Origin: Candidatus Multivoradales bacterium
Lineage (GTDB): Bacteria; Acidobacteriota; Thermoanaerobaculia; Multivoradales; J023
Assembly (NCBI GenBank): GCA_965248925.1
Contig: CBDFLE010000005.1
Location: 2,176,001-2,240,000 of the forward strand
Length of the DNA stretch: 64,000 nt
Reading direction: 5' to 3'
Made by a program: the position numbers and the translations under genes
In this document: piece after piece, positions 1 to 64,000 of the stretch
Layout of the letters: each line of letters begins with the position of its first letter
How positions within the stretch are numbered: the first letter of the stretch is position 1
The notes under the pieces: model-generated
What the model saw: only the letters and a program-made list of their open reading frames with translations
Databases searched by the model: none
Told to the model about the DNA's origin: nothing

Positions 1-279
1 ACTACTTCACCATCCTGGTTGCGTTCTTCCTCTTCGAGGCGTTCAAGGAAGATGTTAGCGCCGAAGTGATCCCTTTGGAATCGTACCCGACCACGGTCCG
101 TCGGCGGCTCTTCGACCAGGCCGGAAAGATCGTCTGCCACGCCGGGGCGATAGCGCTCAAGGTTACGCAAGTGCTGTGGGACCAACTCAAACTTCCCGTT
201 CTCTGGAAAAACGCACATTCGGCGCCCCGAATCAACCCCTCGGTTATTCTGCTTCAAGCTCAGAACCGCTCAGTTTAGG
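1..279 (+). mobile_element. 3' end of a probable IS1380-family transposase (5'-truncated by window edge) with putative right terminal inverted repeat
   Basis: The frame is open from position 3 (YFTILVAFFLFEAFKEDVSAEVIPLESYPTTVRRRLFDQAGKIVCHAGAIALKV...) to TAG at 276-278. The T-x-R-x-x-L-F-x-x-A-G-K-I-V-x-H segment resembles IS1380 DDE transposase C-termini. The sequence ends ...GCTCAGTTTAGG (reverse complement CCTAAACTGAGC), consistent with the CC-starting IRs of this family. Family call is by recall, not by search. Confidence 0.55.
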
Positions 280-670
280 TCAAAGCAACGCGAGCAGCTC
301 TCGAAAAGCCCGGTACCGTCACCCTGCCGGCCATTCCCGGCGATTGACTGCCGAACGACGCAACCCGCTACCCGACTGAGGCCAATCTGTCCAGGTGGGG
401 CGGGGCCAGGTCTTACGTTTGGTGCGCATGGAACGGAATAATCGGCATCGGCGCGGCCGGTAGCCAACGAGATGTGTGGCACCGCGTCTGGCAGGTCGGG
501 TTAGCAGCACCGCAAATAGGTTCCACCACGGATAGGGCCGCCGCGTGATCCGTTTTCGCCGCGGTTGGGTCAGTATGAAGCAGGAGACCCAAGATTCTCC
601 ATTGAGCTGATTCGGTTCACCACCTTCGAGTCTCGAACCGCAATCAAAAACAACTTTCAAGGAGGTACTG

Positions 671-1012
671 ATGTCACTCAGAAAACTCATTACCCGATCA
701 GCCATGACTGCCCTGGTAGCTGGCATGCTGCTGATACTCGTCTTGGTCCCCGCCTCAACGGCATCCGAGCAAGCAAACGAATCAACCAAGAGAGTGCGCA
801 ATGAAGAAGAGCGCGTACAGGATCGAGTAAGGGTCATCATCCCACCTATTGATCCCGAGCAAGCCTGGGCGCTCTGTAGCCGTTTACCCACCCCCGCAAA
901 GGTGCAACAGTGCTTGGACAATTTGATCTGCTCCGGTCTTGGAAGTGCTGATATTTCTGAGGAATCCTGCACTCCTTATGCGTTCTCTTCGATCCAGTCG
1001 GCGTCGCAATGA
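671..1012 (+). CDS. Hypothetical small secreted protein (113 aa, 4 Cys)
   Basis: GGAGG RBS precedes the ATG at 671. N-terminus is a basic/hydrophobic/A-x-A signal peptide (MSLRKLITRSAMTALVAGMLLILVLVPASTA). Four cysteines lie in the C-terminal half. Confidence 0.55.
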   Translation: MSLRKLITRSAMTALVAGMLLILVLVPASTASEQANESTKRVRNEEERVQDRVRVIIPPIDPEQAWALCSRLPTPAKVQQCLDNLICSGLGSADISEESCTPYAFSSIQSASQ

Positions 1013-1285
1013 TGAATCGATCTGCGATCTAGTCTCTATACGGACCCGCCCACGCAAGTGCCTGGGGAAATTGCCTGGGCACCCTGCCGCACCATCTACT
1101 TCACGCTGGCCAATAGACTGACTCCCCCCCGGTTCAGGTCTGTACCAGCCTGGGGAGCCAAGAAACAGCATCGAGGGGGATATTGCAGATCTTGCCAGCT
1201 CGGTTGAGAATGAGCAGGTTAGTCTGGAGGAGAACCGGCGGGCTGAGCTGCTGGTCATATGATCTCAAGCTCTAGCTCCTCAGGC

Positions 1286-1408
1286 TCAGCCCTGCCTGGG
1301 CAGCTTGCACAGAAAGTCGAGTTCGGCTCTGCCGCCGGGGCTGCTCCAGTTGTAGAGGTCAGGGCCGCCGGCGGCGACCAACTGCTGGGCAACGTAGCTC
1401 TCAGCTAG
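1286..1408 (-). pseudogene. Remnant of the DUF4143 C-terminal domain of an AAA-family ATPase
   Basis: Minus strand translates LAESYVAQQLVAAGGPDLYNWSSPGGRAELDFLCKLPRQG*, matching the E-x-Y-V-A-Q-x-L...L-Y-x-W...A-E-x-D-F-L pattern of DUF4143. No start codon or N-terminal ATPase domain is present. Confidence 0.5.
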
Positions 1409-1460
1409 ACAAGGACATGTTTTTGGCACGATCCCTAGAAGATCGCCTACGGCGCTACCC

Positions 1461-2162
1461 TCATCGCCGCAGCCGATAGCCGGCTTTGCGCGCGGTGAGG
1501 ATGTACCGCGGCTTGGCCGGGTCGTCTTCGAGCTTGCGCCGTAGCATGCCGATGTGGGTGTCGACGGTGCGTGAGACCACCGCCGAGGAGTAGCCCCAGA
1601 CCTCGCCCATCAGCTCGAGCCGGGAGCGGACGGCACCGCCGTGGCGCAGTAGGGCGAGCAGTAGATCGAGCTCCTTGGGGGCCAGCTCGACCGGCTGGCC
1701 GGCTTTGCGCACACTGCGTTCGGCGGCCCGCACCTCGACCTCGCCGAAGCGCTCGACCTCGGCCGGTGCCTTGCCCCTGCCGGCCCGCCGCAGCAGTGCT
1801 TCGACCCGCGCCAGCAACTCGAGCAGACCGAAGGGCTTGGTCACGAAGTCGTCGGCACCGAGCTTCAATCCTCGTACTTTGTCGGCTTCCTCACTACGGG
1901 CGGTGAGCACCAACACCGGCATCTCGGAGCCGGCTCGACGCAGCTCGCGCAGGACGCGAAAACCATCGAGTTCTGGCAACATCAGATCGAGGATCAGCAA
2001 CTCAGGGCGCCAGCTGATGGCCAGCTCCAAACCGCGGCGACCATCACCAGCGACCTGCACCTCGTAGCCTTCGATTTCCAAGTTGTTGCGCAAGCCAAAA
2101 GCCAGATCCTCGTTGTCCTCGACCAAGAGAACGCGCGCCCCGCTACTCATGCCGTCACTCAC
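1461..2162 (-). CDS. OmpR/PhoB-family response regulator
   Basis: Receiver domain (VLLVEDN, LLILDLMLP, GADDFVTKPF) plus winged helix (SRTVDTHIGMLRRKLE...GYRL). The start overlaps the kinase stop codon; alternative ATG at 2150. Confidence 0.95.
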   Translation of the reverse strand: MSDGMSSGARVLLVEDNEDLAFGLRNNLEIEGYEVQVAGDGRRGLELAISWRPELLILDLMLPELDGFRVLRELRRAGSEMPVLVLTARSEEADKVRGLKLGADDFVTKPFGLLELLARVEALLRRAGRGKAPAEVERFGEVEVRAAERSVRKAGQPVELAPKELDLLLALLRHGGAVRSRLELMGEVWGYSSAVVSRTVDTHIGMLRRKLEDDPAKPRYILTARKAGYRLRR

Positions 2163-3853
2163 ACCGACACCTCTCCGGAGGGCTCGGCCAAGATCTGAGG
2201 GGAATCTGGCGAAGACAGCTGCGGGTCGCCGCGCGGCAATTCGACGACAAATCGGGCTCCGCCCTCAATGCCATCTTCGACCCACGCCCGTCCGCCGTGC
2301 AACTCGCTGAGCTGGCGGACCACCGCCAAGCCGATGCCGGCTCCGGCCACCGCCGAGCGGCGGTCACGGCCCAAACGGTGAAAGCTGCGCCAGATGCTCT
2401 GCTGCTGCCGGGCCGGCACCCCCGGCCCCTGGTCTTCGACATAGAGCCGCAGCCACTGCTCAGCGACTTCGATCCCTACCGTCACCCGCTGCCCCGGCGG
2501 GCCGTATTTGATCGCGTTGTCGAGCAGGTTCAGTAGGATTTGGCGCAACGCATCGTGGTCAAAGACGGCTCTCGCACCGGCGACCAGCTGACAGTGGATC
2601 CGTACTCCCCGACTGGCTGCCAGCGGCGCGAAACCAGCCACTTGCTCGCCCACCCACGGCGCCAGTTCACGACATTCGAGCTTGAGGGCCAAGGCACCGC
2701 GCTCGCCGCGAGAGAACTGCAACACATTGTCGACTAGATGACTGAGGCGCCGCGCTTCCTGGTCGATGATCTGCAAGGAGCGGCGTCTTTCTTCAGCCGA
2801 TCGCACCCGACCGAGCAACAGGGTTTCTGAGAACATTCGGATCTGGGTCAGCGGGGTCCGCAGCTCGTGCGAGACCTCGGCAACGAATTCAGAGCGCAGC
2901 CGGCCCAAAGCCCGCGCTCTGCGCAGCTGCAGGATTGCCGCCAGCAGCAGCCCACAGGTCAGCACCAGCAATGCCGCCAGCAGCGGTAGGCGGCTCTTCG
3001 GCAAGCCACCGATCAGCAGCCGCGGCGCCGCCTCTTCGGCCAGCGTGGCGCGCACAGAGAGACCGTCGAGGACACCGCTGGCGGTGTCGCCAAAGGGCCG
3101 CTCCGCGGTCAGGTCGGGGGCGTAGGGATCGGGTGCCCGGAGTTCGGCTGGGCCGAAGCGGAACAGCGTCCCGGCTTGGGGATGCAGCACTTCGATCCGC
3201 ACTAGCTGGTTGCCGACCCCTCTTTCGGCCAACGAGGCCGGCAGCAACGGCCCCCGATCAAAGGCTTGCTGAAACCACTCGCCGAGGGCCTCGATCTCAA
3301 CTTCGAAGCCAAGCACCGCACTCCCCTCCTGCTCCGCCTCCGGCATGGCAAAGGCGAAGCCGCGCAGCTCGCCGCCACTCCAGCGATGGCGAGCACGGTA
3401 GCGGTCGGGCCGGCCACTGGCCAGCGGCTCGGCGCTTAGCATCTTGACCAGTAAATCAGCGACCGGCGGCGCGAGCGGTGTACCGCTGAAGAGGAGAGAA
3501 CCAGCCGCCGGATCGAAGCGAAAAAGGGTGCGAGCCAGCGGCCGGGAGCGATCGAGGCGCGAGTTGCCCACCTCTAGTTCGGCCAGCTCCGGTAGCTTCC
3601 CGGCGGCCTGCTTTTCGAGCGCAATCAACAGCGGATAGTAGCCGTAGTAGCCAAGATCGCGAGCCGAGCGCTGCACCATTTCATCGGCGGCGAGACCGGC
3701 AAAGTCGCGCAGGATCTCCTCCGCTACCCGCCGGTGGGAGCGGGCCGCGGCCTGTGCCTGCCAGGTGATCAACGCCACCAACCCAAGGCAGAGCAGCAGC
3801 AGAAAGGCAATCAGAGCAGAGCCGTCGCCAGGCGGCGATCCTTGCTTTCGCAC
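2159..3853 (-). CDS. Membrane sensor histidine kinase (HisKA + HATPase)
   Basis: Two TM segments flank an extracytoplasmic domain. H-box VSHELRTPL, N-box NLLDNAIKY, G1 EDQGPG, G2 GAGIGL. Confidence 0.95.
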   Translation of the reverse strand: MRKQGSPPGDGSALIAFLLLLCLGLVALITWQAQAAARSHRRVAEEILRDFAGLAADEMVQRSARDLGYYGYYPLLIALEKQAAGKLPELAELEVGNSRLDRSRPLARTLFRFDPAAGSLLFSGTPLAPPVADLLVKMLSAEPLASGRPDRYRARHRWSGGELRGFAFAMPEAEQEGSAVLGFEVEIEALGEWFQQAFDRGPLLPASLAERGVGNQLVRIEVLHPQAGTLFRFGPAELRAPDPYAPDLTAERPFGDTASGVLDGLSVRATLAEEAAPRLLIGGLPKSRLPLLAALLVLTCGLLLAAILQLRRARALGRLRSEFVAEVSHELRTPLTQIRMFSETLLLGRVRSAEERRRSLQIIDQEARRLSHLVDNVLQFSRGERGALALKLECRELAPWVGEQVAGFAPLAASRGVRIHCQLVAGARAVFDHDALRQILLNLLDNAIKYGPPGQRVTVGIEVAEQWLRLYVEDQGPGVPARQQQSIWRSFHRLGRDRRSAVAGAGIGLAVVRQLSELHGGRAWVEDGIEGGARFVVELPRGDPQLSSPDSPQILAEPSGEVSV

Positions 3854-3926
3854 CCGCGAATCCTAGCAGCTGGAGCCACGCTCACCGCCGGGCCAGTGCG
3901 CTCCTGACCGCCCCATTGCATAGCCT

Positions 3927-3943
3927 TGACAGATTCCTGACAG
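3927..3943. promoter_or_regulatory. Putative OmpR/PhoB-type binding site (direct repeat, 11-bp period)
   Basis: TGACAG-attcc-TGACAG (minus strand CTGTCA-N5-CTGTCA) in the divergent intergenic region between the kinase and cytochrome genes. The 11-bp tandem spacing is typical of OmpR/PhoB operators. Confidence 0.55.
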
Positions 3944-4011
3944 GTCGCTGATCGAGGCCCCACCTTAGCCTGGCGCCGCCAACCTAGGCTAGCGTACAGG
4001 AGGTTCCATAG

Positions 4012-4809
4012 ATGAAGACCGAGACCGACTTGCACGCTCCACTGCGCCCCCTAACCGCGCTGTTGATCGGCGCACTGACCCTAGCGCTCACCCTGCCGAC
4101 CTCGTTGCCAGCGCAAATACCCGACACCTTCGAGAATCTTCAGGTGTTGCCCAAGGACCTTGACAAGCGCGCCCTGGTCGACACCATGCGTGGTTTCGCC
4201 ATCGCTCTCGGTGTGCGCTGCTCCCACTGCCATGTCGGGCCAGAGAACGGAGGCTTGGCAGACATGGAATTCGCCGCCGACGACAAGCCGACGAAGAACA
4301 CCGCCCGGCTGATGATGGGTATGGTGCGAGCCATCAACGAGCAGCATCTGGCCGAGCTGAAGGGCGGCGACAAGCGTCTGGAGGTCAGTTGCCAGACCTG
4401 TCACCGAGGGATCGACAAGCCCCGCTCTCTCCTTGACCTGCTGAGTGCGACCGCCACCGACGACGGTATTGAAGCGGCGATCGCGAAATATAGCGAGCTG
4501 CGCGAGAAGCACTTCGGCAGCGACGCCTACGACTTCGGTGAATTCGTGCTGCTGCAGGTCGCCGAGAAGCTGTTCCGCGGTGGCCAGGCCACGGCGGCCC
4601 GGCAAATGCTCGACCTCAACGCCGAGCACTTTCCGAAGTCCTCGGTCACCGAGTTCTCCTACGGTCGCCTCGACGCCGAGACCGGCCACCCCGAAACGGC
4701 CAAGAAACACCTGCGACGGGCTCTCGAGTACGACCCCAAGAACCGCGCCGCCAGCCGCTTGCTCGGCAAGCTCGAAGCGCCCACCGAGGGCATCCCCAAG
4801 GACGGCTGA
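4012..4809 (+). CDS. Exported di-haem c-type cytochrome (reaction-centre cytochrome c subunit-like domain) with C-terminal TPR
   Basis: Signal peptide, FENLQVLP motif, two CxxCH motifs (CSHCH, CQTCH), and a TPR-like C-terminus (AKKHLRRALEYDPKN). AGGAGG RBS upstream. Confidence 0.85.
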   Translation: MKTETDLHAPLRPLTALLIGALTLALTLPTSLPAQIPDTFENLQVLPKDLDKRALVDTMRGFAIALGVRCSHCHVGPENGGLADMEFAADDKPTKNTARLMMGMVRAINEQHLAELKGGDKRLEVSCQTCHRGIDKPRSLLDLLSATATDDGIEAAIAKYSELREKHFGSDAYDFGEFVLLQVAEKLFRGGQATAARQMLDLNAEHFPKSSVTEFSYGRLDAETGHPETAKKHLRRALEYDPKNRAASRLLGKLEAPTEGIPKDG

Positions 4810-4851
4810 CGGTCCTGCCAGGCAGGGCGATCAACCGTCCCACCGAACTCT

Positions 4852-5361
4852 CTACCGCAACAGCTCGCCGGCCCTGCGCATGTAGTCGAAGACCCCCCGG
4901 ATCGACCACCATGCCGTGGCGCTGGGCATCGAGCGTCTCAAGCTGTTCCGGGGTGTAGTACTTCTCATACATCAGGATGTCCTCGATGGTCTGTAGGAAT
5001 TGTTCAATAGAGACCTCCGCAGCCGCGCCGAGGTACTCGGCGAGCTTCTCCAGCCGAGTGGTCAATCGACGGGTGACCTCGAGCTGCTCGCGCAGTCGCC
5101 CAAGGTGCAGCTCGATGACTTTGGCTGGCGAGAAGGGGGGTGCTCGAACCAGCAACGGATCTCGTCGAGCGGCAGGTCGAGCTGGCGCAGCGACAGGATC
5201 TGCTGCAACCGCGCCACCTCCTCGACACCGTAGATCCGGTGGCCTGAGGTGGCTTGCCGCGGTGGATCGAGCAGGCCGATCTCTTCGTAGTAATGCAGCG
5301 TGCGGATCGAGATACCGGTCCGCCGAGCGAGCTCGCCGACTTTCATCGCCTCGCTGGCCAT
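4852..5361 (-). pseudogene. TipA-like MerR-family regulator, frameshifted twice and with an internally deleted effector domain
   Basis: MerR HTH (MKVGELARRTGISIRTLHYYEEIGLL) is followed by a frame change at the G6 run 5135-5140 into FSPAKVIELHLGRLREQL...MYEKYYTPEQLETL. A second shift at the C6 run 4893-4898 gives DPGVFDYMRRAGELLR* (stop 4852-4854). Most of the TipAS-type domain appears absent. Confidence 0.7.
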
Positions 5362-5410
5362 AGGTCTTCCTCCTTCACGGTGCGGCGGCGATCCGGCCGC
5401 CACCAAGAAC

Positions 5411-5441
5411 ATGGTAGGGCCTCACGCAAGGTCAGGTTCAA
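5411..5441 (-). promoter_or_regulatory. MerR-type promoter/operator (19-bp spacer with dyad)
   Basis: Minus strand reads TTGAAC-ctgaccttgcgtgaggccc(19 bp)-TACCAT. The imperfect dyad CCTGAC-N5-GTGAGG resembles the tipA operator CCTCAC-N5-GTGAGG. It lies directly upstream of the MerR gene. Confidence 0.75.
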
Positions 5442-5641
5442 TACCTTTTTTCACCTCTTTCCCAGCAGAGGTCGCCCACCCCCGCGCGATAGCTCTGCCC
5501 TGGAAGGCGAACCAGCGAGGAATACCTGGCTATGTGGCTGGCCGGCTCCTCCGGCCAAGATCATCTCTATCAGACCTGAACTTTCAGAGTCACGGATGTA
5601 GCAACTCCGCCCGTCCAACGCCTAAAGCTGTGGCACCTCGC

Positions 5642-6559
5642 TCAAGCGGTTCGCCGGGCGGCGCCGGGACCGTGGCCGAAGTAGCGTTTGTAGGCCTTGG
5701 CGAAGGCGAACTCGGAGCGGTAGCCAACCCGCTGAGCGACTTGCGCGGTGCTCAGAAAGTCGTCACGCAAGTGCTGCCGGGCGGCGAGCATGCGCCAACG
5801 GGTCAGGTAACGCATCGGGCTCTCGGCGAGCAAGCCGCGGAAGCGTTCGGCGAAAGACGAGCGAGACAGGCCGGCGATCTGCGCCAGCTCTGGCAGCGAC
5901 CACTCCCTGGCAGGATCGTCGTGCAACTTCGACAGCACCCGACCGATCGCCGGATCGTCGACCGCGGCAAGAAAGCCGCCAGGCTGCTGATGCCGATCGA
6001 GGAAGAGGCGCAAGGTCTGCATCAACAGGGCTTCGGCGAGCCGATCGACGACCGCCGAGGCCCCCCGCTGGCGGCCAGCCGTCTCAGCCGCAGCGAGCCG
6101 TGAGGCGGTGGCCAACCAGGCCGCTTGCTCACTCTCGCCGGAGGAGATCTGGATCACTTCGGGCAGGGTCTCAAAGAACGGGTGCAGGGCCTTCTGATCG
6201 TACTCGAAATGGCCGCAAACCAGGGTAGTGGCGGCCCCTTCGGTCTCGACCGGGGAAGCCGTGGCGCCAGCGCGGATCGCCGCCAACACCTCCTCGGCCG
6301 GCCGAGCCTCACCATCGAGAGCGTGCAGCAGCTGGTGGGCGGCACCGTGGGCAAGTAACACGATGTCGCCTTGTTGGAGCTTGCTGGCCTCACTGTCGGC
6401 CAGCCGCAGCCAACACTCACCGGCCACCACCACATGAAAGATGGCGACATCCCGCGACGGTACGGCCATGCCCCAGGGGGCGTGGAAGGCCGCTTCGAAG
6501 TAGACCGTGCCGCTCAGCCGTAGAGCTTCCAGGGTCTTCGCCAGGACGTCGGTCGCCAT
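5642..6559 (-). CDS. AraC-family transcriptional regulator with N-terminal cupin domain (RclR-like)
   Basis: DVL..L..LRL..APWG..FHVV..GECWL cupin domain, LVCGHF, and a C-terminal double HTH (WSLPELAQIAGLSRSSFAERF...VGYRSEFAFAKAYKRYFG). Confidence 0.9.
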   Translation of the reverse strand: MATDVLAKTLEALRLSGTVYFEAAFHAPWGMAVPSRDVAIFHVVVAGECWLRLADSEASKLQQGDIVLLAHGAAHQLLHALDGEARPAEEVLAAIRAGATASPVETEGAATTLVCGHFEYDQKALHPFFETLPEVIQISSGESEQAAWLATASRLAAAETAGRQRGASAVVDRLAEALLMQTLRLFLDRHQQPGGFLAAVDDPAIGRVLSKLHDDPAREWSLPELAQIAGLSRSSFAERFRGLLAESPMRYLTRWRMLAARQHLRDDFLSTAQVAQRVGYRSEFAFAKAYKRYFGHGPGAARRTA

Positions 6560-6566
6560 GGTACTT

Positions 6567-7043
6567 CTATAAGGTCTTCCAGCCCGCGACAGCTTGCTCG
6601 TAGAGGCTGCGCTCGTTCTGGTTCCACATCACCTTGGTGTTGACCTTCTGGCCCTCGTAGAGATCGTTGAAGAAGAGCAGCAGCTCACCATTATAGATCT
6701 TGAAGGTCTCCGGATTGGCAGGCACCCGCGCTTTCTTGGCGGCAACGCCGAAAGCGCAGTAGCCGCCGAACTTCGGCACGAACGCCTCGGGATTGGCTTG
6801 AAAGGCGGTCAGATTCTCCTGGCTGTCAAAGCGGAACCCGGCACCCTCATAGGTGGTGCTGAAGCGGGCTCGACCACGGACCGCACGGTCCTGCTGATGG
6901 TACGCGACCACATCGTAGCCGTCCAAGACCAGGTTGTCACTATTGGTGTTCCACGCCCCTTCGGCCATCACCAGGGCGGGCAGCCCAAGGCAGAAGATCA
7001 GACCGATCAGCCACTTTCTTGAATCTCGCAAGCTCATCATCAC
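6567..7043 (-). CDS. Exported YHS-domain protein
   Basis: Signal peptide plus GYDVVAY, F-x-S-x-E-N-L-x-x-F-x-x-N-P, PKFGGYCAFG and PETFKIYNGELLLF motifs of the YHS (seleno)protein family. The codon here is Cys, not Sec. Confidence 0.85.
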   Translation of the reverse strand: MMMSLRDSRKWLIGLIFCLGLPALVMAEGAWNTNSDNLVLDGYDVVAYHQQDRAVRGRARFSTTYEGAGFRFDSQENLTAFQANPEAFVPKFGGYCAFGVAAKKARVPANPETFKIYNGELLLFFNDLYEGQKVNTKVMWNQNERSLYEQAVAGWKTL

Positions 7044-7502
7044 GCTTCTCCTATGGTATTCGCAGGATCGCTCAACTCTGTGTTGCTTATCACCGAGCTA
7101 ATTCGTCACCGTGCCAGGTTAGAGCCCATCACTGAACAAAGCCATGCTCAAACGTCCGCAAGATCTGTCCATTCGGCTGCGCGGCTAGCGCCGGCAAAGC
7201 TATCGAGGACCTCCTGCCGGTCCTGCTGCACTTGCTGCATGCGGTCCTCGCCCACCACCTCGTGCTGGGTATTCGAGCCGAGAGCGCGCAACCTTCTTCA
7301 ACCTATGCCGCGGGAGCGAATCACGTGCTATCCCACTGCCCTACCGCCAAATTCTCGGTACAAAGAGGAACGGCCCGAAAGGCGGAGTCCTTTGGTAGCC
7401 TCTGCTGAGCAAATCAGTGGCTCCGGGCTGCCTGCGCAAAGTCTCAGGTCCTGTCTTGTTCTGCCCGCTGCCAGGATGCCCTACGGCGAAGGTCTGTCAA
7501 CA

Positions 7503-9887
7503 ATGAAGAAGTCCACCCTCGGTCTCGTTCTGATCCTATTGGCCGTGCTATCCGTACTGGCCAGCTTCAGCACCCTCTCCCCGCCGACCGCCGTCGACGA
7601 CCAAGCCGCCGCGGATCGTTTCTCCGCCGCCCGTGCCTGGCTTCATCTGCAGCGCATCGCACGGCAACCCCATCCGATGGGCACCCCTGAGCACGCCGCG
7701 GTCAGGGCCTATCTGAGCGACACACTGAGCGCTCTCGGGGTTGAGCCGGAGATTCAGACCGCCGCCGTGGCAGGCTTCAGCTGGCCACCTTGGGAGGTCG
7801 CCGGCACCGTCCACAACGTCATCGCCAGATTGCCGGGCAGCTCTTCGACCGGCACCGTACTGCTGCTGGCGCACTACGACAGCGTGCCGAGCAGTCCCGG
7901 CGCCGGTGACGATGGCGCGGCGGTGGCAGCGCTGCTCGAGACCCTGCGTGCACTCCAGTCAGGGCCGCAGCTGCGCAACGACATCCTCTTCTTGTTCACC
8001 GATGGCGAGGAGGTCGCCCTGCTGGGCGCCAAAGCCTTCGTCGAGCAGCACCGCTGGGCCGAGCAGCTCGACGTGGTGCTGAACTTCGAGGCCCGTGGCA
8101 CCGAGGGACCAGCGTTGATGTTCCAAACCAACGCCCCCAATCGACGAATGATCGAGGTCTTGGCCCGCTCCACCCCCCACCCGGTAGGGACTTCGCTCAG
8201 TGGCGAGATCTATCGGCGGATGCCGAACAACACCGACCTGACCGTCTTCAAGCCCCTCGGGGTGCTGGCGATGGACTTCGCTTTCATCCACGGTGAGTCG
8301 ACCTACCACACCGGTCAGGACGAGCTGGCACGACTCGATCGGCGGAGCCTGCAACACCATGGAGACAACGCCCTCGGCCTGGCCCGAGAACTCGGCAGTC
8401 TCGACCTCAGCACCGAGCTCTCCTCGACCCACAGCTCGATCTACTTCAACCTCAGCGGCCTCGGCTTGGTGACCTATCCGACCACCTGGGCGTTGCCGCT
8501 GCTGGCTCTCGCCTCGGTCGCCTTGGTGGTTCTGCTGGTGCTCGGCAGCAGGCGCCGACTATCACTGCTGGGGATGGTCAGCGCTAGCCTCTTTCACTTG
8601 CTCGGCACCCTGCTGGTCACCGTGCTGATGTACTTCCTCGGCCAGTGGCTGATCGGCTGGGGCTACGTCTTCTCCATCTGGGGGGGTTGGAGCAGCTTGA
8701 CCCTCTACCTCCTCGGGCTGGGACTGTCGACCCTCGCCCTGGCGCTGCTCTTTCACCGCTGGCGGGTCAAGCGCCAGGATGCTGACCACCTGATCGCCGG
8801 CGGCTTGTTGATCTGGTGGCTATTCGCGGTGTTCGCCACTCTGCTGGTACCCGGCGCGAGCTACCTCTTCACCCTGCCACTGATGCTCGCCTTGCTGGCC
8901 GCATGGCCCTGGTTGACCGGCGAATCGCAGCTCGACAGAGAGCGGGATGAGGTGTTGGTAGGCTGGCCACGGGTGGCTACCCTGGCCCTGGCGACGCTGC
9001 TGGTCTGCCAGCTATGGCCGCCGATCCTGTCGCTGGTCGGCCTTGCTCTGGGCAGCATCGGCGCGGCGGTCGCCGGACTGGTTTTGTTCCTGGTCCTCAA
9101 CACCCTCTTGGCACCCCAACTGGAGCTGGCCCGGCTGTCGCGCCTCGGCCGAACGCTGCCAGCGCTGCTGCTCGCTACCGGCTTGCTGCTGATCATCGCC
9201 ACTCGCATCTCGGCTCACCATGGGGCCGACAACAGGGGCTTCAGCGGCTTGATCTTGGTGCATGATGTCGATGCCGGCGAGGCCTTCTGGGCGACCCCTG
9301 ATCGCCAGCCGGACAGCTGGGCACGCCAGCTACTCGGCGACACCGCGCTGCAGCAGCAGGCACCGGCCTACCTGGCTTTCTCCCGTCGACCGATGCTCTG
9401 GCGGATAGCGGCCGAGGTGCCACCGGTGGCCGCCGCCGAGGTCGAGCTGCTGTCGCGACAGCCCGGCGATGGCGGCGATCGGCTGGAAATCCTCATCCGC
9501 TGGCCAGCAGCGGTCCATCAAGCTACCGTGCTGCTGCGCTCGGCAGGTGAGATCGCTTTCGTCTCCGTCGAGGGCCAGGAGCTGCGCGCCGGCCTCGACT
9601 TTGGCGACGGTGGGCAAGCCGCCCGCCGCGCACTGCGTTACTACGCGCCGCCAGCCGCGGGTATCCACCTAGTCGTCAAGGCCGATCCCGCAACCCCGCT
9701 GGTGGTCGAGACCGTCGGTCAGCTCTACCAGCTGCCGCCGCTCAACGGCGCGGTGCCGCGACTCCCCGACGACACCATGCCACGCCGCGGCTGGACCTAC
9801 GGCTCGACCTACCACCGCAGCCAGGTGGTCATCAACGCTGACACCGAGGTTGCCGCCGCGCCAGCAGCAGCAGAATCGCCGTCTTGA
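7503..9887 (+). CDS. Multi-pass membrane M28-family metallopeptidase (ERMP1/PFF1-like)
   Basis: Likely start MKKSTLGLVLIL at 7503. Zn-ligand motifs AHYDS, GAGDDG, DGEE, NFEARG and YHT are followed by about 8-9 hydrophobic TM segments and a soluble C-terminal domain. Confidence 0.9.
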   Translation: MKKSTLGLVLILLAVLSVLASFSTLSPPTAVDDQAAADRFSAARAWLHLQRIARQPHPMGTPEHAAVRAYLSDTLSALGVEPEIQTAAVAGFSWPPWEVAGTVHNVIARLPGSSSTGTVLLLAHYDSVPSSPGAGDDGAAVAALLETLRALQSGPQLRNDILFLFTDGEEVALLGAKAFVEQHRWAEQLDVVLNFEARGTEGPALMFQTNAPNRRMIEVLARSTPHPVGTSLSGEIYRRMPNNTDLTVFKPLGVLAMDFAFIHGESTYHTGQDELARLDRRSLQHHGDNALGLARELGSLDLSTELSSTHSSIYFNLSGLGLVTYPTTWALPLLALASVALVVLLVLGSRRRLSLLGMVSASLFHLLGTLLVTVLMYFLGQWLIGWGYVFSIWGGWSSLTLYLLGLGLSTLALALLFHRWRVKRQDADHLIAGGLLIWWLFAVFATLLVPGASYLFTLPLMLALLAAWPWLTGESQLDRERDEVLVGWPRVATLALATLLVCQLWPPILSLVGLALGSIGAAVAGLVLFLVLNTLLAPQLELARLSRLGRTLPALLLATGLLLIIATRISAHHGADNRGFSGLILVHDVDAGEAFWATPDRQPDSWARQLLGDTALQQQAPAYLAFSRRPMLWRIAAEVPPVAAAEVELLSRQPGDGGDRLEILIRWPAAVHQATVLLRSAGEIAFVSVEGQELRAGLDFGDGGQAARRALRYYAPPAAGIHLVVKADPATPLVVETVGQLYQLPPLNGAVPRLPDDTMPRRGWTYGSTYHRSQVVINADTEVAAAPAAAESPS

Positions 9888-10101
9888 CTTGGGTCCGCCA
9901 GGCCCATTTTAGGGTCAGGCGTTGGCAGCCGGCCAGCAGCGAGAAGACCACCAGCGGGTCGAGCTCGGCAGAACTCTCCCACACCAGGTCGCCGTTGCCA
10001 TCGCGGGCCGGGTAGAGCGGCAAGATGATGAGATCGGCCTGCGGATCGAGAGGGCCGCAGGAGGGCGGGCTCGGGTCAAGGCTGTCATTCGGCAGCACTT
10101 G

Positions 10102-11802
10102 CTACTCGGCGCCAGTACCTATCAACTGGTATTCACCCTGCTCGAGCACTGGCCCGTCGTAGGCGATCTTTCCGTCAGCCAACTTGATCAAGCGATCGGC
10201 AACGCCGTAGTACTGATCGTCGTGGCTCACCACCAGCACGGTCTTGCCGTCCGCTCGCAAAGCTGGCAACAACTCGTGATAGAAGATGCGCTTAAAATAC
10301 GGATCCTGGTCCGCCGCCCACTCGTCGAAAACATAGATCTGCCGATCTTCCAAGAAAGCCGTCATCAGAGCCAGGCGTTTGCGCTGACCTTGGGACAGCT
10401 CAATAGTCGATAACTTGCCGCCATCCACCTCGACTTTATGATCCAGTTTGAGCTCTTCCAAGAAGTGCCGGGCGCGCGAGTCGACGTTGGCAGAGTCGAT
10501 ACCCAAGAGCTCCTCGAACAGGTAGAAGTCCGAAAAGACGGCGGTAAAAAGCTGCCGATAGCTATCGCGAGTCTGATCCGAGACGACCTCCTGGTCGAGG
10601 AGTATCCGCCCCTTCTCTGGCACGTAGAGCCCAAGAATCAGCTTGACGAAGGTGGTTTTTCCGGTGCCATTGCCGCCGACGATAAAGACTAGCTCGCCAC
10701 GACGAAAAGTCAGATCGATAGGACCCAGATCAAAACCATCTGCCTCGGTCTCCTGATAGTACGTATGTTGCACACCTTCCAAGGTGATCTCGCTCCAATC
10801 GAGATTGCCATTGGTTCCGCTCAGCGCCAGTCCTTCCTCTTCCGCTGATGCCAGCTCTAGTCCCAAGTTCTCGATCTTCTGTACCGCGACCCGGGCACGG
10901 GCCAAGCCCGGAATGATGTTCAGCAAAATCTCTAGTGGGCCCATCAGATGGAGAATCACCAAGACATAGCCGGTCAGAGCCTCACGACTGACCGGGAAGT
11001 AGCGCGGATAGACCAGGATGACACCACCAATGAGGACATAGAACAGAATTTGTCCCCAACTCTGGGCGGCGGTGGTGATCAGCCCGCCACGGTAGGACGC
11101 AGCCTGCTGAAGGGTAGCTGAGGCACGCAGGTGATCTTCGAAAAAGACTGCTCTGCGCTGACTGTGCAGCTTGAGTTCCTTGGCGCCACCGGTGAGCCCT
11201 TGCAGAGCCTTGAACAGAGCGTCCCAATGCTCGCGCGACACCCGCATATGTCCGATCGCCCGAGTCAGCGGAATCTGGTAGGTCACCAGGCCAACACCCA
11301 TCGCCAGCAAGACCACCAGCAGCAAGGGCCAGGAGAGCCAGCCTAGATAGACCAAGCAGCCCACCAGCACCGCGCCATGCATGCAGAGCAAGGGAACGGT
11401 GGAGAGGGCCGCCGAAAGGGATCCGACGTCGTCGGTCAAGGTGGCCAACAAGCGGTGAGGCCCGAGTTGCTCGAGGGTCCGTAGGGGCGAGCCGAGAATC
11501 TTCTTGGCCAGCTGCATTCGAACCTCCAACACCGTCGTCAGCGACAACTTCATCAGCAGCACACTGGAGATGAATCGCGCCACCGGCAATACGACACAGA
11601 GCACCACGAAACCCCACAGGACCCGCGGATCGGTCACTTCGTTGACAGTGCTGAGGGTACGGTTCATCAGCGCTACCAAGCCGACGCTGGCCAAACCGCT
11701 ACCTGCTCCTGCCAGACCGATCATCAGTATCCGCAGACGAGACAAACTGATTTCGCGGGTAAACCGCAGCAGGAAAGAGATGACTTGAGAGATGTCTTTC
11801 AT
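10102..11802 (-). CDS. Cyclic-peptide export ABC transporter (SyrD/PvdE/YojI family)
   Basis: Six-TM N-terminal domain with G-x-KELKL. Walker A GGNGTGKT, AVFSDFYLF, signature LSQGQRKRLAL, and family-typical FDEWAADQDP..F...FY. Confidence 0.95.
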   Translation of the reverse strand: MKDISQVISFLLRFTREISLSRLRILMIGLAGAGSGLASVGLVALMNRTLSTVNEVTDPRVLWGFVVLCVVLPVARFISSVLLMKLSLTTVLEVRMQLAKKILGSPLRTLEQLGPHRLLATLTDDVGSLSAALSTVPLLCMHGAVLVGCLVYLGWLSWPLLLVVLLAMGVGLVTYQIPLTRAIGHMRVSREHWDALFKALQGLTGGAKELKLHSQRRAVFFEDHLRASATLQQAASYRGGLITTAAQSWGQILFYVLIGGVILVYPRYFPVSREALTGYVLVILHLMGPLEILLNIIPGLARARVAVQKIENLGLELASAEEEGLALSGTNGNLDWSEITLEGVQHTYYQETEADGFDLGPIDLTFRRGELVFIVGGNGTGKTTFVKLILGLYVPEKGRILLDQEVVSDQTRDSYRQLFTAVFSDFYLFEELLGIDSANVDSRARHFLEELKLDHKVEVDGGKLSTIELSQGQRKRLALMTAFLEDRQIYVFDEWAADQDPYFKRIFYHELLPALRADGKTVLVVSHDDQYYGVADRLIKLADGKIAYDGPVLEQGEYQLIGTGAE

Positions 11803-11870
11803 GAATATCCGCTAGAGTGCAAAATCAGAGTGGGAAGAATGCCGCTCTACCAGCAATTCCAATCCAAGTC

Positions 11871-12914
11871 TCAGTTGACCGGTTCAAGGGTGTGAGGCTG
11901 GCCCATCGCGACGATGATCTTACGTGGCCCAGCGAACGCCTCGCGGCCGTGAGAGACCAGGAAGTTGTCGACCAGCAACAAGTCGCTTTGCTGCCAATCG
12001 AAGCGCACTGCCTGACGCTCATAGAGATCCCGCACCTCCCCCATCGCCAGCGAGTCGATCGGCGAGCCGTCACCGAAGAAGGCGTTCCTCGGCAGCTCAT
12101 CTTGGTCGAATTCCTCGAGCAACGCCGCACGCACCCGCGGCTCGAGATTCGATTGGTGAAAGAGGTGCGCGTGATTGAACCACACTCGTTCACCAGTTTG
12201 CGGATGATCGGCCACAACGTGTCGGACCACCCGGGTCCGCAGACGATTCTTACCGCGCCATTCGACTTCCATCCCAGCACTTTTACAAAAGGCTTCGGCA
12301 ACCTCCCGCTCGGTAGTCTGGAACGCTTCTTGCCATGAGATATCAACCCCCTCGCCGTAGTTCCGGACATACATCACTTTCTTGCGCAGAAACTCCTGCC
12401 GCAAGTCTTTGTCAATCAAGCCAAAAATCTTGCGGTCCTCGACCACCGGCGTACGCCCGGCCCGAGTTGGCGGCTGCTGGCAGTAGAACATCAGGCGAGT
12501 CGGACAGGTCTGGGCATAGGACATCTCGTGGTGAAGGGGGATGATCTGACTGGCCGGGAACTCGGTCGAAGTATAGACCCCCTTGGCGACCGACAACCGG
12601 GGCGCTGCACGGTCCTGGTAGTCCAGGAGCTTGGGAACAAAAACCTCCGACACGGCGCGAAATGGCTCCACCCCATCCACTCCAAAGCCCCGAAACAGGA
12701 CCGCCCCCGCGGCGAGCAACTGCTCTTCGATCAGAGCCAAGTTACCGGCTGCCCAATCCCGCAGGTCAACACTGCCTTCGGCCGGCTTCGCCACTCTCAC
12801 AAAGCCGGTTTCCGGCGAGCTTCCGAAACTGACCGCCGCGGCCGAAGACAGGCGAACTGATTTCCGCTGCCGCCGACCCGGTAGGGAGGATGACCGACGA
12901 TTCATCTTCTTCAT
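11871..12914 (-). CDS. TauD/TfdA-family Fe(II)/2-oxoglutarate dioxygenase, SyrP-like aminoacyl-PCP beta-hydroxylase (copy 1)
   Basis: GAVLFRGF, VYTSTEFP, HHEMSY (HxE), WFNHAHLFH, and DN..VSHGR..F.GPRKIIVAM. Start is placed at MKKMNRR (12914) to avoid overlap with the upstream gene. Confidence 0.9.
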   Translation of the reverse strand: MKKMNRRSSSLPGRRQRKSVRLSSAAAVSFGSSPETGFVRVAKPAEGSVDLRDWAAGNLALIEEQLLAAGAVLFRGFGVDGVEPFRAVSEVFVPKLLDYQDRAAPRLSVAKGVYTSTEFPASQIIPLHHEMSYAQTCPTRLMFYCQQPPTRAGRTPVVEDRKIFGLIDKDLRQEFLRKKVMYVRNYGEGVDISWQEAFQTTEREVAEAFCKSAGMEVEWRGKNRLRTRVVRHVVADHPQTGERVWFNHAHLFHQSNLEPRVRAALLEEFDQDELPRNAFFGDGSPIDSLAMGEVRDLYERQAVRFDWQQSDLLLVDNFLVSHGREAFAGPRKIIVAMGQPHTLEPVN

Positions 12915-12963
12915 GATCTCAAAGGCCCCTCGGGCCACGATCCGAACCGCAAACGGATCGCTC

Positions 12964-14034
12964 TTAGTTGGAATTCGGAGTTTCGGTCCTCGCGGTGACA
13001 TCCCGCCAGGCAATCGGAACAGCCATGGCGACCACGATCTTGCGAGGACCCGAGAAAGCAGCTCGACCATGGGCGGCAAGCATGTTGTCCAGCATCAAGA
13101 TGTCGCCTTGCTGCCAGGGAAACTCGACCGTTTCAGCGGCGTAGGCCGCACGTAGTTCGTCGAGGACCGCCGGTTCGATATCTGCGCCGTCTCCGTAGTA
13201 GGTATTGTTCGGCAAGTCTTCCTGCGCAAACCCCGACAACAGAGCTTCGCGGATGCTGGCCTCGAGAGTGCTGAGGTGAAAGAACGTGATGTGGTTGAAC
13301 CAGGTAAGCTCGCCGCTGAGCGGATGCCGCGCTAGAGCCGGTCGCACCTGCGCCGTCCGCAGCCTCCCCTCTGGCAGCCATTGGTACTCAATCTGGCTGC
13401 GCTCACAATAGCCCTCCAACTGACGCCGATCAGAGGTCTGAAAGGCCTCCTGCCAGGTCAGACCGAATCTGCCGTTGAAGTTTCTTACGTAACGATAGCC
13501 GCGATCACGGAATGTCTGGACCACCGCCGGATCGAGTCTGCGTAGCACAGCTCGAGAGTCAGCGATTGGCGTCACGCCTCCCTGCGCCGGCGCGGTTACG
13601 CAATGGAAAGCAATCCTGTTCGGAAAGACCAGATTATATGACTGCTCATTGTGTAGGTAGATCCGCTGGTCTTGCGGTTGGTCGGTCGAGGTGTAGATGC
13701 GGCCTCCGACCTTGGAACGAGGGGAAGAACGCTCAGTATATTCGAGCGCTTCACCACAAGACTGGGTGATGAAGTCCTGGAACTCCGCGACCGACCGGAC
13801 ATTGAAGCCACGGAACAGGATGCCGGCATAGCGAGTCAGCTTGGATTGCAGATCGGTTCGATGTTCGGCCGCCCATTCGATCAAGCTGAGATCGGCCACC
13901 GCGGGCTCGATAACCAACGGCAGGCCAGAGGAATTACCAAGGAACCGCTCTTTGACGAGTTCGCCCTCAGTCAAAGTTACGGTCTTCCTCGCTCTTCGCG
14001 AAATAGAACCTGCCATTACTGAACTACGTTTCAT
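12964..14034 (-). CDS. TauD/TfdA-family Fe(II)/2-oxoglutarate dioxygenase, SyrP-like (copy 2)
   Basis: GILFRGF, IYTSTDQP, HNEQSY (HxE), WFNHITFFH, and DNMLAAHGR..F.GPRKIVVAM. GGAGAGGA RBS precedes the ATG at 14034. Confidence 0.9.
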   Translation of the reverse strand: MKRSSVMAGSISRRARKTVTLTEGELVKERFLGNSSGLPLVIEPAVADLSLIEWAAEHRTDLQSKLTRYAGILFRGFNVRSVAEFQDFITQSCGEALEYTERSSPRSKVGGRIYTSTDQPQDQRIYLHNEQSYNLVFPNRIAFHCVTAPAQGGVTPIADSRAVLRRLDPAVVQTFRDRGYRYVRNFNGRFGLTWQEAFQTSDRRQLEGYCERSQIEYQWLPEGRLRTAQVRPALARHPLSGELTWFNHITFFHLSTLEASIREALLSGFAQEDLPNNTYYGDGADIEPAVLDELRAAYAAETVEFPWQQGDILMLDNMLAAHGRAAFSGPRKIVVAMAVPIAWRDVTARTETPNSN

Positions 14035-14372
14035 GCCAACTCCTCTCCACAGTTCAAACGGTGACCAGGGCAACCCGAGAGTTTCCGGAAATCGCTGCCT
14101 CAGAGTAATAACTTGAAGAGGAAGATCACCGGGTCGAGCATATACCAAGACTCCCGGAATGAGCGTTTCTCGACTCCGCTCTGAGCACTGCCCCGGCTTT
14201 CGAGAGATCCTTCTGGAAGGTCAGATTCTTTCTGCTTCTCGGCACTTTCTCGAGCCGCGGCTAGAACAGCCTGAGCCCCTCCCCGACCTACTCCGCCTGA
14301 TACACTGAAAACGAAGCGTACTCGCCACAGATTGACCCTTTAGCCAACGACGATTGCCACTGTGGAATCATC

Positions 14373-16817
14373 GTGGAGCGAATATTCATGCTAAGAGAAT
14401 TCTCGGAAGAGCTGCTCGGAACCCTCAAGACCCTGGTCCGATCGCGGCCCCCAGAGATGCTGGCCGCGGTTCTCACCATGGCCCTGGGCTGCTGTGGGGT
14501 GATCACCGCCTTCACCGTCGTCAACGGCGTCTTGCTGCGCCCGCTCCCCTACCCGGAGCCGCAGCAGCTAGTCGCCGTCTGGAATGAGTTCTCCCAGCTC
14601 GGTCTACCCCGCTTGGAACTCTCTGAGCCCGAGTTGATCGACTTCCGGGAGCAAGCCAGCTTCCTGCAAGACATCGCGGCAACCTACGTAGTCGACGCAA
14701 ACGTTACTGGTGGCGGCGGGCCCGAACGTCTTCGCGCGTCGCTGACCTCGGCCAGTCTCTTCCGACTGAGTGGCTTGGAACCTGTGCAAGGCAGATCGTT
14801 TGCCGCCGATGAGGATCAGCGCGGAGGCCCTCGAGTGGCGGTGATCAGCTACCGGTTATGGCAACGGCGCTACGGCGGTTCAGCGGGCGCCATTGGCGAG
14901 GTGTTGTCGCTGAATAGCATCCCGCACGAGATCATCGGAGTGATGCCAGGCGAGTTCCAGTTGCCGGCCGGAGTCGACCTGTGGCTTCCCCTGCGTCTGG
15001 ATACGGAACAGCCGGCAAGACGTTCTGAGCACCTGTACGAGGTGTTCGCTCGGCTCGCGCCGGGGGTCAACTTCGACCAAGCCAATTCCCAGATGCGGGT
15101 GATCGGCGAACGGCTGCAGAGTGAATATCCCAACTACTACCCGGCCGATAGCGGCTGGGGCAGCTACCTGGTGCCGCTGCTCGACGAAGTCACCGGAGAC
15201 AGCCGCCCAGCGCTGTTGGTGCTGCTCGCCGCTGGCACTTTGGTTTTGTTGATCGCTTGCGCCAACATGGCCAATCTGTTCCTCGCTCGAGCCGTCGCGC
15301 GCACCCGTGATACAGCGATCCAGGTCGCCCTGGGCTGTGGTGCCAGGCGGATTGCGATGCGTGGAATCAGTGAGAGCATCGTCGTCAGCTTGGCGGGCGC
15401 AGGGCTCGGATTGCTGATTGCTAGCCTCCTATTGGACGCTTTCCTCAAGCTCTTCCACTCAGTCATCCCGCGAGCGGATATGGTCCAGCTCGATAGACGC
15501 AGTCTGATTTTCACTCTCTTGCTGCCGCTAGCCACTGGCCTACTGCTCGGCGTTCTGACGGGCTTGCAGGGAGTCAAACGCAACTTGGTGACCTACCTCA
15601 AGGAGGGCGGCGAGAAGTCCATGGGCGGAGTGGCCAAAGGCCGACTGCGGAAACTGGTGATCGTGATCGAGACCGCCCTCGGCTTGATCTTGGTCTCCGC
15701 CGCCGTGCTGCTGGCCCGCGGTTACCTCAATCTCCAGCGCGTCGATCCTGGATTCTCTGCTCCGCAGGTGCTGACCCTACAGCTCAATCTACCGACCCGA
15801 GACTACCGCGAGGACACTCAGCTCAACGAGTTCTACCGTCGCTTGCTCGAACAGGTCAATGCCCTGCCGACGGTCGACCGAGCCGGCCTGATCGACTACT
15901 TGCCGTTGGGTGGTATCGAGTCCTCCGGGTCATATTACGTGCCGGAGAGAACCACCGCCGAAGGTGAGATTGCCCCCGAGGCCGACATCCGAGTGATCAG
16001 CTCTGGCTACCTGGAGTCCATGGGCCTCGAGCTGATCCAAGGTCGCGACTTCGCAGCGTCCGACGACACTACCGCTGGACCGGTGGCAATCATCGACCAG
16101 AACCTGGCGCGAAAAGTATGGCCTGATCAGGATCCACTCGGCCGACAAATCAATCGACAAGGACTCGACGCTGCGTACGCGACGGTGATTGGGGTGGTCA
16201 AGTCGGTGCGCAACTCGGGCCTCGACGTGACTTCCCGCGAGCAGCTCTATCTGCCCTTCGAGCAGCAGCCCTCGCGCTCGGTCTTCTTGGCTGTCCGCAG
16301 CCACATAGAGCCCGGCACCATCGTTGAGTCGATTCGACGGCAGGTCATGGCGCTCGACCCTAACCTACCGATATTCGATATCCAGACCATGTCGAATCGA
16401 GTCGACAGCTGGATGCTGACCCGGCGTTTCTCGACTCTTCTACTGGGACTTCTGGCGCTGCTGGCAGTACTGCTGGCAGCAGCCGGCGTCTACAGCCTGC
16501 TGAGCTACATGGTGGCGCGTCGCCAACGGGAGATAGGTCTGCGTTTGGCGCTTGGCGGATTGCGTCGGGACATCTTTCGCTTGATTCTCGGCGAGGCCGG
16601 CAAGCTCGCTCTGCTGGGCATCGCCTGCGGCGTCGTCGGCACCCTGCTGCTGAGCGGCTTCCTGACTTCGCTGATCTACGGTCTCAGCGCCACCGATCCG
16701 CTGACCCTGGTGATCAGCTCGGTGCTGCTGATCTTGGTAGCGCTGGGTGCCAGCTTCTTGCCAGCCTGGCGGGCGACGCGTATCGACCCGATGGTGTCGA
16801 TACGCGAGGCCGATTGA
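14373..16817 (+). CDS. ADOP-type (duplicated MacB/FtsX-like) ABC permease
   Basis: VLLRPLPYPEP, LLIACANMANLFLARA, DPGF, REIGLRLALG and PAWRATRIDPM motifs. Two MacB-periplasmic/FtsX repeats and no nucleotide-binding domain. Confidence 0.9.
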   Translation: MERIFMLREFSEELLGTLKTLVRSRPPEMLAAVLTMALGCCGVITAFTVVNGVLLRPLPYPEPQQLVAVWNEFSQLGLPRLELSEPELIDFREQASFLQDIAATYVVDANVTGGGGPERLRASLTSASLFRLSGLEPVQGRSFAADEDQRGGPRVAVISYRLWQRRYGGSAGAIGEVLSLNSIPHEIIGVMPGEFQLPAGVDLWLPLRLDTEQPARRSEHLYEVFARLAPGVNFDQANSQMRVIGERLQSEYPNYYPADSGWGSYLVPLLDEVTGDSRPALLVLLAAGTLVLLIACANMANLFLARAVARTRDTAIQVALGCGARRIAMRGISESIVVSLAGAGLGLLIASLLLDAFLKLFHSVIPRADMVQLDRRSLIFTLLLPLATGLLLGVLTGLQGVKRNLVTYLKEGGEKSMGGVAKGRLRKLVIVIETALGLILVSAAVLLARGYLNLQRVDPGFSAPQVLTLQLNLPTRDYREDTQLNEFYRRLLEQVNALPTVDRAGLIDYLPLGGIESSGSYYVPERTTAEGEIAPEADIRVISSGYLESMGLELIQGRDFAASDDTTAGPVAIIDQNLARKVWPDQDPLGRQINRQGLDAAYATVIGVVKSVRNSGLDVTSREQLYLPFEQQPSRSVFLAVRSHIEPGTIVESIRRQVMALDPNLPIFDIQTMSNRVDSWMLTRRFSTLLLGLLALLAVLLAAAGVYSLLSYMVARRQREIGLRLALGGLRRDIFRLILGEAGKLALLGIACGVVGTLLLSGFLTSLIYGLSATDPLTLVISSVLLILVALGASFLPAWRATRIDPMVSIREAD

Positions 16818-16827
16818 ACGCTGCTGA

Positions 16828-17436
16828 TCAGGCTTCGATCTGCTCGAGGACCCGGCGTAGTTCTGCTTCCTCACCGATCAGCTGACGCTCGGCCGCAGCG
16901 CGAATGGCGGCGATTTGCTCCGCCGCCCAATCGTGGGTCATCAACTCGGTGAAGTAGATCCGTTTGACCCAGGGTCTCTGCAACTGCTGAATCTCTTCAA
17001 GCACTCCCTCGAGGCCGTGCAGGTCGAGCAGTCGCTCAACCCGCCGCTCGACTCCCAAGCCAGTGCGGCGAATCACCAGCGGCAAATGCTCAGTCAACCA
17101 GCGCTCAGCGGCCGCGGCGGCTAGGGGTTGGTCGTCGAGGGTCACAGCGCGTTGCGGAACTCCGCCAGCCGAGGCCCGATATTCACACCGCACCGTGCCG
17201 CCCTCGCCCGCCTGCCGAATGATCAGATAGCTGCCGGCGGCAAGATGGGCGACGTCGCCATCGTCGTCCGCAAAGATGATCTCACCCAGGGCCTCGACTT
17301 TGTAGAGCGAGCCACTGCCATGGTCTCCCCAATTGTAGATCTCAGCCACCGAACTGTCGGCGACGATCTCCCCACCTCCCGCAGCGCAGAGAGAGGCCAA
17401 GCCAAACATCGCGATCAATACTGAAGTCCATTTCAT
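16828..17436 (-). CDS. Hypothetical secreted protein translationally coupled to the terminal NRPS
   Basis: The ATG at 17436 overlaps the NRPS TGA (ATGA), with a GGAGGA RBS. Signal peptide MKWTSVLIAMFGLASLCAA. Confidence 0.75.
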   Translation of the reverse strand: MKWTSVLIAMFGLASLCAAGGGEIVADSSVAEIYNWGDHGSGSLYKVEALGEIIFADDDGDVAHLAAGSYLIIRQAGEGGTVRCEYRASAGGVPQRAVTLDDQPLAAAAAERWLTEHLPLVIRRTGLGVERRVERLLDLHGLEGVLEEIQQLQRPWVKRIYFTELMTHDWAAEQIAAIRAAAERQLIGEEAELRRVLEQIEA

Positions 17437-20400
17437 TTCCAATCCTCCGAAGTTGATGAGGTCAGCGGGTCGAAGCTGAGCAACTGCCGTAGTTTCAGAG
17501 CCAAGTCTGCCAATTGTGGTGGTCGCAGCATCGAGTGGTGGGTTCCTGCCACATCCCGCACTGTCAACCTAGCGGCCAAAGACCGCCAATTTGCTGCCGG
17601 ATCTGCCATTCGGCCTGGCCGATCGCTGGCCCTGAACAGGTTCACGGTACCAGAGTAGGGACCCGGTCTATAGCTTTCGAGAGCTTTGATGTTGCGCCGG
17701 AAGATAGAGAATAGGCGACCGCCGAGACGGGGGCCAATCTCTGCCGGTATCTGACCCGAGGCGACCAGACGGACGATCAACTCGGCAACTTTGACCTCAG
17801 TGATCGAACCGGTCGGCAGATCCAGGCCGTCGACATCGAGACTCTCACCAGCCAACCCCAACAGGTCGCTGACAAACAACCGCAACAAGGTAGCGTCGTC
17901 CACCAGCGGCCGGGAATCGGCAGAGGTCTCCACAAAGCTGTCCAGCAGAGCGAGGAACTCCACTTGCCGCCCTTGCTGTTGCAGCTGGCGAGCCATCTCG
18001 AAGGCCACCACTCCACCCATCGACCAACCTGCCAGTCGGTACGGGCCGCCAGGTTGCACTGTCTCGAGAGATGCCAGATAGGACGCCGCCATGGCTGACA
18101 CGCTGCTCGGCTGCGCTGCCACCACGCCTTCTACCACTCGCAAGCCGTAGCTCGGCTGCCCAGGGAGCGCCGCGGCCAGGTCGAGATAGCAAAACACGGT
18201 ACCGCCGATCGGGTGCACCCAGAAGATGGGCGGCCCGGTGCCGTCGCGATGCAAGCGCACCAATGGCGAACCACTGACCGGCTGCTCGGGCGCGGTCACC
18301 AACGTCGCTAGCAGAGCGACCGTGGGATGTTCGAACAGGGCCGCCAGTGGCACTTCCACGCCAAGCTCCCGGTCGATCATCGCCAACAGGCGCACCGCGA
18401 GCAATGAATGGCCACCGAGTTCGAAGAAGCTTTGCTCGACACCGACCGTCGGGATCTGCAACAGCTCTTCAAAGAGACCGACCAAACAGCGCTCGAGGGC
18501 GCTCCGTGGAGCGCCGTAAGTCGCGCTAGAGACCAGCTCCGGCTCGGGCAGCGCGGCACGGTCGAGCTTGCCGTTGGGGGTCAGTGGCAACTCTTCCAGC
18601 TGGGTCAATGCGGCAGGGACCATGAAATCCGGCAACCGAGCTGCCAGCCGATCCCGCAACTCGGCGATGGCCAGCCGCGAAGGGTCGGCGGATTGATCCG
18701 CGGCCGCTACCACGTAAGCGTAGATCCGTCGGCCGAGCACCTCGTGGTCGCGCACCACGGCGACCGCCTGCGAGACCTGCTCCGCCGCTTCCAACAGCGC
18801 CTCGATCTCCCCCAGCTCGATGCGGAAGCCACGGATCTTGACCTGATGATCGATCCGGCCAAGGAAGTCGAGCTCACCCTCCGCCCGGTAACGCACCAAG
18901 TCGCCAGTGCGATACATCCGCTCACCGGCTTGCCCGCCCTGGGGTACCGGCACAAAGCTCGCGGCGGTCAACGCCGGCCGGTGGAGATACCCCCTGGCCA
19001 GGCCCAGACCTTCGATACACAGCTCACCCGGCACTCCGACCGGCTGTCGTTCGAGCTGGCGATCGAGCACGCTCAGGTGGTAGTTGGCCAGCGGTCGGCC
19101 GATCGGGGGTAGACGGCCGGGCTCGAAGCGCACCTTCGCCCAGCTGGCGTTGATCGTCGCCTCGGTCGGACCGTAGAGGTTGAACAGCTGCCAGCCTCCT
19201 GGAATCGGCCCCGGCAAGCGCAGACGATCGCCACCAGCGAGCAGCATTCGTAGGCTTCCGGAATCAGGCCACGGATCATCGAGCAACACCTCCATGATCG
19301 CGGTCGGCAGATCTGCCACGGTGATGCGCTCGGCCAGCAACCACCGCTGCAAGTCAGCTGGCGACAGGCGCAGGGCTTCCGGAACGATGTGCAGACAGGC
19401 GCCATGGCACAGACTGCCCCAGATCTCTCCCGCCGCCACGTCGAAGGCCACCCCGGCAGCTTGCGCGATGTGCTCTCCCGGGGCAAAGCCGAGGTCTTCG
19501 CCGCACCATCCCACCAGGTTGGCGAGGCTGCGCAGAGTGACGCCTACTCCCTTGGGCACGCCGGTCGAGCCCGAGGTGTAGATCACATAGGCCAGATTCT
19601 CCGGCTCCCGACCGGCGATCGGCAAGCGATCACCGTCGCCACCGCCAGCGCCGGCGTCGGCGAGCGGCCAGGTGAGGACCGAGGCCGGCAAGCGCTCCGC
19701 CAAGTCCGGCGATGCCAGGACGATGCGGACCGGGCTATCCGCGAGGATGAAAGCCACTCGCTGGTCCGGAGTCGACGGATCGATCGGCAGATAGGCACCG
19801 CCGGCATAGAGCACCGCCAGCGCGCCCACCACCATCTCTCGCGACCGTTCGACGTAGAGCCCCACGACCTGTTCGAGATCGACCCCGGCGGTCTGCAGCC
19901 GGGTGGCCAAGGCGATGGCCCGGCGATGCAGCTCGGCATAGCTCAGCTGCCCCTGCTGATCCACTACCGCCACCGCGGCGGGGGTGCGCTCGGCCCAAGC
20001 CGCCACCCGTTGCTGGAGCGGTATCTCATCTTCGACCCGAACGACCGCGCTGCCATTCCACTCCTGCGCCAGCTGGTGCCTCTCCGCGGCGGCGAGCAAG
20101 GGCAGGCTGCCCGTAGCATTGTCCGGCTGCTCGGCGATGCACTCCGCCAACCGCTCAAAGTGGCTCAGGAAGCGGGCCGCGGTGGTCGGGTCAAACAGGC
20201 CGCGGTCATATTCGAGATCGCAGATCAGCTCCGGACCACGCTCCTCGACCTGTAAGGTCCAGTCGAATTTCGCCAGCCCATTGCTCAGCGGCACCGGCTG
20301 GGAGCTGAGCACAGCGTTAGAGCCGGCTTCTCCATCACCGACCGGGGGCTCGCCCGAGCCCCCCTCGGCAACATAGGTAAACATTGCCTGGAACAAAGGA

Positions 20401-23400
20401 GTCCGCCCCAGGGCACGCTCGGGTTGGAGTTCCTGAACCAGCATCTCGAAGGGCAGGTCCTGATGGTCGTGGGCCTCGAGAACCTGGTCGCGGACGCGCC
20501 CGAGGAGAGTCGCAAACGACTCCGAGGAACGCCACCGAGCACGCAGCACCAAGGTGTTGACAAAGAAGCCGATCAGTTCCTCGATCTCGCGCCGATGGCG
20601 ACCCGCGATCAGCGAGCCAACGCTGACATCCAGGCGCCCGCCATAGCGGCCGAGAAGGAGTTGAAAGGTGGCCAGGAGAACGATGAAGGGGGTTGAGCGA
20701 TAGCGCCGCGAGAGCTGGTGAATAGCACTCGACAGCGCCGCCGGCAGAACCCGGCGACGAGCGGCGGCCAACGACTGGTGCAAGCCCTGCCGGGGCCGGT
20801 CCACCGGCAGCTGCAGCTGCCTCGGCGCCCCGGCGAGGCGCTCTCGCCAATAGGCCAGCTCCGCCTCGAGCCGGCTGCCGGTAAGCCAATCGCGCTGCCA
20901 GGCGGCATAGTCCACGTATTGCACAGGCAGGGCTGGCAACCCCCGCGGCGAGCCATCCACGGCCTGCTGATAGAGCACCTCAAGCTCGCGCCGCAGAAGA
21001 TCCACTGACCAACCGTCGGAGACGATGTGATGCATGTTGACCAGCAGCTGATGACTCTCCGGTTCGAGGCGCAGAAGCAGCGCCCGGAAAACCGGCCCCG
21101 ACCCCAGGTCGAAAGGCAGCGCGGCCTCGAACCGAACCCGCCACTGCCCCTCCTGCTGGCGCTGCTCCGCTGCCAACCCACTGAGGTCGACCAGCGGCAA
21201 GACCGCGGCAGGATCTTCGGCAAGGCGTAGCTCGGGCTCACCGTCGATCTCCGGGAAGCGACTGCGCAGAACGTCATGGCGGCGCTGAACCTCGCGGTAG
21301 GCGAATGTCAGCCCGGCGACCGAGACCGGCCCCTCGAGCCGCACCGCAAAAGGCATGTTGTACGCCGCACTGCCGGGCTGGAGACGGTCCAGGAACCACA
21401 GTCGGCGTTGCGCGAAGGACAGCTCGGGAGTGCCGCCCAACCGCTCGATCGGGGCCAGGGAGGCAGCGTCCGCGGTTTGCGCGGCGAGCACCTCAGCGCT
21501 CAACCCGGCCAAGACCGGCTGCTCGAAAACCGCCCGGATCGGCAGCTCGACAGCAAAGCTCTGGCGGATCCGGACCACCAGCTGAGTGGCCAGCAGAGAG
21601 TGACCGCCGAGGGCGAAGAAATCGGCATCGCGACCGATCTCGTCGATGCCGAGCAGGCCTGACCAGAACTCCGCCATACGCATTTCTGGCAAGCTCCGGG
21701 GAGCACTGTAGCGCCCCACCTGCTGCTCCGGCTCGGGCAGCGCGGCACGGTCGAGCTTGCCGTTGGGGGTCAGTGGCAACTCTTCCAGCTGGGTCAATGC
21801 GGCAGGGACCATGAAATCCGGCAACCGAGCTGCCAGCCGATCTCGCAACTCGGCGATGGCCAGCCGCGAAGGGTCGGCGGATTGATCCGCGGCCGCTACC
21901 ACGTAAGCGTAGATCCGTCGGCCGAGCACCTCGTGGTCGCGCACCACGGCGACCGCCTGCGAGACCTGCTCCGCCGCTTCCAACAGCGCCTCGATCTCCC
22001 CCAGCTCGATGCGGAAGCCACGGATCTTGACCTGATGATCGATCCGGCCAAGGAAGTCGAGCTCACCCTCCGCCCGGTAACGCACCAAGTCGCCAGTGCG
22101 ATACATCCGCTCACCGGCTTGCCCGCCCTGGGGTACCGGCACAAAGCTCGCGGCGGTCAACGCCGGCCGGTGGAGATACCCCCTGGCCAGGCCCAGACCT
22201 TCGATACACAGCTCACCCGGCACTCCGACCGGCTGTCGTTCGAGCTGGCGATCGAGCACGCTCAGGTGGTAGTTGGCCAGCGGTCGGCCGATCGGGGGTA
22301 GACGGCCGGGCTCGAAGCGCACCTTCGCCCAGCTGGCGTTGATCGTCGCCTCGGTCGGACCGTAGAGGTTGAACAGCTGCCAGCCTCCTGGAATCGGCCC
22401 CGGCAAGCGCAGACGATCGCCACCAGCGAGCAGCATTCGTAGGCTTCCGGAATCAGGCCACGGATCATCGAGCAACACCTCCATGATCGCGGTCGGCAGA
22501 TCTGCCACGGTGATGCGCTCGGCCAGCAACCACCGCTGCAAGTCAGCTGGCGACAGGCGCAGGGCTTCCGGAACGATGTGCAGACAGGCGCCATGGCACA
22601 GACTGCCCCAGATCTCTCCCGCCGCCACGTCGAAGGCCACCCCGGCAGCTTGCGCGATGTGCTCTCCCGGGGCAAAGCCGAGGTCTTCGCCGCACCATCC
22701 CACCAGGTTGGCGAGGCTGCGCAGAGTGACGCCTACTCCCTTGGGCACGCCGGTCGAGCCCGAGGTGTAGATCACATAGGCCAGATTCTCCGGCTCCCGA
22801 CCGGCGATCGGCAAGCGATCACCGTCGCCACCGCCAGCGCCGGCGTCGGCGAGCGGCCAGGTGAGGACCGAGGCCGGCAAGCGCTCCGCCAAGTCCGGCG
22901 ATGCCAGGACGATGCGGACCGGGCTATCCGCGAGGATGAAAGCCACTCGCTGGTCCGGAGTCGACGGATCGATCGGCAGATAGGCACCGCCGGCATAGAG
23001 CACCGCCAGCGCGCCCACCACCATCTCTCGCGACCGTTCGACGTAGAGCCCCACGACCTGTTCGAGATCGACCCCGGCGGTCTGCAGCCGGGTGGCCAAG
23101 GCGATGGCCCGGCGATGCAGCTCGGCATAGCTCAGCTGCCCCTGCTGATCCACTACCGCCACCGCGGCGGGGGTGCGCTCGGCCCAAGCCGCCACCCGTT
23201 GCTGGAGCGGTATCTCATCTTCGACCCGAACGACCGCGCTGCCATTCCACTCCTGCGCCAGCTGGTGCCTCTCCGCGGCGGCGAGCAAGGGCAGGCTGCC
23301 CGTAGCATTGTCCGGCTGCTCGGCGATGCACTCCGCCAACCGCTCAAAGTGGCTCAGGAAGCGGGCCGCGGTGGTCGGGTCAAACAGGCCGCGGTCATAT

Positions 23401-26400
23401 TCGAGATCGCAGATCAGCTCCGGACCACGCTCCTCGACCTGTAAGGTCCAGTCGAATTTCGCCAGCCCATTGCTCAGCGGCACCGGCTGGGAGCTGAGCA
23501 CAGCGTTAGAGCCGGCTTCTCCATCACCGACCGGGGGCTCGCCCGAGCCCCCCTCGGCAACATAGGTAAACATTGCCTGGAACAAAGGAGTCCGCCCCAG
23601 GGCACGCTCGGGTTGGAGTTCCTGAACCAGCATCTCGAAGGGCAGGTCCTGATGGTCGTGGGCCTCGAGAACCTGGTCGCGGACGCGCCCGAGGAGAGTC
23701 GCAAACGACTCCGAGGAACGCCACCGAGCACGCAGCACCAAGGTGTTGACAAAGAAGCCGATCAGTTCCTCGATCTCGCGCCGATGGCGACCCGCGATCA
23801 GCGAGCCAACGCTGACATCCAGGCGCCCGCCATAGCGGCCGAGAAGGAGTTGAAAGGTGGCCAGGAGAACGATGAAGGGGGTTGAGCGATAGCGCCGCGA
23901 GAGCTGGTGAATAGCACTCGACAGCGCCGCCGGCAGAACCCGGCGACGAGCGGCGGCCAACGACTGGTGCAAGCCCTGCCGGGGCCGGTCCACCGGCAGC
24001 TGCAGCTGCCTCGGCGCCCCGGCGAGGCGCTCTCGCCAATAGGCCAGCTCCGCCTCGAGCCGGCTGCCGGTAAGCCAATCGCGCTGCCAGGCGGCATAGT
24101 CCACGTATTGCACAGGCAGGGCTGGCAACCCCCGCGGCGAGCCATCCACGGCCTGCTGATAGAGCACCTCAAGCTCGCGCCGCAGAAGATCCACTGACCA
24201 ACCGTCGGAGACGATGTGATGCATGTTGACCAGCAGCTGATGACTCTCCGGTTCGAGGCGCAGAAGCAGCGCCCGGAAAACCGGCCCCGACCCCAGGTCG
24301 AAAGGCAGCGCGGCCTCGAACCGAACCCGCCACTGCCCCTCCTGCTGGCGCTGCTCCGCTGCCAACCCACTGAGGTCGACCAGCGGCAAGACCGCGGCAG
24401 GATCTTCGGCAAGGCGTAGCTCGGGCTCACCGTCGATCTCCGGGAAGCGACTGCGCAGAACGTCATGGCGGCGCTGAACCTCGCGGTAGGCGAATGTCAG
24501 CCCGGCGACCGAGACCGGCCCCTCGAGCCGCACCGCAAAAGGCATGTTGTACGCCGCACTGCCGGGCTGGAGACGGTCCAGGAACCACAGTCGGCGTTGC
24601 GCGAAGGACAGCTCGGGAGTGCCGCCCAACCGCTCGATCGGGGCCAGGGAGGCAGCGTCCGCGGTTTGCGCGGCGAGCACCTCAGCGCTCAACCCGGCCA
24701 AGACCGGCTGCTCGAAAACCGCCCGGATCGGCAGCTCGACAGCAAAGCTCTGGCGGATCCGGACCACCAGCTGAGTGGCCAGCAGAGAGTGACCGCCGAG
24801 GGCGAAGAAATCGGCATCGCGACCGATCTCGTCGATGCCGAGCAGGCCTGACCAGAACTCCGCCATACGCATTTCTGGCAAGCTCCGGGGAGCACTGTAG
24901 CGCCCCACCTGCTGCTCCGGCTCGGGCAGCGCGGCACGGTCGAGCTTGCCGTTGGGCAGCAACGGCAGAGCTTCGAGTTGCATGAAAACCGCCGGCACCA
25001 TATAGCCTGGCAAGTGTTCCGTCGCGAATTGTCGCAGCCGGTCCCCGTCAACCGCTCCTTCTGTGGTCACCCAGGCAACTAGCTGGGCGCCGGTGGCGCC
25101 CTCACCGCGAACCGCCACCACCGCTTCGCGCACCTGCGGACTCTGCACTAGGCAGGCCTCGATATCACCCAACTCGATCCGATAGCCCCGCAGCTTGACC
25201 TGGCGATCGTCGCGACCGAGGAAGTCCAACCGGCCATCGGTGCGGCGGCGGGCCAAGTCGCCGGCGCGGTAAAGCCGCGCCCCTGGATGCTCAGAAAACG
25301 GGTCGGGCACAAAACACTCGGCGCTTAGGGCCGGCGCGCCAAAGTAGCCGCGAGTCACCCCATCTCCACCGATGTACAACTCGCCTTCGAGGCCGATGGC
25401 CTGGACTTCTAGGGTGCGATCGAGCACCCGCAAAGAAGTGTTGTCGATCGCCCGGCCGATCGACAGACTGCCCGCTACTTCAGCAATTCTCTCAATGCTC
25501 GACCAGACGGTGGTCTCGGTCGGTCCGTAGAGATTCCACAAACTACCCACCCGGGGCAATAGGCGTCGAGCCAAATCGGCAGACAGGGCCTCGCCTCCAC
25601 ACAGCGCCGACAGCCTCGGCGAGCCCTCCCAACCTGACTCCAGGAGCAACCGCCAAGTGGCCGGGGTGGCTTGCATGGTGGTCACGCCCCGACCCCGCAA
25701 TAACTCCTGCAAGCGAGCACCATCGGCTGCGTCGGCGCTCTCGACCAGCTCTACTTGGGCGCCGACCATCAAGGGCAGAAACAGCTCCAGCACGGCGATG
25801 TCGAACGACAGCGTGGTTACCGCCAGCAACGTGTCGCCGGCCGTCAAGCCTGGCCGACGGCGCATCGAAGTCAAGAAATTGAGCAGTGCACCATGGGAAA
25901 CTTGCACCCCTTTCGGCCGGCCAGTAGAACCGGAGGTGTAGATCACATAGGCCAAGCTCTGCGCCGCCTTGGGCGGCAGCATCACCGCGTCACTCGCCGC
26001 CCTGGGAATCGAGTCGTCGAGCAGCCAGTGGCGAATCTCGACCGCCGGAAGGCGCTCCACGCAAGCCCGTTCGGTGACTATCAAACTCGGCCGAGCGTTG
26101 GCGACCACCTGCGCCAGGCGGTGGGTCGGGAACCCAGGATCGAGGGGCACATAGGCCGCCCCGGTGTCGAGAATCGCCCACAGGGCCACCAACATGTCGA
26201 CCGAGCGCTCGACGCACAGGCCCACTCGCTGCTCGGGCCGGACACCCAACTCCAGCAGCTCGCCGGCCAGTCCCAAAGAGCGGGCCCGCAGCTCGCCATA
26301 GGTCAGCATCCGGCCGGCACAGCGTACCGCCACCGCCTCCGGGGTGCGCTCGGCTTGCGCGGCCAGCAGTTCCGGCAGCGAGGGAGCGTGCCTGCGATCG

Positions 26401-29400
26401 ACCGCCCGAGCAACCCACTCCACCACCAACTGGTGCCGCTCGGCGCGGGCCAGCAGGGGCAGTTCATCCAGCGAGCGCCGAGGATCGTCGAGAGCCCCCC
26501 CGAGGAAACGCTGGTAATAAGCCAGCCAACGCCGCGGGGTCACCGCATCGTACAGATCGGTGTTGTATTCCCAGCCATAGCTGACCTCGTTCGGCTGCTC
26601 GCTGAGGCCAAAGGTCAGATCGAATTTAGCGGTCGTCGAGCTGCTGCTGCTGGTTTGCACCGTTTGTTGGCCGGCGTCGCCACCTCCCTCGGTGGCGCCC
26701 GCTGTCGACTCGGCGGAGTAGAGCATCATCACCTGGAACAGCGGTGAATGCGCCAGGCTGCGCTCGGGTTGCAACTCCTCGACCAGCTTCTCGAACGGCA
26801 GGTCCTGGTGATCCTGAGCCCCCAGAACGCTTTCCCGCACCTGCCCGACCAGTGACTCGAAGCTCAGCCCAGGAGCCAACCTGGCCCGCACCACCAGGGT
26901 GTTGACGAACAGGCCGATCAACGGCTCGAGTTCTTCGCGGCGCCGCCCGGCAACCGGTAGACCAACACTCAGATCGCGCTGGCCACTCAAGCGGTAGAGC
27001 AACGCCAGCAACGAGGCCAAGCCCACCATCAGTCGGCTGGCGCCGTGCTGGCGGGCACAGCGAGCCAGCTCATCCGCAGCGCGGCGATCCATCACCTTGG
27101 CGATACCGGCACCACGAAAAGTCTGCACCGCCGGGCGCGGCCGATCGGTCGGCAACTCGATCTGCGCTGGTGCTCCGTCCAGGGCCCGGCGCCAATAGTC
27201 CAACTGCCGATCGAGAATCTCACCGTCCAACCAGCGCCGCTGCCAGATGGCGAAATCGCCGTAACTCACCGGCAGCTCGGCCAACGGCGATGGGCGACCG
27301 GCGGAAAAAGCTTGGTAGAGGTCGCCCAGCTCGCTCTCCAGAATGCCGATCGACCAGCCGTCGGCGACGATGTGGTGCAGGGTGACTAACAGTCGATGAC
27401 GATCTTCAGCCAAGCGGAGCAGGGTCCAGCGCGTCACCGGCCCGCGCTCCAGCTCGAACGGCCGGCGAGCCTCCGCCGCCGCCCATCGAGCAGCGGCTAG
27501 GGATCTGTCGCTGCCCGACAAGGCACTCAAATCGAGCTGCCCCAAGACCGCTTTAGGAAGCGCTTCGACAACCACCCGCGGCCGGCCCTCCGAGCTACCT
27601 GGGAAACGGCTGCGCAAGACTTCGTGACGGAGCAGTATCGCGGTGATCGCCCGCCCCAGGGCAGCCGGGTTGGCCGGCCCGTCGAGCAGTACCGAAAAGG
27701 GCATGTTGTAGGCCGCGCTGGCGGGCTCGAAACGGTGCAAGAACCACAGCCGCTCTTGAGCGAAGGAGGGCGGGATCTCCTCTCCCGCGGCAGCCGGCAG
27801 CAGCTCCGGCACGGCAGGTACCACGGGCCGCCCCACGGCGCCCGCCGCACCATCACACTGGGCGCGACGGATCGCCTCGGCCAGGCCGGCGACCGTCGGA
27901 TATTCGAATAGCAGCGCCAGAGGAAGCTCCTCGTTAAGCTCACGACGAATGCGGTTGAGCAGCCGCACTGCCACCAACGAATGGCCGCCGAGCTCAAAGA
28001 AATCCTGCAACACGCCGATCGGCCGCTGGTCGAGAACCTCCTCGAAAAGTGCCACCAAACGACCCTCGAGGGCGTCTCGGGGAGCGACGGAGTCCTCTCC
28101 GCCGATCATCTGCGGCTCTGGCAAGGCGCCGCGATCGAGCTTGCCGACCGCGGTCAGGGGCAGCGCATCGAGCCGGGTCAGGGCGGCCGGCACCATGTAG
28201 CTGGGCAGGCTTTCGAGCAAGCTTCGCCGCAGTCCCTCGACCGAGATCGACTCGCTCGCGACCGCGCTCGCCACCACGTAAGCCAAAACCTGCTTGCCCA
28301 AGGTGTCATGGTGGCGGACAACGACCACCGCCTCGGCGATTCCGGGCAGCGCGAGCAAGCGCGCTTCGATCTCCTCCAGCTCGATGCGGAAGCCACGAAC
28401 CTTGACTTGACGATCACTGCGACCGACGAACTCGAGATCACCGCTGGGCAAACGACGAACCAGGTCACCACTGCGGTACAAACGCTGGCCGGGGACATCG
28501 GCATGGGGATCGGGCACGAAACGAGCCGCGGTCAGCCCAGGCCGCTTCCAATAGCCTCGGGCCAGACCCACGCCGCCGATCAGCAGTTCACCCGCCACCC
28601 CCAAAGCAACCGGCTCCCGCGGATCGAGCACCCGCAGAGAGGTGGAGCTGATCGGCCGACCTATAGGCACCGTGCTCGTCGCTTGCTCGGCGACCCGGAG
28701 CACCGGATACCAGGAGGCGAAGGTGGTGCATTCAGTAGGACCGTAGACATGCAACAGGCGGAGCCGCTCAGCGCTCGCTCGCACCCTCCTCACCGCCCGC
28801 GGGTCGCAAGCCTCGCCGCCGAACAACAAGGTAGACAAGCCGGCGAAGGCCCGTGGTAGCTCACGGGCTACCAAATTGAAAACTGCCGTGGTCAAGAACA
28901 GATGTTCGACTCGGCGCCGCTCCAGAACCCCACCCAGCTGCTCGGCGGAGGCCAAGCTCCGCGGCTCGATTCCGACCACTTCACCGCCATTCAACAACGC
29001 TCCCCAAATCTCGAATGTCGCAGCATCGAAGGACGCCGTCGAAGCCTGGGCGAGGCGTTCGGCCGGCCCAACCTGGAGGTAATTGGAGTCCCGGACCAGA
29101 CGCAGAATCGCGGCGTGAGATATCGCCACCCCTTTCGGCCGTCCGGTCGAGCCGGAAGTGAAGATGATGTAGGCCAGATTCGCCGGCTCGACCTGGGCGG
29201 CCAGGGTTGCGCCTTGCTGTGCCTCGAGCCAGGGCCAATCGCGGTCCAGACAGATGACTTCGAGGTCGTCGCTCGGTAACCGCTGCAACAGCCGCTGCTC
29301 GGTGACCAACGCTGCCACCCCGGTGTCTTGCAGCATGAAACGCAGGCGCTCCTCGGGATAGGTCGGGTCGAGGGGTACGTAGAGGCCGCCGGCCTTGAGA

Positions 29401-32400
29401 ATCCCCACCATGCCGACCAGCAGCTCCAGCGAGCGCTCGACGCTGAGGCCAACCCGGTCTTCCACCCCGATGCCGCGCCGCAGCAGCCCGGCAGCGAGCA
29501 GCGAAGACCGCCGGTCCAATTCACCATAGGTCAGGAACTCGCCACCGTAGCTGGCCGCTACCGCAGCTGGCCGCAGATTGACCTGACGCAGGAACAGGGC
29601 TCCGACCGACTCCCAACCAGACCCCGTGCTCGACCCTTCGTCGACCTCTAGGAGCAGTTGGTGTCGCTCGCCGCGGGTGAGCCAGGGGAGGCCGGCCAGG
29701 GGCCGTGCCGGGCTACTGACCGCCGCCTCAAGCAGGGTTTCGAAATGGCCCAGGAACCGCGCCACGGTCGCCGCATCAAAGAGGTCCTTGGCGTATTGCA
29801 GGGTACAACTCAGCGAGTCCTCACTGGCTTCTACCTGGAAAGTCCAATCGAACTTGGCCAAACCGCTGTCCAGGGTCGCCATCCGCCCGCGCCGGGTGAG
29901 GTCCAGCCCAGACCCGCCGGCCGGTCCGCCCGCGAGCTCGTAGGAGTCGCGGGCACGATAGGTGAACATTGTTTGGAATAGGGGCGTCCGCCCCAGCACG
30001 CGCTCCGGCCGCAGTTCCTGCACCAAGCGGTCGAAGGGCAGATCCTGATGTTGGTGAGCTTCCAGCACCGCTTCGCGGACTCGCTGGAACAGTTGCTCGA
30101 AGCTCTCCGCCACCGACCATCGGCTGCGCAACACCAGGGTGTTGACGAAGAAACCGATCAGCGGCTGTAGCTCCTGCCGCTGGCGGCCGGCGATCGGCGT
30201 GCCAACCGAGATATCGAGCTGGCCACTATGCCTGCCGAGCAGCAGCTGGAAAACCGCTAGAGTGAGGATGAAAGGTGTCGACTGGCCGCCGCGAGCAAAC
30301 TCCAAGGCCGCGGCCGCCAAATCTGCGGGCAACCGGCGACGGACCACCGCCGCTGCCGCACGCCGCAGGCCCCGCCGGGGTCGGTCGGTGGGCAAGCCGA
30401 GCAGGTCGGGGGCTTCAGCGAGGCGCTGGCGCCAGAAATCGACCTCGGACTCCAGCAGCGGCCCGGACAACCAGTCTTGCTGCCAGGCAGCATAGTCAGC
30501 GTATTGGATTGGCAGCTCGGCCAGAGCTGCTAATCGACCGTCCACGGCGCTGCTGTAGAGTTCCTCCAGCTCCCGCTGCAGCAGCTCCATCGACCAGCCG
30601 TCGGAGACGATGTGATGCATGCTCACCAGCAATCGGTGAACAGACTGCGACAAGCTCAGCACTGTCCAGCGCAGCACCGGCCCAGCCGTCAGGTCGAAGG
30701 GTTGGCGCGCCTCCTGGGCCGCCCAACGAGCCGCCTCTCGCCGGCCATCTGTGGAGGCCAGGCCAGCAAGATCGACCAGCGGCACCGGATAGGCTTCTGG
30801 CAACGGCACGATCTCTACGGTCGGCCGGTCGGCGACTTCTGGATAGCGACTGCGCAGCACCTGGTGGCGGCTCAGCACCTGGTGGAAAGCCCTACCCAGG
30901 ATCGGCCGATCTAGATTGCCGTCCAGATCCACCGCGAAAGACATGTTGTAGATCGGGCTACCCGGATCCAAGCGATCCAGCAGCCACATGCGCCGCTGAG
31001 CGAACGACAGGGTGGGTCCATGCTGGTCGTCAACAGCCGGCACCAAAGGCGGTAGGCTGGCGGCTGAAGGCCCCTCGATAGCGGTGATCGTGGCCGCCAG
31101 TCCGGCCGCTGTCGGCTGCTCGAAGAGCGCGGCTAGCGGCAGCTCGGTCCCGAGCTCGAAATTGATCCGGTTGATCAGTCGCACCGCCACCAACGAGTGC
31201 CCACCAAGGTCGAAGAAGCTTTGCTGGACGCCGATCGGGCGAACTGCAAACAGCTCTTCGAAAAGCTCCACCAGGCGCCTCTCCAAGGCGTTGCGCGGCG
31301 CCACTAGGTCCACCCCGACCTCGTCTTCGACACTCGGCAGCGCGGCCCGATCGAGCTTGCCATTCGGAGTCAGCGGCAACTCGTCGAGCTGGGTCAAAGC
31401 AGCGGGGATCATGTAGCCCGGTAGCCGCTCTTCCAACCAGCTCTGCAGCTCGCCAAGAGCCAGGGACGATGGGTCGAGAGCCTGATCCAAGGCGGCTATC
31501 ACGTAGGCGTAGATCCGTTGGCCGAGAACCTCGTGGTCGCGCACGATGGCGACCGCCTGCGAGACCTCGTCGAGCTCTTCCAGCAGCGCCTCGATCTCCC
31601 CCAGTTCGATGCGAAAGCCACGAATCTTGACCTGATGATCGAGCCGGCCGAGGTATTCAAGCTCGCCTCCCGAACCTCGCCGAACCAGATCACCAGTGCG
31701 ATAGAGGCGTTCTCCAGCCTGGCCAGCGAACGGATCGGGGACGAAGCGCGCAGCGGTGGCCGCCGGGTGGCACCAATACCCCCGGGCCAGCCCGTCGCCG
31801 CCGATCGACAGCTGGCCAGCAACGCCGAGCACCACCGGTCGCCCTACCGCATCGAGGACATGCAGAGAGGTGTTGGCGATGGGCCGCCCGATCGGCACTG
31901 TCACAGCGCTAGCGGTCGGCGCCTGCAACAGCTTGAAGCAAGCGGCGAAGGTCGTGCATTCGGTGGGTCCGTAGCCGTTCACCAAGCGCACCTCCGGCAA
32001 CGCCTGGTGGGCCGCTCGAACGGCCCGTGGATCGGCGGCCTCGCCGCCATAGATCAAGGTCTGCAAACCGCGGAAGGCCGCTGGCCGGTCGCGGATCAGC
32101 AGATTGAACACCGAGGTGGTGAGGAACATGTGATCGATCCGCAAGCGGGCCAGCGAATCGGCCAGCCGCTGTGGCGAGACCAGCACCTGCGAGTCGATGC
32201 CGACCAGCTGGCCGCCGTTCAGCAGCGGCATCCAGAACTCGAGGGTGGCGGCGTCGAACGATGCGGTCGAGGCTTGGGCCGTGCGTTCGCCCGCCCGCGG
32301 GTCGACATAATCGGTGTTGCGCACCAGCCGCAGGATCGCCAGATGGGGTATCGCGACCCCTTTCGGCTGACCGGTCGAACCGGAGGTGAACATGATGTAG

Positions 32401-35400
32401 GCCAGCTGCGCCGGCTGCACCTCGGCGGAGCGATCGACAGCCTCTCCTGCTTCGATCTCCGGCCAATCGCGGTCGAGACACAAAACCTCAATCGCCGCGG
32501 TCGGCAAGCGTTCGAGCAAGTCCTCGGAGGTCACCAGCACCGACACGCCAACGTCGCTCATCATCAATCGCAGGCGCTCTGCCGGATAACCTGGATCGAG
32601 CGGCACGTAGGCGGCACCGGCCTTGAGCACCCCGACCATGGCGACCAGCAGCTCCAGCGAACGCTCGATCGACAGCCCGACCCGGCTTTCTAGGCCAACT
32701 CCGCGGCGCTGCAAGGCGCCGGCCACCAAGGACGCTCGCCGGTCTAGTTCGGCGAAGCTCAAGGAGGCGTCGCCATAGCTGGCAACGATCGCCTGCGGCT
32801 GCCGGGCACTGTGCTGAGCGAGCAACTGGCTGATCGAAAGATCCCGCTCGATCCACGACCGGGTGTCGTTATGCTCGACCAGCAGCTGGTGCCGTTCCGC
32901 CGCCGCGAGTAGATCGATCGCCGCCAGAGTCTGGGTGGGTCGCTGCACCACCTGGCCAAGCAGATTCTCGAAATGGCCCAAGAAGCGTGCTGCCGTCGAG
33001 CGGTCGAAGATCTCTCGATCATATTCGAGTAGGCAGCTGAAATGACCACCGACCTCCGCCACCTGCAACGACCATTCAAACTTTGCCAGGCCGCTGCTGA
33101 CCGTGTCCAAGCCGCCGGGGTTGGTCGCGGCGCCATCGTCGGCTGGCGCCTCGGCATTTGCCGCCGCGGCGCTGTAGGTGAACATCGCTTGAAAGAGAGG
33201 CGTCCGGCCCAGGGCGCGCTCCGGCCGCAGCTCTTGCACTAACAGGTCAAACGGCAAGTCCTGGTGCTGGTGGGCCTGCAACACTTCGGCCCGAAGGCGC
33301 AGAAAGAGCTCCTCGAAGGTGTCGCCTGGCGCCCACTGGGCGCGCATCACCAAGGTGTTGACGAAAAGGCCGATCAGGTGGTGAAGCTCATGGCGATGAC
33401 GCCCACTGATTGGTGTTCCCACGCTGAAATCGAGCATGCCGGTGTAGCGACCGAGTAGGAGCTGGAAGACGGCCAAGGTCAGAATGAACGGCGTGGCGCG
33501 ATTCTGATGGGCAAACGCGAGGACATCTGTGGTCACCGCTGCCGATATTTGCCGGGTGCAGGCCGCCGACCGAGACCGCATAAGACCACCGCGAGGTCGG
33601 TCGGCTGGCAGCTCGAGAAACTCCGCCGCGCCATCAAGGCGCTGCCGCCAATAGTCGATCTCCGACTCCAGTAAGTCGCCCGACAACCACTGCTGTTGCC
33701 AAGCCGCGTAGTCACCATAGTGAATCGGCAGCTCGACCCAACGCGGCGCCCGACCGCTCACCGCGCCGCGATAGAACTCTGTCAGCTCCTGCTGTAGCAA
33801 GCCCAGCGACCAGCCGTCGGACACAATGTGATGCATGCTCACCAACAGCCGGTAACCCGACCCGCCAAGGCTGAGTAGAGTCCACCGCAGCAACCCCCCA
33901 GCCTGCAGATCGAAAGGCCGCCGAGCCAGCTCAGAGGCCCAGCGACCCGCTTGCAGCTGACCATCCCGCGGCTCGAGACCGGCCAGGTCTACCAGGGGTA
34001 CAGCGTAGGCGGCCGGCAGTGGCTCGATCTCCACCGAGGGCTCGTCGGCGACTTCCGGAAAACGACTGCGAAGCACCTCGTGACGCCGCAGAACCTGGTG
34101 CCAGGCCCAGCCCAGCGCAGGCCGATCAACCGCTTCTCCCAGATCGACCGCATAAGCCATGTTGTAGGTCGGGCTGCCCGGATCCAGCCGGTCGAGAAGC
34201 CACAAGCGACGCTGAGCGAAGGACAGCGTCCGCCGCTGATCAGCTGCCATCAACACCAGCGGCGGCAAGGCCCAGGCCGGTTCTCCCGTCGAGCCCTGGC
34301 GCAGCACTTCGGCCAGGCTGGCGACTGTCGCGTGCTCGAAGAACGAGGCCAACGGTAGATCCTGTTCGAACCGCTGCTGGATCTGAGCTTGTAGCCGCAC
34401 CGCCACCAACGAATGACCGCCCAGCTCGAAGAAACTCTGGTGGATGCCAACCGCCGACCGGCCAAGCAGCTTCTGGTAGATCTCCACCACCTCCATCTCG
34501 ACCGCATCCCGGGGCGAGCTCATCAACTCGGCCGCGACCGGCTCGCCGACATCCGGCAACGCCTGGCGATCGAGCTTGCCGTTGGCAAGCAATGGTAATT
34601 CGCTCAGAACAGCGATCCCGGTGGGCACCATGTAAGGCGGCAGATGTTGCTCCAGAACGTCAAGCAAGCTGCTGCGGAGATCACCTGCGGAGCCACTCGA
34701 GGGGAGGGCCGGGCTAGGCACGACATAGGCGAATATCCGGTTGCCGAGGGTGTCGTGGCGACGCACCACGGCGACCGCCCGAGCCACTCCCGGCGCCCCT
34801 TTCAGCAAGCATTCGATCTCCCCTAATTCGATGCGAAAACCGCGCACTTTGACCTGGTGATCGATGCGTCGCAGGTAATCGATCACCCCATCGGTGCGTG
34901 AGCTCACCAAATCACCGGTGCGGTAAAGCCGTTCTCCGGCCACCCGCGCCCAAGGATTCGGCACGAAGCTGGTGGCGGTCCTGGCGGCCAGTCCGCCATA
35001 GCCGCGGGCCAGGCCAACCCCGGCCAAGCACAGCTCGCCGACCACCCCCAGCGGCACTGGCCACAGCTCACCATCCACCAGATGAGTGCGCAGGTTGGCG
35101 ATCGGCCGACCGATCGGCACCCCAGCCTCAACATCCTCCGCGGTGCAAGTCCAGGCGGTCACCTCGATCGAGGCTTCAGTGGGTCCGTATAGATTGTGCA
35201 AGGGCACCGATCCCAGGCGGCGGCGATAGCTGCTCAGCAGCTCTGCCGACAACGCCTCACCGCTGGCCAGCACCCCCCGCAGGCTGGCGCAATGTCTCTC
35301 GATATCGGCGCTGGCCAGGAAAGCGCTCATCATCGACGGCACGAAGTGCACATGGGTGATCCGCCAGCGGGCCAAGGTCCGCTTCAAATACTCCGCATCA

Positions 35401-38400
35401 CCGTGCGCTTCAGGCCGCGCCAGATAGAGGGTGGCACCGGCGATCAGCGGCCAGAACAGCTCGTTGACCGACACATCGAAAGTCACCGGCGTCTTCTGCA
35501 ACCAGCGATCCGCTGCCACGAGGGGCATCGTCGTCTGCCCCCAGAGCAGCCGGTTGACCACTCCGCGATGAGAATTCATCACCCCCTTCGGCCGGCCGGT
35601 CGAGCCCGAGGTGTAGATCACGTAGGCCAGCTGGTCGGGGTCAGGACGCTGGAGGGCCGGCACCCGGAGCGCCGCCGACGGCGAAGCGGCGCTGTCGAGC
35701 AAGACCAGCTGGCGTTCGCTCGCCCAGCGCGAGGCCCACTTGGATTGGCTCAGCACCACGTCCACGTCGCTATCGTCAAGCATGAACTCCAACCGCTCTT
35801 GCGGATCGCCGGGATCGAGGGGCAAATAGGCAGCTCCGGCCTTCCAGATCGCCAACAGTCCAACCACCAGCTCGACCGAGCGCTCAGCGCAGATTCCCAC
35901 CCGGGTCTCCCGCCCCACACCGAGGTCACGTAGCCGCTGGGCCAGCGATTCACTGCACCGCTCGAGCTCGCCGTAGCTCAGCGCCGCCCGTTCTGAAACC
36001 AGCGCCAAGGCATCCGGATTCGCTACCGCCCGACTGCTGATCAGCTCATGAACACAGCCCTCGGCGGCCTCGAAGACGACCTCAGTATCGAGCTGCTCGA
36101 TCAACACCTGATGCCGCTCCGCCGGTCGCCAGAGAGCCAGTTCGGCGAGCGCCCGGGTGGGATCAGCAAGAGAGTTGGTGAGCAACTCACGGTAGTACGT
36201 CAGCCACCGCTGGGCAGTGACGTCGTCATAAAGGTCGGTGTTGTACTCCAGCTCACAACCCAGCTGGGTGCCATGTTCGGCCGCCGCGAAGGTCAGATCG
36301 AATTTGGCGGTGGCCGCCACCGCGCCGTCGCTCCCCTGCACCTCCAGACCGTCCGCTGGCGGCTCAGCAAGCTGCCGAGCGGCATCCACGGCACTGCGGA
36401 CCCGGGCCTCGGCCGAGAAGTTCATCAACACCTGAAATAACGGCGGGAAGGCCAGGCTGCGATTCGGTTGTAGCTCTTCAACCAACCGCTCGAAGGGCAG
36501 GTCCTGATGATCTTGAGCTTCGACCAGCAGCTCTCGCACCTGGGCGACGATGGCCGCGAAGCAGTCATTCGGCGCACACTGCACGCGGGCCACCACGACA
36601 TTGACGAACAGTCCGATCAAATCCTCCACCTGGCGGTGACGGCGACCGGCAACCGGCAGCCCGACCACCACGTCGCGCTGTCCGCTCAAGCGACTGAGCA
36701 GCATCGCCAGGACGCTGAGGGCAACCGTGAAGGTGGTCACTCGACTGCGCTGGGCGAAGCTCTTCAGCCGGTCGAAACTGGTGGCAGAGAGAGACGAAGC
36801 GATGCCCGCGCCGCGGAACGTCTGCACCGCAGGGCGCCGCCTGTCGGTCGGTAGCTCGAGCCGTTCCGGCGCCCCCGCTAGACGCTGGCGCCAGTAACTC
36901 AACAGCCGCTCCAAGCGCTCTCCACTGAGCCAGCGGCGCTGCCAGGAGGCGAAATCCGAATACTGCAAGCGAGGTTCTTCGAGCACTGGCGGATCGCCGG
37001 CGGCAAAGGACTGGTAGAGTTCCTCCAACTCGCGTTCCAACACCGACATCGACCAACCGTCAGAGAGGATGTGGTGCAAGGTGATCAGCAAACGGTGGCG
37101 CTGCTGGTCGATCCGCAGCACCTGCCAGCGACTGGTCGGGCCGCGTTCGAGGTCGAGAGCAGCGCTGGCTTGCTGAGCGGCGATACGGTCGGCCTGGCGG
37201 TCGCCGGCCGGCGACCGTAGGCGGCTGAGATCGATGCAGGTCAAGCCGACTGCCGAAGGTGGGTCGACGCAAACGCTGGGCCGCCCCTGGGAAGTGATGG
37301 GAAAGCGCGAGCGCAGCACCTGGTGGCGCCGCAGGAGTTCATACACCGCCCGGCGCAAGGCGCCCAGGGCGAGGCCTCCTTCGAGCCCGACGGAGTACGG
37401 CATGTTGTAGGCCGGGCTGTCCGGCTCCATCAAATGGAGGAACCACAGCCGCTCCTGGGCATAGGATAGCTGCGCCGGTTGGCTTTGCCCTCGAGCGGCG
37501 GCCAGAGAGCCGATCAGCGGCTCGAGCTGCAACTCCCATCCATCTTCCTCAGCCACCCCTCTGGACTCCAGAGTCGCCGCCAATCCAGCGATCGTCGGAT
37601 GTTCGAAGAGACTCGCCAGCGGCACCGCTCGACCGAGTTCCTGCTCGACTCGATTGAGCAGCCGAACCGCCACCAACGAGTGTCCGCCGAGCTCGAAGAA
37701 GTTCTCTCCGATAGCGACCGTCGGACGCTCCAACACCTCGCTCCAGATCTCCGACAAGACCTGCTCCAGAGCCGTGCGGGGGGCTTCCAAGCGAGCGTTC
37801 TCGAGCGGCTCCAGGGCGAGCAGAGCGCGACGGTTGAGCTTGCCGTTGGCGGTCAGTGGCAGCTCGTCGAGCAGTCGGTAAGCAGTCGGTAGCATGTAGA
37901 CCGGCAGAGCCACCTCAAGAGCTCCGCGCAGGCTGTCCAGGGTGCTGCGTTGATCATTCTCCGACGGCCTCTGGGCCAGCGGCTCAGCCGGCACCACAAA
38001 GGCCAGCAAACGCGGCGTGGAGCCCTCCTCTACCGCAGCCAGGACAACCGCCGACCGTACTGCGGCCAAACTCTCGAGAGTGCGCTCGATCTCCCCCAGC
38101 TCGACCCGGAAACCGCGAATCTTGAGCTGCTGATCGATCCGCCCGAGAATCTCGATTTCACCTGCGGCCGAATGGCGGGTCAAGTCACCGCTGCGATAGA
38201 GGCGACCACCGGGGTGGGCGGCGAACGGATCGGGGACGAAGCGCGCAGCGGTCAGAGCCGGCGAACCGCCATACCCCCGGGCCAGTAGCCCTCCCGCCAA
38301 CGCCAGCTCACCAGCGATCCCCGGAGCCACCGGCCGCAGCCAGCGATCCAGCACATAGGCCCGGCAACCGGGGAGCGGCCGCCCGATCGGCACCGCAGCG

Positions 38401-41400
38401 CTACCACCCCCGCGCGGTGACTGGCTGGTCAACACCCCGACGGTGGTCTCGCTGGGGCCGTAGTGATTGATCAGCAGGCACTCGGGAGCGAGCCGTTCGA
38501 GTTCGGCCCACAACTCCCAGGTCGAGGCTTCGCCGCCGAGGATAAGGCGCCGACGGGGCAGCGCATCCGCCGGCCTGTCGCCCTTCAGCAACTCGGCGAG
38601 GTGGGTCGGAACGATCTTCAAACAATCGATCGGATGGCGCTGGAAGTAGCTCTCAAAAGCCGCCGCGTCGGTCACCGTCTGATACGGCAAAACGTGCAGC
38701 ACAGCGCCGTTGACCAGGGCTGGGAAGAGCATGGTATTGCCCAGATCAGCGCCGAAAGTCGAGACCATCGCATACGAACGGCAGTGGCGCAGCTGCAGCC
38801 GCTCGATCACCGCCCAGCAGTAGCCCATCAGCTGGGCGTGGCCCACCTGCACCCCTTTCGGCAGACCACTGGAGCCGGAAGTGAAGATCACATAGGCCAG
38901 AGCGTCACCACCGAGTTCGCCGACCGGTTCGAGCACGCCGCCATCGAAATCCTCGAATTCCTGCCAGCAGGCATCGATCACCACCGCCGCCCGGCGCACC
39001 CCCGGCGGTAAGCCATCGACCAGCTCGGCGGCGGATAGAAGCAGTGGATTTGCCGCCTCGTCGAGGATCGCCGCGACCCGAGCGAGGGGCTGGCGGGGAT
39101 CGATCGGCAGGTAAGCGCCGCCGGCCTTGAGCACCGCCAGAAGAGCGACCACCATGCTGCTCGAACGCTCGAGCCACAGCGCCACCGGCACTTCCGGTCC
39201 AACCCCGCGGCGGCGCAGGAAGCGGGCCAATTGGTTGGCTCGGCGATCGAACTCGCCATAGCTCAGCTGGGTGTCGGCGGCCACCACCGCGATCGCCTGC
39301 GGCCGCTCAGCGGCATGGGCCTCCACCCACTGGTGGAGCTGGCGCGACGGCTGGACGCTGCCGGTGTCGTTCCATTCCTCGAGCAGCGTGTGGCGTTCGC
39401 CGCGACTCAGCAGGTCGACTTCCACCGGCAGCAGCGCCGGGTCGGAGATCAGCGCCCGCAGCAGACGTTCGAAGCGCGCCAACCACCCCTCAACCGTCTC
39501 AGCGCTGAACAGGTCACGGTCATATTCCAGCTCACACTGCCAGCTCGGGCCGCTGTTGACCGTCATTTTCAAGTCGAACTTGGCCCACCCGGTCGCCACC
39601 CCATAGGCATCGGCGGCATAGTTGCCAGGCTCCCCGGCCGCATTCGCGGCAGCCTCTCCGAGCGCTCCGAAGTTCGCCTCGTGGAACGAAAAGAGGGTTT
39701 GAAACAACGGCGTGTAGGAACGGTCACGCTCCGGTCGCAACTCCTCGACCAGCTTGTCGAAAGGCAAGTCTTGGTGCAAATGGGCATCGAGGGTGTGCTC
39801 GCGAACCATCCGGATGAGCGACCGGAAGGCCCGCTCACCGACTCCCCTGCTGCGGATCACCAGGGTATTGACGAAGAAACCGATCAAAGGCTCGAGCTGA
39901 CGATGGTGGCGGCCGGCGATCGGCGTCCCCACTGACAGATCAGCCTGACCGGTCAAGCGGGCCAGCAGAGCTTTGTAGGCCGCCAACATGACCATGAACG
40001 GCGTCGCGCCCTCGGTCCGCGCCAACTCTTCGATAGCCTCGACCAGCGTGGCTTCAAGCTCCAGCCGGGCGTAGCCGGCACGGTGGCCCTGGACCTTGGG
40101 GCGCGGCCAATCGAGGGGTAGTCGCAGCATCTTGGGCGCCTCGGCCAGGCGCTCTTGCCAGTAGGCGATTTCCGCCTCCAGCACCTCCCCCGCCAGCCAG
40201 CCTCGCTGCCAACCGGCGTAGTCGCCGTACTGCAACTCAAGCGCTTCGAGGGGCGAAGGGAGGCCGGCGGCGAAGGCCCGGTAGAGCGCCGACAGCTCAG
40301 CCCGCAAGATGTCGAGAGACCAACCGTCGGAGACGATGTGGTGCATTGCCACCAACAGCAAATGCTGCCGCGGAGTGAAGCGCAGCAAGCTCTGGTAGAG
40401 CATCGGACCGCGGCTCAGATCAAAGACCTTGAGCCGATGAGCGGCGGCCAGGCAGTCACCTATCGCCGTTCGATCGGCGGCTTCCAGATGGCTCAGATCG
40501 ATCAGCGGTAGGACCGCCACCGGCCCCTCGTCCAGCACTTGCTCGAGGGCATCCTGACCCATTTCTAAGCGACCCCGCAGCACCTCATGGCGACTCACCA
40601 CCGCGGCAAAAGCGCGCCCCATGGCGGCGGGATCGATGGCTCCTTCGAGGCGGACCTCGAACGGTATGGTGTAGAGAGGGCTTGCCGGAGCCAGTTGATC
40701 GAGCAACCACATCCGTTCCTGAGCGAACGAAGCGCGGCGGCGAACAGCGGGCGGCAGAGCCACCATCGGCGGTCGTTCGGCCTGCTGGCCAGCGCCCCGA
40801 GCCTGCTTCACTCCGGCCGCCAGTTGCCGGATGGTCGGCGACTCAAAGAGCACCCGCAGCGGCAGCTCGACCGCACAGGTCTCCCGCAACCGAGACATCA
40901 GCTGGGTGGCCATCAGCGAGTGACCACCGAGGGCAAAAAAGTCGTCTTCCACGCCAACCTCGGCGAGGCCCAGAACTTCCTTCCACAGGCCGACCAACAG
41001 CTCCTCTACCGCGGTCCGCGGCGGACTAGCTTCGCCACCGCGCAGCGCCACTTCTTCGAGCTGCCGACGCCGTAGCGCCGCGGTGTCGATCTTGCCGTTG
41101 GGGTTGAGCGGCAACTCCGGCAGCAGAACGTAACTCGCCGGCTGCATATAGGGTGGCAACTGCCGCGCCACAGCGCTGCTCAAGCTACGTTCGAGGCGGT
41201 CGTTGCGCGCTGCCTCCACATCGCCACCGGGAACTACGAACGCCACCAACTGGCGATCGGCCTGCTCACCCACCGGTAGCACAAAGGCCGCCGCCACCCC
41301 TTCCTCGGCCTCCAGCACGACGGCAATCTCGCTCGGCTCGATGCGGAAACCACGAATCTTGACTTGCTGATCGATCCGGCCCAAGAATTCCAGCTCGCCG

Positions 41401-44400
41401 CCGTGTTGCCGGCGCAGCCAATCGCCGCTACGGTAGAGCCGCTGCCCGGGCAGGTCGGTAAAGAGGGCCGGAACGAAGCACTCGGCGGTCAACGCGGGTC
41501 GGTTCCAATAGCCCCGCGCCAACCCCTGGCCGCCGATCCACAGCTCGCCGCCGACCCCCAGCGGCGCGACCTGCCCGCCGGCCCCGACCAAGTGCAGCGA
41601 GGTGTTGGCGATCGGCAGGCCGATCGGCACGGTCCTGGAACCCTCCTGCGGTAGCTCGGACACCACCTGCCAGGAAGCGAAAGTAGTGCATTCGGTAGGG
41701 CCGTAGACGTGCAACAAACGCAAGCTCGGCGAGGCCGCCAGCACCGTGCCCACCGACCGCGGATCGCAAGCTTCGCCGCCGAAGAGGACAGTCCGCAAGG
41801 TGGCGAGAGCCGCCGGTTGCAGCCGCGCCACCAGATTGAACACCGAGGTGGTGAGGAAGGCATGGTCGACCCGCTGCCGGCGCAGAACTCGCGCCAGACG
41901 ATCCGGCGCCAGCAGCTCCGACTGCTCGATTCCGACCACCTGCCCGCCCCCCAACAACGGCCCCCAAAGCTCGAAAGTGGCGGCGTCAAAGGAGGCGGTC
42001 GAAGCCTGGGCAACGCGCTCGCCGGAGCCCACCCGCAGGTAGTCGGTATTCAACAATAGGCGCAGAATGCCGGCCTGCGGCACCGCCACTCCCTTCGGCC
42101 GGCCGGTCGAGCCCGAGGTGTAGACGATGTAGGCTAGGCTCGCAGGTGGCGCCGCAACACCAGTCTCGATCGCCGAACCGGCCTCGATCGCCGACCAATC
42201 ACGGTCGAGGCAGAGCACCGTGACGCCAGCAGCCGGCAACCGCGTGGCCCCAGCCTGCTCGGTGACCAACACGCTCAAATCGGCGTCTTCGATCATCCAG
42301 CGCAGGCGCTCCTCGGGATAGGACGGATCGAGGGGCACGTAGGCGGCACCGGCTTGGACGATGCCGAGCATACCGACCAGCAGATCGGGCGAGCGCTCGA
42401 CACTGAGCCCAACCCGATCCTCGCGGCCGACCCCGAGTCCCGCCAGGCTGCCGGCCAGCAAGGCGGCACGGCGGCGCAGCTCGCCGTAGCTCAGCCACCG
42501 CTCGCCGTAACTCACCGCCGCCGCATCGGGCCGCGACCGAACTTGCTCCAGGAAGCAGCCGGCCAGGGTCAGTGGCGGCAAGGTGGCGGCCGCGTCGTTG
42601 AACTCCAGCAACAGCTGATGGCGCTCGGCGGCGGCGAGCAGCGGAACCGCGGAGAGTTTCAACGCCGGCACCTCGCTCCAAGCCTCGACCAGACCGCCGA
42701 ACTGCCGCAGCAGCCGCTGTATCGATACTCGGTCGAACAACTGCCGATCAAATTGCGCGCCCACCACGGCCCCGTCAGCGGTGACGGTCAAGGTCATCGA
42801 GAGGTCGAATTTAGTGGTCGCTTCAGCGCGGCTCCAGGGCTCGACTTCGATCCCCGGTACGGCGCCAGCGCGCTGCTCTTCCGGCCCCTGATCGTCGAAG
42901 CTGAAAGTGGTTTGGAACAGCGGCGTCAACGATAAATCCCGCCGCGGTTCGAGCTCCTCGACGAGGCGTTCGAAGGGCACCTCCCGGTGGGCGTAGGCTT
43001 CCAGCGCCAGCGATCGGGTGCTCTCCAGATGGCTAGCGAGGTTGGGGTCTGAGCCCAGCTCGGCGCGCAGCACCAGGGTGTTGACGAAGAAGCCGATCAA
43101 GCCCTCGGTCTCGGGCTGGTCGCGACCCGCCACCGGCGTGCCGACCACCACATCGCGCTGGCCGCAAATGCGCGCCAGCAGTCCTTGGTAAAGGCCCATG
43201 AAAGCCATGAAGTCGGTGGCGCCAACTCTCCGGGCGTGCTCGCGAAAGCGGAGGATCGAAGCCTCTGGCAGCCGCAACTCGCAGCCACCGGCCGGATAGC
43301 GGCGGCGCATCGGGCGCGGCCGATCAAGCGGGAGTTCAAGCCGCGCCACGCCGGCCAGTCGCCGCCGCCAGTAGTCCACTTGACGCTCGAGCAGCTCACC
43401 GCTCAGCCACTGCCGCTGCCAGATCGAGTAGTCGGCGTAGTGCACCGTCAGCGGCGCCAAGGGCGCCGGCCGGCCGGTGCTGGCGGCGGCGTAGAGGGCG
43501 GTCAGCTCGCGCCACAAGATATCGATCGACCAGCCGTCGGAGACGATGTGGTGCATGACCACCGCCCAGAGATGGTCGCCATCTCCGAGGCGGACCAGCA
43601 AGGCGCGGATCAGCGGCCCGTGGGCGAGGTCGAAGGGCCGCCGGACCACATCGGCAAGGCAGACCTCGGCCGCCGAGTTCGCCACCTCGCGCTCGAGGGC
43701 CGAGAGATCGACCACAGCACCGCCAGCGGCGGTCGGCGGCAGAATTTGTTGCACCGGCGACGGTCCGTCGCTACGGAACACGGTGCGCAGGCTTTCGTGC
43801 CGCTCGATCGCCGCCGCCAGCGCCGATCGCAATGCCGCGACGTCGAGCTTTCCCCGCAACCTTACCGCCAGCGGCATGTTGTAGGCGGTGCTGTCCGGAT
43901 CGAGCTGGTCGATCAACCACAGTCGCTGCTGAGCGAAAGACAGCGGCACCTGGTCGCCGCGTTCGAGCGCCAGCAAAGGTGGCCGCGCCAGGCTGTCGCC
44001 GACCTGTCCGGCCGCCACCGCCGCCGCCAGCTGGCGGATGGTTGGGCCGTCAAAGATGGTGCGTAGTTCGAGGTCAACCTCGAACTGGCGCCGCAGGCTG
44101 GAGATCACTCGGGTCGCCAGGATCGAGTGGCCACCGAGTTCGAAGAAGCTTTCCGTAGTGCCGACCACGTCGAGCCCGAGCAGCTCCTGCCACAGCTCGG
44201 CGATGGTCTGCTCGACCGGCGTGCGCGGCAGCTGCCGCTCGACCGCCCGCAGCATGCCAAAACGCTGCGGCGCCGGCAGAGCGGCGCGGTCCAGCTTGCC
44301 ATTCGGCAACAGCGGCAGCTCTTCGAGCTGGATCCAGGCCGCCGGCAGCATGTGCTCTGCCAGGTCGGGCGCCAGATGCTCTAGCAGCTGGTCGAGGGTC

Positions 44401-47400
44401 AGCTGATTGTCGCTGACCCCATAGGCCACCAGCCGCCGATCTCCAGGCTCATCCTGGCGGGCGATCACCACCGCGGCGCGGATCTTCGGATGCTCTAGGA
44501 TGCGCGCCTCGATTTTGCTGAGCTGGATCGGGAAGCCGCGAATACTGACCTGGGAGTCCAGCCTGCCGAGCAACAGCAAGGCTCCATCTAGCCGCCGACG
44601 AGCCACATCACCAGTGTGGTAGAGCCGCTCTCCCCAGGCCCCCGGTCGTGGGTCGGGCACGAAGGACTCGGCGGTCAGAGCCGGGCGCCCAGCATAGCCG
44701 CGGGCCAGGCCGACGCCGCCGATGTGGAGCTCACCGGCAACGCCGATCAGCGCCGGCTGCAGCTCTGGGGTCATGACGTCGAGGCGCAGGTTGGCGATCG
44801 GCCGGCCGATCGGTACGGCGCCGGATTCCTCTGCGGCGCCGCAACGCCAGGCGGTGACGTCGATCGCCGCCGAGGTGGGACCGTAGAGATTGTGTAGGTC
44901 GCAGTCCAGGCGGCGGCGGAAGTCCGCCACCAGGTCGGCCGGCAAGGCCTCGCCGCTGGAGATCACCCGCCGCAGCGAAACGCCGCGACGCTCTAATTCA
45001 CTGGCGGTCAGGAATCTACGCAATAGGGACGGCACAAAATGCAGCGTGGTGATGCGCTGCTGCTCAATCAGCTGCGCCAGCTGTCGCCCATCGCCCTGCC
45101 CACCCGGTAGCCCCAGCACCAACTCGGCGCCACTGAGCAACGGCCAGAAAACCTCCCATACCGAAACATCGAAACTTATCGGCGCGGTCTGCAACAGCCG
45201 GTCACCGAGCCCGACGGGGAAGGCCGATTGCATCCACAATAAGCGATTGACGATCGCCCGGTGGCTAATCATCGCCCCCTTCGGCTGGCCGGCCAGGCCC
45301 GCCGTGTAGATGACGTAGGCCAACTGATCGTCATCGATGGCAAGTCTGGGCTGGAGCTGGGAGCCGGTCTCTGGCCACGGCCGGTCGAAGCACAGAATCG
45401 CCGGGCCGTCTTCAGGCAATCGATCGAGCAGATCGCTGTGGCCCAAGACCAGCTCCACCGCACTGTCTTCGATCATGTAAGCGAGTCGATGCTGCTGATC
45501 CTCGGGGTCGAGGGGCACGTAGGCGGCGCCAGCACGGAGTACACCGTGCAGCGCGATCACCAGCTCCAGCGAGCGCTGCAAGCAGACCCCGACCCGGCTT
45601 TCCGGCCTGATCCCCTGGGCGCGCAGGCGGTCGGCCAGGCACTTGCTACGGCGATCAAGCTCGCCATAGCTCAAGGCGGTGGCGCCACAACGGATCGCGA
45701 CCCGCTCGGGCCAGCGCCGCGCGGCTCGCCACAAGAGCTCCGCCAGGCTGAGCTCAGCTCCCTCGAGTCGCTGCTGGGTATCGTTCCACTCGCTGATCAC
45801 CTGCTGGCGTTGAGGCGGCGGCAACAGCTCGCCGCTGGAGTGCGAGTCGTCTGGGGTGAAGGCCATCGCCAACAGCGTTCTGCGATAGACCTCGGCCACC
45901 CCGCGGACTTGCGCGGCGGTCAACTGATGGCTGTCGTACTCGAAGCTGAGATAAACCCGAGTGGACTCGAAGTCGCGGCTGAAATGGGCCAGCAGCGGAA
46001 AATCGGCGCCTTCTCGCTTGCGGAAGCCGAGCACCTCGACGTCGCCGCTGTCGAGCACTTCCTGGACGACGTGGAAGTAGATGTAGTTGAACGCCACCTC
46101 GTACAGGGGCCGGTCATGCAGCCGGCGCTGCAGCACGGCGAAGGGAAAGCGCCGGTGCGGCAGCAGCTCGGTCTCGCGGCGGAAAGTCCGCGCCACCAGG
46201 TCGCGCCAGGAACCAGCGCCGAGATGCAGCCGGAAGGGCAAGGTGTTGAGGAACAGGCCACGCACTTGATCACCGCCGCGCTCCTCCAAGCGGCCGTTCC
46301 AGACCACCCCGGTGACCACGTCCTGCTGACCGGTAACGCAGCCCAACGCCTTCAGGTGGGCGGCCAGTAAGACACTCTTGAGCGGCGCTCCCACCGCCAC
46401 CCCCAACGCCTTCAGGCCATGGCTGACGGCGGGGCCAAAATCGAGATCGACGTTGCGCATCCGTGGTCGGAGCCCGGCCTTGGCCAGTCCCAGACGCGGA
46501 ACCTCGGTCAACGGGCTATCCTCCAGTGCCCGGCGCCAAAACTCTTCGGCCTCGGGCGAGCGGATGGCCTGCTGCTCGAGCTGGATGAAGTCGCGGTAGC
46601 CGACGCTGGGCAGCTCGGGCTCGGCCGGCTCCTCGCCTTCGAGCAGACGGAAATAGAACTCGAAGATCTCCGCCAAGGTCGAGTGTAGGCTCCAGCCGTC
46701 GAAGATGGCGTGGTTTTCGGTCAGCATGAACTCGAAGCTGTCCGCAGCGCGCAGGCAGACGTGGAAACGCAGCTGCGGCACCTTGGTGAAATCGAAGCGA
46801 TGCCGCTTCTGCGCCGCCATCAGCGCCTGCACCCGCGCCTCCTGCTGCTCTGGGGTCAGCCGCCGCAGGTCGAGGATCGCGGTCGCCAGCTCCGCTTGCC
46901 GATGCACCAGCTGTAGGGCCTTGCTGAACCCGGTCAGGTGGAAGGAGGTCCGCATCACCGGGTGCCGCGCCACCACCCGCGCCACTGCCCGGCGGAATGG
47001 CCCGGCCTCGAAACGGGCCCGCAAATGCCAACTGTCCACGTTGTGGTACAGCGGATCCTCAGGGGTCAGCTCCATGTGGTACAACATGCCTGCCTGCAGC
47101 ACGCTCAGCGGATAAGCGTCTTCGACATCGGCCGGCAGCAGCCGCCGATCCGACTCCGAGACCAGGCCCAGCGGCCCCACGCGGGCCGCTGGCTCCGCCG
47201 CTCTAGACCCCGCATCGCCGTCCTTCGCCAGCGCCGCCACCAGGGCACCGATGGTCTGGTGGCGGAAGAGATCCGGCAAGCTCAGCTGCACCCCCTCCTC
47301 GGCCGCTCGCGCCAACACCCGCAGGCTAAAGATCGAGTCGCCGCCGAGAGCAAAGAAGTTGTCCTCCACCCCCACCCGATCGACCCCCAGCACCTCCGCC

Positions 47401-50400
47401 CACACCGCCGCCAAGATCCATTCTGTAGGATGCCGCGGCGCCACGTACTCGGCGCCACTGGCCAGCCGCTCGCCAGCCTCCGGCTCGGGCAGCGCTCCGC
47501 GATCGAGCTTGCCGTTGGCGGTCAGCGGCATTGACTCCAGCACCACGAACGCTGCCGGCATCATGTAGGCCGGCAGGCGCTCGCCGAGGTGGCCGCGCAA
47601 TGCCTCCAACTCCAGCTCCGCGCCCACCGCCGGCACTACCCAGGCCACCAGTCGCGCGGACTCGGCGCCCGCTTCCTGCCGCGCCAGCACCGCCGCCTCC
47701 GCCACCGCGGCATGCTCGGCCAACGCCGCCTCGATCTCCCCCAGCTCGATGCGAAAGCCCCGCACCTTTACCTGGTGGTCGATCCGACCGAGGTATTCCA
47801 GCTCGCCGCCCGCCAGCCAGCGAGCCAGATCCCCCGAGCGGTAAAGTCTCTCTCCCTCACCCCCGGAGTGAGGATCCGGCACGAAACGGGTCGCGGTCAG
47901 GCTCGGCCGGCCGAGGTAACCCGGCGCCACCCCAGCGCCACCGACCACCATCTCGCCACCCACCCCCTGCGCCACCGGCCCGCCGCGGCAATCCAGCAAG
48001 TACACCCGCAGATCCGCCAGCGCCCGGCCGATGCGGCTGCCGAAGCCCGAGCGCACCTCCGCCTCCAGCAGCCGATGGTAGGTCACATGCACCGTCGTCT
48101 CGGTGATGCCATACATGTTCACCAGGCCCGGCGAAGCATCGCCATACCGCTCCACCCAAGACAACAAGGTCGACGGATCGAGCGCCTCACCACCAAATAC
48201 CACCCAACGCAACGCCAGCTCGGTGGGACGCTCCGCCGCCACCTGAATGAGCTGGCGGAAGGCCGACGGAGTTTGATTGAGGACCGTCACCCCCTCCCCG
48301 CTCAGCAGCTCCAGGAAGCGCTCCGGCGAACGACTCACCCAATAGGGCACCACCACCAGCCGGCCGCCATAGAGCAACGCGCCCCAGATCTCCCACACCG
48401 AGAAATCGAAAGCGTAGGAGTGAAACAGGGTCCACACATCAGCCTCACCAAAGCCAAAATCGGCCTCGGTCGAAAGCATCAAGCGCAGCACCTGGCGGTG
48501 GCTGACCACCACCCCTTTCGGCCCGCCAGTCGAGCCTGAAGTGTAGATCACGTAAGCGGCTTGGGAGGGATCGCCAGCCACCCAGGAGGGCACTGCCTCG
48601 AAGCTTTCAGTCACCGCCCTCGGCGGCTCGCCAGCGTCGATCTCGAGCACCGTGCCCGCCACCTCAGGTAACCGGGAACGCAGTTCGGCGGTGGTCACCA
48701 GCGCCGTCACGCCACTATCCTCGGCGATGAAGCGCAAGCGCTCTGCCGGCACCTCGGGATCCACCGGCACATAGGCCGCGGCGCAGCGCAGAGTCGCCAA
48801 GATCGCCACCACCACGGACACCTCGCGCAAAAGCAGCAGACCCACGAAGTCCCCCGGTCGAACCCCCGCCGACCACAGCCGGCCCGCCAGTAACTCGGCA
48901 GCCGCCCGCAGCTCCGAGTAGCTCAAGGAGCGCTCTTCGTAGCTCAGAGCCAGGGCTTCAGGGCAGCGCGCGGCGACTGCCGCAAAGGCCTCCCACAACC
49001 CGCCCGCGAGCTCGTAGCTGGCACCGCTACCGCTCCACTCCAGCAGCAGCTCCTGGCGCTCGGCGGCGCTCAGCAATCTCAGCGATCCGAGTTCGGCGGC
49101 GGGATCCTCGGTCACCCCGCGTAGTAGTTGTTCGAAGTAAGCCGTCCAACGACTGATGGTTGAAGCTTCGAACAGGTCGAAGGCGTATTCCAAGCTGCCG
49201 ACCAGCCGACCGCTAGACCAGTGCATTTGCAAGTTGAGGTCGAATTTAGCGGTGCCGGTGGCGGTGCCGAGCGCCGAGATCCTCATCGCCGCGTCACCCT
49301 CCGCTACGGGCCCCTCGACCGACTCACTGCCGCTGTTCTGCACCGCCAGGACCACCTGGAAAATCGGCGTGTGATCGAGAACACGCTCGACCACCAAGTC
49401 GTCGACCAACTTCTCGAAGGGCATTCCCTGATGGTCATAGGTGGCGACCGTGAAGCTCCGCACCTGCCGCAGAAGCTCGGCGAAGTTGGGGTTGGCGCTG
49501 AGATCACCCCGCAGGACCACCATGTTGGCGAAGTAACCGATCAAGGGCTCGGTCTCGGCCAACATGCGACCCGCCACCGGCGCCCCCACCAGGACATCGG
49601 CTTGGCCACTCAGTCGGCTGAGCAGGGCCTGAAAGGCGGCGGTCAGGAGAATGAAAACCGTCGCATCTAGGGACTTCGCCAGCCCTTCGATCGCCACCGA
49701 CAATTCGCGGTCGAGGGCGAAGGGATGGGTCGCACCGCGGTAGGTCATCTCCTGCGGCCGTGGTCGGTCCGTCGGCAGGGGGAGGAAGCGCGGCGCGCCG
49801 GCCAGGGCCTGGCGCCAAAACTCCAGCTCCTGCTCCATCTCCTCCGCGCCCAGCTGCTGCCGTTGCCAAGCGGCGAAGTCGGCGTACTGCACCGGCAGCT
49901 CGGGCAGCGCCGGCATCTCGCCGGCCTGCTGGCCCAGGTACACGCTGCCGACTTCGCGAATCAAGATCTCGCTGGACCAACCATCGGTCAGCAAATGATG
50001 CAGGGTCAGCATTACCAGATGCTCGCCCGCCGCCAGGCGGACCAACGACACCCGCAGCGGCGGCCCGGCGCCGAAGTCGAACGGTCGGCGAGCATCGGCC
50101 GCCACCAGCGCCTCGCCGATCCGCCGCGCCTGTTGCAAGCTCAGCCGTGAAAGGTCGACCTGGGGAAGCTCGATCCGCTGCCGGCTTTGAATCTCCTGCA
50201 CCGGCGAGCCATCGACTTCAAAGAACCGGCTGCGCAGGATCCCGTGACGCTCGATGACCACGGTCAAAGAACGTGACAGCAACCCAACATCAAGCCGGCC
50301 GACCAGCCGAAACGGGCTGGGGATGTTGTAGACCGCCGTCCCCGGCGTCAAGCGCTCGAGGAACCAGAGTCTCAGCTGAGTGAAAGACAAGGGTGCCGGC

Positions 50401-50534
50401 CCGGACTCTCGCCGCACCGGGATGGTCGCAGCGGGCTGCTCTCGCAAGCGCTTCTGCTGCAACATCTTCAGCAGCAGGCGCCGCTTGGCCTTGGGTAGAC
50501 CTTCAAGGCGATCCAGGGTTCGCGAAGTGGTCAA
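17433..50534 (-). CDS. Terminal non-ribosomal peptide synthetase, 11,033 aa: 10 x (C-A-T) + TE
   Basis: Ten C domains (nine LCL-like HHxxxDGWS; module 2 has ENHAIFDGWS), ten A domains, ten T domains (module 1 GGDS, others GGHS), and a TE (GWSMGG). Codes read by alignment to GrsA: DFWNVGMVHK Thr; DVWHISLIDK Ser-type; DAFFLGVTFK Ile/Val; DLTKIGHVGK Asp; DVNHLSLIEK unknown; DALFIGGTFK Val; DAFFLGVTFK Ile/Val; DILQLGLVWK Gly; DVGDLGLINK twice, unknown. The TTG start overlaps the upstream stop codon. Confidence 0.97.
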   Translation of the reverse strand: MTTSRTLDRLEGLPKAKRRLLLKMLQQKRLREQPAATIPVRRESGPAPLSFTQLRLWFLERLTPGTAVYNIPSPFRLVGRLDVGLLSRSLTVVIERHGILRSRFFEVDGSPVQEIQSRQRIELPQVDLSRLSLQQARRIGEALVAADARRPFDFGAGPPLRVSLVRLAAGEHLVMLTLHHLLTDGWSSEILIREVGSVYLGQQAGEMPALPELPVQYADFAAWQRQQLGAEEMEQELEFWRQALAGAPRFLPLPTDRPRPQEMTYRGATHPFALDRELSVAIEGLAKSLDATVFILLTAAFQALLSRLSGQADVLVGAPVAGRMLAETEPLIGYFANMVVLRGDLSANPNFAELLRQVRSFTVATYDHQGMPFEKLVDDLVVERVLDHTPIFQVVLAVQNSGSESVEGPVAEGDAAMRISALGTATGTAKFDLNLQMHWSSGRLVGSLEYAFDLFEASTISRWTAYFEQLLRGVTEDPAAELGSLRLLSAAERQELLLEWSGSGASYELAGGLWEAFAAVAARCPEALALSYEERSLSYSELRAAAELLAGRLWSAGVRPGDFVGLLLLREVSVVVAILATLRCAAAYVPVDPEVPAERLRFIAEDSGVTALVTTAELRSRLPEVAGTVLEIDAGEPPRAVTESFEAVPSWVAGDPSQAAYVIYTSGSTGGPKGVVVSHRQVLRLMLSTEADFGFGEADVWTLFHSYAFDFSVWEIWGALLYGGRLVVVPYWVSRSPERFLELLSGEGVTVLNQTPSAFRQLIQVAAERPTELALRWVVFGGEALDPSTLLSWVERYGDASPGLVNMYGITETTVHVTYHRLLEAEVRSGFGSRIGRALADLRVYLLDCRGGPVAQGVGGEMVVGGAGVAPGYLGRPSLTATRFVPDPHSGGEGERLYRSGDLARWLAGGELEYLGRIDHQVKVRGFRIELGEIEAALAEHAAVAEAAVLARQEAGAESARLVAWVVPAVGAELELEALRGHLGERLPAYMMPAAFVVLESMPLTANGKLDRGALPEPEAGERLASGAEYVAPRHPTEWILAAVWAEVLGVDRVGVEDNFFALGGDSIFSLRVLARAAEEGVQLSLPDLFRHQTIGALVAALAKDGDAGSRAAEPAARVGPLGLVSESDRRLLPADVEDAYPLSVLQAGMLYHMELTPEDPLYHNVDSWHLRARFEAGPFRRAVARVVARHPVMRTSFHLTGFSKALQLVHRQAELATAILDLRRLTPEQQEARVQALMAAQKRHRFDFTKVPQLRFHVCLRAADSFEFMLTENHAIFDGWSLHSTLAEIFEFYFRLLEGEEPAEPELPSVGYRDFIQLEQQAIRSPEAEEFWRRALEDSPLTEVPRLGLAKAGLRPRMRNVDLDFGPAVSHGLKALGVAVGAPLKSVLLAAHLKALGCVTGQQDVVTGVVWNGRLEERGGDQVRGLFLNTLPFRLHLGAGSWRDLVARTFRRETELLPHRRFPFAVLQRRLHDRPLYEVAFNYIYFHVVQEVLDSGDVEVLGFRKREGADFPLLAHFSRDFESTRVYLSFEYDSHQLTAAQVRGVAEVYRRTLLAMAFTPDDSHSSGELLPPPQRQQVISEWNDTQQRLEGAELSLAELLWRAARRWPERVAIRCGATALSYGELDRRSKCLADRLRAQGIRPESRVGVCLQRSLELVIALHGVLRAGAAYVPLDPEDQQHRLAYMIEDSAVELVLGHSDLLDRLPEDGPAILCFDRPWPETGSQLQPRLAIDDDQLAYVIYTAGLAGQPKGAMISHRAIVNRLLWMQSAFPVGLGDRLLQTAPISFDVSVWEVFWPLLSGAELVLGLPGGQGDGRQLAQLIEQQRITTLHFVPSLLRRFLTASELERRGVSLRRVISSGEALPADLVADFRRRLDCDLHNLYGPTSAAIDVTAWRCGAAEESGAVPIGRPIANLRLDVMTPELQPALIGVAGELHIGGVGLARGYAGRPALTAESFVPDPRPGAWGERLYHTGDVARRRLDGALLLLGRLDSQVSIRGFPIQLSKIEARILEHPKIRAAVVIARQDEPGDRRLVAYGVSDNQLTLDQLLEHLAPDLAEHMLPAAWIQLEELPLLPNGKLDRAALPAPQRFGMLRAVERQLPRTPVEQTIAELWQELLGLDVVGTTESFFELGGHSILATRVISSLRRQFEVDLELRTIFDGPTIRQLAAAVAAGQVGDSLARPPLLALERGDQVPLSFAQQRLWLIDQLDPDSTAYNMPLAVRLRGKLDVAALRSALAAAIERHESLRTVFRSDGPSPVQQILPPTAAGGAVVDLSALEREVANSAAEVCLADVVRRPFDLAHGPLIRALLVRLGDGDHLWAVVMHHIVSDGWSIDILWRELTALYAAASTGRPAPLAPLTVHYADYSIWQRQWLSGELLERQVDYWRRRLAGVARLELPLDRPRPMRRRYPAGGCELRLPEASILRFREHARRVGATDFMAFMGLYQGLLARICGQRDVVVGTPVAGRDQPETEGLIGFFVNTLVLRAELGSDPNLASHLESTRSLALEAYAHREVPFERLVEELEPRRDLSLTPLFQTTFSFDDQGPEEQRAGAVPGIEVEPWSRAEATTKFDLSMTLTVTADGAVVGAQFDRQLFDRVSIQRLLRQFGGLVEAWSEVPALKLSAVPLLAAAERHQLLLEFNDAAATLPPLTLAGCFLEQVRSRPDAAAVSYGERWLSYGELRRRAALLAGSLAGLGVGREDRVGLSVERSPDLLVGMLGIVQAGAAYVPLDPSYPEERLRWMIEDADLSVLVTEQAGATRLPAAGVTVLCLDRDWSAIEAGSAIETGVAAPPASLAYIVYTSGSTGRPKGVAVPQAGILRLLLNTDYLRVGSGERVAQASTASFDAATFELWGPLLGGGQVVGIEQSELLAPDRLARVLRRQRVDHAFLTTSVFNLVARLQPAALATLRTVLFGGEACDPRSVGTVLAASPSLRLLHVYGPTECTTFASWQVVSELPQEGSRTVPIGLPIANTSLHLVGAGGQVAPLGVGGELWIGGQGLARGYWNRPALTAECFVPALFTDLPGQRLYRSGDWLRRQHGGELEFLGRIDQQVKIRGFRIEPSEIAVVLEAEEGVAAAFVLPVGEQADRQLVAFVVPGGDVEAARNDRLERSLSSAVARQLPPYMQPASYVLLPELPLNPNGKIDTAALRRRQLEEVALRGGEASPPRTAVEELLVGLWKEVLGLAEVGVEDDFFALGGHSLMATQLMSRLRETCAVELPLRVLFESPTIRQLAAGVKQARGAGQQAERPPMVALPPAVRRRASFAQERMWLLDQLAPASPLYTIPFEVRLEGAIDPAAMGRAFAAVVSRHEVLRGRLEMGQDALEQVLDEGPVAVLPLIDLSHLEAADRTAIGDCLAAAHRLKVFDLSRGPMLYQSLLRFTPRQHLLLVAMHHIVSDGWSLDILRAELSALYRAFAAGLPSPLEALELQYGDYAGWQRGWLAGEVLEAEIAYWQERLAEAPKMLRLPLDWPRPKVQGHRAGYARLELEATLVEAIEELARTEGATPFMVMLAAYKALLARLTGQADLSVGTPIAGRHHRQLEPLIGFFVNTLVIRSRGVGERAFRSLIRMVREHTLDAHLHQDLPFDKLVEELRPERDRSYTPLFQTLFSFHEANFGALGEAAANAAGEPGNYAADAYGVATGWAKFDLKMTVNSGPSWQCELEYDRDLFSAETVEGWLARFERLLRALISDPALLPVEVDLLSRGERHTLLEEWNDTGSVQPSRQLHQWVEAHAAERPQAIAVVAADTQLSYGEFDRRANQLARFLRRRGVGPEVPVALWLERSSSMVVALLAVLKAGGAYLPIDPRQPLARVAAILDEAANPLLLSAAELVDGLPPGVRRAAVVIDACWQEFEDFDGGVLEPVGELGGDALAYVIFTSGSSGLPKGVQVGHAQLMGYCWAVIERLQLRHCRSYAMVSTFGADLGNTMLFPALVNGAVLHVLPYQTVTDAAAFESYFQRHPIDCLKIVPTHLAELLKGDRPADALPRRRLILGGEASTWELWAELERLAPECLLINHYGPSETTVGVLTSQSPRGGGSAAVPIGRPLPGCRAYVLDRWLRPVAPGIAGELALAGGLLARGYGGSPALTAARFVPDPFAAHPGGRLYRSGDLTRHSAAGEIEILGRIDQQLKIRGFRVELGEIERTLESLAAVRSAVVLAAVEEGSTPRLLAFVVPAEPLAQRPSENDQRSTLDSLRGALEVALPVYMLPTAYRLLDELPLTANGKLNRRALLALEPLENARLEAPRTALEQVLSEIWSEVLERPTVAIGENFFELGGHSLVAVRLLNRVEQELGRAVPLASLFEHPTIAGLAATLESRGVAEEDGWELQLEPLIGSLAAARGQSQPAQLSYAQERLWFLHLMEPDSPAYNMPYSVGLEGGLALGALRRAVYELLRRHQVLRSRFPITSQGRPSVCVDPPSAVGLTCIDLSRLRSPAGDRQADRIAAQQASAALDLERGPTSRWQVLRIDQQRHRLLITLHHILSDGWSMSVLERELEELYQSFAAGDPPVLEEPRLQYSDFASWQRRWLSGERLERLLSYWRQRLAGAPERLELPTDRRRPAVQTFRGAGIASSLSATSFDRLKSFAQRSRVTTFTVALSVLAMLLSRLSGQRDVVVGLPVAGRRHRQVEDLIGLFVNVVVARVQCAPNDCFAAIVAQVRELLVEAQDHQDLPFERLVEELQPNRSLAFPPLFQVLMNFSAEARVRSAVDAARQLAEPPADGLEVQGSDGAVAATAKFDLTFAAAEHGTQLGCELEYNTDLYDDVTAQRWLTYYRELLTNSLADPTRALAELALWRPAERHQVLIEQLDTEVVFEAAEGCVHELISSRAVANPDALALVSERAALSYGELERCSESLAQRLRDLGVGRETRVGICAERSVELVVGLLAIWKAGAAYLPLDPGDPQERLEFMLDDSDVDVVLSQSKWASRWASERQLVLLDSAASPSAALRVPALQRPDPDQLAYVIYTSGSTGRPKGVMNSHRGVVNRLLWGQTTMPLVAADRWLQKTPVTFDVSVNELFWPLIAGATLYLARPEAHGDAEYLKRTLARWRITHVHFVPSMMSAFLASADIERHCASLRGVLASGEALSAELLSSYRRRLGSVPLHNLYGPTEASIEVTAWTCTAEDVEAGVPIGRPIANLRTHLVDGELWPVPLGVVGELCLAGVGLARGYGGLAARTATSFVPNPWARVAGERLYRTGDLVSSRTDGVIDYLRRIDHQVKVRGFRIELGEIECLLKGAPGVARAVAVVRRHDTLGNRIFAYVVPSPALPSSGSAGDLRSSLLDVLEQHLPPYMVPTGIAVLSELPLLANGKLDRQALPDVGEPVAAELMSSPRDAVEMEVVEIYQKLLGRSAVGIHQSFFELGGHSLVAVRLQAQIQQRFEQDLPLASFFEHATVASLAEVLRQGSTGEPAWALPPLVLMAADQRRTLSFAQRRLWLLDRLDPGSPTYNMAYAVDLGEAVDRPALGWAWHQVLRRHEVLRSRFPEVADEPSVEIEPLPAAYAVPLVDLAGLEPRDGQLQAGRWASELARRPFDLQAGGLLRWTLLSLGGSGYRLLVSMHHIVSDGWSLGLLQQELTEFYRGAVSGRAPRWVELPIHYGDYAAWQQQWLSGDLLESEIDYWRQRLDGAAEFLELPADRPRGGLMRSRSAACTRQISAAVTTDVLAFAHQNRATPFILTLAVFQLLLGRYTGMLDFSVGTPISGRHRHELHHLIGLFVNTLVMRAQWAPGDTFEELFLRLRAEVLQAHQHQDLPFDLLVQELRPERALGRTPLFQAMFTYSAAAANAEAPADDGAATNPGGLDTVSSGLAKFEWSLQVAEVGGHFSCLLEYDREIFDRSTAARFLGHFENLLGQVVQRPTQTLAAIDLLAAAERHQLLVEHNDTRSWIERDLSISQLLAQHSARQPQAIVASYGDASLSFAELDRRASLVAGALQRRGVGLESRVGLSIERSLELLVAMVGVLKAGAAYVPLDPGYPAERLRLMMSDVGVSVLVTSEDLLERLPTAAIEVLCLDRDWPEIEAGEAVDRSAEVQPAQLAYIMFTSGSTGQPKGVAIPHLAILRLVRNTDYVDPRAGERTAQASTASFDAATLEFWMPLLNGGQLVGIDSQVLVSPQRLADSLARLRIDHMFLTTSVFNLLIRDRPAAFRGLQTLIYGGEAADPRAVRAAHQALPEVRLVNGYGPTECTTFAACFKLLQAPTASAVTVPIGRPIANTSLHVLDAVGRPVVLGVAGQLSIGGDGLARGYWCHPAATAARFVPDPFAGQAGERLYRTGDLVRRGSGGELEYLGRLDHQVKIRGFRIELGEIEALLEELDEVSQAVAIVRDHEVLGQRIYAYVIAALDQALDPSSLALGELQSWLEERLPGYMIPAALTQLDELPLTPNGKLDRAALPSVEDEVGVDLVAPRNALERRLVELFEELFAVRPIGVQQSFFDLGGHSLVAVRLINRINFELGTELPLAALFEQPTAAGLAATITAIEGPSAASLPPLVPAVDDQHGPTLSFAQRRMWLLDRLDPGSPIYNMSFAVDLDGNLDRPILGRAFHQVLSRHQVLRSRYPEVADRPTVEIVPLPEAYPVPLVDLAGLASTDGRREAARWAAQEARQPFDLTAGPVLRWTVLSLSQSVHRLLVSMHHIVSDGWSMELLQRELEELYSSAVDGRLAALAELPIQYADYAAWQQDWLSGPLLESEVDFWRQRLAEAPDLLGLPTDRPRRGLRRAAAAVVRRRLPADLAAAALEFARGGQSTPFILTLAVFQLLLGRHSGQLDISVGTPIAGRQRQELQPLIGFFVNTLVLRSRWSVAESFEQLFQRVREAVLEAHQHQDLPFDRLVQELRPERVLGRTPLFQTMFTYRARDSYELAGGPAGGSGLDLTRRGRMATLDSGLAKFDWTFQVEASEDSLSCTLQYAKDLFDAATVARFLGHFETLLEAAVSSPARPLAGLPWLTRGERHQLLLEVDEGSSTGSGWESVGALFLRQVNLRPAAVAASYGGEFLTYGELDRRSSLLAAGLLRRGIGVEDRVGLSVERSLELLVGMVGILKAGGLYVPLDPTYPEERLRFMLQDTGVAALVTEQRLLQRLPSDDLEVICLDRDWPWLEAQQGATLAAQVEPANLAYIIFTSGSTGRPKGVAISHAAILRLVRDSNYLQVGPAERLAQASTASFDAATFEIWGALLNGGEVVGIEPRSLASAEQLGGVLERRRVEHLFLTTAVFNLVARELPRAFAGLSTLLFGGEACDPRAVRRVRASAERLRLLHVYGPTECTTFASWYPVLRVAEQATSTVPIGRPISSTSLRVLDPREPVALGVAGELLIGGVGLARGYWKRPGLTAARFVPDPHADVPGQRLYRSGDLVRRLPSGDLEFVGRSDRQVKVRGFRIELEEIEARLLALPGIAEAVVVVRHHDTLGKQVLAYVVASAVASESISVEGLRRSLLESLPSYMVPAALTRLDALPLTAVGKLDRGALPEPQMIGGEDSVAPRDALEGRLVALFEEVLDQRPIGVLQDFFELGGHSLVAVRLLNRIRRELNEELPLALLFEYPTVAGLAEAIRRAQCDGAAGAVGRPVVPAVPELLPAAAGEEIPPSFAQERLWFLHRFEPASAAYNMPFSVLLDGPANPAALGRAITAILLRHEVLRSRFPGSSEGRPRVVVEALPKAVLGQLDLSALSGSDRSLAAARWAAAEARRPFELERGPVTRWTLLRLAEDRHRLLVTLHHIVADGWSIGILESELGDLYQAFSAGRPSPLAELPVSYGDFAIWQRRWLDGEILDRQLDYWRRALDGAPAQIELPTDRPRPAVQTFRGAGIAKVMDRRAADELARCARQHGASRLMVGLASLLALLYRLSGQRDLSVGLPVAGRRREELEPLIGLFVNTLVVRARLAPGLSFESLVGQVRESVLGAQDHQDLPFEKLVEELQPERSLAHSPLFQVMMLYSAESTAGATEGGGDAGQQTVQTSSSSSTTAKFDLTFGLSEQPNEVSYGWEYNTDLYDAVTPRRWLAYYQRFLGGALDDPRRSLDELPLLARAERHQLVVEWVARAVDRRHAPSLPELLAAQAERTPEAVAVRCAGRMLTYGELRARSLGLAGELLELGVRPEQRVGLCVERSVDMLVALWAILDTGAAYVPLDPGFPTHRLAQVVANARPSLIVTERACVERLPAVEIRHWLLDDSIPRAASDAVMLPPKAAQSLAYVIYTSGSTGRPKGVQVSHGALLNFLTSMRRRPGLTAGDTLLAVTTLSFDIAVLELFLPLMVGAQVELVESADAADGARLQELLRGRGVTTMQATPATWRLLLESGWEGSPRLSALCGGEALSADLARRLLPRVGSLWNLYGPTETTVWSSIERIAEVAGSLSIGRAIDNTSLRVLDRTLEVQAIGLEGELYIGGDGVTRGYFGAPALSAECFVPDPFSEHPGARLYRAGDLARRRTDGRLDFLGRDDRQVKLRGYRIELGDIEACLVQSPQVREAVVAVRGEGATGAQLVAWVTTEGAVDGDRLRQFATEHLPGYMVPAVFMQLEALPLLPNGKLDRAALPEPEQQVGRYSAPRSLPEMRMAEFWSGLLGIDEIGRDADFFALGGHSLLATQLVVRIRQSFAVELPIRAVFEQPVLAGLSAEVLAAQTADAASLAPIERLGGTPELSFAQRRLWFLDRLQPGSAAYNMPFAVRLEGPVSVAGLTFAYREVQRRHDVLRSRFPEIDGEPELRLAEDPAAVLPLVDLSGLAAEQRQQEGQWRVRFEAALPFDLGSGPVFRALLLRLEPESHQLLVNMHHIVSDGWSVDLLRRELEVLYQQAVDGSPRGLPALPVQYVDYAAWQRDWLTGSRLEAELAYWRERLAGAPRQLQLPVDRPRQGLHQSLAAARRRVLPAALSSAIHQLSRRYRSTPFIVLLATFQLLLGRYGGRLDVSVGSLIAGRHRREIEELIGFFVNTLVLRARWRSSESFATLLGRVRDQVLEAHDHQDLPFEMLVQELQPERALGRTPLFQAMFTYVAEGGSGEPPVGDGEAGSNAVLSSQPVPLSNGLAKFDWTLQVEERGPELICDLEYDRGLFDPTTAARFLSHFERLAECIAEQPDNATGSLPLLAAAERHQLAQEWNGSAVVRVEDEIPLQQRVAAWAERTPAAVAVVDQQGQLSYAELHRRAIALATRLQTAGVDLEQVVGLYVERSREMVVGALAVLYAGGAYLPIDPSTPDQRVAFILADSPVRIVLASPDLAERLPASVLTWPLADAGAGGGDGDRLPIAGREPENLAYVIYTSGSTGVPKGVGVTLRSLANLVGWCGEDLGFAPGEHIAQAAGVAFDVAAGEIWGSLCHGACLHIVPEALRLSPADLQRWLLAERITVADLPTAIMEVLLDDPWPDSGSLRMLLAGGDRLRLPGPIPGGWQLFNLYGPTEATINASWAKVRFEPGRLPPIGRPLANYHLSVLDRQLERQPVGVPGELCIEGLGLARGYLHRPALTAASFVPVPQGGQAGERMYRTGDLVRYRAEGELDFLGRIDHQVKIRGFRIELGEIEALLEAAEQVSQAVAVVRDHEVLGRRIYAYVVAAADQSADPSRLAIAELRDRLAARLPDFMVPAALTQLEELPLTPNGKLDRAALPEPEQQVGRYSAPRSLPEMRMAEFWSGLLGIDEIGRDADFFALGGHSLLATQLVVRIRQSFAVELPIRAVFEQPVLAGLSAEVLAAQTADAASLAPIERLGGTPELSFAQRRLWFLDRLQPGSAAYNMPFAVRLEGPVSVAGLTFAYREVQRRHDVLRSRFPEIDGEPELRLAEDPAAVLPLVDLSGLAAEQRQQEGQWRVRFEAALPFDLGSGPVFRALLLRLEPESHQLLVNMHHIVSDGWSVDLLRRELEVLYQQAVDGSPRGLPALPVQYVDYAAWQRDWLTGSRLEAELAYWRERLAGAPRQLQLPVDRPRQGLHQSLAAARRRVLPAALSSAIHQLSRRYRSTPFIVLLATFQLLLGRYGGRLDVSVGSLIAGRHRREIEELIGFFVNTLVLRARWRSSESFATLLGRVRDQVLEAHDHQDLPFEMLVQELQPERALGRTPLFQAMFTYVAEGGSGEPPVGDGEAGSNAVLSSQPVPLSNGLAKFDWTLQVEERGPELICDLEYDRGLFDPTTAARFLSHFERLAECIAEQPDNATGSLPLLAAAERHQLAQEWNGSAVVRVEDEIPLQQRVAAWAERTPAAVAVVDQQGQLSYAELHRRAIALATRLQTAGVDLEQVVGLYVERSREMVVGALAVLYAGGAYLPIDPSTPDQRVAFILADSPVRIVLASPDLAERLPASVLTWPLADAGAGGGDGDRLPIAGREPENLAYVIYTSGSTGVPKGVGVTLRSLANLVGWCGEDLGFAPGEHIAQAAGVAFDVAAGEIWGSLCHGACLHIVPEALRLSPADLQRWLLAERITVADLPTAIMEVLLDDPWPDSGSLRMLLAGGDRLRLPGPIPGGWQLFNLYGPTEATINASWAKVRFEPGRLPPIGRPLANYHLSVLDRQLERQPVGVPGELCIEGLGLARGYLHRPALTAASFVPVPQGGQAGERMYRTGDLVRYRAEGELDFLGRIDHQVKIRGFRIELGEIEALLEAAEQVSQAVAVVRDHEVLGRRIYAYVVAAADQSADPSRLAIAELRDRLAARLPDFMVPAALTQLEELPLTPNGKLDRAALPEPELVSSATYGAPRSALERCLVGLFEELLQIPTVGVEQSFFELGGHSLLAVRLLAMIDRELGVEVPLAALFEHPTVALLATLVTAPEQPVSGSPLVRLHRDGTGPPIFWVHPIGGTVFCYLDLAAALPGQPSYGLRVVEGVVAAQPSSVSAMAASYLASLETVQPGGPYRLAGWSMGGVVAFEMARQLQQQGRQVEFLALLDSFVETSADSRPLVDDATLLRLFVSDLLGLAGESLDVDGLDLPTGSITEVKVAELIVRLVASGQIPAEIGPRLGGRLFSIFRRNIKALESYRPGPYSGTVNLFRASDRPGRMADPAANWRSLAARLTVRDVAGTHHSMLRPPQLADLALKLRQLLSFDPLTSSTSEDWK
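17470..18230 (-). other. Type I thioesterase (release) domain of the NRPS
   Basis: PIFWVHPIGG, GPYRLAGWSMGG (catalytic Ser), LALLDS and GTHHSML. Confidence 0.9.
18536..24956. repeat. Near-perfect tandem duplication, 3,189-bp unit (T-C-A; 1,063 codons) x2 plus 43 bp
   Basis: Sequence at 18536 recurs at 21725, and again for 43 bp at 24914-24956. ORF-track entries repeat with a 3,189 offset (e.g. 18707/21896, 19389/22578). One difference was spotted: C18654 vs T21843 (synonymous Arg). Confidence 0.95.
45820..47130 (-). other. CmodAA-type (dehydrating) condensation domain, module 2
   Basis: EDAYPLSVLQAGMLYH...YHNV, RHPVMRTSFHLTGFSKALQLVH, ENHAIFDGWS and GLFLNTLPFRL. It follows a Thr A domain and a GGDS T domain with no E domain. 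Confidence 0.8.
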
Positions 50535-53500
50535 CTCTGCTCTCCTCTATCGTGGCCTGCACCGGTTTCAGCTTCCAACAATCGCAGTGCCTCCTCGTCA
50601 TCCATCGACTCGAGCAGTTCTAACAAATCGTCAACTTGAGTCTCGCCAGCCTCTTCGATCAGCCGCTGGTCGAGATAACTGGCCAGCTGCGCCAGCTGGG
50701 AGCGGGCGAAGATCTCCCGCACCGCGACCTCGACCCCACAAGCCGAACGAATCCTGGCCACCATCCGCATGGCCAGCAGCGAGTGTCCGCCAAGAGCGAA
50801 GAAATCATGCCGCGAGCCGATCTCCTCCTTCCCCAGCAACTCACTCCAGATCTCTGCCAGCATCTCCTCCGATGGCGAGGAGGGTTGCACGTAGATCACC
50901 TCGTCAGCGACGCCGCCAGCCAGCGGCCGCTCGACCAGGGCTCGGCGATCGATCTTGCGACTGGCGGTCCGCGGCAGAACCTCCACCGCCTCGATACGAG
51001 TGGGTACCAGGTATTCGGGTAGCGCCTGCCGCAGCCAATCCGCGAGCTCTGCGGGAGCTACCTGGTCAGCGACGAAGAAAGCCACCAATTGCAGGCCGAC
51101 AGCGGCGGCCGGCCGAGCCACGACGGCCGCTTCCGCCACCGCCGGATGGTCGAGCAGACGGCCCTCGATCTCCTCTGGCTCGATGCGCATTCCGTTGATC
51201 TTGAGCTGCTGATCAATCCGACCGAGGAACTCGAGTCGACCGTCACTGAGCACCCGGACCAGATCCCCGGTGCGGTAGAGGCGCCCGCCGGGCCGGTCGC
51301 CGAGAGCGTTCGGCACGAGCTGAAGCGCGGTGACCGCCGGACGAGCGATGTAGCCGCGCGCCAGACACCGACCACTGATCACCAGCTCCCCGGCAGCGCC
51401 TATCGGCAGCGGACGAAGGTCTCGGCCAACGACCTCGACCCGCATATCTCCCCCCGGCCGCCCCAGCGGCACCGTGCTACCACTGCCGCGCCCCCCGGTC
51501 GAGCAGCATAGGGCGGTGACGTAGACCGCCGCCTCGGTCGGCCCGTAGAGATTGATCAGCTCGACTCCAGGCAGCAGCTCGGCGCAACGTTCACGCAGGC
51601 TCTCCGGGAGCGCTTCCCCACCGCTGATCAGCTTGCGCAAGGAAGTGCAGCGACCGATCTCCGGCTCGTCGAGCAGCAGACCGAGCTGTGACGGAACCAG
51701 CTGCAGCACCGTCGCTCGGCAGCTCTGCAGGTGACCCACCAGGCTGACCAGATCTCGGTGCCCGTCGGCCGGCGCGATCTCGACCGTCAGGCCGAGCAGC
51801 AGCGGCCCGAACAGCTCCAGGATCGAGACGTCGAACACCATCGGCGTCTTCAGGACTACCCGGTCCGCGACCTCGACTATGCCGCGGCGATGTAGCCAAC
51901 GCAGGAAATTGAGCACCGCGAAGTGCGGCACCATGACCCCTTTTGGCCGTCCGGTAGAGCCCGAGGTGTAGATCACGTAGGCAAGCCGGGCGGCGGCGCA
52001 GCGGTCCTCCAACGGCTTGTCGGAATAGGCGTCAATGGCGTCCGCATCGCGCCGCAGGTCAATCCGCTGAACCTCGAGGTCGGCCAGTAACCGCCCCTCG
52101 TCCCCGGCGGTGAGGACGACTTCGATCCCGGCATCTCGCAACTGGGTTTCGAGGCGCTCTCGGGGGGTCGCGGCGGCCAGCGGTACGTAGGCGCCACCGC
52201 TCTTGAGAATCGCCAGAGTGGCGACCGGCAGCTCCAGACAGCGCGCCATCAGCAACCCCACGCGGGCCTCGGCGACGACCCCCTCCGCGCGTAGCCGGCG
52301 AGCCAGCCGATTGGCCGCAGCATCCAGCTGGCGATAGCTCAGCTCGGTATCAGCGAAGCGAAGGGCGCTGCGCTCGGGGTTACTAGCCGCCTGCACGGCA
52401 AACAGCCCGTGCAGGGTCGCCTCGGCGTCGTCCGTTTGCCCGCAGGCGGTATCGTTCCACTCCTGGAGCAGCTGTTGAAGCTCGCTGGCGGCGAGCACCG
52501 GAAGTGCGCTCAGCGGTCGTTGGGGATCTATCAAGGCGGCGCCGAGCAGCGCTTGCAAATGATGCGCGAAACGGCTGGCGGTAGTGCTGTCGAAGAGGTC
52601 GGTATTGTAGACCAACGAACCACCCACCGCCCGGCCATCATCCAACACCCCGAAGCTGAGGTCGAATTGGGCGTCGACCCTGGCACCGTCCAGCGGTCGC
52701 ACTTCGACCTCCCCCAGGTCGAGTTCCAGGGGTTCGGTCTGCTCGAAGTTGATCAATGCCTGGACCAGGGGCGAACGACTCAGATCACGGGCCGGCTGAA
52801 GCGCCTCGACGAGCTTTTCGAAGGGCAAGTCTTGGTGGGCCGAGGCCTGCAAGGTGGCCTCCCGACAACGCCGAACCAAGGTCTCGAAGGATGGATCTTC
52901 AGCCAGGTCGGCGCGCAGCACCAGGGTGTTGACGAAACAGCCGATCAGCCCTTCTGTGGCGAGCTGCGAGCGCCCCGCCACCGGCGCACCGACCAGGAAG
53001 TCCAGGGCTCCGCCAAAACGTGATAGCAGGGCTTCGAAAGCGGCCAGCAGAGCGATGAAGAGAGTGGCGTGCCGGCGGCGGCAGAATTCGCGTAGCGCCG
53101 CGCTGGTCTCCCCGGACAAGCCGAATCCGGCCTGTGCACCGCGGTGGGTCATTACCCTGGGCCGCGGTCGGTCGGTGATCAAAGGCAAGGCCATCGGCGC
53201 ACCATCGAGCATCATCTGCCAACCTTGCACCAGCGTCGCCAGGGGTTGGTCGCGTAACCAGCCGCGCTGCCAGGCGGCGTAGTCGGCATATTGCAGCGGC
53301 AAGGGAGCCCAACTCGGCTGCTCTCCTGTCCGAGCCGCCCGGTAAGCGGCGCTCAGCTCGCGCAGCAAAATCTCCTCAGACCAGCCGTCGGTAACGATGT
53401 GGTGGAGGCCGAGCAACACGGCGTGCTCGCGGTGGTCAAGCCGCAACACCAGCGGACGCAGCAGCGGCCCCTGATCGAGAGCGTACGGATAAGCCAGCAG

Positions 53501-56500
53501 GCCATCTTGCCAGCGTTGCAGTTCGGCCTCCCGCTGCGCCGGTCGCAGCCCCTCCAGGTCGACCTGCGGTAGGGAGATCGGCACCGCTGATCGCACCACT
53601 TGACGAGGCTCGCCGTCGCGTTCGACGAAAACTGTTCGTAGCACGGCGTGGCGTTCGACCAGCCAGTGCAGAGCCATCGCCAGGGCCGCCAGATCCAAGG
53701 GACCGGAGAAGCGCACCGCCACTAGCAGATTGTAGGCGGTAAGCCAGGGGTCGAGCTGCTGCAAGAACCACAGCCGCTCCTGGGCGAAGCTCAGCGGCGG
53801 CTCCGGCTCCGTGGTCCGCACTAGTGGCGGCGGCGGCAGATCCGCGCCGCGCAGACCGCGGTCCAGCGCTCGCGCCAGATCGGCCAGCACCGGTGCCTCG
53901 AAGAGTTGGCGCAGCGCCACTTCCACCCCCAGCGCCTCGCGAATCTGGGAGATCACTCGAGTGGCCAGCAGCGAGTGGCCGCCAAGGTCGAAGAAATCAT
54001 CCTCGGGACCGACCGTCTCGAGCCCCAGAATCTGCTGCCAAACCCCGACCAGAAGCGACTCGGTAGGAGTCCGTGGAGCGCGGCGAACAGCCGCGGCCAA
54101 GCCTGCCGCCGGCAGTGCCAAAAGCGCCCCTCGATCTACCTTGCCGCTAGCCATGCGTGGCAGCTCATCGAGCATCACGTAGACACTCGGCAGCATTGTC
54201 TCGGGCAACTCGGCAGCCAGGTGCTGGCGCAGCTCGGCGGCGCTCGGAGGAGCGCCAAGAGCCACGCAATAGGCCACCAGCCGGCCCTCCGGCCCGTGGC
54301 CGGCCACCGCCACCGCTGCTGCCTGCAAGCCGGATTGCCGGTGCAGAACGGACTCGATCTCCCCCGGTTCGATCCGCACTCCCCGCACCTTGAGCTGCTG
54401 ATCGACCCGGCCGCGATACTCCAACCGGCCATCTGCCAGCCAGCGCACCCGGTCGCCGGTGCGGTAGAGCCGCGCGCCGGGCCGCGAGGGCCAAGGATCG
54501 GGTACGAAGCGCTCAGCGGTCCAGGTCGGCCGGCCGGCGTAGCCCCGCGCCAGGCCGAGGCCGCCGACCCAGAGTTCGCCGGCAGCTCCCGGCGGTACCA
54601 GCCGCATCCTCCGCGCAACCACCCGCGGGCGGAGATTGCCCACCGGACGGCCGATCGGCACCACGCTCGACGCACTAGTGCGCCGGTCGGCCGACTGGTG
54701 GCTGGCATCGATCGCGGTCTCAGTTGGCCCATAAAGATTGATCAGCGCCACGCCGAGGCGCTCACCAACCCGCTGGCGCAGGCGCTCGGGCAGTGCCTCG
54801 CCACCGCTGAACAAGCGCCGCAGCGCCGCCGGCTCGGCACTCACCGGCTCCTCGACATAGATCTGCAGCTGCGACGGCACCAGCTGTAGCACCGTGGTGC
54901 GGCGGCGTAGTACGCGACGGCCCAGGGCCGCCAGATCACGTTGCTCGCCGGCCGCTGCCAACTCCAGGGTGGCACCGGCGAGCAGCGGCGCGAAGAATTC
55001 CCACACCGAAGCATCGAAACCGAGGGAGGTCTTCTGCAACACCCGGTCGCCGCTGCCGATCGGGTAGGTCGCCTGCATCCACAACAAGCGGTTGAGAATC
55101 GCCCGCTGAGAGACCATCACCCCTTTAGGGCGACCGGTCGAGCCCGAGGTGTAGATCACGTAGGCCAGCTGATCAGGCAACGGCAGGCGCTCGACGAGTG
55201 ATGCGTCGTCACCGACCAGCTCGGCGACCCGCAGACAGCGGATGTCACCGGCCGGCGGCCGCTCGGCGGTGTCGCAGAGCAGCAGCTCGACACCGCTGTC
55301 CTCGATCAGAAAGCTCTGCCGCGCCGTCGGCAGCTCTGGATCGACCGGCACCCAGGCACCTCCAGCCGCCAGCACGCCGAGCAGCGCCAACACCATTTCC
55401 GGCGAGCGTTGTAGGCAAATCCCGACCCGCACCTCAGGACCTACACCGAGATCTAGCAACCGGGCTCCCAGGCGGCGCGACCGCTGGAGCAGCTCGGCGT
55501 AGCTCAAGCTGCCACCGACGGCCGACAGGGCCACCGCGTCCGGACGCTGCTCAGCCTGCCGAGCGATCAGCCGCCACAGCCCGAGGACCGCATCCGGGTA
55601 GGAGGTGGCGCTATCGCTGTACTCTTGCAGCAGCTGCTGGCGTTCGCTGGCGGCCAGCAGGGGAAGGCTGCTGAGCGCTGCCTCCGGCCGCTCGATCGCG
55701 ACGGCGAGCAGACGCTGCAGGTGGCCATTCAAGCGGCTGATCGTCGTCCGATCGAAGAGATCCTTGCGGAACTGCAGGGTGCCAGCGATGTGACCTTCTC
55801 GGTGCTCCAAAGACAGCACCAGGTCCATTTGCACGGCCTCACCGCGCACCCCCATAGGTTCGGCTTCGAGACCCTCCAGCTCGGCATCGGACTGCCAGCC
55901 GGCCTGCTGCACCAAGAGGGCCTGAAAAATCGGCGGGTAAGTCAGGCTACGCACCGGGTCGAGCTCTTCGACCAGCTTCTCGAACGGCAGATCCTGGTGC
56001 CGATAGGCCTCCAGCACACTGCTCTTGGTGCGCTGCAGCAGTGCCGCCAGACAGGGCTCCCCCGCCAGCTCGGCGCGCAGCACCAGAGTGTTGACGAAAA
56101 AGCCCACCAGGGACTCGGTTCCCGCATGGTGGCGGCCGGCCACCACGGTGCCGATACAGAAATCGTCCTGCCCCGAATAGCGCCCGAGCAGGGCTTGAAA
56201 AGCCGCCGTCTGCACCATGAATGGGGTCACCAGGTGCTGGCGGGCCAGGGCATCGACCGCCGCGGTCAACTCAGCCGAGAACACCACCGGCGCGAAGTCG
56301 CCAGCAGTGCTCGGCACTGACGGCCGCGGCCGGTCGATCGGCAACTCGAGCAAGGGTGGAATTCCCGCCAGCTGCTCGCGCCAATAGTCCAGCTGCCGGC
56401 CGACGGCCGCCTCCCCCATCCAGCGATGCTGCCACAGCGCCCAATCGGCAAACTGCACCTCGGGTTCGGCCAGCGGTGACTGGCGAGCCTGGCAATAGGC

Positions 56501-59500
56501 ACCGTAGAGCTCTCCCAACTCGCGCGCCATGACCCCCATCGACCAACCATCCGAGACGATGTGGTGGATCGCCAGCAGTGCCACGTGATGGTCATCCGCC
56601 AAACGCCACAGGCGGGCGCGAAACAGGGCGGAATGCTCGAGGTCGTACGACCGGTTGGCCTCGAGCCGCATCCCCCGGCGGGCCTCCGCGAGCCGGCACC
56701 CCGCCGCCAGGGAGCTCAGATCAACCACCGTCAAGAGGTCGGCAGCGAAGTCGACCAGCACCTGCGCCGGCGTCCCCGATCGGTCTTCGAAGGCGGTTCG
56801 CAGCGCCTCGTGACGCCGCACCAACTCGCTGATCGCAGCGGCAAACGCCCGCCTATCGAGGGCGCCGCGGAGGCGGAAGGCAGTCGCCAAGTTGTAGGCC
56901 GTGCTTTCCGGCCGTAGCTGATGCAGGAACCACAACTGCTGTTGCGCGAACGACAGGGGTATCGCGTCGCCACGCTCCAGGGGCTCGAGGGGCGGCAGCG
57001 GCAGAGCGCCGCCAGAGCGCCGGGAGATCTCGATCGAGGCCGCCAGCTCAGCCACCGTCGGGTGGCGCAGGACTTGCTGCAAGGCGACCTCCGTGGCGGT
57101 TACCTGACGCAGCGCCGAAGCCACTTGCAAAGCCAGCAGAGAGTGACCACCGAGAGCAAAGAAGCTATCCTCCGCCGCCACCTCCTCGACCCCCAGAAGG
57201 CGCTCAAAGGTCTGTGCCACCAAGGCTTCGAGCGGACCCATCGGCCGCTGCGGCCCGGCACTCGGGCGGATCTCCTGCAGCTCGCTGAGGGCGCGTCGAT
57301 CAAGCTTGCCGTTGGCGGTCAGCGGCAACTTCTCAAGGACGGTGACGGTCGCTGGCACCATATAGCTCGGCAACCGCTGGCCGAGATGGTCGCGCAATGC
57401 ATCCACCGCCGGGTGGTCACCCTGCGGCACCACCCAAGCCGCCAACCGGTCGGCGTCGCTGCCCGCCAGAGGCAGCGCCAACACCGCCGCCGCGACAACC
57501 GCCGGGTGGCTCTCCAGCGCCGCCTCGATCTCGCCCAGCTCAATGCGCAGGCCGCGGATTTTGACCTGCTGATCGAGCCGGCCAAAGTACTCCAAGGCAC
57601 CGTCGCTGCGCCAGCGCGCCAGATCGCCAGTGCGGTAGAGACGTTCACCCGGCACGCTCGGCGACGGTGCCGGCAGCCAGCTCTCGGCGGTCAGCGCCGG
57701 TCGCGCCCAATAGCCCCGCGCCAGCCCGACACCGGCGATGTGCAGCTCGCCGACCACCCCACCCGGCAGCCCGCGCAGATCCGGCGATAGCACCAGCAGA
57801 CGCAGATTGCCGATCGGCCGGCCGATTGGCACCCGTCCGGATTCCTCGGCCCGACCACAGGGCCAGGCGGTCACATCCACCGCCGCTTCGGTCGGGCCAT
57901 AGAGATTGTGCAGCGGGCAGCCGAGGCGCTGCCGGGTCGCTCTGACCAGCTCCGCCGGCAGCGCTTCGCCGCTCGAGATCAGCCGCCGCAGTGGCGCGCA
58001 GCGCGGCAAGCCCTCGGCCGCCAAGAACGCCCTCAGCATCGACGGCACGAAATGTAAGGTCGTCACCCGGCGACGCTCGATCAGCTCGACCAGATAGTCC
58101 GGGTCGCGATGCCCACCAGGCCGCGCCAGCACCAGACCAGCGCCAACGCTCAACGGCCAGAAAAACTCCCACACCGAAACATCGAAGCTCATTGGCGTCT
58201 TCTGCAACACCCGATCGTCGGCCTCCAGCCCGTAGGCTGCCTGCATCCACAGCAGCCGGTTGACGATCGCCCGATGGCTGTTCATGGCCCCCTTCGGCCG
58301 GCCGGTTGAGCCCGAGGTGTAAATCACGTAGGCCAAGCGGTCGGCCCCGCCCCGCCGGCAGGCAGCGAGCTGCGACTGCCGACAAACCCGCGCCAGCTCT
58401 TGCTCGAGGGAGTCGAGATAGATCAGCGGCGGTTTGACCCCAGCCAGGCGCTCGCCCAGCGCGGCGCTGGTCAGCACCAGACTCGGCGAGCTATCGTCGA
58501 CCATGAAGGCCAAACGCTGCGCGGGATACTCGGGATCGAGGGGCACATAGGCACCTCCAGCACGCAGGATGGCCACTAGCGCGATCACCAGATCGGTGCC
58601 ACGCTGCAAGCAGACCCCGACCCGGGACTCGGCACCCACCCCCCGCTCGAGCAACCAAAAGGCCAACGACGCCGAACGCTGATCGAGTTCGCCGTAGGAC
58701 AGCTCGGCGGTGCCAGAGATCACCGCGCAACGCTCCGGCCAGCGGCTGAAAGCGCGCTCCAATAGCTCCGCCAGACAATGATCCGCGGCGGCGAACTGTG
58801 CCGCACTATCGTTCCACTCCACCCGTGCCTGTTGCAGCTCGCTGGCGCTCCAAGTGGGCAACTCGAGCAGCGGCCGGTCGGCGTGCTCAGGCAGGCTAGC
58901 TAACAGCCGCTCGAGACTCGCCGCCAGGCGCCTCAGATCCACTTCAGCCAGCGTCGCACTGTCCGCTTGCAGGGTCAGCGACAGCCTGTCGAACGGTGCC
59001 GCCATCAAGGTCAGTGGATAGCCAGTGCTCTCCGAGAACCGGTAGTCGTCGACCCGCAAGCCTTGCTCGTCGGCCGAGCCGGAGGTGCGCTCCTCCGGAT
59101 AGTTCTCGAACACCAGCAAGCTGTCGAAGAGCCGAGTCGGCGGCGCCACGCCGGTAAAGGCTTGGATCACGTTCAACGGCAGGAACTCGTGCTGCCGGGC
59201 TTCGATCTGATCGCTCTGCAACTCGCCCAGCACGGCGACCGTCGCAGCTCCGTGCACCGACACTCGCACCGGAATAGTGTTGATGAACAGGCCGACCATG
59301 CGTTCGACCCCAGGCAGAGTCACCGGCCGGCCCGAGGTGACGGCGCCGAAAAGAACATCGGAGGTGCCACTCCAACGCGCCAGGAGCAAAGCCCACATCC
59401 CCTGCAAGACGGTATTGAGGGTCAGCCGGTTGCTAGCCGCGAAGGCGCGCAGATCGGCGGTGAGCTCAGCGGAAAGTAGCACCTGCCATTCGGCTCGCTC

Positions 59501-62500
59501 GGCAGCCCCGGCCTCCATCCCCCCCTCAACCTCGATGCGGCTCGGGGCTGAGAAATCCGCCAAGTGGCCACGCCAGTAACTTTCAGCCTGATCGCGATCT
59601 TGGCGCGAGATCCAGTCGATGTAGTCGCGGTAGGGGCGCGCCGCCAGCGCCGGCTCGACTTGCCCAGCCTGCTCAGCGGCGTAGCTTGAGAACACCTCGT
59701 TGAGCAGGATCGGCAGCGACCAACCATCCAACAACAGGTGGTGGAAGGTCCACAGCAAACGATGCTCGCGCGGTCCACAACGCATTAAGAACAATCGCAG
59801 GGGTGGTGTCTCAAGATCGAAACCACGCCTGGAGTCCTCATCCCGCAGCCGCGCCAGGCTCTCGTCTTGGGCAGCCCCATCGAGCTGACGCCAATCGAGC
59901 AACTCCAGCCGCGGCGCGGCTTGACGATGGACGATCTGCAGTGGCTGATCGAGATCTCGCCAATGAAACGACGTCCGCAGAATGGAATGCCGACCGATCG
60001 CTGTTCGCCAGGCCCGGTTGAAGGCAGATCGATCGAGCTCACCGACCAGCTTGCAGGTCAGCTGTTCGACGTAGACGCCAGCGGCGGGTTGCTCCAAGCT
60101 GTGGAACAGCAGACCCTGTTGCAGCGGCGCCAGCGGGTAGATGTCCTCGACATCACCGACTTGGTCAGCCAGCCGATCGAGGGTCTGCTGATCAAGTCCG
60201 GCGAGGACGAAATCCGACGGGGTGAAGCCACCCGCCGCGGGCTCCAGGCAGTGGCGGATCAACTCTCGCAGCGCCTCACGAAACCCTGCCGCCAGAGCTT
60301 CGATGGTGGCAGCCCGGTGGCACTCGCTACTGAAGTCGAAATGAGCCTGCAGCCGATGGTCGGCAATCCGCGCTCCAACCTCCAGCAGATAGACCCGCTC
60401 CTGCTGCGGGCTGAGATCGCGGCCGGCCTGCTCGGCAGCCGGGACGAACGATGATTCGGCACCCAGCACCCGATCGAGCTGCCCCAGGTAGTTGAAGCTC
60501 ACCTCGGCATCGGGCAACGGCGCGGCGGCCGCTGCCGATGAGCCCGCGGCGTAGCGCGCTAAACCGTAGGCCAACCCTTGCCGCGGCAGTGTCCGCAGGC
60601 TCTCCTTGACCTCCTTGAGAACTTCGGCGGGCTGTTCCAAACCTTGCAGATCCAGCGCCACCGGCGCGATCACCGTAAACCAGCCGACGGTGCGCGAAAC
60701 ATCGATGTCGTCCGCCAGTTCTTCCCGGCCGTGACTCTCCAAGTCGAGCAGCAATCCCGGCGCCCCAGTCCAGCGACGAAATGCCATCGCCAAGGCGGCG
60801 ATCAGCAGATCCTGCACCCGGGTGCGATAGGCGCCATGCACCTCGTTGAGTAAGGCGCGGGTTTCGGCCTCATCGAGGGAGATGCCGAGCGAGCGGGTCG
60901 ACCTTCGCCGGCCATTGCCGCTAGCGGCGGCCGGCCGCCGTGGCAGTCGCCGGCCAGCCCAGCCTCGGTCGACCGACCAATAGCGCAGCTCGTCCGCGAC
61001 CCGGGAGGACGAAGCATGCTGCCACAGCCGCTGCGCCCAACGCTGGTAGGAAGTCGTCTTCGCCGGCAGGGCGAGCGGCCGGCCGGCGGCCAGGTCGGCG
61101 TAGGCACTCTGCAGATCTTCGAGCAAGATCCGCCAGGAAACGCCGTCGATCACCAGGTGGTGAACCACCAGCAGCAGCCGACCATGCTCGCCGCTGCCCA
61201 TCTCGATCCAGCCGATCCGCAGCAGCGGACCGGCTGCGAGATCCAGGCTGGTTTGGACCGCGGCCGCCAGCTTCTCCAGAGCGGCAGAGCGGGCAACCTG
61301 CGGCAAGGCCGAAAGATCAGCCTCAAACGCCACATTCGGTCGATCAGCCGTCTCGTAGCGAGCTTGCCAACCACTGGCGCTTTCGCTAAACCTCAGTCGC
61401 AAGGCATCGTGCTGGCCGAGCAAGACCCCGACCACCGCCAGCAGCCGTGCCGGATCCAACCGCTGGCGCACCTCGAAGAGCAGCGATTGGTTGAAGTGGT
61501 GCCGGTCGGTCGCACAACTGGCGAAAAACCAACGCTGGATCGGCGTCAGCCACTGCTCGCCGGTGACCTCGCCCGCCTCGGCATCGATCGCCGGCGCCTG
61601 ACCGACCACCGCCGCCAGCTCGGCCACCGTCTGATGCAAGAAAACATCCTTCGGCAGCAGCCTGAGAGCCGCTTGGTTGGCCTTGGCGACGATCTGGATC
61701 GACAGGATCGAGTCGCCACCGAGGGCGAAGAAGTTGTCCTGGCTACCGATCCCCTCGACCCCCAAGACCTCTTCCCAGATCCGCACCAGAGTTTCTTCCA
61801 CTGGCCCCCGCGGAGCCACCAAGGAGCCCGCCAACTGCGGGCGTTGAGCCTCCGGCGCGGGCAAAGCCCGCCGATCGAGCTTGCCGTTGGCAGTCAGCGG
61901 CAGCGCCGGCAGCTCGACGAAAGCCGCAGGCACCATGTAGGCCGGCAGCCGCGCAGCCAGATGAGCGCGTAGCTCTTCAAGCGCCAGACCCGCCGCCGTC
62001 GGCACCACATAGGCCACCAACCGGATCGATTCCGCCGCGCCGTCGCGCCGCGCCATCACCGCCACCTCGGCCACCGCCTGATGCTGGCTCAGCACCGCCT
62101 CGATCTCCCCCAACTCGATGCGGAAGCCCCGCACCTTGACCTGCTGGTCGAGCCGCCCGAGATATTCCACTCCCCCATCGGCCAACCAACGACCAAGGTC
62201 CCCCGAGCGGTAAAGGCGCTCCCCCGAGTCGCAACCGTAGGGATCGGGCACGAAGCGCGCCGCGGTCAGCCCGGCACGCCCTAAATATCCCCGCGCCACG
62301 CCACCACCACCCACCACCAACTCGCCACCGACCCCCTGCGGCACCGGCTGCCCCAGCCGGTCCAGCAAGTAGAGCCGCAAATCCGCCAGCGGCTGGCCAA
62401 TAGCGCTGCCGAATCCCCCCCGCACCTCGGCCCGCAGCAGCCGGTGGTAGGTCACATGCACGGTCGTCTCGGTGATGCCGTACATGTTCACCAAGCCCGG

Positions 62501-64000
62501 CGCGTCATCGCCATGCCGATCCACCCAGGCCGATAAGGTCGACGGATCGAGTGCCTCGCCGCCGAAAATTACCCAGCGCAACGCCAGCTCGGTGGGTCGC
62601 AGCGCCTCCGCCTGGATCAATTGGCGGAAGGCCGAAGGGGTTTGATTGAGCACCGTCACCCTGGAGGTCGCCAGCAGTTTCAGGAAGCGCTCCGGCGAAC
62701 GGCTAACCCAATAGGGAACCACCACCAGCCGACCACCATAGAGCAAGGCGCCCCAAATCTCCCACACCGAAAAATCGAAGGAATAGGAGTGGAATAAGGT
62801 CCACACCTCCGTCGCGGTGAAGCGGAAGTCCGCCTTGGTCGCCCGCAGCAGCCGCAGCACCTGGCCGTGACTCACCACCACCCCCTTCGGCCGGCCGGTC
62901 GAACCCGAGGTGTAGATTACGTAGGCCGGCAGCTCGGGCTCGCCGGTCACCCAAGACGGTACCCTCTCGAGCGGCTCCGGTAGCGACTCACCCACCTCTA
63001 GCTCCACCACCGAACCGACCGCCGGCGGCAGCTGCTGGCGCAGCGCAGCGCAGGTCACCCAGACCTCCGCGCCACTATCAGCGGCGATGAAGCGCAGTCG
63101 CGCGGCCGGCAACTCTGGATCCACCGGTAGGTAAGCCGCGGCGCAGCGCAAGATCGCCAGGATCGACACCACCAGGGTGGTATCGCGGGGCAGCAGCAGC
63201 GCCACCAAGGCCCCTGGCCGCACTCCGGCGGACCACAGCTGGCCGGCCAGCGACCCGGCCGCCGCGTGCAGCTGGCCATAAGTCAGAGAGTGCCCTTCGA
63301 AGCTCAGCGCCAGCGCCTCGGGACAGCTGGCGGAGGTCGCCGCGAAAGCTTCCCACAAGCCGCCCCGCAGCTCGTAGCGCGCCCCGGTGCCGCTCCACTC
63401 TTGCAACAGTTCCTGCCGCTCAGCGGTGCTCAGCAGCGCCACCGAGGCGAGTTCGGCCTGCGGATCCTCAATCACCGCCTGCGCCAGCCGCTGCAAATAG
63501 CCCATCCAGCGCTCGATGGTGCTGGCATCGAAAATCTCGCTGCCATACTCGAAGGCCAGCGCCAAACCATCATCCTGCTCAGAAGCCAGGAGAGTCAGAT
63601 CAAACTTCGCCACCGCCGGCGCGGCCTTGAAACCCTCGACCCGCAATCCGGGCAGCTCCAGCGCCGCCGGCGCTCGCTGCTCGAAGACCAGCATCGCTTC
63701 GAATAGGGGGGTACGGCTCAGACTGCGCTCAGGCTGGAGTTCATCGACCAGCTTCTCGAACGGCACTTCCTGATGGGCGTAAACCTCCAGGGCGACCTGT
63801 CGCACCTGCTGCAGCAGGTCGACGAAAGTCGACCCCACCTCAAGCTCGCCGCGCAACACCAGGGTGTTGACGAACATCCCCACCAGGCCTTCGGTGGCGA
63901 GCTCCCCACGACCGGCCACCGGCGTGCCAAGGGTCACCTCGGACTGGCCGCTGAGACGACTGAGAAGGGCTTCGAAGAGAGCCGCCAAGACCATGAAAGG
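50531..64000 (-). CDS. Upstream NRPS (5'-truncated): [C]-A(Thr)-T-E-C(DCL)-A(Ser)-T-C-A(Gln)-T-C-A(?)-T-docking
   Basis: The frame is open to the window edge. Codes: DFWNIGMVHK (Thr), DVWHISLVDK (Ser), DAWQFGLIDK (Gln), DVLQIGLVYK (unclear, Gly/Ala-like). E-domain motifs HHLVIDGVSW, ESHGRE, RTVGWFT, FNYLGQLD. DCL motif HHLLLDGWS. Acidic C-terminal helix. Confidence 0.96.
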   Translation of the reverse strand, partial: PFMVLAALFEALLSRLSGQSEVTLGTPVAGRGELATEGLVGMFVNTLVLRGELEVGSTFVDLLQQVRQVALEVYAHQEVPFEKLVDELQPERSLSRTPLFEAMLVFEQRAPAALELPGLRVEGFKAAPAVAKFDLTLLASEQDDGLALAFEYGSEIFDASTIERWMGYLQRLAQAVIEDPQAELASVALLSTAERQELLQEWSGTGARYELRGGLWEAFAATSASCPEALALSFEGHSLTYGQLHAAAGSLAGQLWSAGVRPGALVALLLPRDTTLVVSILAILRCAAAYLPVDPELPAARLRFIAADSGAEVWVTCAALRQQLPPAVGSVVELEVGESLPEPLERVPSWVTGEPELPAYVIYTSGSTGRPKGVVVSHGQVLRLLRATKADFRFTATEVWTLFHSYSFDFSVWEIWGALLYGGRLVVVPYWVSRSPERFLKLLATSRVTVLNQTPSAFRQLIQAEALRPTELALRWVIFGGEALDPSTLSAWVDRHGDDAPGLVNMYGITETTVHVTYHRLLRAEVRGGFGSAIGQPLADLRLYLLDRLGQPVPQGVGGELVVGGGGVARGYLGRAGLTAARFVPDPYGCDSGERLYRSGDLGRWLADGGVEYLGRLDQQVKVRGFRIELGEIEAVLSQHQAVAEVAVMARRDGAAESIRLVAYVVPTAAGLALEELRAHLAARLPAYMVPAAFVELPALPLTANGKLDRRALPAPEAQRPQLAGSLVAPRGPVEETLVRIWEEVLGVEGIGSQDNFFALGGDSILSIQIVAKANQAALRLLPKDVFLHQTVAELAAVVGQAPAIDAEAGEVTGEQWLTPIQRWFFASCATDRHHFNQSLLFEVRQRLDPARLLAVVGVLLGQHDALRLRFSESASGWQARYETADRPNVAFEADLSALPQVARSAALEKLAAAVQTSLDLAAGPLLRIGWIEMGSGEHGRLLLVVHHLVIDGVSWRILLEDLQSAYADLAAGRPLALPAKTTSYQRWAQRLWQHASSSRVADELRYWSVDRGWAGRRLPRRPAAASGNGRRRSTRSLGISLDEAETRALLNEVHGAYRTRVQDLLIAALAMAFRRWTGAPGLLLDLESHGREELADDIDVSRTVGWFTVIAPVALDLQGLEQPAEVLKEVKESLRTLPRQGLAYGLARYAAGSSAAAAAPLPDAEVSFNYLGQLDRVLGAESSFVPAAEQAGRDLSPQQERVYLLEVGARIADHRLQAHFDFSSECHRAATIEALAAGFREALRELIRHCLEPAAGGFTPSDFVLAGLDQQTLDRLADQVGDVEDIYPLAPLQQGLLFHSLEQPAAGVYVEQLTCKLVGELDRSAFNRAWRTAIGRHSILRTSFHWRDLDQPLQIVHRQAAPRLELLDWRQLDGAAQDESLARLRDEDSRRGFDLETPPLRLFLMRCGPREHRLLWTFHHLLLDGWSLPILLNEVFSSYAAEQAGQVEPALAARPYRDYIDWISRQDRDQAESYWRGHLADFSAPSRIEVEGGMEAGAAERAEWQVLLSAELTADLRAFAASNRLTLNTVLQGMWALLLARWSGTSDVLFGAVTSGRPVTLPGVERMVGLFINTIPVRVSVHGAATVAVLGELQSDQIEARQHEFLPLNVIQAFTGVAPPTRLFDSLLVFENYPEERTSGSADEQGLRVDDYRFSESTGYPLTLMAAPFDRLSLTLQADSATLAEVDLRRLAASLERLLASLPEHADRPLLELPTWSASELQQARVEWNDSAAQFAAADHCLAELLERAFSRWPERCAVISGTAELSYGELDQRSASLAFWLLERGVGAESRVGVCLQRGTDLVIALVAILRAGGAYVPLDPEYPAQRLAFMVDDSSPSLVLTSAALGERLAGVKPPLIYLDSLEQELARVCRQSQLAACRRGGADRLAYVIYTSGSTGRPKGAMNSHRAIVNRLLWMQAAYGLEADDRVLQKTPMSFDVSVWEFFWPLSVGAGLVLARPGGHRDPDYLVELIERRRVTTLHFVPSMLRAFLAAEGLPRCAPLRRLISSGEALPAELVRATRQRLGCPLHNLYGPTEAAVDVTAWPCGRAEESGRVPIGRPIGNLRLLVLSPDLRGLPGGVVGELHIAGVGLARGYWARPALTAESWLPAPSPSVPGERLYRTGDLARWRSDGALEYFGRLDQQVKIRGLRIELGEIEAALESHPAVVAAAVLALPLAGSDADRLAAWVVPQGDHPAVDALRDHLGQRLPSYMVPATVTVLEKLPLTANGKLDRRALSELQEIRPSAGPQRPMGPLEALVAQTFERLLGVEEVAAEDSFFALGGHSLLALQVASALRQVTATEVALQQVLRHPTVAELAASIEISRRSGGALPLPPLEPLERGDAIPLSFAQQQLWFLHQLRPESTAYNLATAFRLRGALDRRAFAAAISELVRRHEALRTAFEDRSGTPAQVLVDFAADLLTVVDLSSLAAGCRLAEARRGMRLEANRSYDLEHSALFRARLWRLADDHHVALLAIHHIVSDGWSMGVMARELGELYGAYCQARQSPLAEPEVQFADWALWQHRWMGEAAVGRQLDYWREQLAGIPPLLELPIDRPRPSVPSTAGDFAPVVFSAELTAAVDALARQHLVTPFMVQTAAFQALLGRYSGQDDFCIGTVVAGRHHAGTESLVGFFVNTLVLRAELAGEPCLAALLQRTKSSVLEAYRHQDLPFEKLVEELDPVRSLTYPPIFQALLVQQAGWQSDAELEGLEAEPMGVRGEAVQMDLVLSLEHREGHIAGTLQFRKDLFDRTTISRLNGHLQRLLAVAIERPEAALSSLPLLAASERQQLLQEYSDSATSYPDAVLGLWRLIARQAEQRPDAVALSAVGGSLSYAELLQRSRRLGARLLDLGVGPEVRVGICLQRSPEMVLALLGVLAAGGAWVPVDPELPTARQSFLIEDSGVELLLCDTAERPPAGDIRCLRVAELVGDDASLVERLPLPDQLAYVIYTSGSTGRPKGVMVSQRAILNRLLWMQATYPIGSGDRVLQKTSLGFDASVWEFFAPLLAGATLELAAAGEQRDLAALGRRVLRRRTTVLQLVPSQLQIYVEEPVSAEPAALRRLFSGGEALPERLRQRVGERLGVALINLYGPTETAIDASHQSADRRTSASSVVPIGRPVGNLRPRVVARRMRLVPPGAAGELWVGGLGLARGYAGRPTWTAERFVPDPWPSRPGARLYRTGDRVRWLADGRLEYRGRVDQQLKVRGVRIEPGEIESVLHRQSGLQAAAVAVAGHGPEGRLVAYCVALGAPPSAAELRQHLAAELPETMLPSVYVMLDELPRMASGKVDRGALLALPAAGLAAAVRRAPRTPTESLLVGVWQQILGLETVGPEDDFFDLGGHSLLATRVISQIREALGVEVALRQLFEAPVLADLARALDRGLRGADLPPPPLVRTTEPEPPLSFAQERLWFLQQLDPWLTAYNLLVAVRFSGPLDLAALAMALHWLVERHAVLRTVFVERDGEPRQVVRSAVPISLPQVDLEGLRPAQREAELQRWQDGLLAYPYALDQGPLLRPLVLRLDHREHAVLLGLHHIVTDGWSEEILLRELSAAYRAARTGEQPSWAPLPLQYADYAAWQRGWLRDQPLATLVQGWQMMLDGAPMALPLITDRPRPRVMTHRGAQAGFGLSGETSAALREFCRRRHATLFIALLAAFEALLSRFGGALDFLVGAPVAGRSQLATEGLIGCFVNTLVLRADLAEDPSFETLVRRCREATLQASAHQDLPFEKLVEALQPARDLSRSPLVQALINFEQTEPLELDLGEVEVRPLDGARVDAQFDLSFGVLDDGRAVGGSLVYNTDLFDSTTASRFAHHLQALLGAALIDPQRPLSALPVLAASELQQLLQEWNDTACGQTDDAEATLHGLFAVQAASNPERSALRFADTELSYRQLDAAANRLARRLRAEGVVAEARVGLLMARCLELPVATLAILKSGGAYVPLAAATPRERLETQLRDAGIEVVLTAGDEGRLLADLEVQRIDLRRDADAIDAYSDKPLEDRCAAARLAYVIYTSGSTGRPKGVMVPHFAVLNFLRWLHRRGIVEVADRVVLKTPMVFDVSILELFGPLLLGLTVEIAPADGHRDLVSLVGHLQSCRATVLQLVPSQLGLLLDEPEIGRCTSLRKLISGGEALPESLRERCAELLPGVELINLYGPTEAAVYVTALCCSTGGRGSGSTVPLGRPGGDMRVEVVGRDLRPLPIGAAGELVISGRCLARGYIARPAVTALQLVPNALGDRPGGRLYRTGDLVRVLSDGRLEFLGRIDQQLKINGMRIEPEEIEGRLLDHPAVAEAAVVARPAAAVGLQLVAFFVADQVAPAELADWLRQALPEYLVPTRIEAVEVLPRTASRKIDRRALVERPLAGGVADEVIYVQPSSPSEEMLAEIWSELLGKEEIGSRHDFFALGGHSLLAMRMVARIRSACGVEVAVREIFARSQLAQLASYLDQRLIEEAGETQVDDLLELLESMDDEEALRLLEAETGAGHDRGEQS
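60210..61560 (-). other. Epimerization domain (the only one in the 14 visible modules)
   Basis: LTPIQRWFF, HHLVIDGVSWRILLEDL, SRTVGWFT, FNYLGQLD and FTPSDF. Preceded by a GGDS T domain. Confidence 0.92.

Follow-up and report, generated by a model that had tools for sequence, protein, structure and literature searches.

An adenylation domain with degenerate catalytic motifs in a 27-module lipopeptide assembly line: a candidate for inter-modular carrier loading

Introduction

The carrier (T) domain that follows the dehydrating (CmodAA-type) condensation (C) domain of AmbE is charged by the adenylation (A) domain of another protein. It is described as lacking an A domain of its own (PMC10880069). 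CmodAA domains carry the signature [K/R]SVLLAAH, and the first His is lost in 7 of 50 such domains (PMC11342130). In the synthetase SidD, A1 loads both T1 and T2 owing to an inactive domain (dA) in module 2, and in SidC, A3 loads T4 and T5 (PMC10192304). In albicidin and cystobactamid, a precedent that the original prediction for the present locus had invoked and that is indeed in print, a stand-alone A-T module makes up for an inactive A domain (PMC8949500).

Here we describe an A domain with degenerate catalytic motifs, A2°, in a window of 64,000 nucleotides from Candidatus Multivoradales bacterium. We give a probability of about one half to the reading that A2° is dead for adenylation but is retained in folded form within a CmodAA-A°-T elongation module that is normal in other respects, and that the T domain of this module (T2) is loaded by a different A domain within the synthetase.

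Results

Degeneration of A2°

The lipopeptide assembly line comprises 27 modules, starts with a FAAL and extends off the window upstream. Its last gene, G1 (17433..50534, minus strand, as are all features below), encodes a 10-module NRPS of 11,033 aa that ends in a TE domain (GWSMG). A2° (44244..45800) lies in frame with this ORF. It was originally called module 2, which is correct within the G1 protein only, as its module is approximately the 19th of the 27 in the line. Downstream of the NRPS genes are two TauD-family Fe/2OG dioxygenase genes with overlapping ends (11871-13079 and 12964-14148; Pfam PF02668, 4.3e-37 and 1.2e-45).

All motif strings named in the original prediction are present in frame on the minus strand. 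The A3 motif (phosphate-binding loop) reads YTAGLAGQPKG in place of canonical YTSGSTGxPKG, and its correct position is 45276..45308, 1 nt off from that first given. The changed A3 positions are occupied by S in 100%, S/T in 99.9% and T/S in 99.5% of 879 unique external A domains. A5 reads YGPTS (44871..44885) in place of YGPTE, the Glu of which is conserved in 99.9% of the external domains; the codon is TCG in A2° and GAA in the sister domain. In A8 (GRLDSQVSIRGFPIQLSKIE, 44508..44567), the hinge R, D and G are retained, and K, R, E, G and E of the next hairpin are altered (external conservation: K 99.7%, R 99.3%, E 99.4%, G 91%, E/D 99.7%). Further changes are Arg to His in A7 (YHTGD, 44607..44621) and Pro to Gln in the A2 motif. 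The motifs A1, A4 and A6, the A7 Asp and the A10 Lys (PNGKLDR, 44286..44306) are intact, and in the P-loop the glycines and PKG are preserved. The Ser-type code DVWHISLIDK, read from motif-anchored alignment columns, is also intact, and this, the A10 Lys and the GGHS T domain are as originally described. The nearest relative of A2° is G2_A3 (57263..58822; code DVWHISLVDK), which is 56.5-58% identical, is its sister in the tree (support 0.947) and is canonical in every motif. In Pfam searches, A2° scored 272.5 bits for AMP-binding and 34.6 bits for AMP-binding_C, and the sister domain scored 304.4 and 56.5. The AMP-binding score and the intact motifs point to a retained fold.

The A5 Glu has a Mg2+ role. 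A3 is involved in binding of the nucleotide phosphates, and A8 acts as the conformational switch between the two half-reactions (PMC10510592). The loss of ATP-binding motifs that had been predicted is borne out: the phosphate- and Mg2+-binding residues and most of the conserved A8 hairpin are gone. We infer that A2° may be unable to make aminoacyl-AMP at a useful rate, or may no longer be needed for it.

To score deviation, we used 20 key catalytic positions from A3, A5, A7, A8 and A10. A2° deviates at 8 of these, each of which is 98-100% conserved in the 879 external domains, whereas the 26 other A domains of the cluster show no deviation. The window contains 14 A3 motifs (10 in the G1 ORF, 4 in the next), and the 13 besides A2° are canonical. 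Of the genome's NRPS-type A domains other than A2°, 59 in all, 57 have no deviation and 2 have one. In the external set, 837 domains have none, 37 have one, and single domains have 2, 3, 6, 7 and 13; the two at 6 and 7 belong to the FAAL starter domains, another subfamily. For 119 further nearest relatives, the count was zero in 116 and one in 3. Comparable decay was thus found in 1 of 998 external A domains, and the deviation count of A2° is far beyond chance expectation. The sole other clearly degenerate domain, in NRPS P0182 of a Pyrinomonadaceae MAG (residues 5478-5996), is changed at 13 of the 20 positions. Unlike A2°, it stands behind a canonical HHIISDG C domain, its T domain is lost (C-A°-C) and the A10 Lys is also lost. 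It is a decayed module remnant, whereas the A2° module is kept.

A frameshift artefact behind the A2° motifs was excluded, because no alternative reading frame of the region yields canonical motifs. The substitutions are ordinary, multi-nucleotide codon changes with no indels. No orthologue was present in any collection searched, so that persistence of the degenerate domain under selection is not demonstrable. Such a singleton would fit a silent or dying cluster, with A2° as the earliest lesion in a gene that is dead, or else an error of assembly or consensus. We consider this very unlikely, since the many multi-nucleotide substitutions are limited to one domain, the key positions are free of deviation in the 26 remaining A domains, and approximately 100 kb of NRPS frames are open. 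The 8,843 codons downstream of A2° are all open, and 1% random substitution of that region would already introduce a mean of 7.9 stop codons (at least 4 in 20 trials). Together with the intact T2 and the 26 intact A domains, this suggests that the assembly line still runs past the A2° module.

Pattern of sequence change

A2° is changed at 18 of 125 invariant columns, which were defined on 13 other Ser-type A domains. When changes were polarised against G2_A3 with 12 Ser-domain outgroups, the derived changes at invariant columns numbered 18 in A2° and 4 in G2_A3 (binomial p 0.004), whereas those at other columns numbered 57 and 50 (p 0.56). Within A3, A5 and A8, 9 of 29 invariant columns were changed, compared with 9 of 96 elsewhere (Fisher p 0.0067), a clustering that is predicted by lost constraint on catalysis. 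As judged from the sequence, the changes appear to be old and targeted and no artefact. Counting against this reading, the excess of A2° over G2_A3 is graded by column class (invariant 18:4, high 12:6, mid 30:24, low 15:20), which is also expected from moderate general relaxation of the whole domain. By a rough estimate, uniform relaxation would give about 20 extra changes outside the invariant columns, and about 7 ± 10 were observed; uniform relaxation is only weakly disfavoured. The original prediction had also called the loss selective and the Ser pocket intact. The pocket is indeed intact, yet retention of all eight invariant code columns despite loss of 18 of 125 has a probability of about 0.29, which lies within chance and is no evidence of selectivity.

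Adenylation is frequently not rate-limiting in NRPS, so a crippled A2° might still be sufficient. It would then adenylate Ser slowly and load T2 fast enough for an assembly line that is itself slow, making an ordinary Dhb-Ser module with an odd-looking active site. This is consistent with the intact Ser code, A4, A6, A10, A7 Asp and A8 hinge R/D/G, with the retained P-loop glycines and PKG, with an intact T2 and A-T linker (LPAP), and with the lack of a clear surplus of change outside the invariant columns. Nonetheless, A3 has lost all three of its hydroxyl residues, A5 its Glu and A8 four residues that are charged or conserved, all in the same domain. At least two such changes occur, among the 998 external and 59 internal domains, only in one plainly decayed domain, in two weak instances and in the FAAL subfamily. 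With the concentration of changes in A3, A5 and A8 added, we regard slow adenylation by A2° as unlikely, although it is the strongest of the alternatives.

Domains around A2° and search for a loader of T2

The module organization is A1-T1-C*-A2°-T2-C3. A1 (47475..49049) is canonical, with the code DFWNVGMVHK, which we take from the code table to be Thr, and is placed as donor for the dehydrating C*. It is followed by T1 (47223..47450) of the GGDSI type. C* (45801..47144) is of the CmodAA type (NHAIFDG, 46695-46715; KSVLLAAH, 46356-46379), and among solved structures it comes closest to the McyA C domain 8jbr (6.1e-102), followed by the AmbE dehydrating C domain 7r9x (9.6e-59). A CmodAA-type domain behind a Thr-coded module makes the predicted order of Dhb followed by the A2° module a fair reading. 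T2 (44004..44237; PP-binding 67.8 bits), with a GGHSI motif (44121..44135) that contains the Ser codon, shows no deviation at any column with a conservation of 90% or more in the carrier-domain alignment (28 regex matches, sorted by reading into 27 carrier domains and 1 false match). C3 (42615..43985), a canonical HHIVSDG domain, would accept the chain from T2.

Each of the 27 A domains of the line has its own T domain, with no surplus A domain. Ser codes occur in only three A domains of the genome, G7_A2, G2_A3 and A2°, the first two lying 17 and 3 modules upstream of A2°. The leading idea of the original prediction was that a stand-alone A-T protein loads T2, perhaps aided by a shuttle or transferase, in the style of albicidin and cystobactamid. 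Neither a stand-alone A-T protein nor a stand-alone Ser-activating loader was found in the 96.9%-complete genome, whose 60 NRPS-type A domains include no free-standing A or A-T protein. The two shortest proteins with such a domain, G4 (1175 aa, A-T-C) and a 1132-aa protein of another cluster, have the non-Ser codes DARHLALMTK and DGLHMVLLTK. The remaining AMP-binding matches are weak and lie in single proteins of about 500-900 aa, which were taken for acyl-CoA-ligase-like enzymes. A stand-alone A-T protein, a SyrC/CmaE-like transferase or a shuttle is also absent from both cluster flanks, which encode only dioxygenases, transporters, peptidases and regulators. Despite the published precedent (PMC8949500) and the approximately 3% of the genome that may be unseen, a dedicated protein of this kind is the least probable explanation. 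The original interpretation thus survives in the A-domain loss, the intact T domain, the dehydrating C domain and the precedents, and is not supported as to the stand-alone loader.

A dead A domain in a genome that encodes no dedicated loader would also suit a non-elongating module. T2 would then never be aminoacylated, C* would merely dehydrate Thr, and the chain would pass via T2 as a way-station or directly from T1 to C3, giving a 26-residue product. CmodAA domains can use a donor-bound substrate, as described for AmbE (PMC10510592, PMC10880069). The fully canonical T2 speaks against complete skipping. We know of no C domain that passes a chain onto a bare Ppant thiol. Moreover, the upstream gene G6 contains a paralogous Thr-T-C* unit, the head of which (G6_A1) is 77% identical to A1 and the C* of which is 55% identical to that of G1, and a canonical, Gly-coded A domain stands behind it. 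In the sample examined, 38 other CmodAA-signature domains are followed by a full A domain, and it is canonical in every case. This suggests that the CmodAA family normally condenses, making a non-elongating module rather improbable; it also means that CmodAA followed by a degenerate A domain is a singleton, non-recurrent combination.

Discussion

The charging of T2 probably falls to a different A domain within the enzyme. According to this reading, Thr would be loaded by the module upstream of A2°, C* would join the chain to the T2-bound residue and dehydrate Thr to Dhb, and T2 would be aminoacylated most likely by inter-modular loading within the synthetase. Candidate loaders are the adjacent Thr-coded A1, in a SidD-like manner, or the canonical Ser-coded G2_A3 or G7_A2. 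If it were A1, the retained Ser code of A2° would have no role. By sequence alone, loading by a Ser or the adjacent Thr domain is inseparable from non-elongating pass-through, and it is an unproven hypothesis that a bacterial A domain can reach across one or several modules of a 27-module line to a T domain.

In one study, the carrier of a naturally inactive A domain reportedly receives its residue from a neighbouring synthetase, through an A domain with the same specificity; charging of T2 by G2_A3 or G7_A2 would match this case, which we take as a lead only. Compared with the CmodAA domains described (AmbE 7r9x, McyA 8jbr, AlbA/B and Crz1-C2; PMC11342130, PMC10880069), C* shares KSVLLAAH, the conserved DG and the RR of C6, and the module in front of it is Thr-coded and has a carrier of the GGDSI type. 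In AmbE as described, the A domain is wholly absent behind the CmodAA domain, whereas in G1 a full-length degenerate one is kept.

Albicidin and cystobactamid resemble G1 in having an in-line A domain with poorly conserved core motifs and an intact cognate T domain. In the published account (PMC8949500), use of that T domain is known, whereas use of T2 is proposed here; their dedicated A-T protein bears an extra tailoring domain, and neither our cluster nor our genome encodes such a protein. SidD, the fusarinine C synthetase, likewise retains an inactive A domain in module 2, in the order A-T-C-A°-T, and its T2 obtains its substrate from the A domain one module earlier, a form of loading that we only propose for G1. 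As described (PMC10192304), SidD is fungal, iterative and siderophore-making, both of its T domains carry the same substrate and its C domain is not of the CmodAA type; A2°, unlike the SidD domain, keeps a Ser code that differs from the Thr code of its neighbour. Inactive A domains with inter-modular loading have been described already in SidD, and A2° is a new candidate case.

Degenerate ATP-binding motifs in the second A domain of G1

G1, the last of the seven NRPS genes of the cluster, encodes 11,033 aa in one open frame (17433-50534, minus strand), and its second adenylation (A) domain (A2°; 44244-45800, minus strand) carries degenerate motifs. The motif strings listed in the original prediction were all present and in frame on the minus strand, namely A3 YTAGLAGQPKG (45276-45308), A5 YGPTS (44871-44885), A7 YHTGD (44607-44621), A8 GRLDSQVSIRGFPIQLSKIE (44508-44567), and A10 PNGKLDR (44286-44306), as well as GGHSI (44121-44135) of the carrier domain T2 behind A2°. 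The contrast drawn there also held: the window's other 13 A domains were all canonical at these motifs, and likewise the cluster's other 26. The degeneration of A2° is thus confirmed as an observation.

A2° matched AMP-binding (PF00501; 272.5 bits) and AMP-binding_C (PF13193; 34.6 bits), both above the cut-offs and over the full length. Its closest solved structures were NRPS A domains, and by fold it is an NRPS adenylation domain (ANL superfamily). The phosphate-binding loop of A3, defined as (S/T)(S/T)G(S/T)TGxPK in PMC10510592, is TAGLAGQPK in A2°, with Ala, Leu, and Ala in place of three hydroxyl residues. The (S/T)GD of A7 (TGD), the hinge Rx(D/K)xxxxxxG of A8 (R-L-D-SQVSIR-G), and the PxxxxGK of A10 (PLLPNGK) are retained; in A8, the other conserved positions (K, R, E, G, E) carry replacements. 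In A5, the Glu of YGPTE, which is a Mg2+ ligand, is Ser. These changes are plain codon substitutions, several with two or three base changes, and a frameshift artefact was rejected because no motif was restored in any other frame. Motif-anchored alignment columns give A2° the specificity code DVWHISLIDK; G2_A3 and G7_A2, both canonical and part of this cluster, have DVWHISLVDK, and we take both to be Ser codes.

Rarity of the degeneration

We aligned all 60 NRPS-type A domains of the genome. A2° was off at 7 of the 39 columns with 95% or more conservation in the other domains, the median domain being off at none. By this count only two domains came near, G4_A1 with 6 of 42 and, with 7 of 42, one in a 1132-aa protein encoded on contig C6; both are divergent throughout, with 25 and 26 deviations, respectively, at the 80% level (15 for A2°; median, 7). 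For external comparison, 240 NRPS proteins gave 909 full-length A domains (879 unique) and the nearest short proteins gave 119 extra unique domains, 998 in total; both samples were picked by likeness to the query and compared by sequence only. Among the 879 domains, the positions changed in A2° were occupied by S (100%), S/T (99.9%), and T/S (99.5%) in A3, by Glu (99.9%) in A5, and by K (99.7%), R (99.3%), E (99.4%), and E/D (99.7%) in A8. At 20 key positions, where A2° has 8 deviations, 837 of the 879 had none and 37 had one; 2, 3, 6, 7, and 13 deviations occurred in one domain each, those with 6 and 7 being N-terminal FAAL domains of a different subfamily. The 119 nearest-relative domains had no deviation (116) or one (3). 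Degenerate A domains are therefore rare (1 clear case among the 998 external domains), and a simple score over the 20 positions flags them in genome mining.

One external stretch, residues 5478-5996 of a 7414-aa NRPS from a Pyrinomonadaceae MAG (P0182), has 13 of the 20 key positions changed and has lost the A10 Lys. It lies in frame between two canonical C domains without a T domain (C-A°-C) and is a module remnant. Within the window, the last A domain of G2 (G2_A5; 50777-52400) reads SRKIDR at A10, where Arg instead of Gly precedes the catalytic Lys, and KINGMRIEPEEIE at A8; these oddities are mild, and its 20 key positions are otherwise canonical.

Distribution of the changes within A2°

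In a tree of Ser-type domains, A2° and G2_A3 were sisters (support, 0.947), with branches of 0.66 and 0.48, respectively. All 13 other Ser-coded domains of the tree set, 2 from the cluster and 11 from other genomes, had canonical motifs. A2° differed at 18 of the 125 columns invariant in these 13, each of which differed at 2-6 in the same test. In the less conserved column classes A2° was ordinary, differing at 16%, 44%, and 72% (ranges, 5-19%, 35-50%, and 69-84%). When changes were polarised with 12 outgroups, A2° had 18 derived changes at invariant columns versus 4 in its sister (p = 0.004) and 57 versus 50 elsewhere (p = 0.56; heterogeneity test, p = 0.017). Of the invariant columns, 9 of 29 within A3/A5/A8 were changed versus 9 of 96 elsewhere (p = 0.0067). 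The 18 changed sites include three in A3, one in A5, and five in A8, and also the A2-motif Pro, the Lys-Thr pair before A4, and the His of the PGGH stretch.

This pattern fits a loss of constraint at the ATP/Mg site and the A8 hairpin, with constraint probably kept over the rest of the domain; the split relative to G2_A3 supports the view that the fold of A2° may be maintained by selection. The A2°:G2_A3 change ratios are graded (18:4, 12:6, 30:24, and 15:20), so the whole domain may instead be moderately and uniformly relaxed, and Tajima tests gave p values from 0.008 to 0.29, varying with the outgroup. The original prediction had seen selective loss in the combination of damaged motifs with an intact Ser pocket. 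The Ser code is indeed intact; as evidence of selectivity it adds nothing, because with 14% of the invariant columns lost, all 8 code columns would be kept by chance with a probability of about 0.29.

Domains adjacent to A2° and a paralogous unit in G6

The first module of G1 has an A domain (A1) with the code DFWNVGMVHK, presumably a Thr code, and a GGDSI carrier (T1). It is followed by the C domain that precedes A2° (C*; 45801-47144, minus strand), which was first noticed as an absent HHxxxDG match and reads NHAIFDG, without the first His. The nearest solved domains were the McyA C domain (8jbr; 6.1e-102, 344.8 bits) and the dehydrating C domain of AmbE (7r9x; 9.6e-59, 202.5 bits), every other solved C domain scoring at most 138.7 bits; judged by these scores, C* is probably nearer to CmodAA members than to LCL, DCL, or E domains. 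CmodAA domains are marked by [K/R]SVLLAAH before C5, the conserved DG of HHxxxDG, and an Arg pair at C6, as described in PMC11342130. C* has the whole set, with KSVLLAAH (46356-46379), the DG within NHAIFDG, and the Arg pair as HRRFPF, and the first His is missing in 7 of the 50 CmodAA members given in that source (PMC11342130).

A paralogous unit in G6 comprises a Thr-coded A domain (77% identical), a GGDSI carrier, and an NHAIFDG copy of C* (55% identical), and the A domain behind this copy is fully canonical and Gly-coded. The Thr-T-C* unit of G6 is a control within the same assembly line. Behind A2°, T2 had no deviations at the conserved columns in an alignment of 28 regex hits, of which 27 were carrier domains and one was spurious, and matched PP-binding with 67.8 bits; the C domain after it is canonical. 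We rejected CmodAA followed by a dead A domain as a recurrent architecture: of 41 CmodAA-signature domains in external proteins, 38 had a full A domain behind them, canonical in all 38 cases, and for 3 no full-length A domain was detected.

As to whether orthologous clusters share the degeneration, no orthologue was found in the collections searched. The best identity was 50% in genome contigs searched with peptide patterns, 55% outside the genome itself among 40 relatives and every one of the family's 23 other genomes, and 50% in metagenome contigs. In a collection of 5.8 billion proteins it was 54% at 277-882 aa, 54% at 883-2520 aa, and 47%, scored over C*-A2, at 5499-17499 aa; this search spans these three length bands. 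An 11,071-aa frame in a relative's genome was rejected as a size-matched orthologue, its architecture being different. A2° is a singleton.

Layout and integrity of the assembly line

The genome comprises 7.98 Mb in 6 contigs and is 96.9% complete; the window corresponds to G000:C5:2176001-2240000. A second NRPS frame on the minus strand of the window is present with its 3' part only and runs off the window. In the whole-genome view, the cluster consists of seven NRPS genes in one direction, G7 to G1, with stop-to-stop frames of 5843 (G7), 2742 (G6), 1939 (G5), 1175 (G4), 5377 (G3), 5823 (G2), and 11037 aa (G1), a FAAL-ACP at the start of G7, and a TE at the end of G1. The assembly line has 27 NRPS-type A domains, each with its own T domain behind it, and A2° is about the 19th of them.

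The NRPS frames are open over about 100 kb, and 8,843 codons past T2 contain no stop; simulated random base substitution of 1% over these codons gave a mean of 7.9 stops (minimum, 4 in 20 trials). Motif decay in A2° took many substitutions, which implies that the downstream modules were under selection meanwhile. The chain must therefore pass module 2: A2° works, T2 is charged otherwise, or passage occurs without elongation.

Downstream of G1 are a 204-aa frame without a family match, a MacB-type permease, two TauD-family dioxygenases, and an ABC transporter. The 204-aa frame (16828-17442, minus strand) overlaps the G1 stop by 10 nt, has no Pfam or NCBIfam match, and may not be a gene. The two TauD genes (11871-14148) and a 363-aa SyrP/TauD-like Fe/2OG dioxygenase frame between G6 and G5 (upstream stretch L024, 9191-10282; G000:C5:2269191-2270282, minus strand), its family read from the sequence by eye, are three putative hydroxylases of the SyrP/TauD kind in the cluster. 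The cluster is flanked on either side by an M28-family peptidase gene (window 7053-9887 and upstream stretch L025 15985-18432, both plus strand), and MbtH-like genes are on the other large contig.

The build of the middle of the line departs from the textbook. G6, G5, and G4 (G000:C5:2260049-2278536) each have a C domain at the end; HHxxxDA stands for HHxxxDG in the end C domains of G6 and G4 and in one internal C domain of G3, and the end C domain of G5 reads HHIVSDG. The first domain of both G5 and G3 is weakly C-like and lacks HHxxxDG. The A domain of G4 (A-T-C) is unusual: its code is DARHLALMTK, and it deviates at 6 of the 42 columns of the 95% class. Upstream of the window, insertions of about 290-420 aa interrupt four A domains (G5_A1, G3_A1, G3_A2, and G7_A4); that of G5, after A8, carries a SAM-methyltransferase-like VLEIGCGTG motif, and that of G7_A4 lies earlier, between about A4 and A5. 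G1 contains a tandem duplication, its modules 9 and 10 (minus strand, 18285-21461 and 21474-24650): both are C-A-T, measure 1059 aa, and have the code DVGDLGLINK, and their identity is 92.9% at the protein and 94.7% at the DNA level. On another contig, G000:C6:340324-374475 is a single 19,437-aa open frame; nine NRPS-type A domains were detected over the last 12,000 residues of its product, including two pairs that are 98-100% identical.

Charging of T2

The proposal that T2 is loaded in trans by an A-T protein was not supported by the genome. No stand-alone A-T, transferase, or shuttle was found in either flank of the cluster, and in this 96.9%-complete genome neither the 60 NRPS-type A domains nor the 79 AMP-binding matches included a stand-alone A-T; none of the 60 was a free-standing A protein either. 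The shortest proteins with an NRPS-type A domain were G4 (1175 aa, A-T-C) and the 1132-aa protein of another cluster, neither of them Ser-coded. The remaining AMP-binding matches were weak, in single proteins of about 500-900 aa, which we took for putative acyl-CoA-ligase-like enzymes.

A2° is probably catalytically dead or dispensable. Our best full explanation, to which we give roughly even odds (about 0.5), is that the dead A2° is kept and T2 is charged by another A domain of the synthetase, which would be the neighbouring Thr-coded A1 or one of its Ser-coded paralogues. Passage through the module without elongation would equally bring the chain to the intact modules downstream, and we consider it unlikely. 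One form of it, quite improbable in our judgement, is a module that dehydrates and translocates but adds no residue: C* would turn the T1-bound Thr into Dhb while the chain passes to uncharged T2, and the dead A2° would be a mere platform joining C* and T2. Such a module, if real, would be the NRPS counterpart of a non-elongating PKS module. To our knowledge, non-elongating behaviour is undescribed for CmodAA modules, and a literature search found neither a non-elongating CmodAA module nor one with a dead A domain, the latter result being no proof of absence in print.

The state of A2° bears on structure prediction. Colinearity predicts Dhb-Ser at this point; if A2° is dead, Thr, Ser, or nothing could follow Dhb, and a wrong residue call would mislead identification or synthesis of this lipopeptide, which has 26 or 27 residues and comes from a lineage not yet studied. 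With two copies of Thr-T-CmodAA in a single line, one preceding a live A domain and the other a presumably dead one, the cluster would be a rare natural experiment, with a built-in control for the reach of an A domain to a foreign carrier in a bacterial megasynthase and for the need for a folded dead A domain as a scaffold.

Comparison with known systems

In albicidin and cystobactamid biosynthesis, an inactive in-line A domain is complemented by a stand-alone A-T (PMC8949500). The degenerate A domain with an intact T domain is common to those systems and A2°-T2, but there a separate A-T gene is in play, whereas here none was found in the flanks or the 96.9%-complete genome, so that the genome does not support this solution. 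In SidD, A1 charges both T1 and T2 since module 2 has an inactive dA, and A3 of SidC charges carriers one and two modules away, as reported in PMC10192304. The domain order of SidD, A-T-C-A°-T, is the same as here, with a canonical A1 one module earlier and with neither surplus modules nor modules lacking an A domain. BlmIII, with an inactive A domain, reportedly has its carrier charged by BlmIV. Given these precedents and the lack of a stand-alone loader, T2 is most likely loaded by a different A domain within its own synthetase. Inactive in-line A domains and bypasses have already been described, and A2° would be a new candidate, here in a bacterial line of 27 modules. Three features set it apart: its place behind a CmodAA domain, the lack of a dedicated partner gene, and the live paralogous module that serves as a control.
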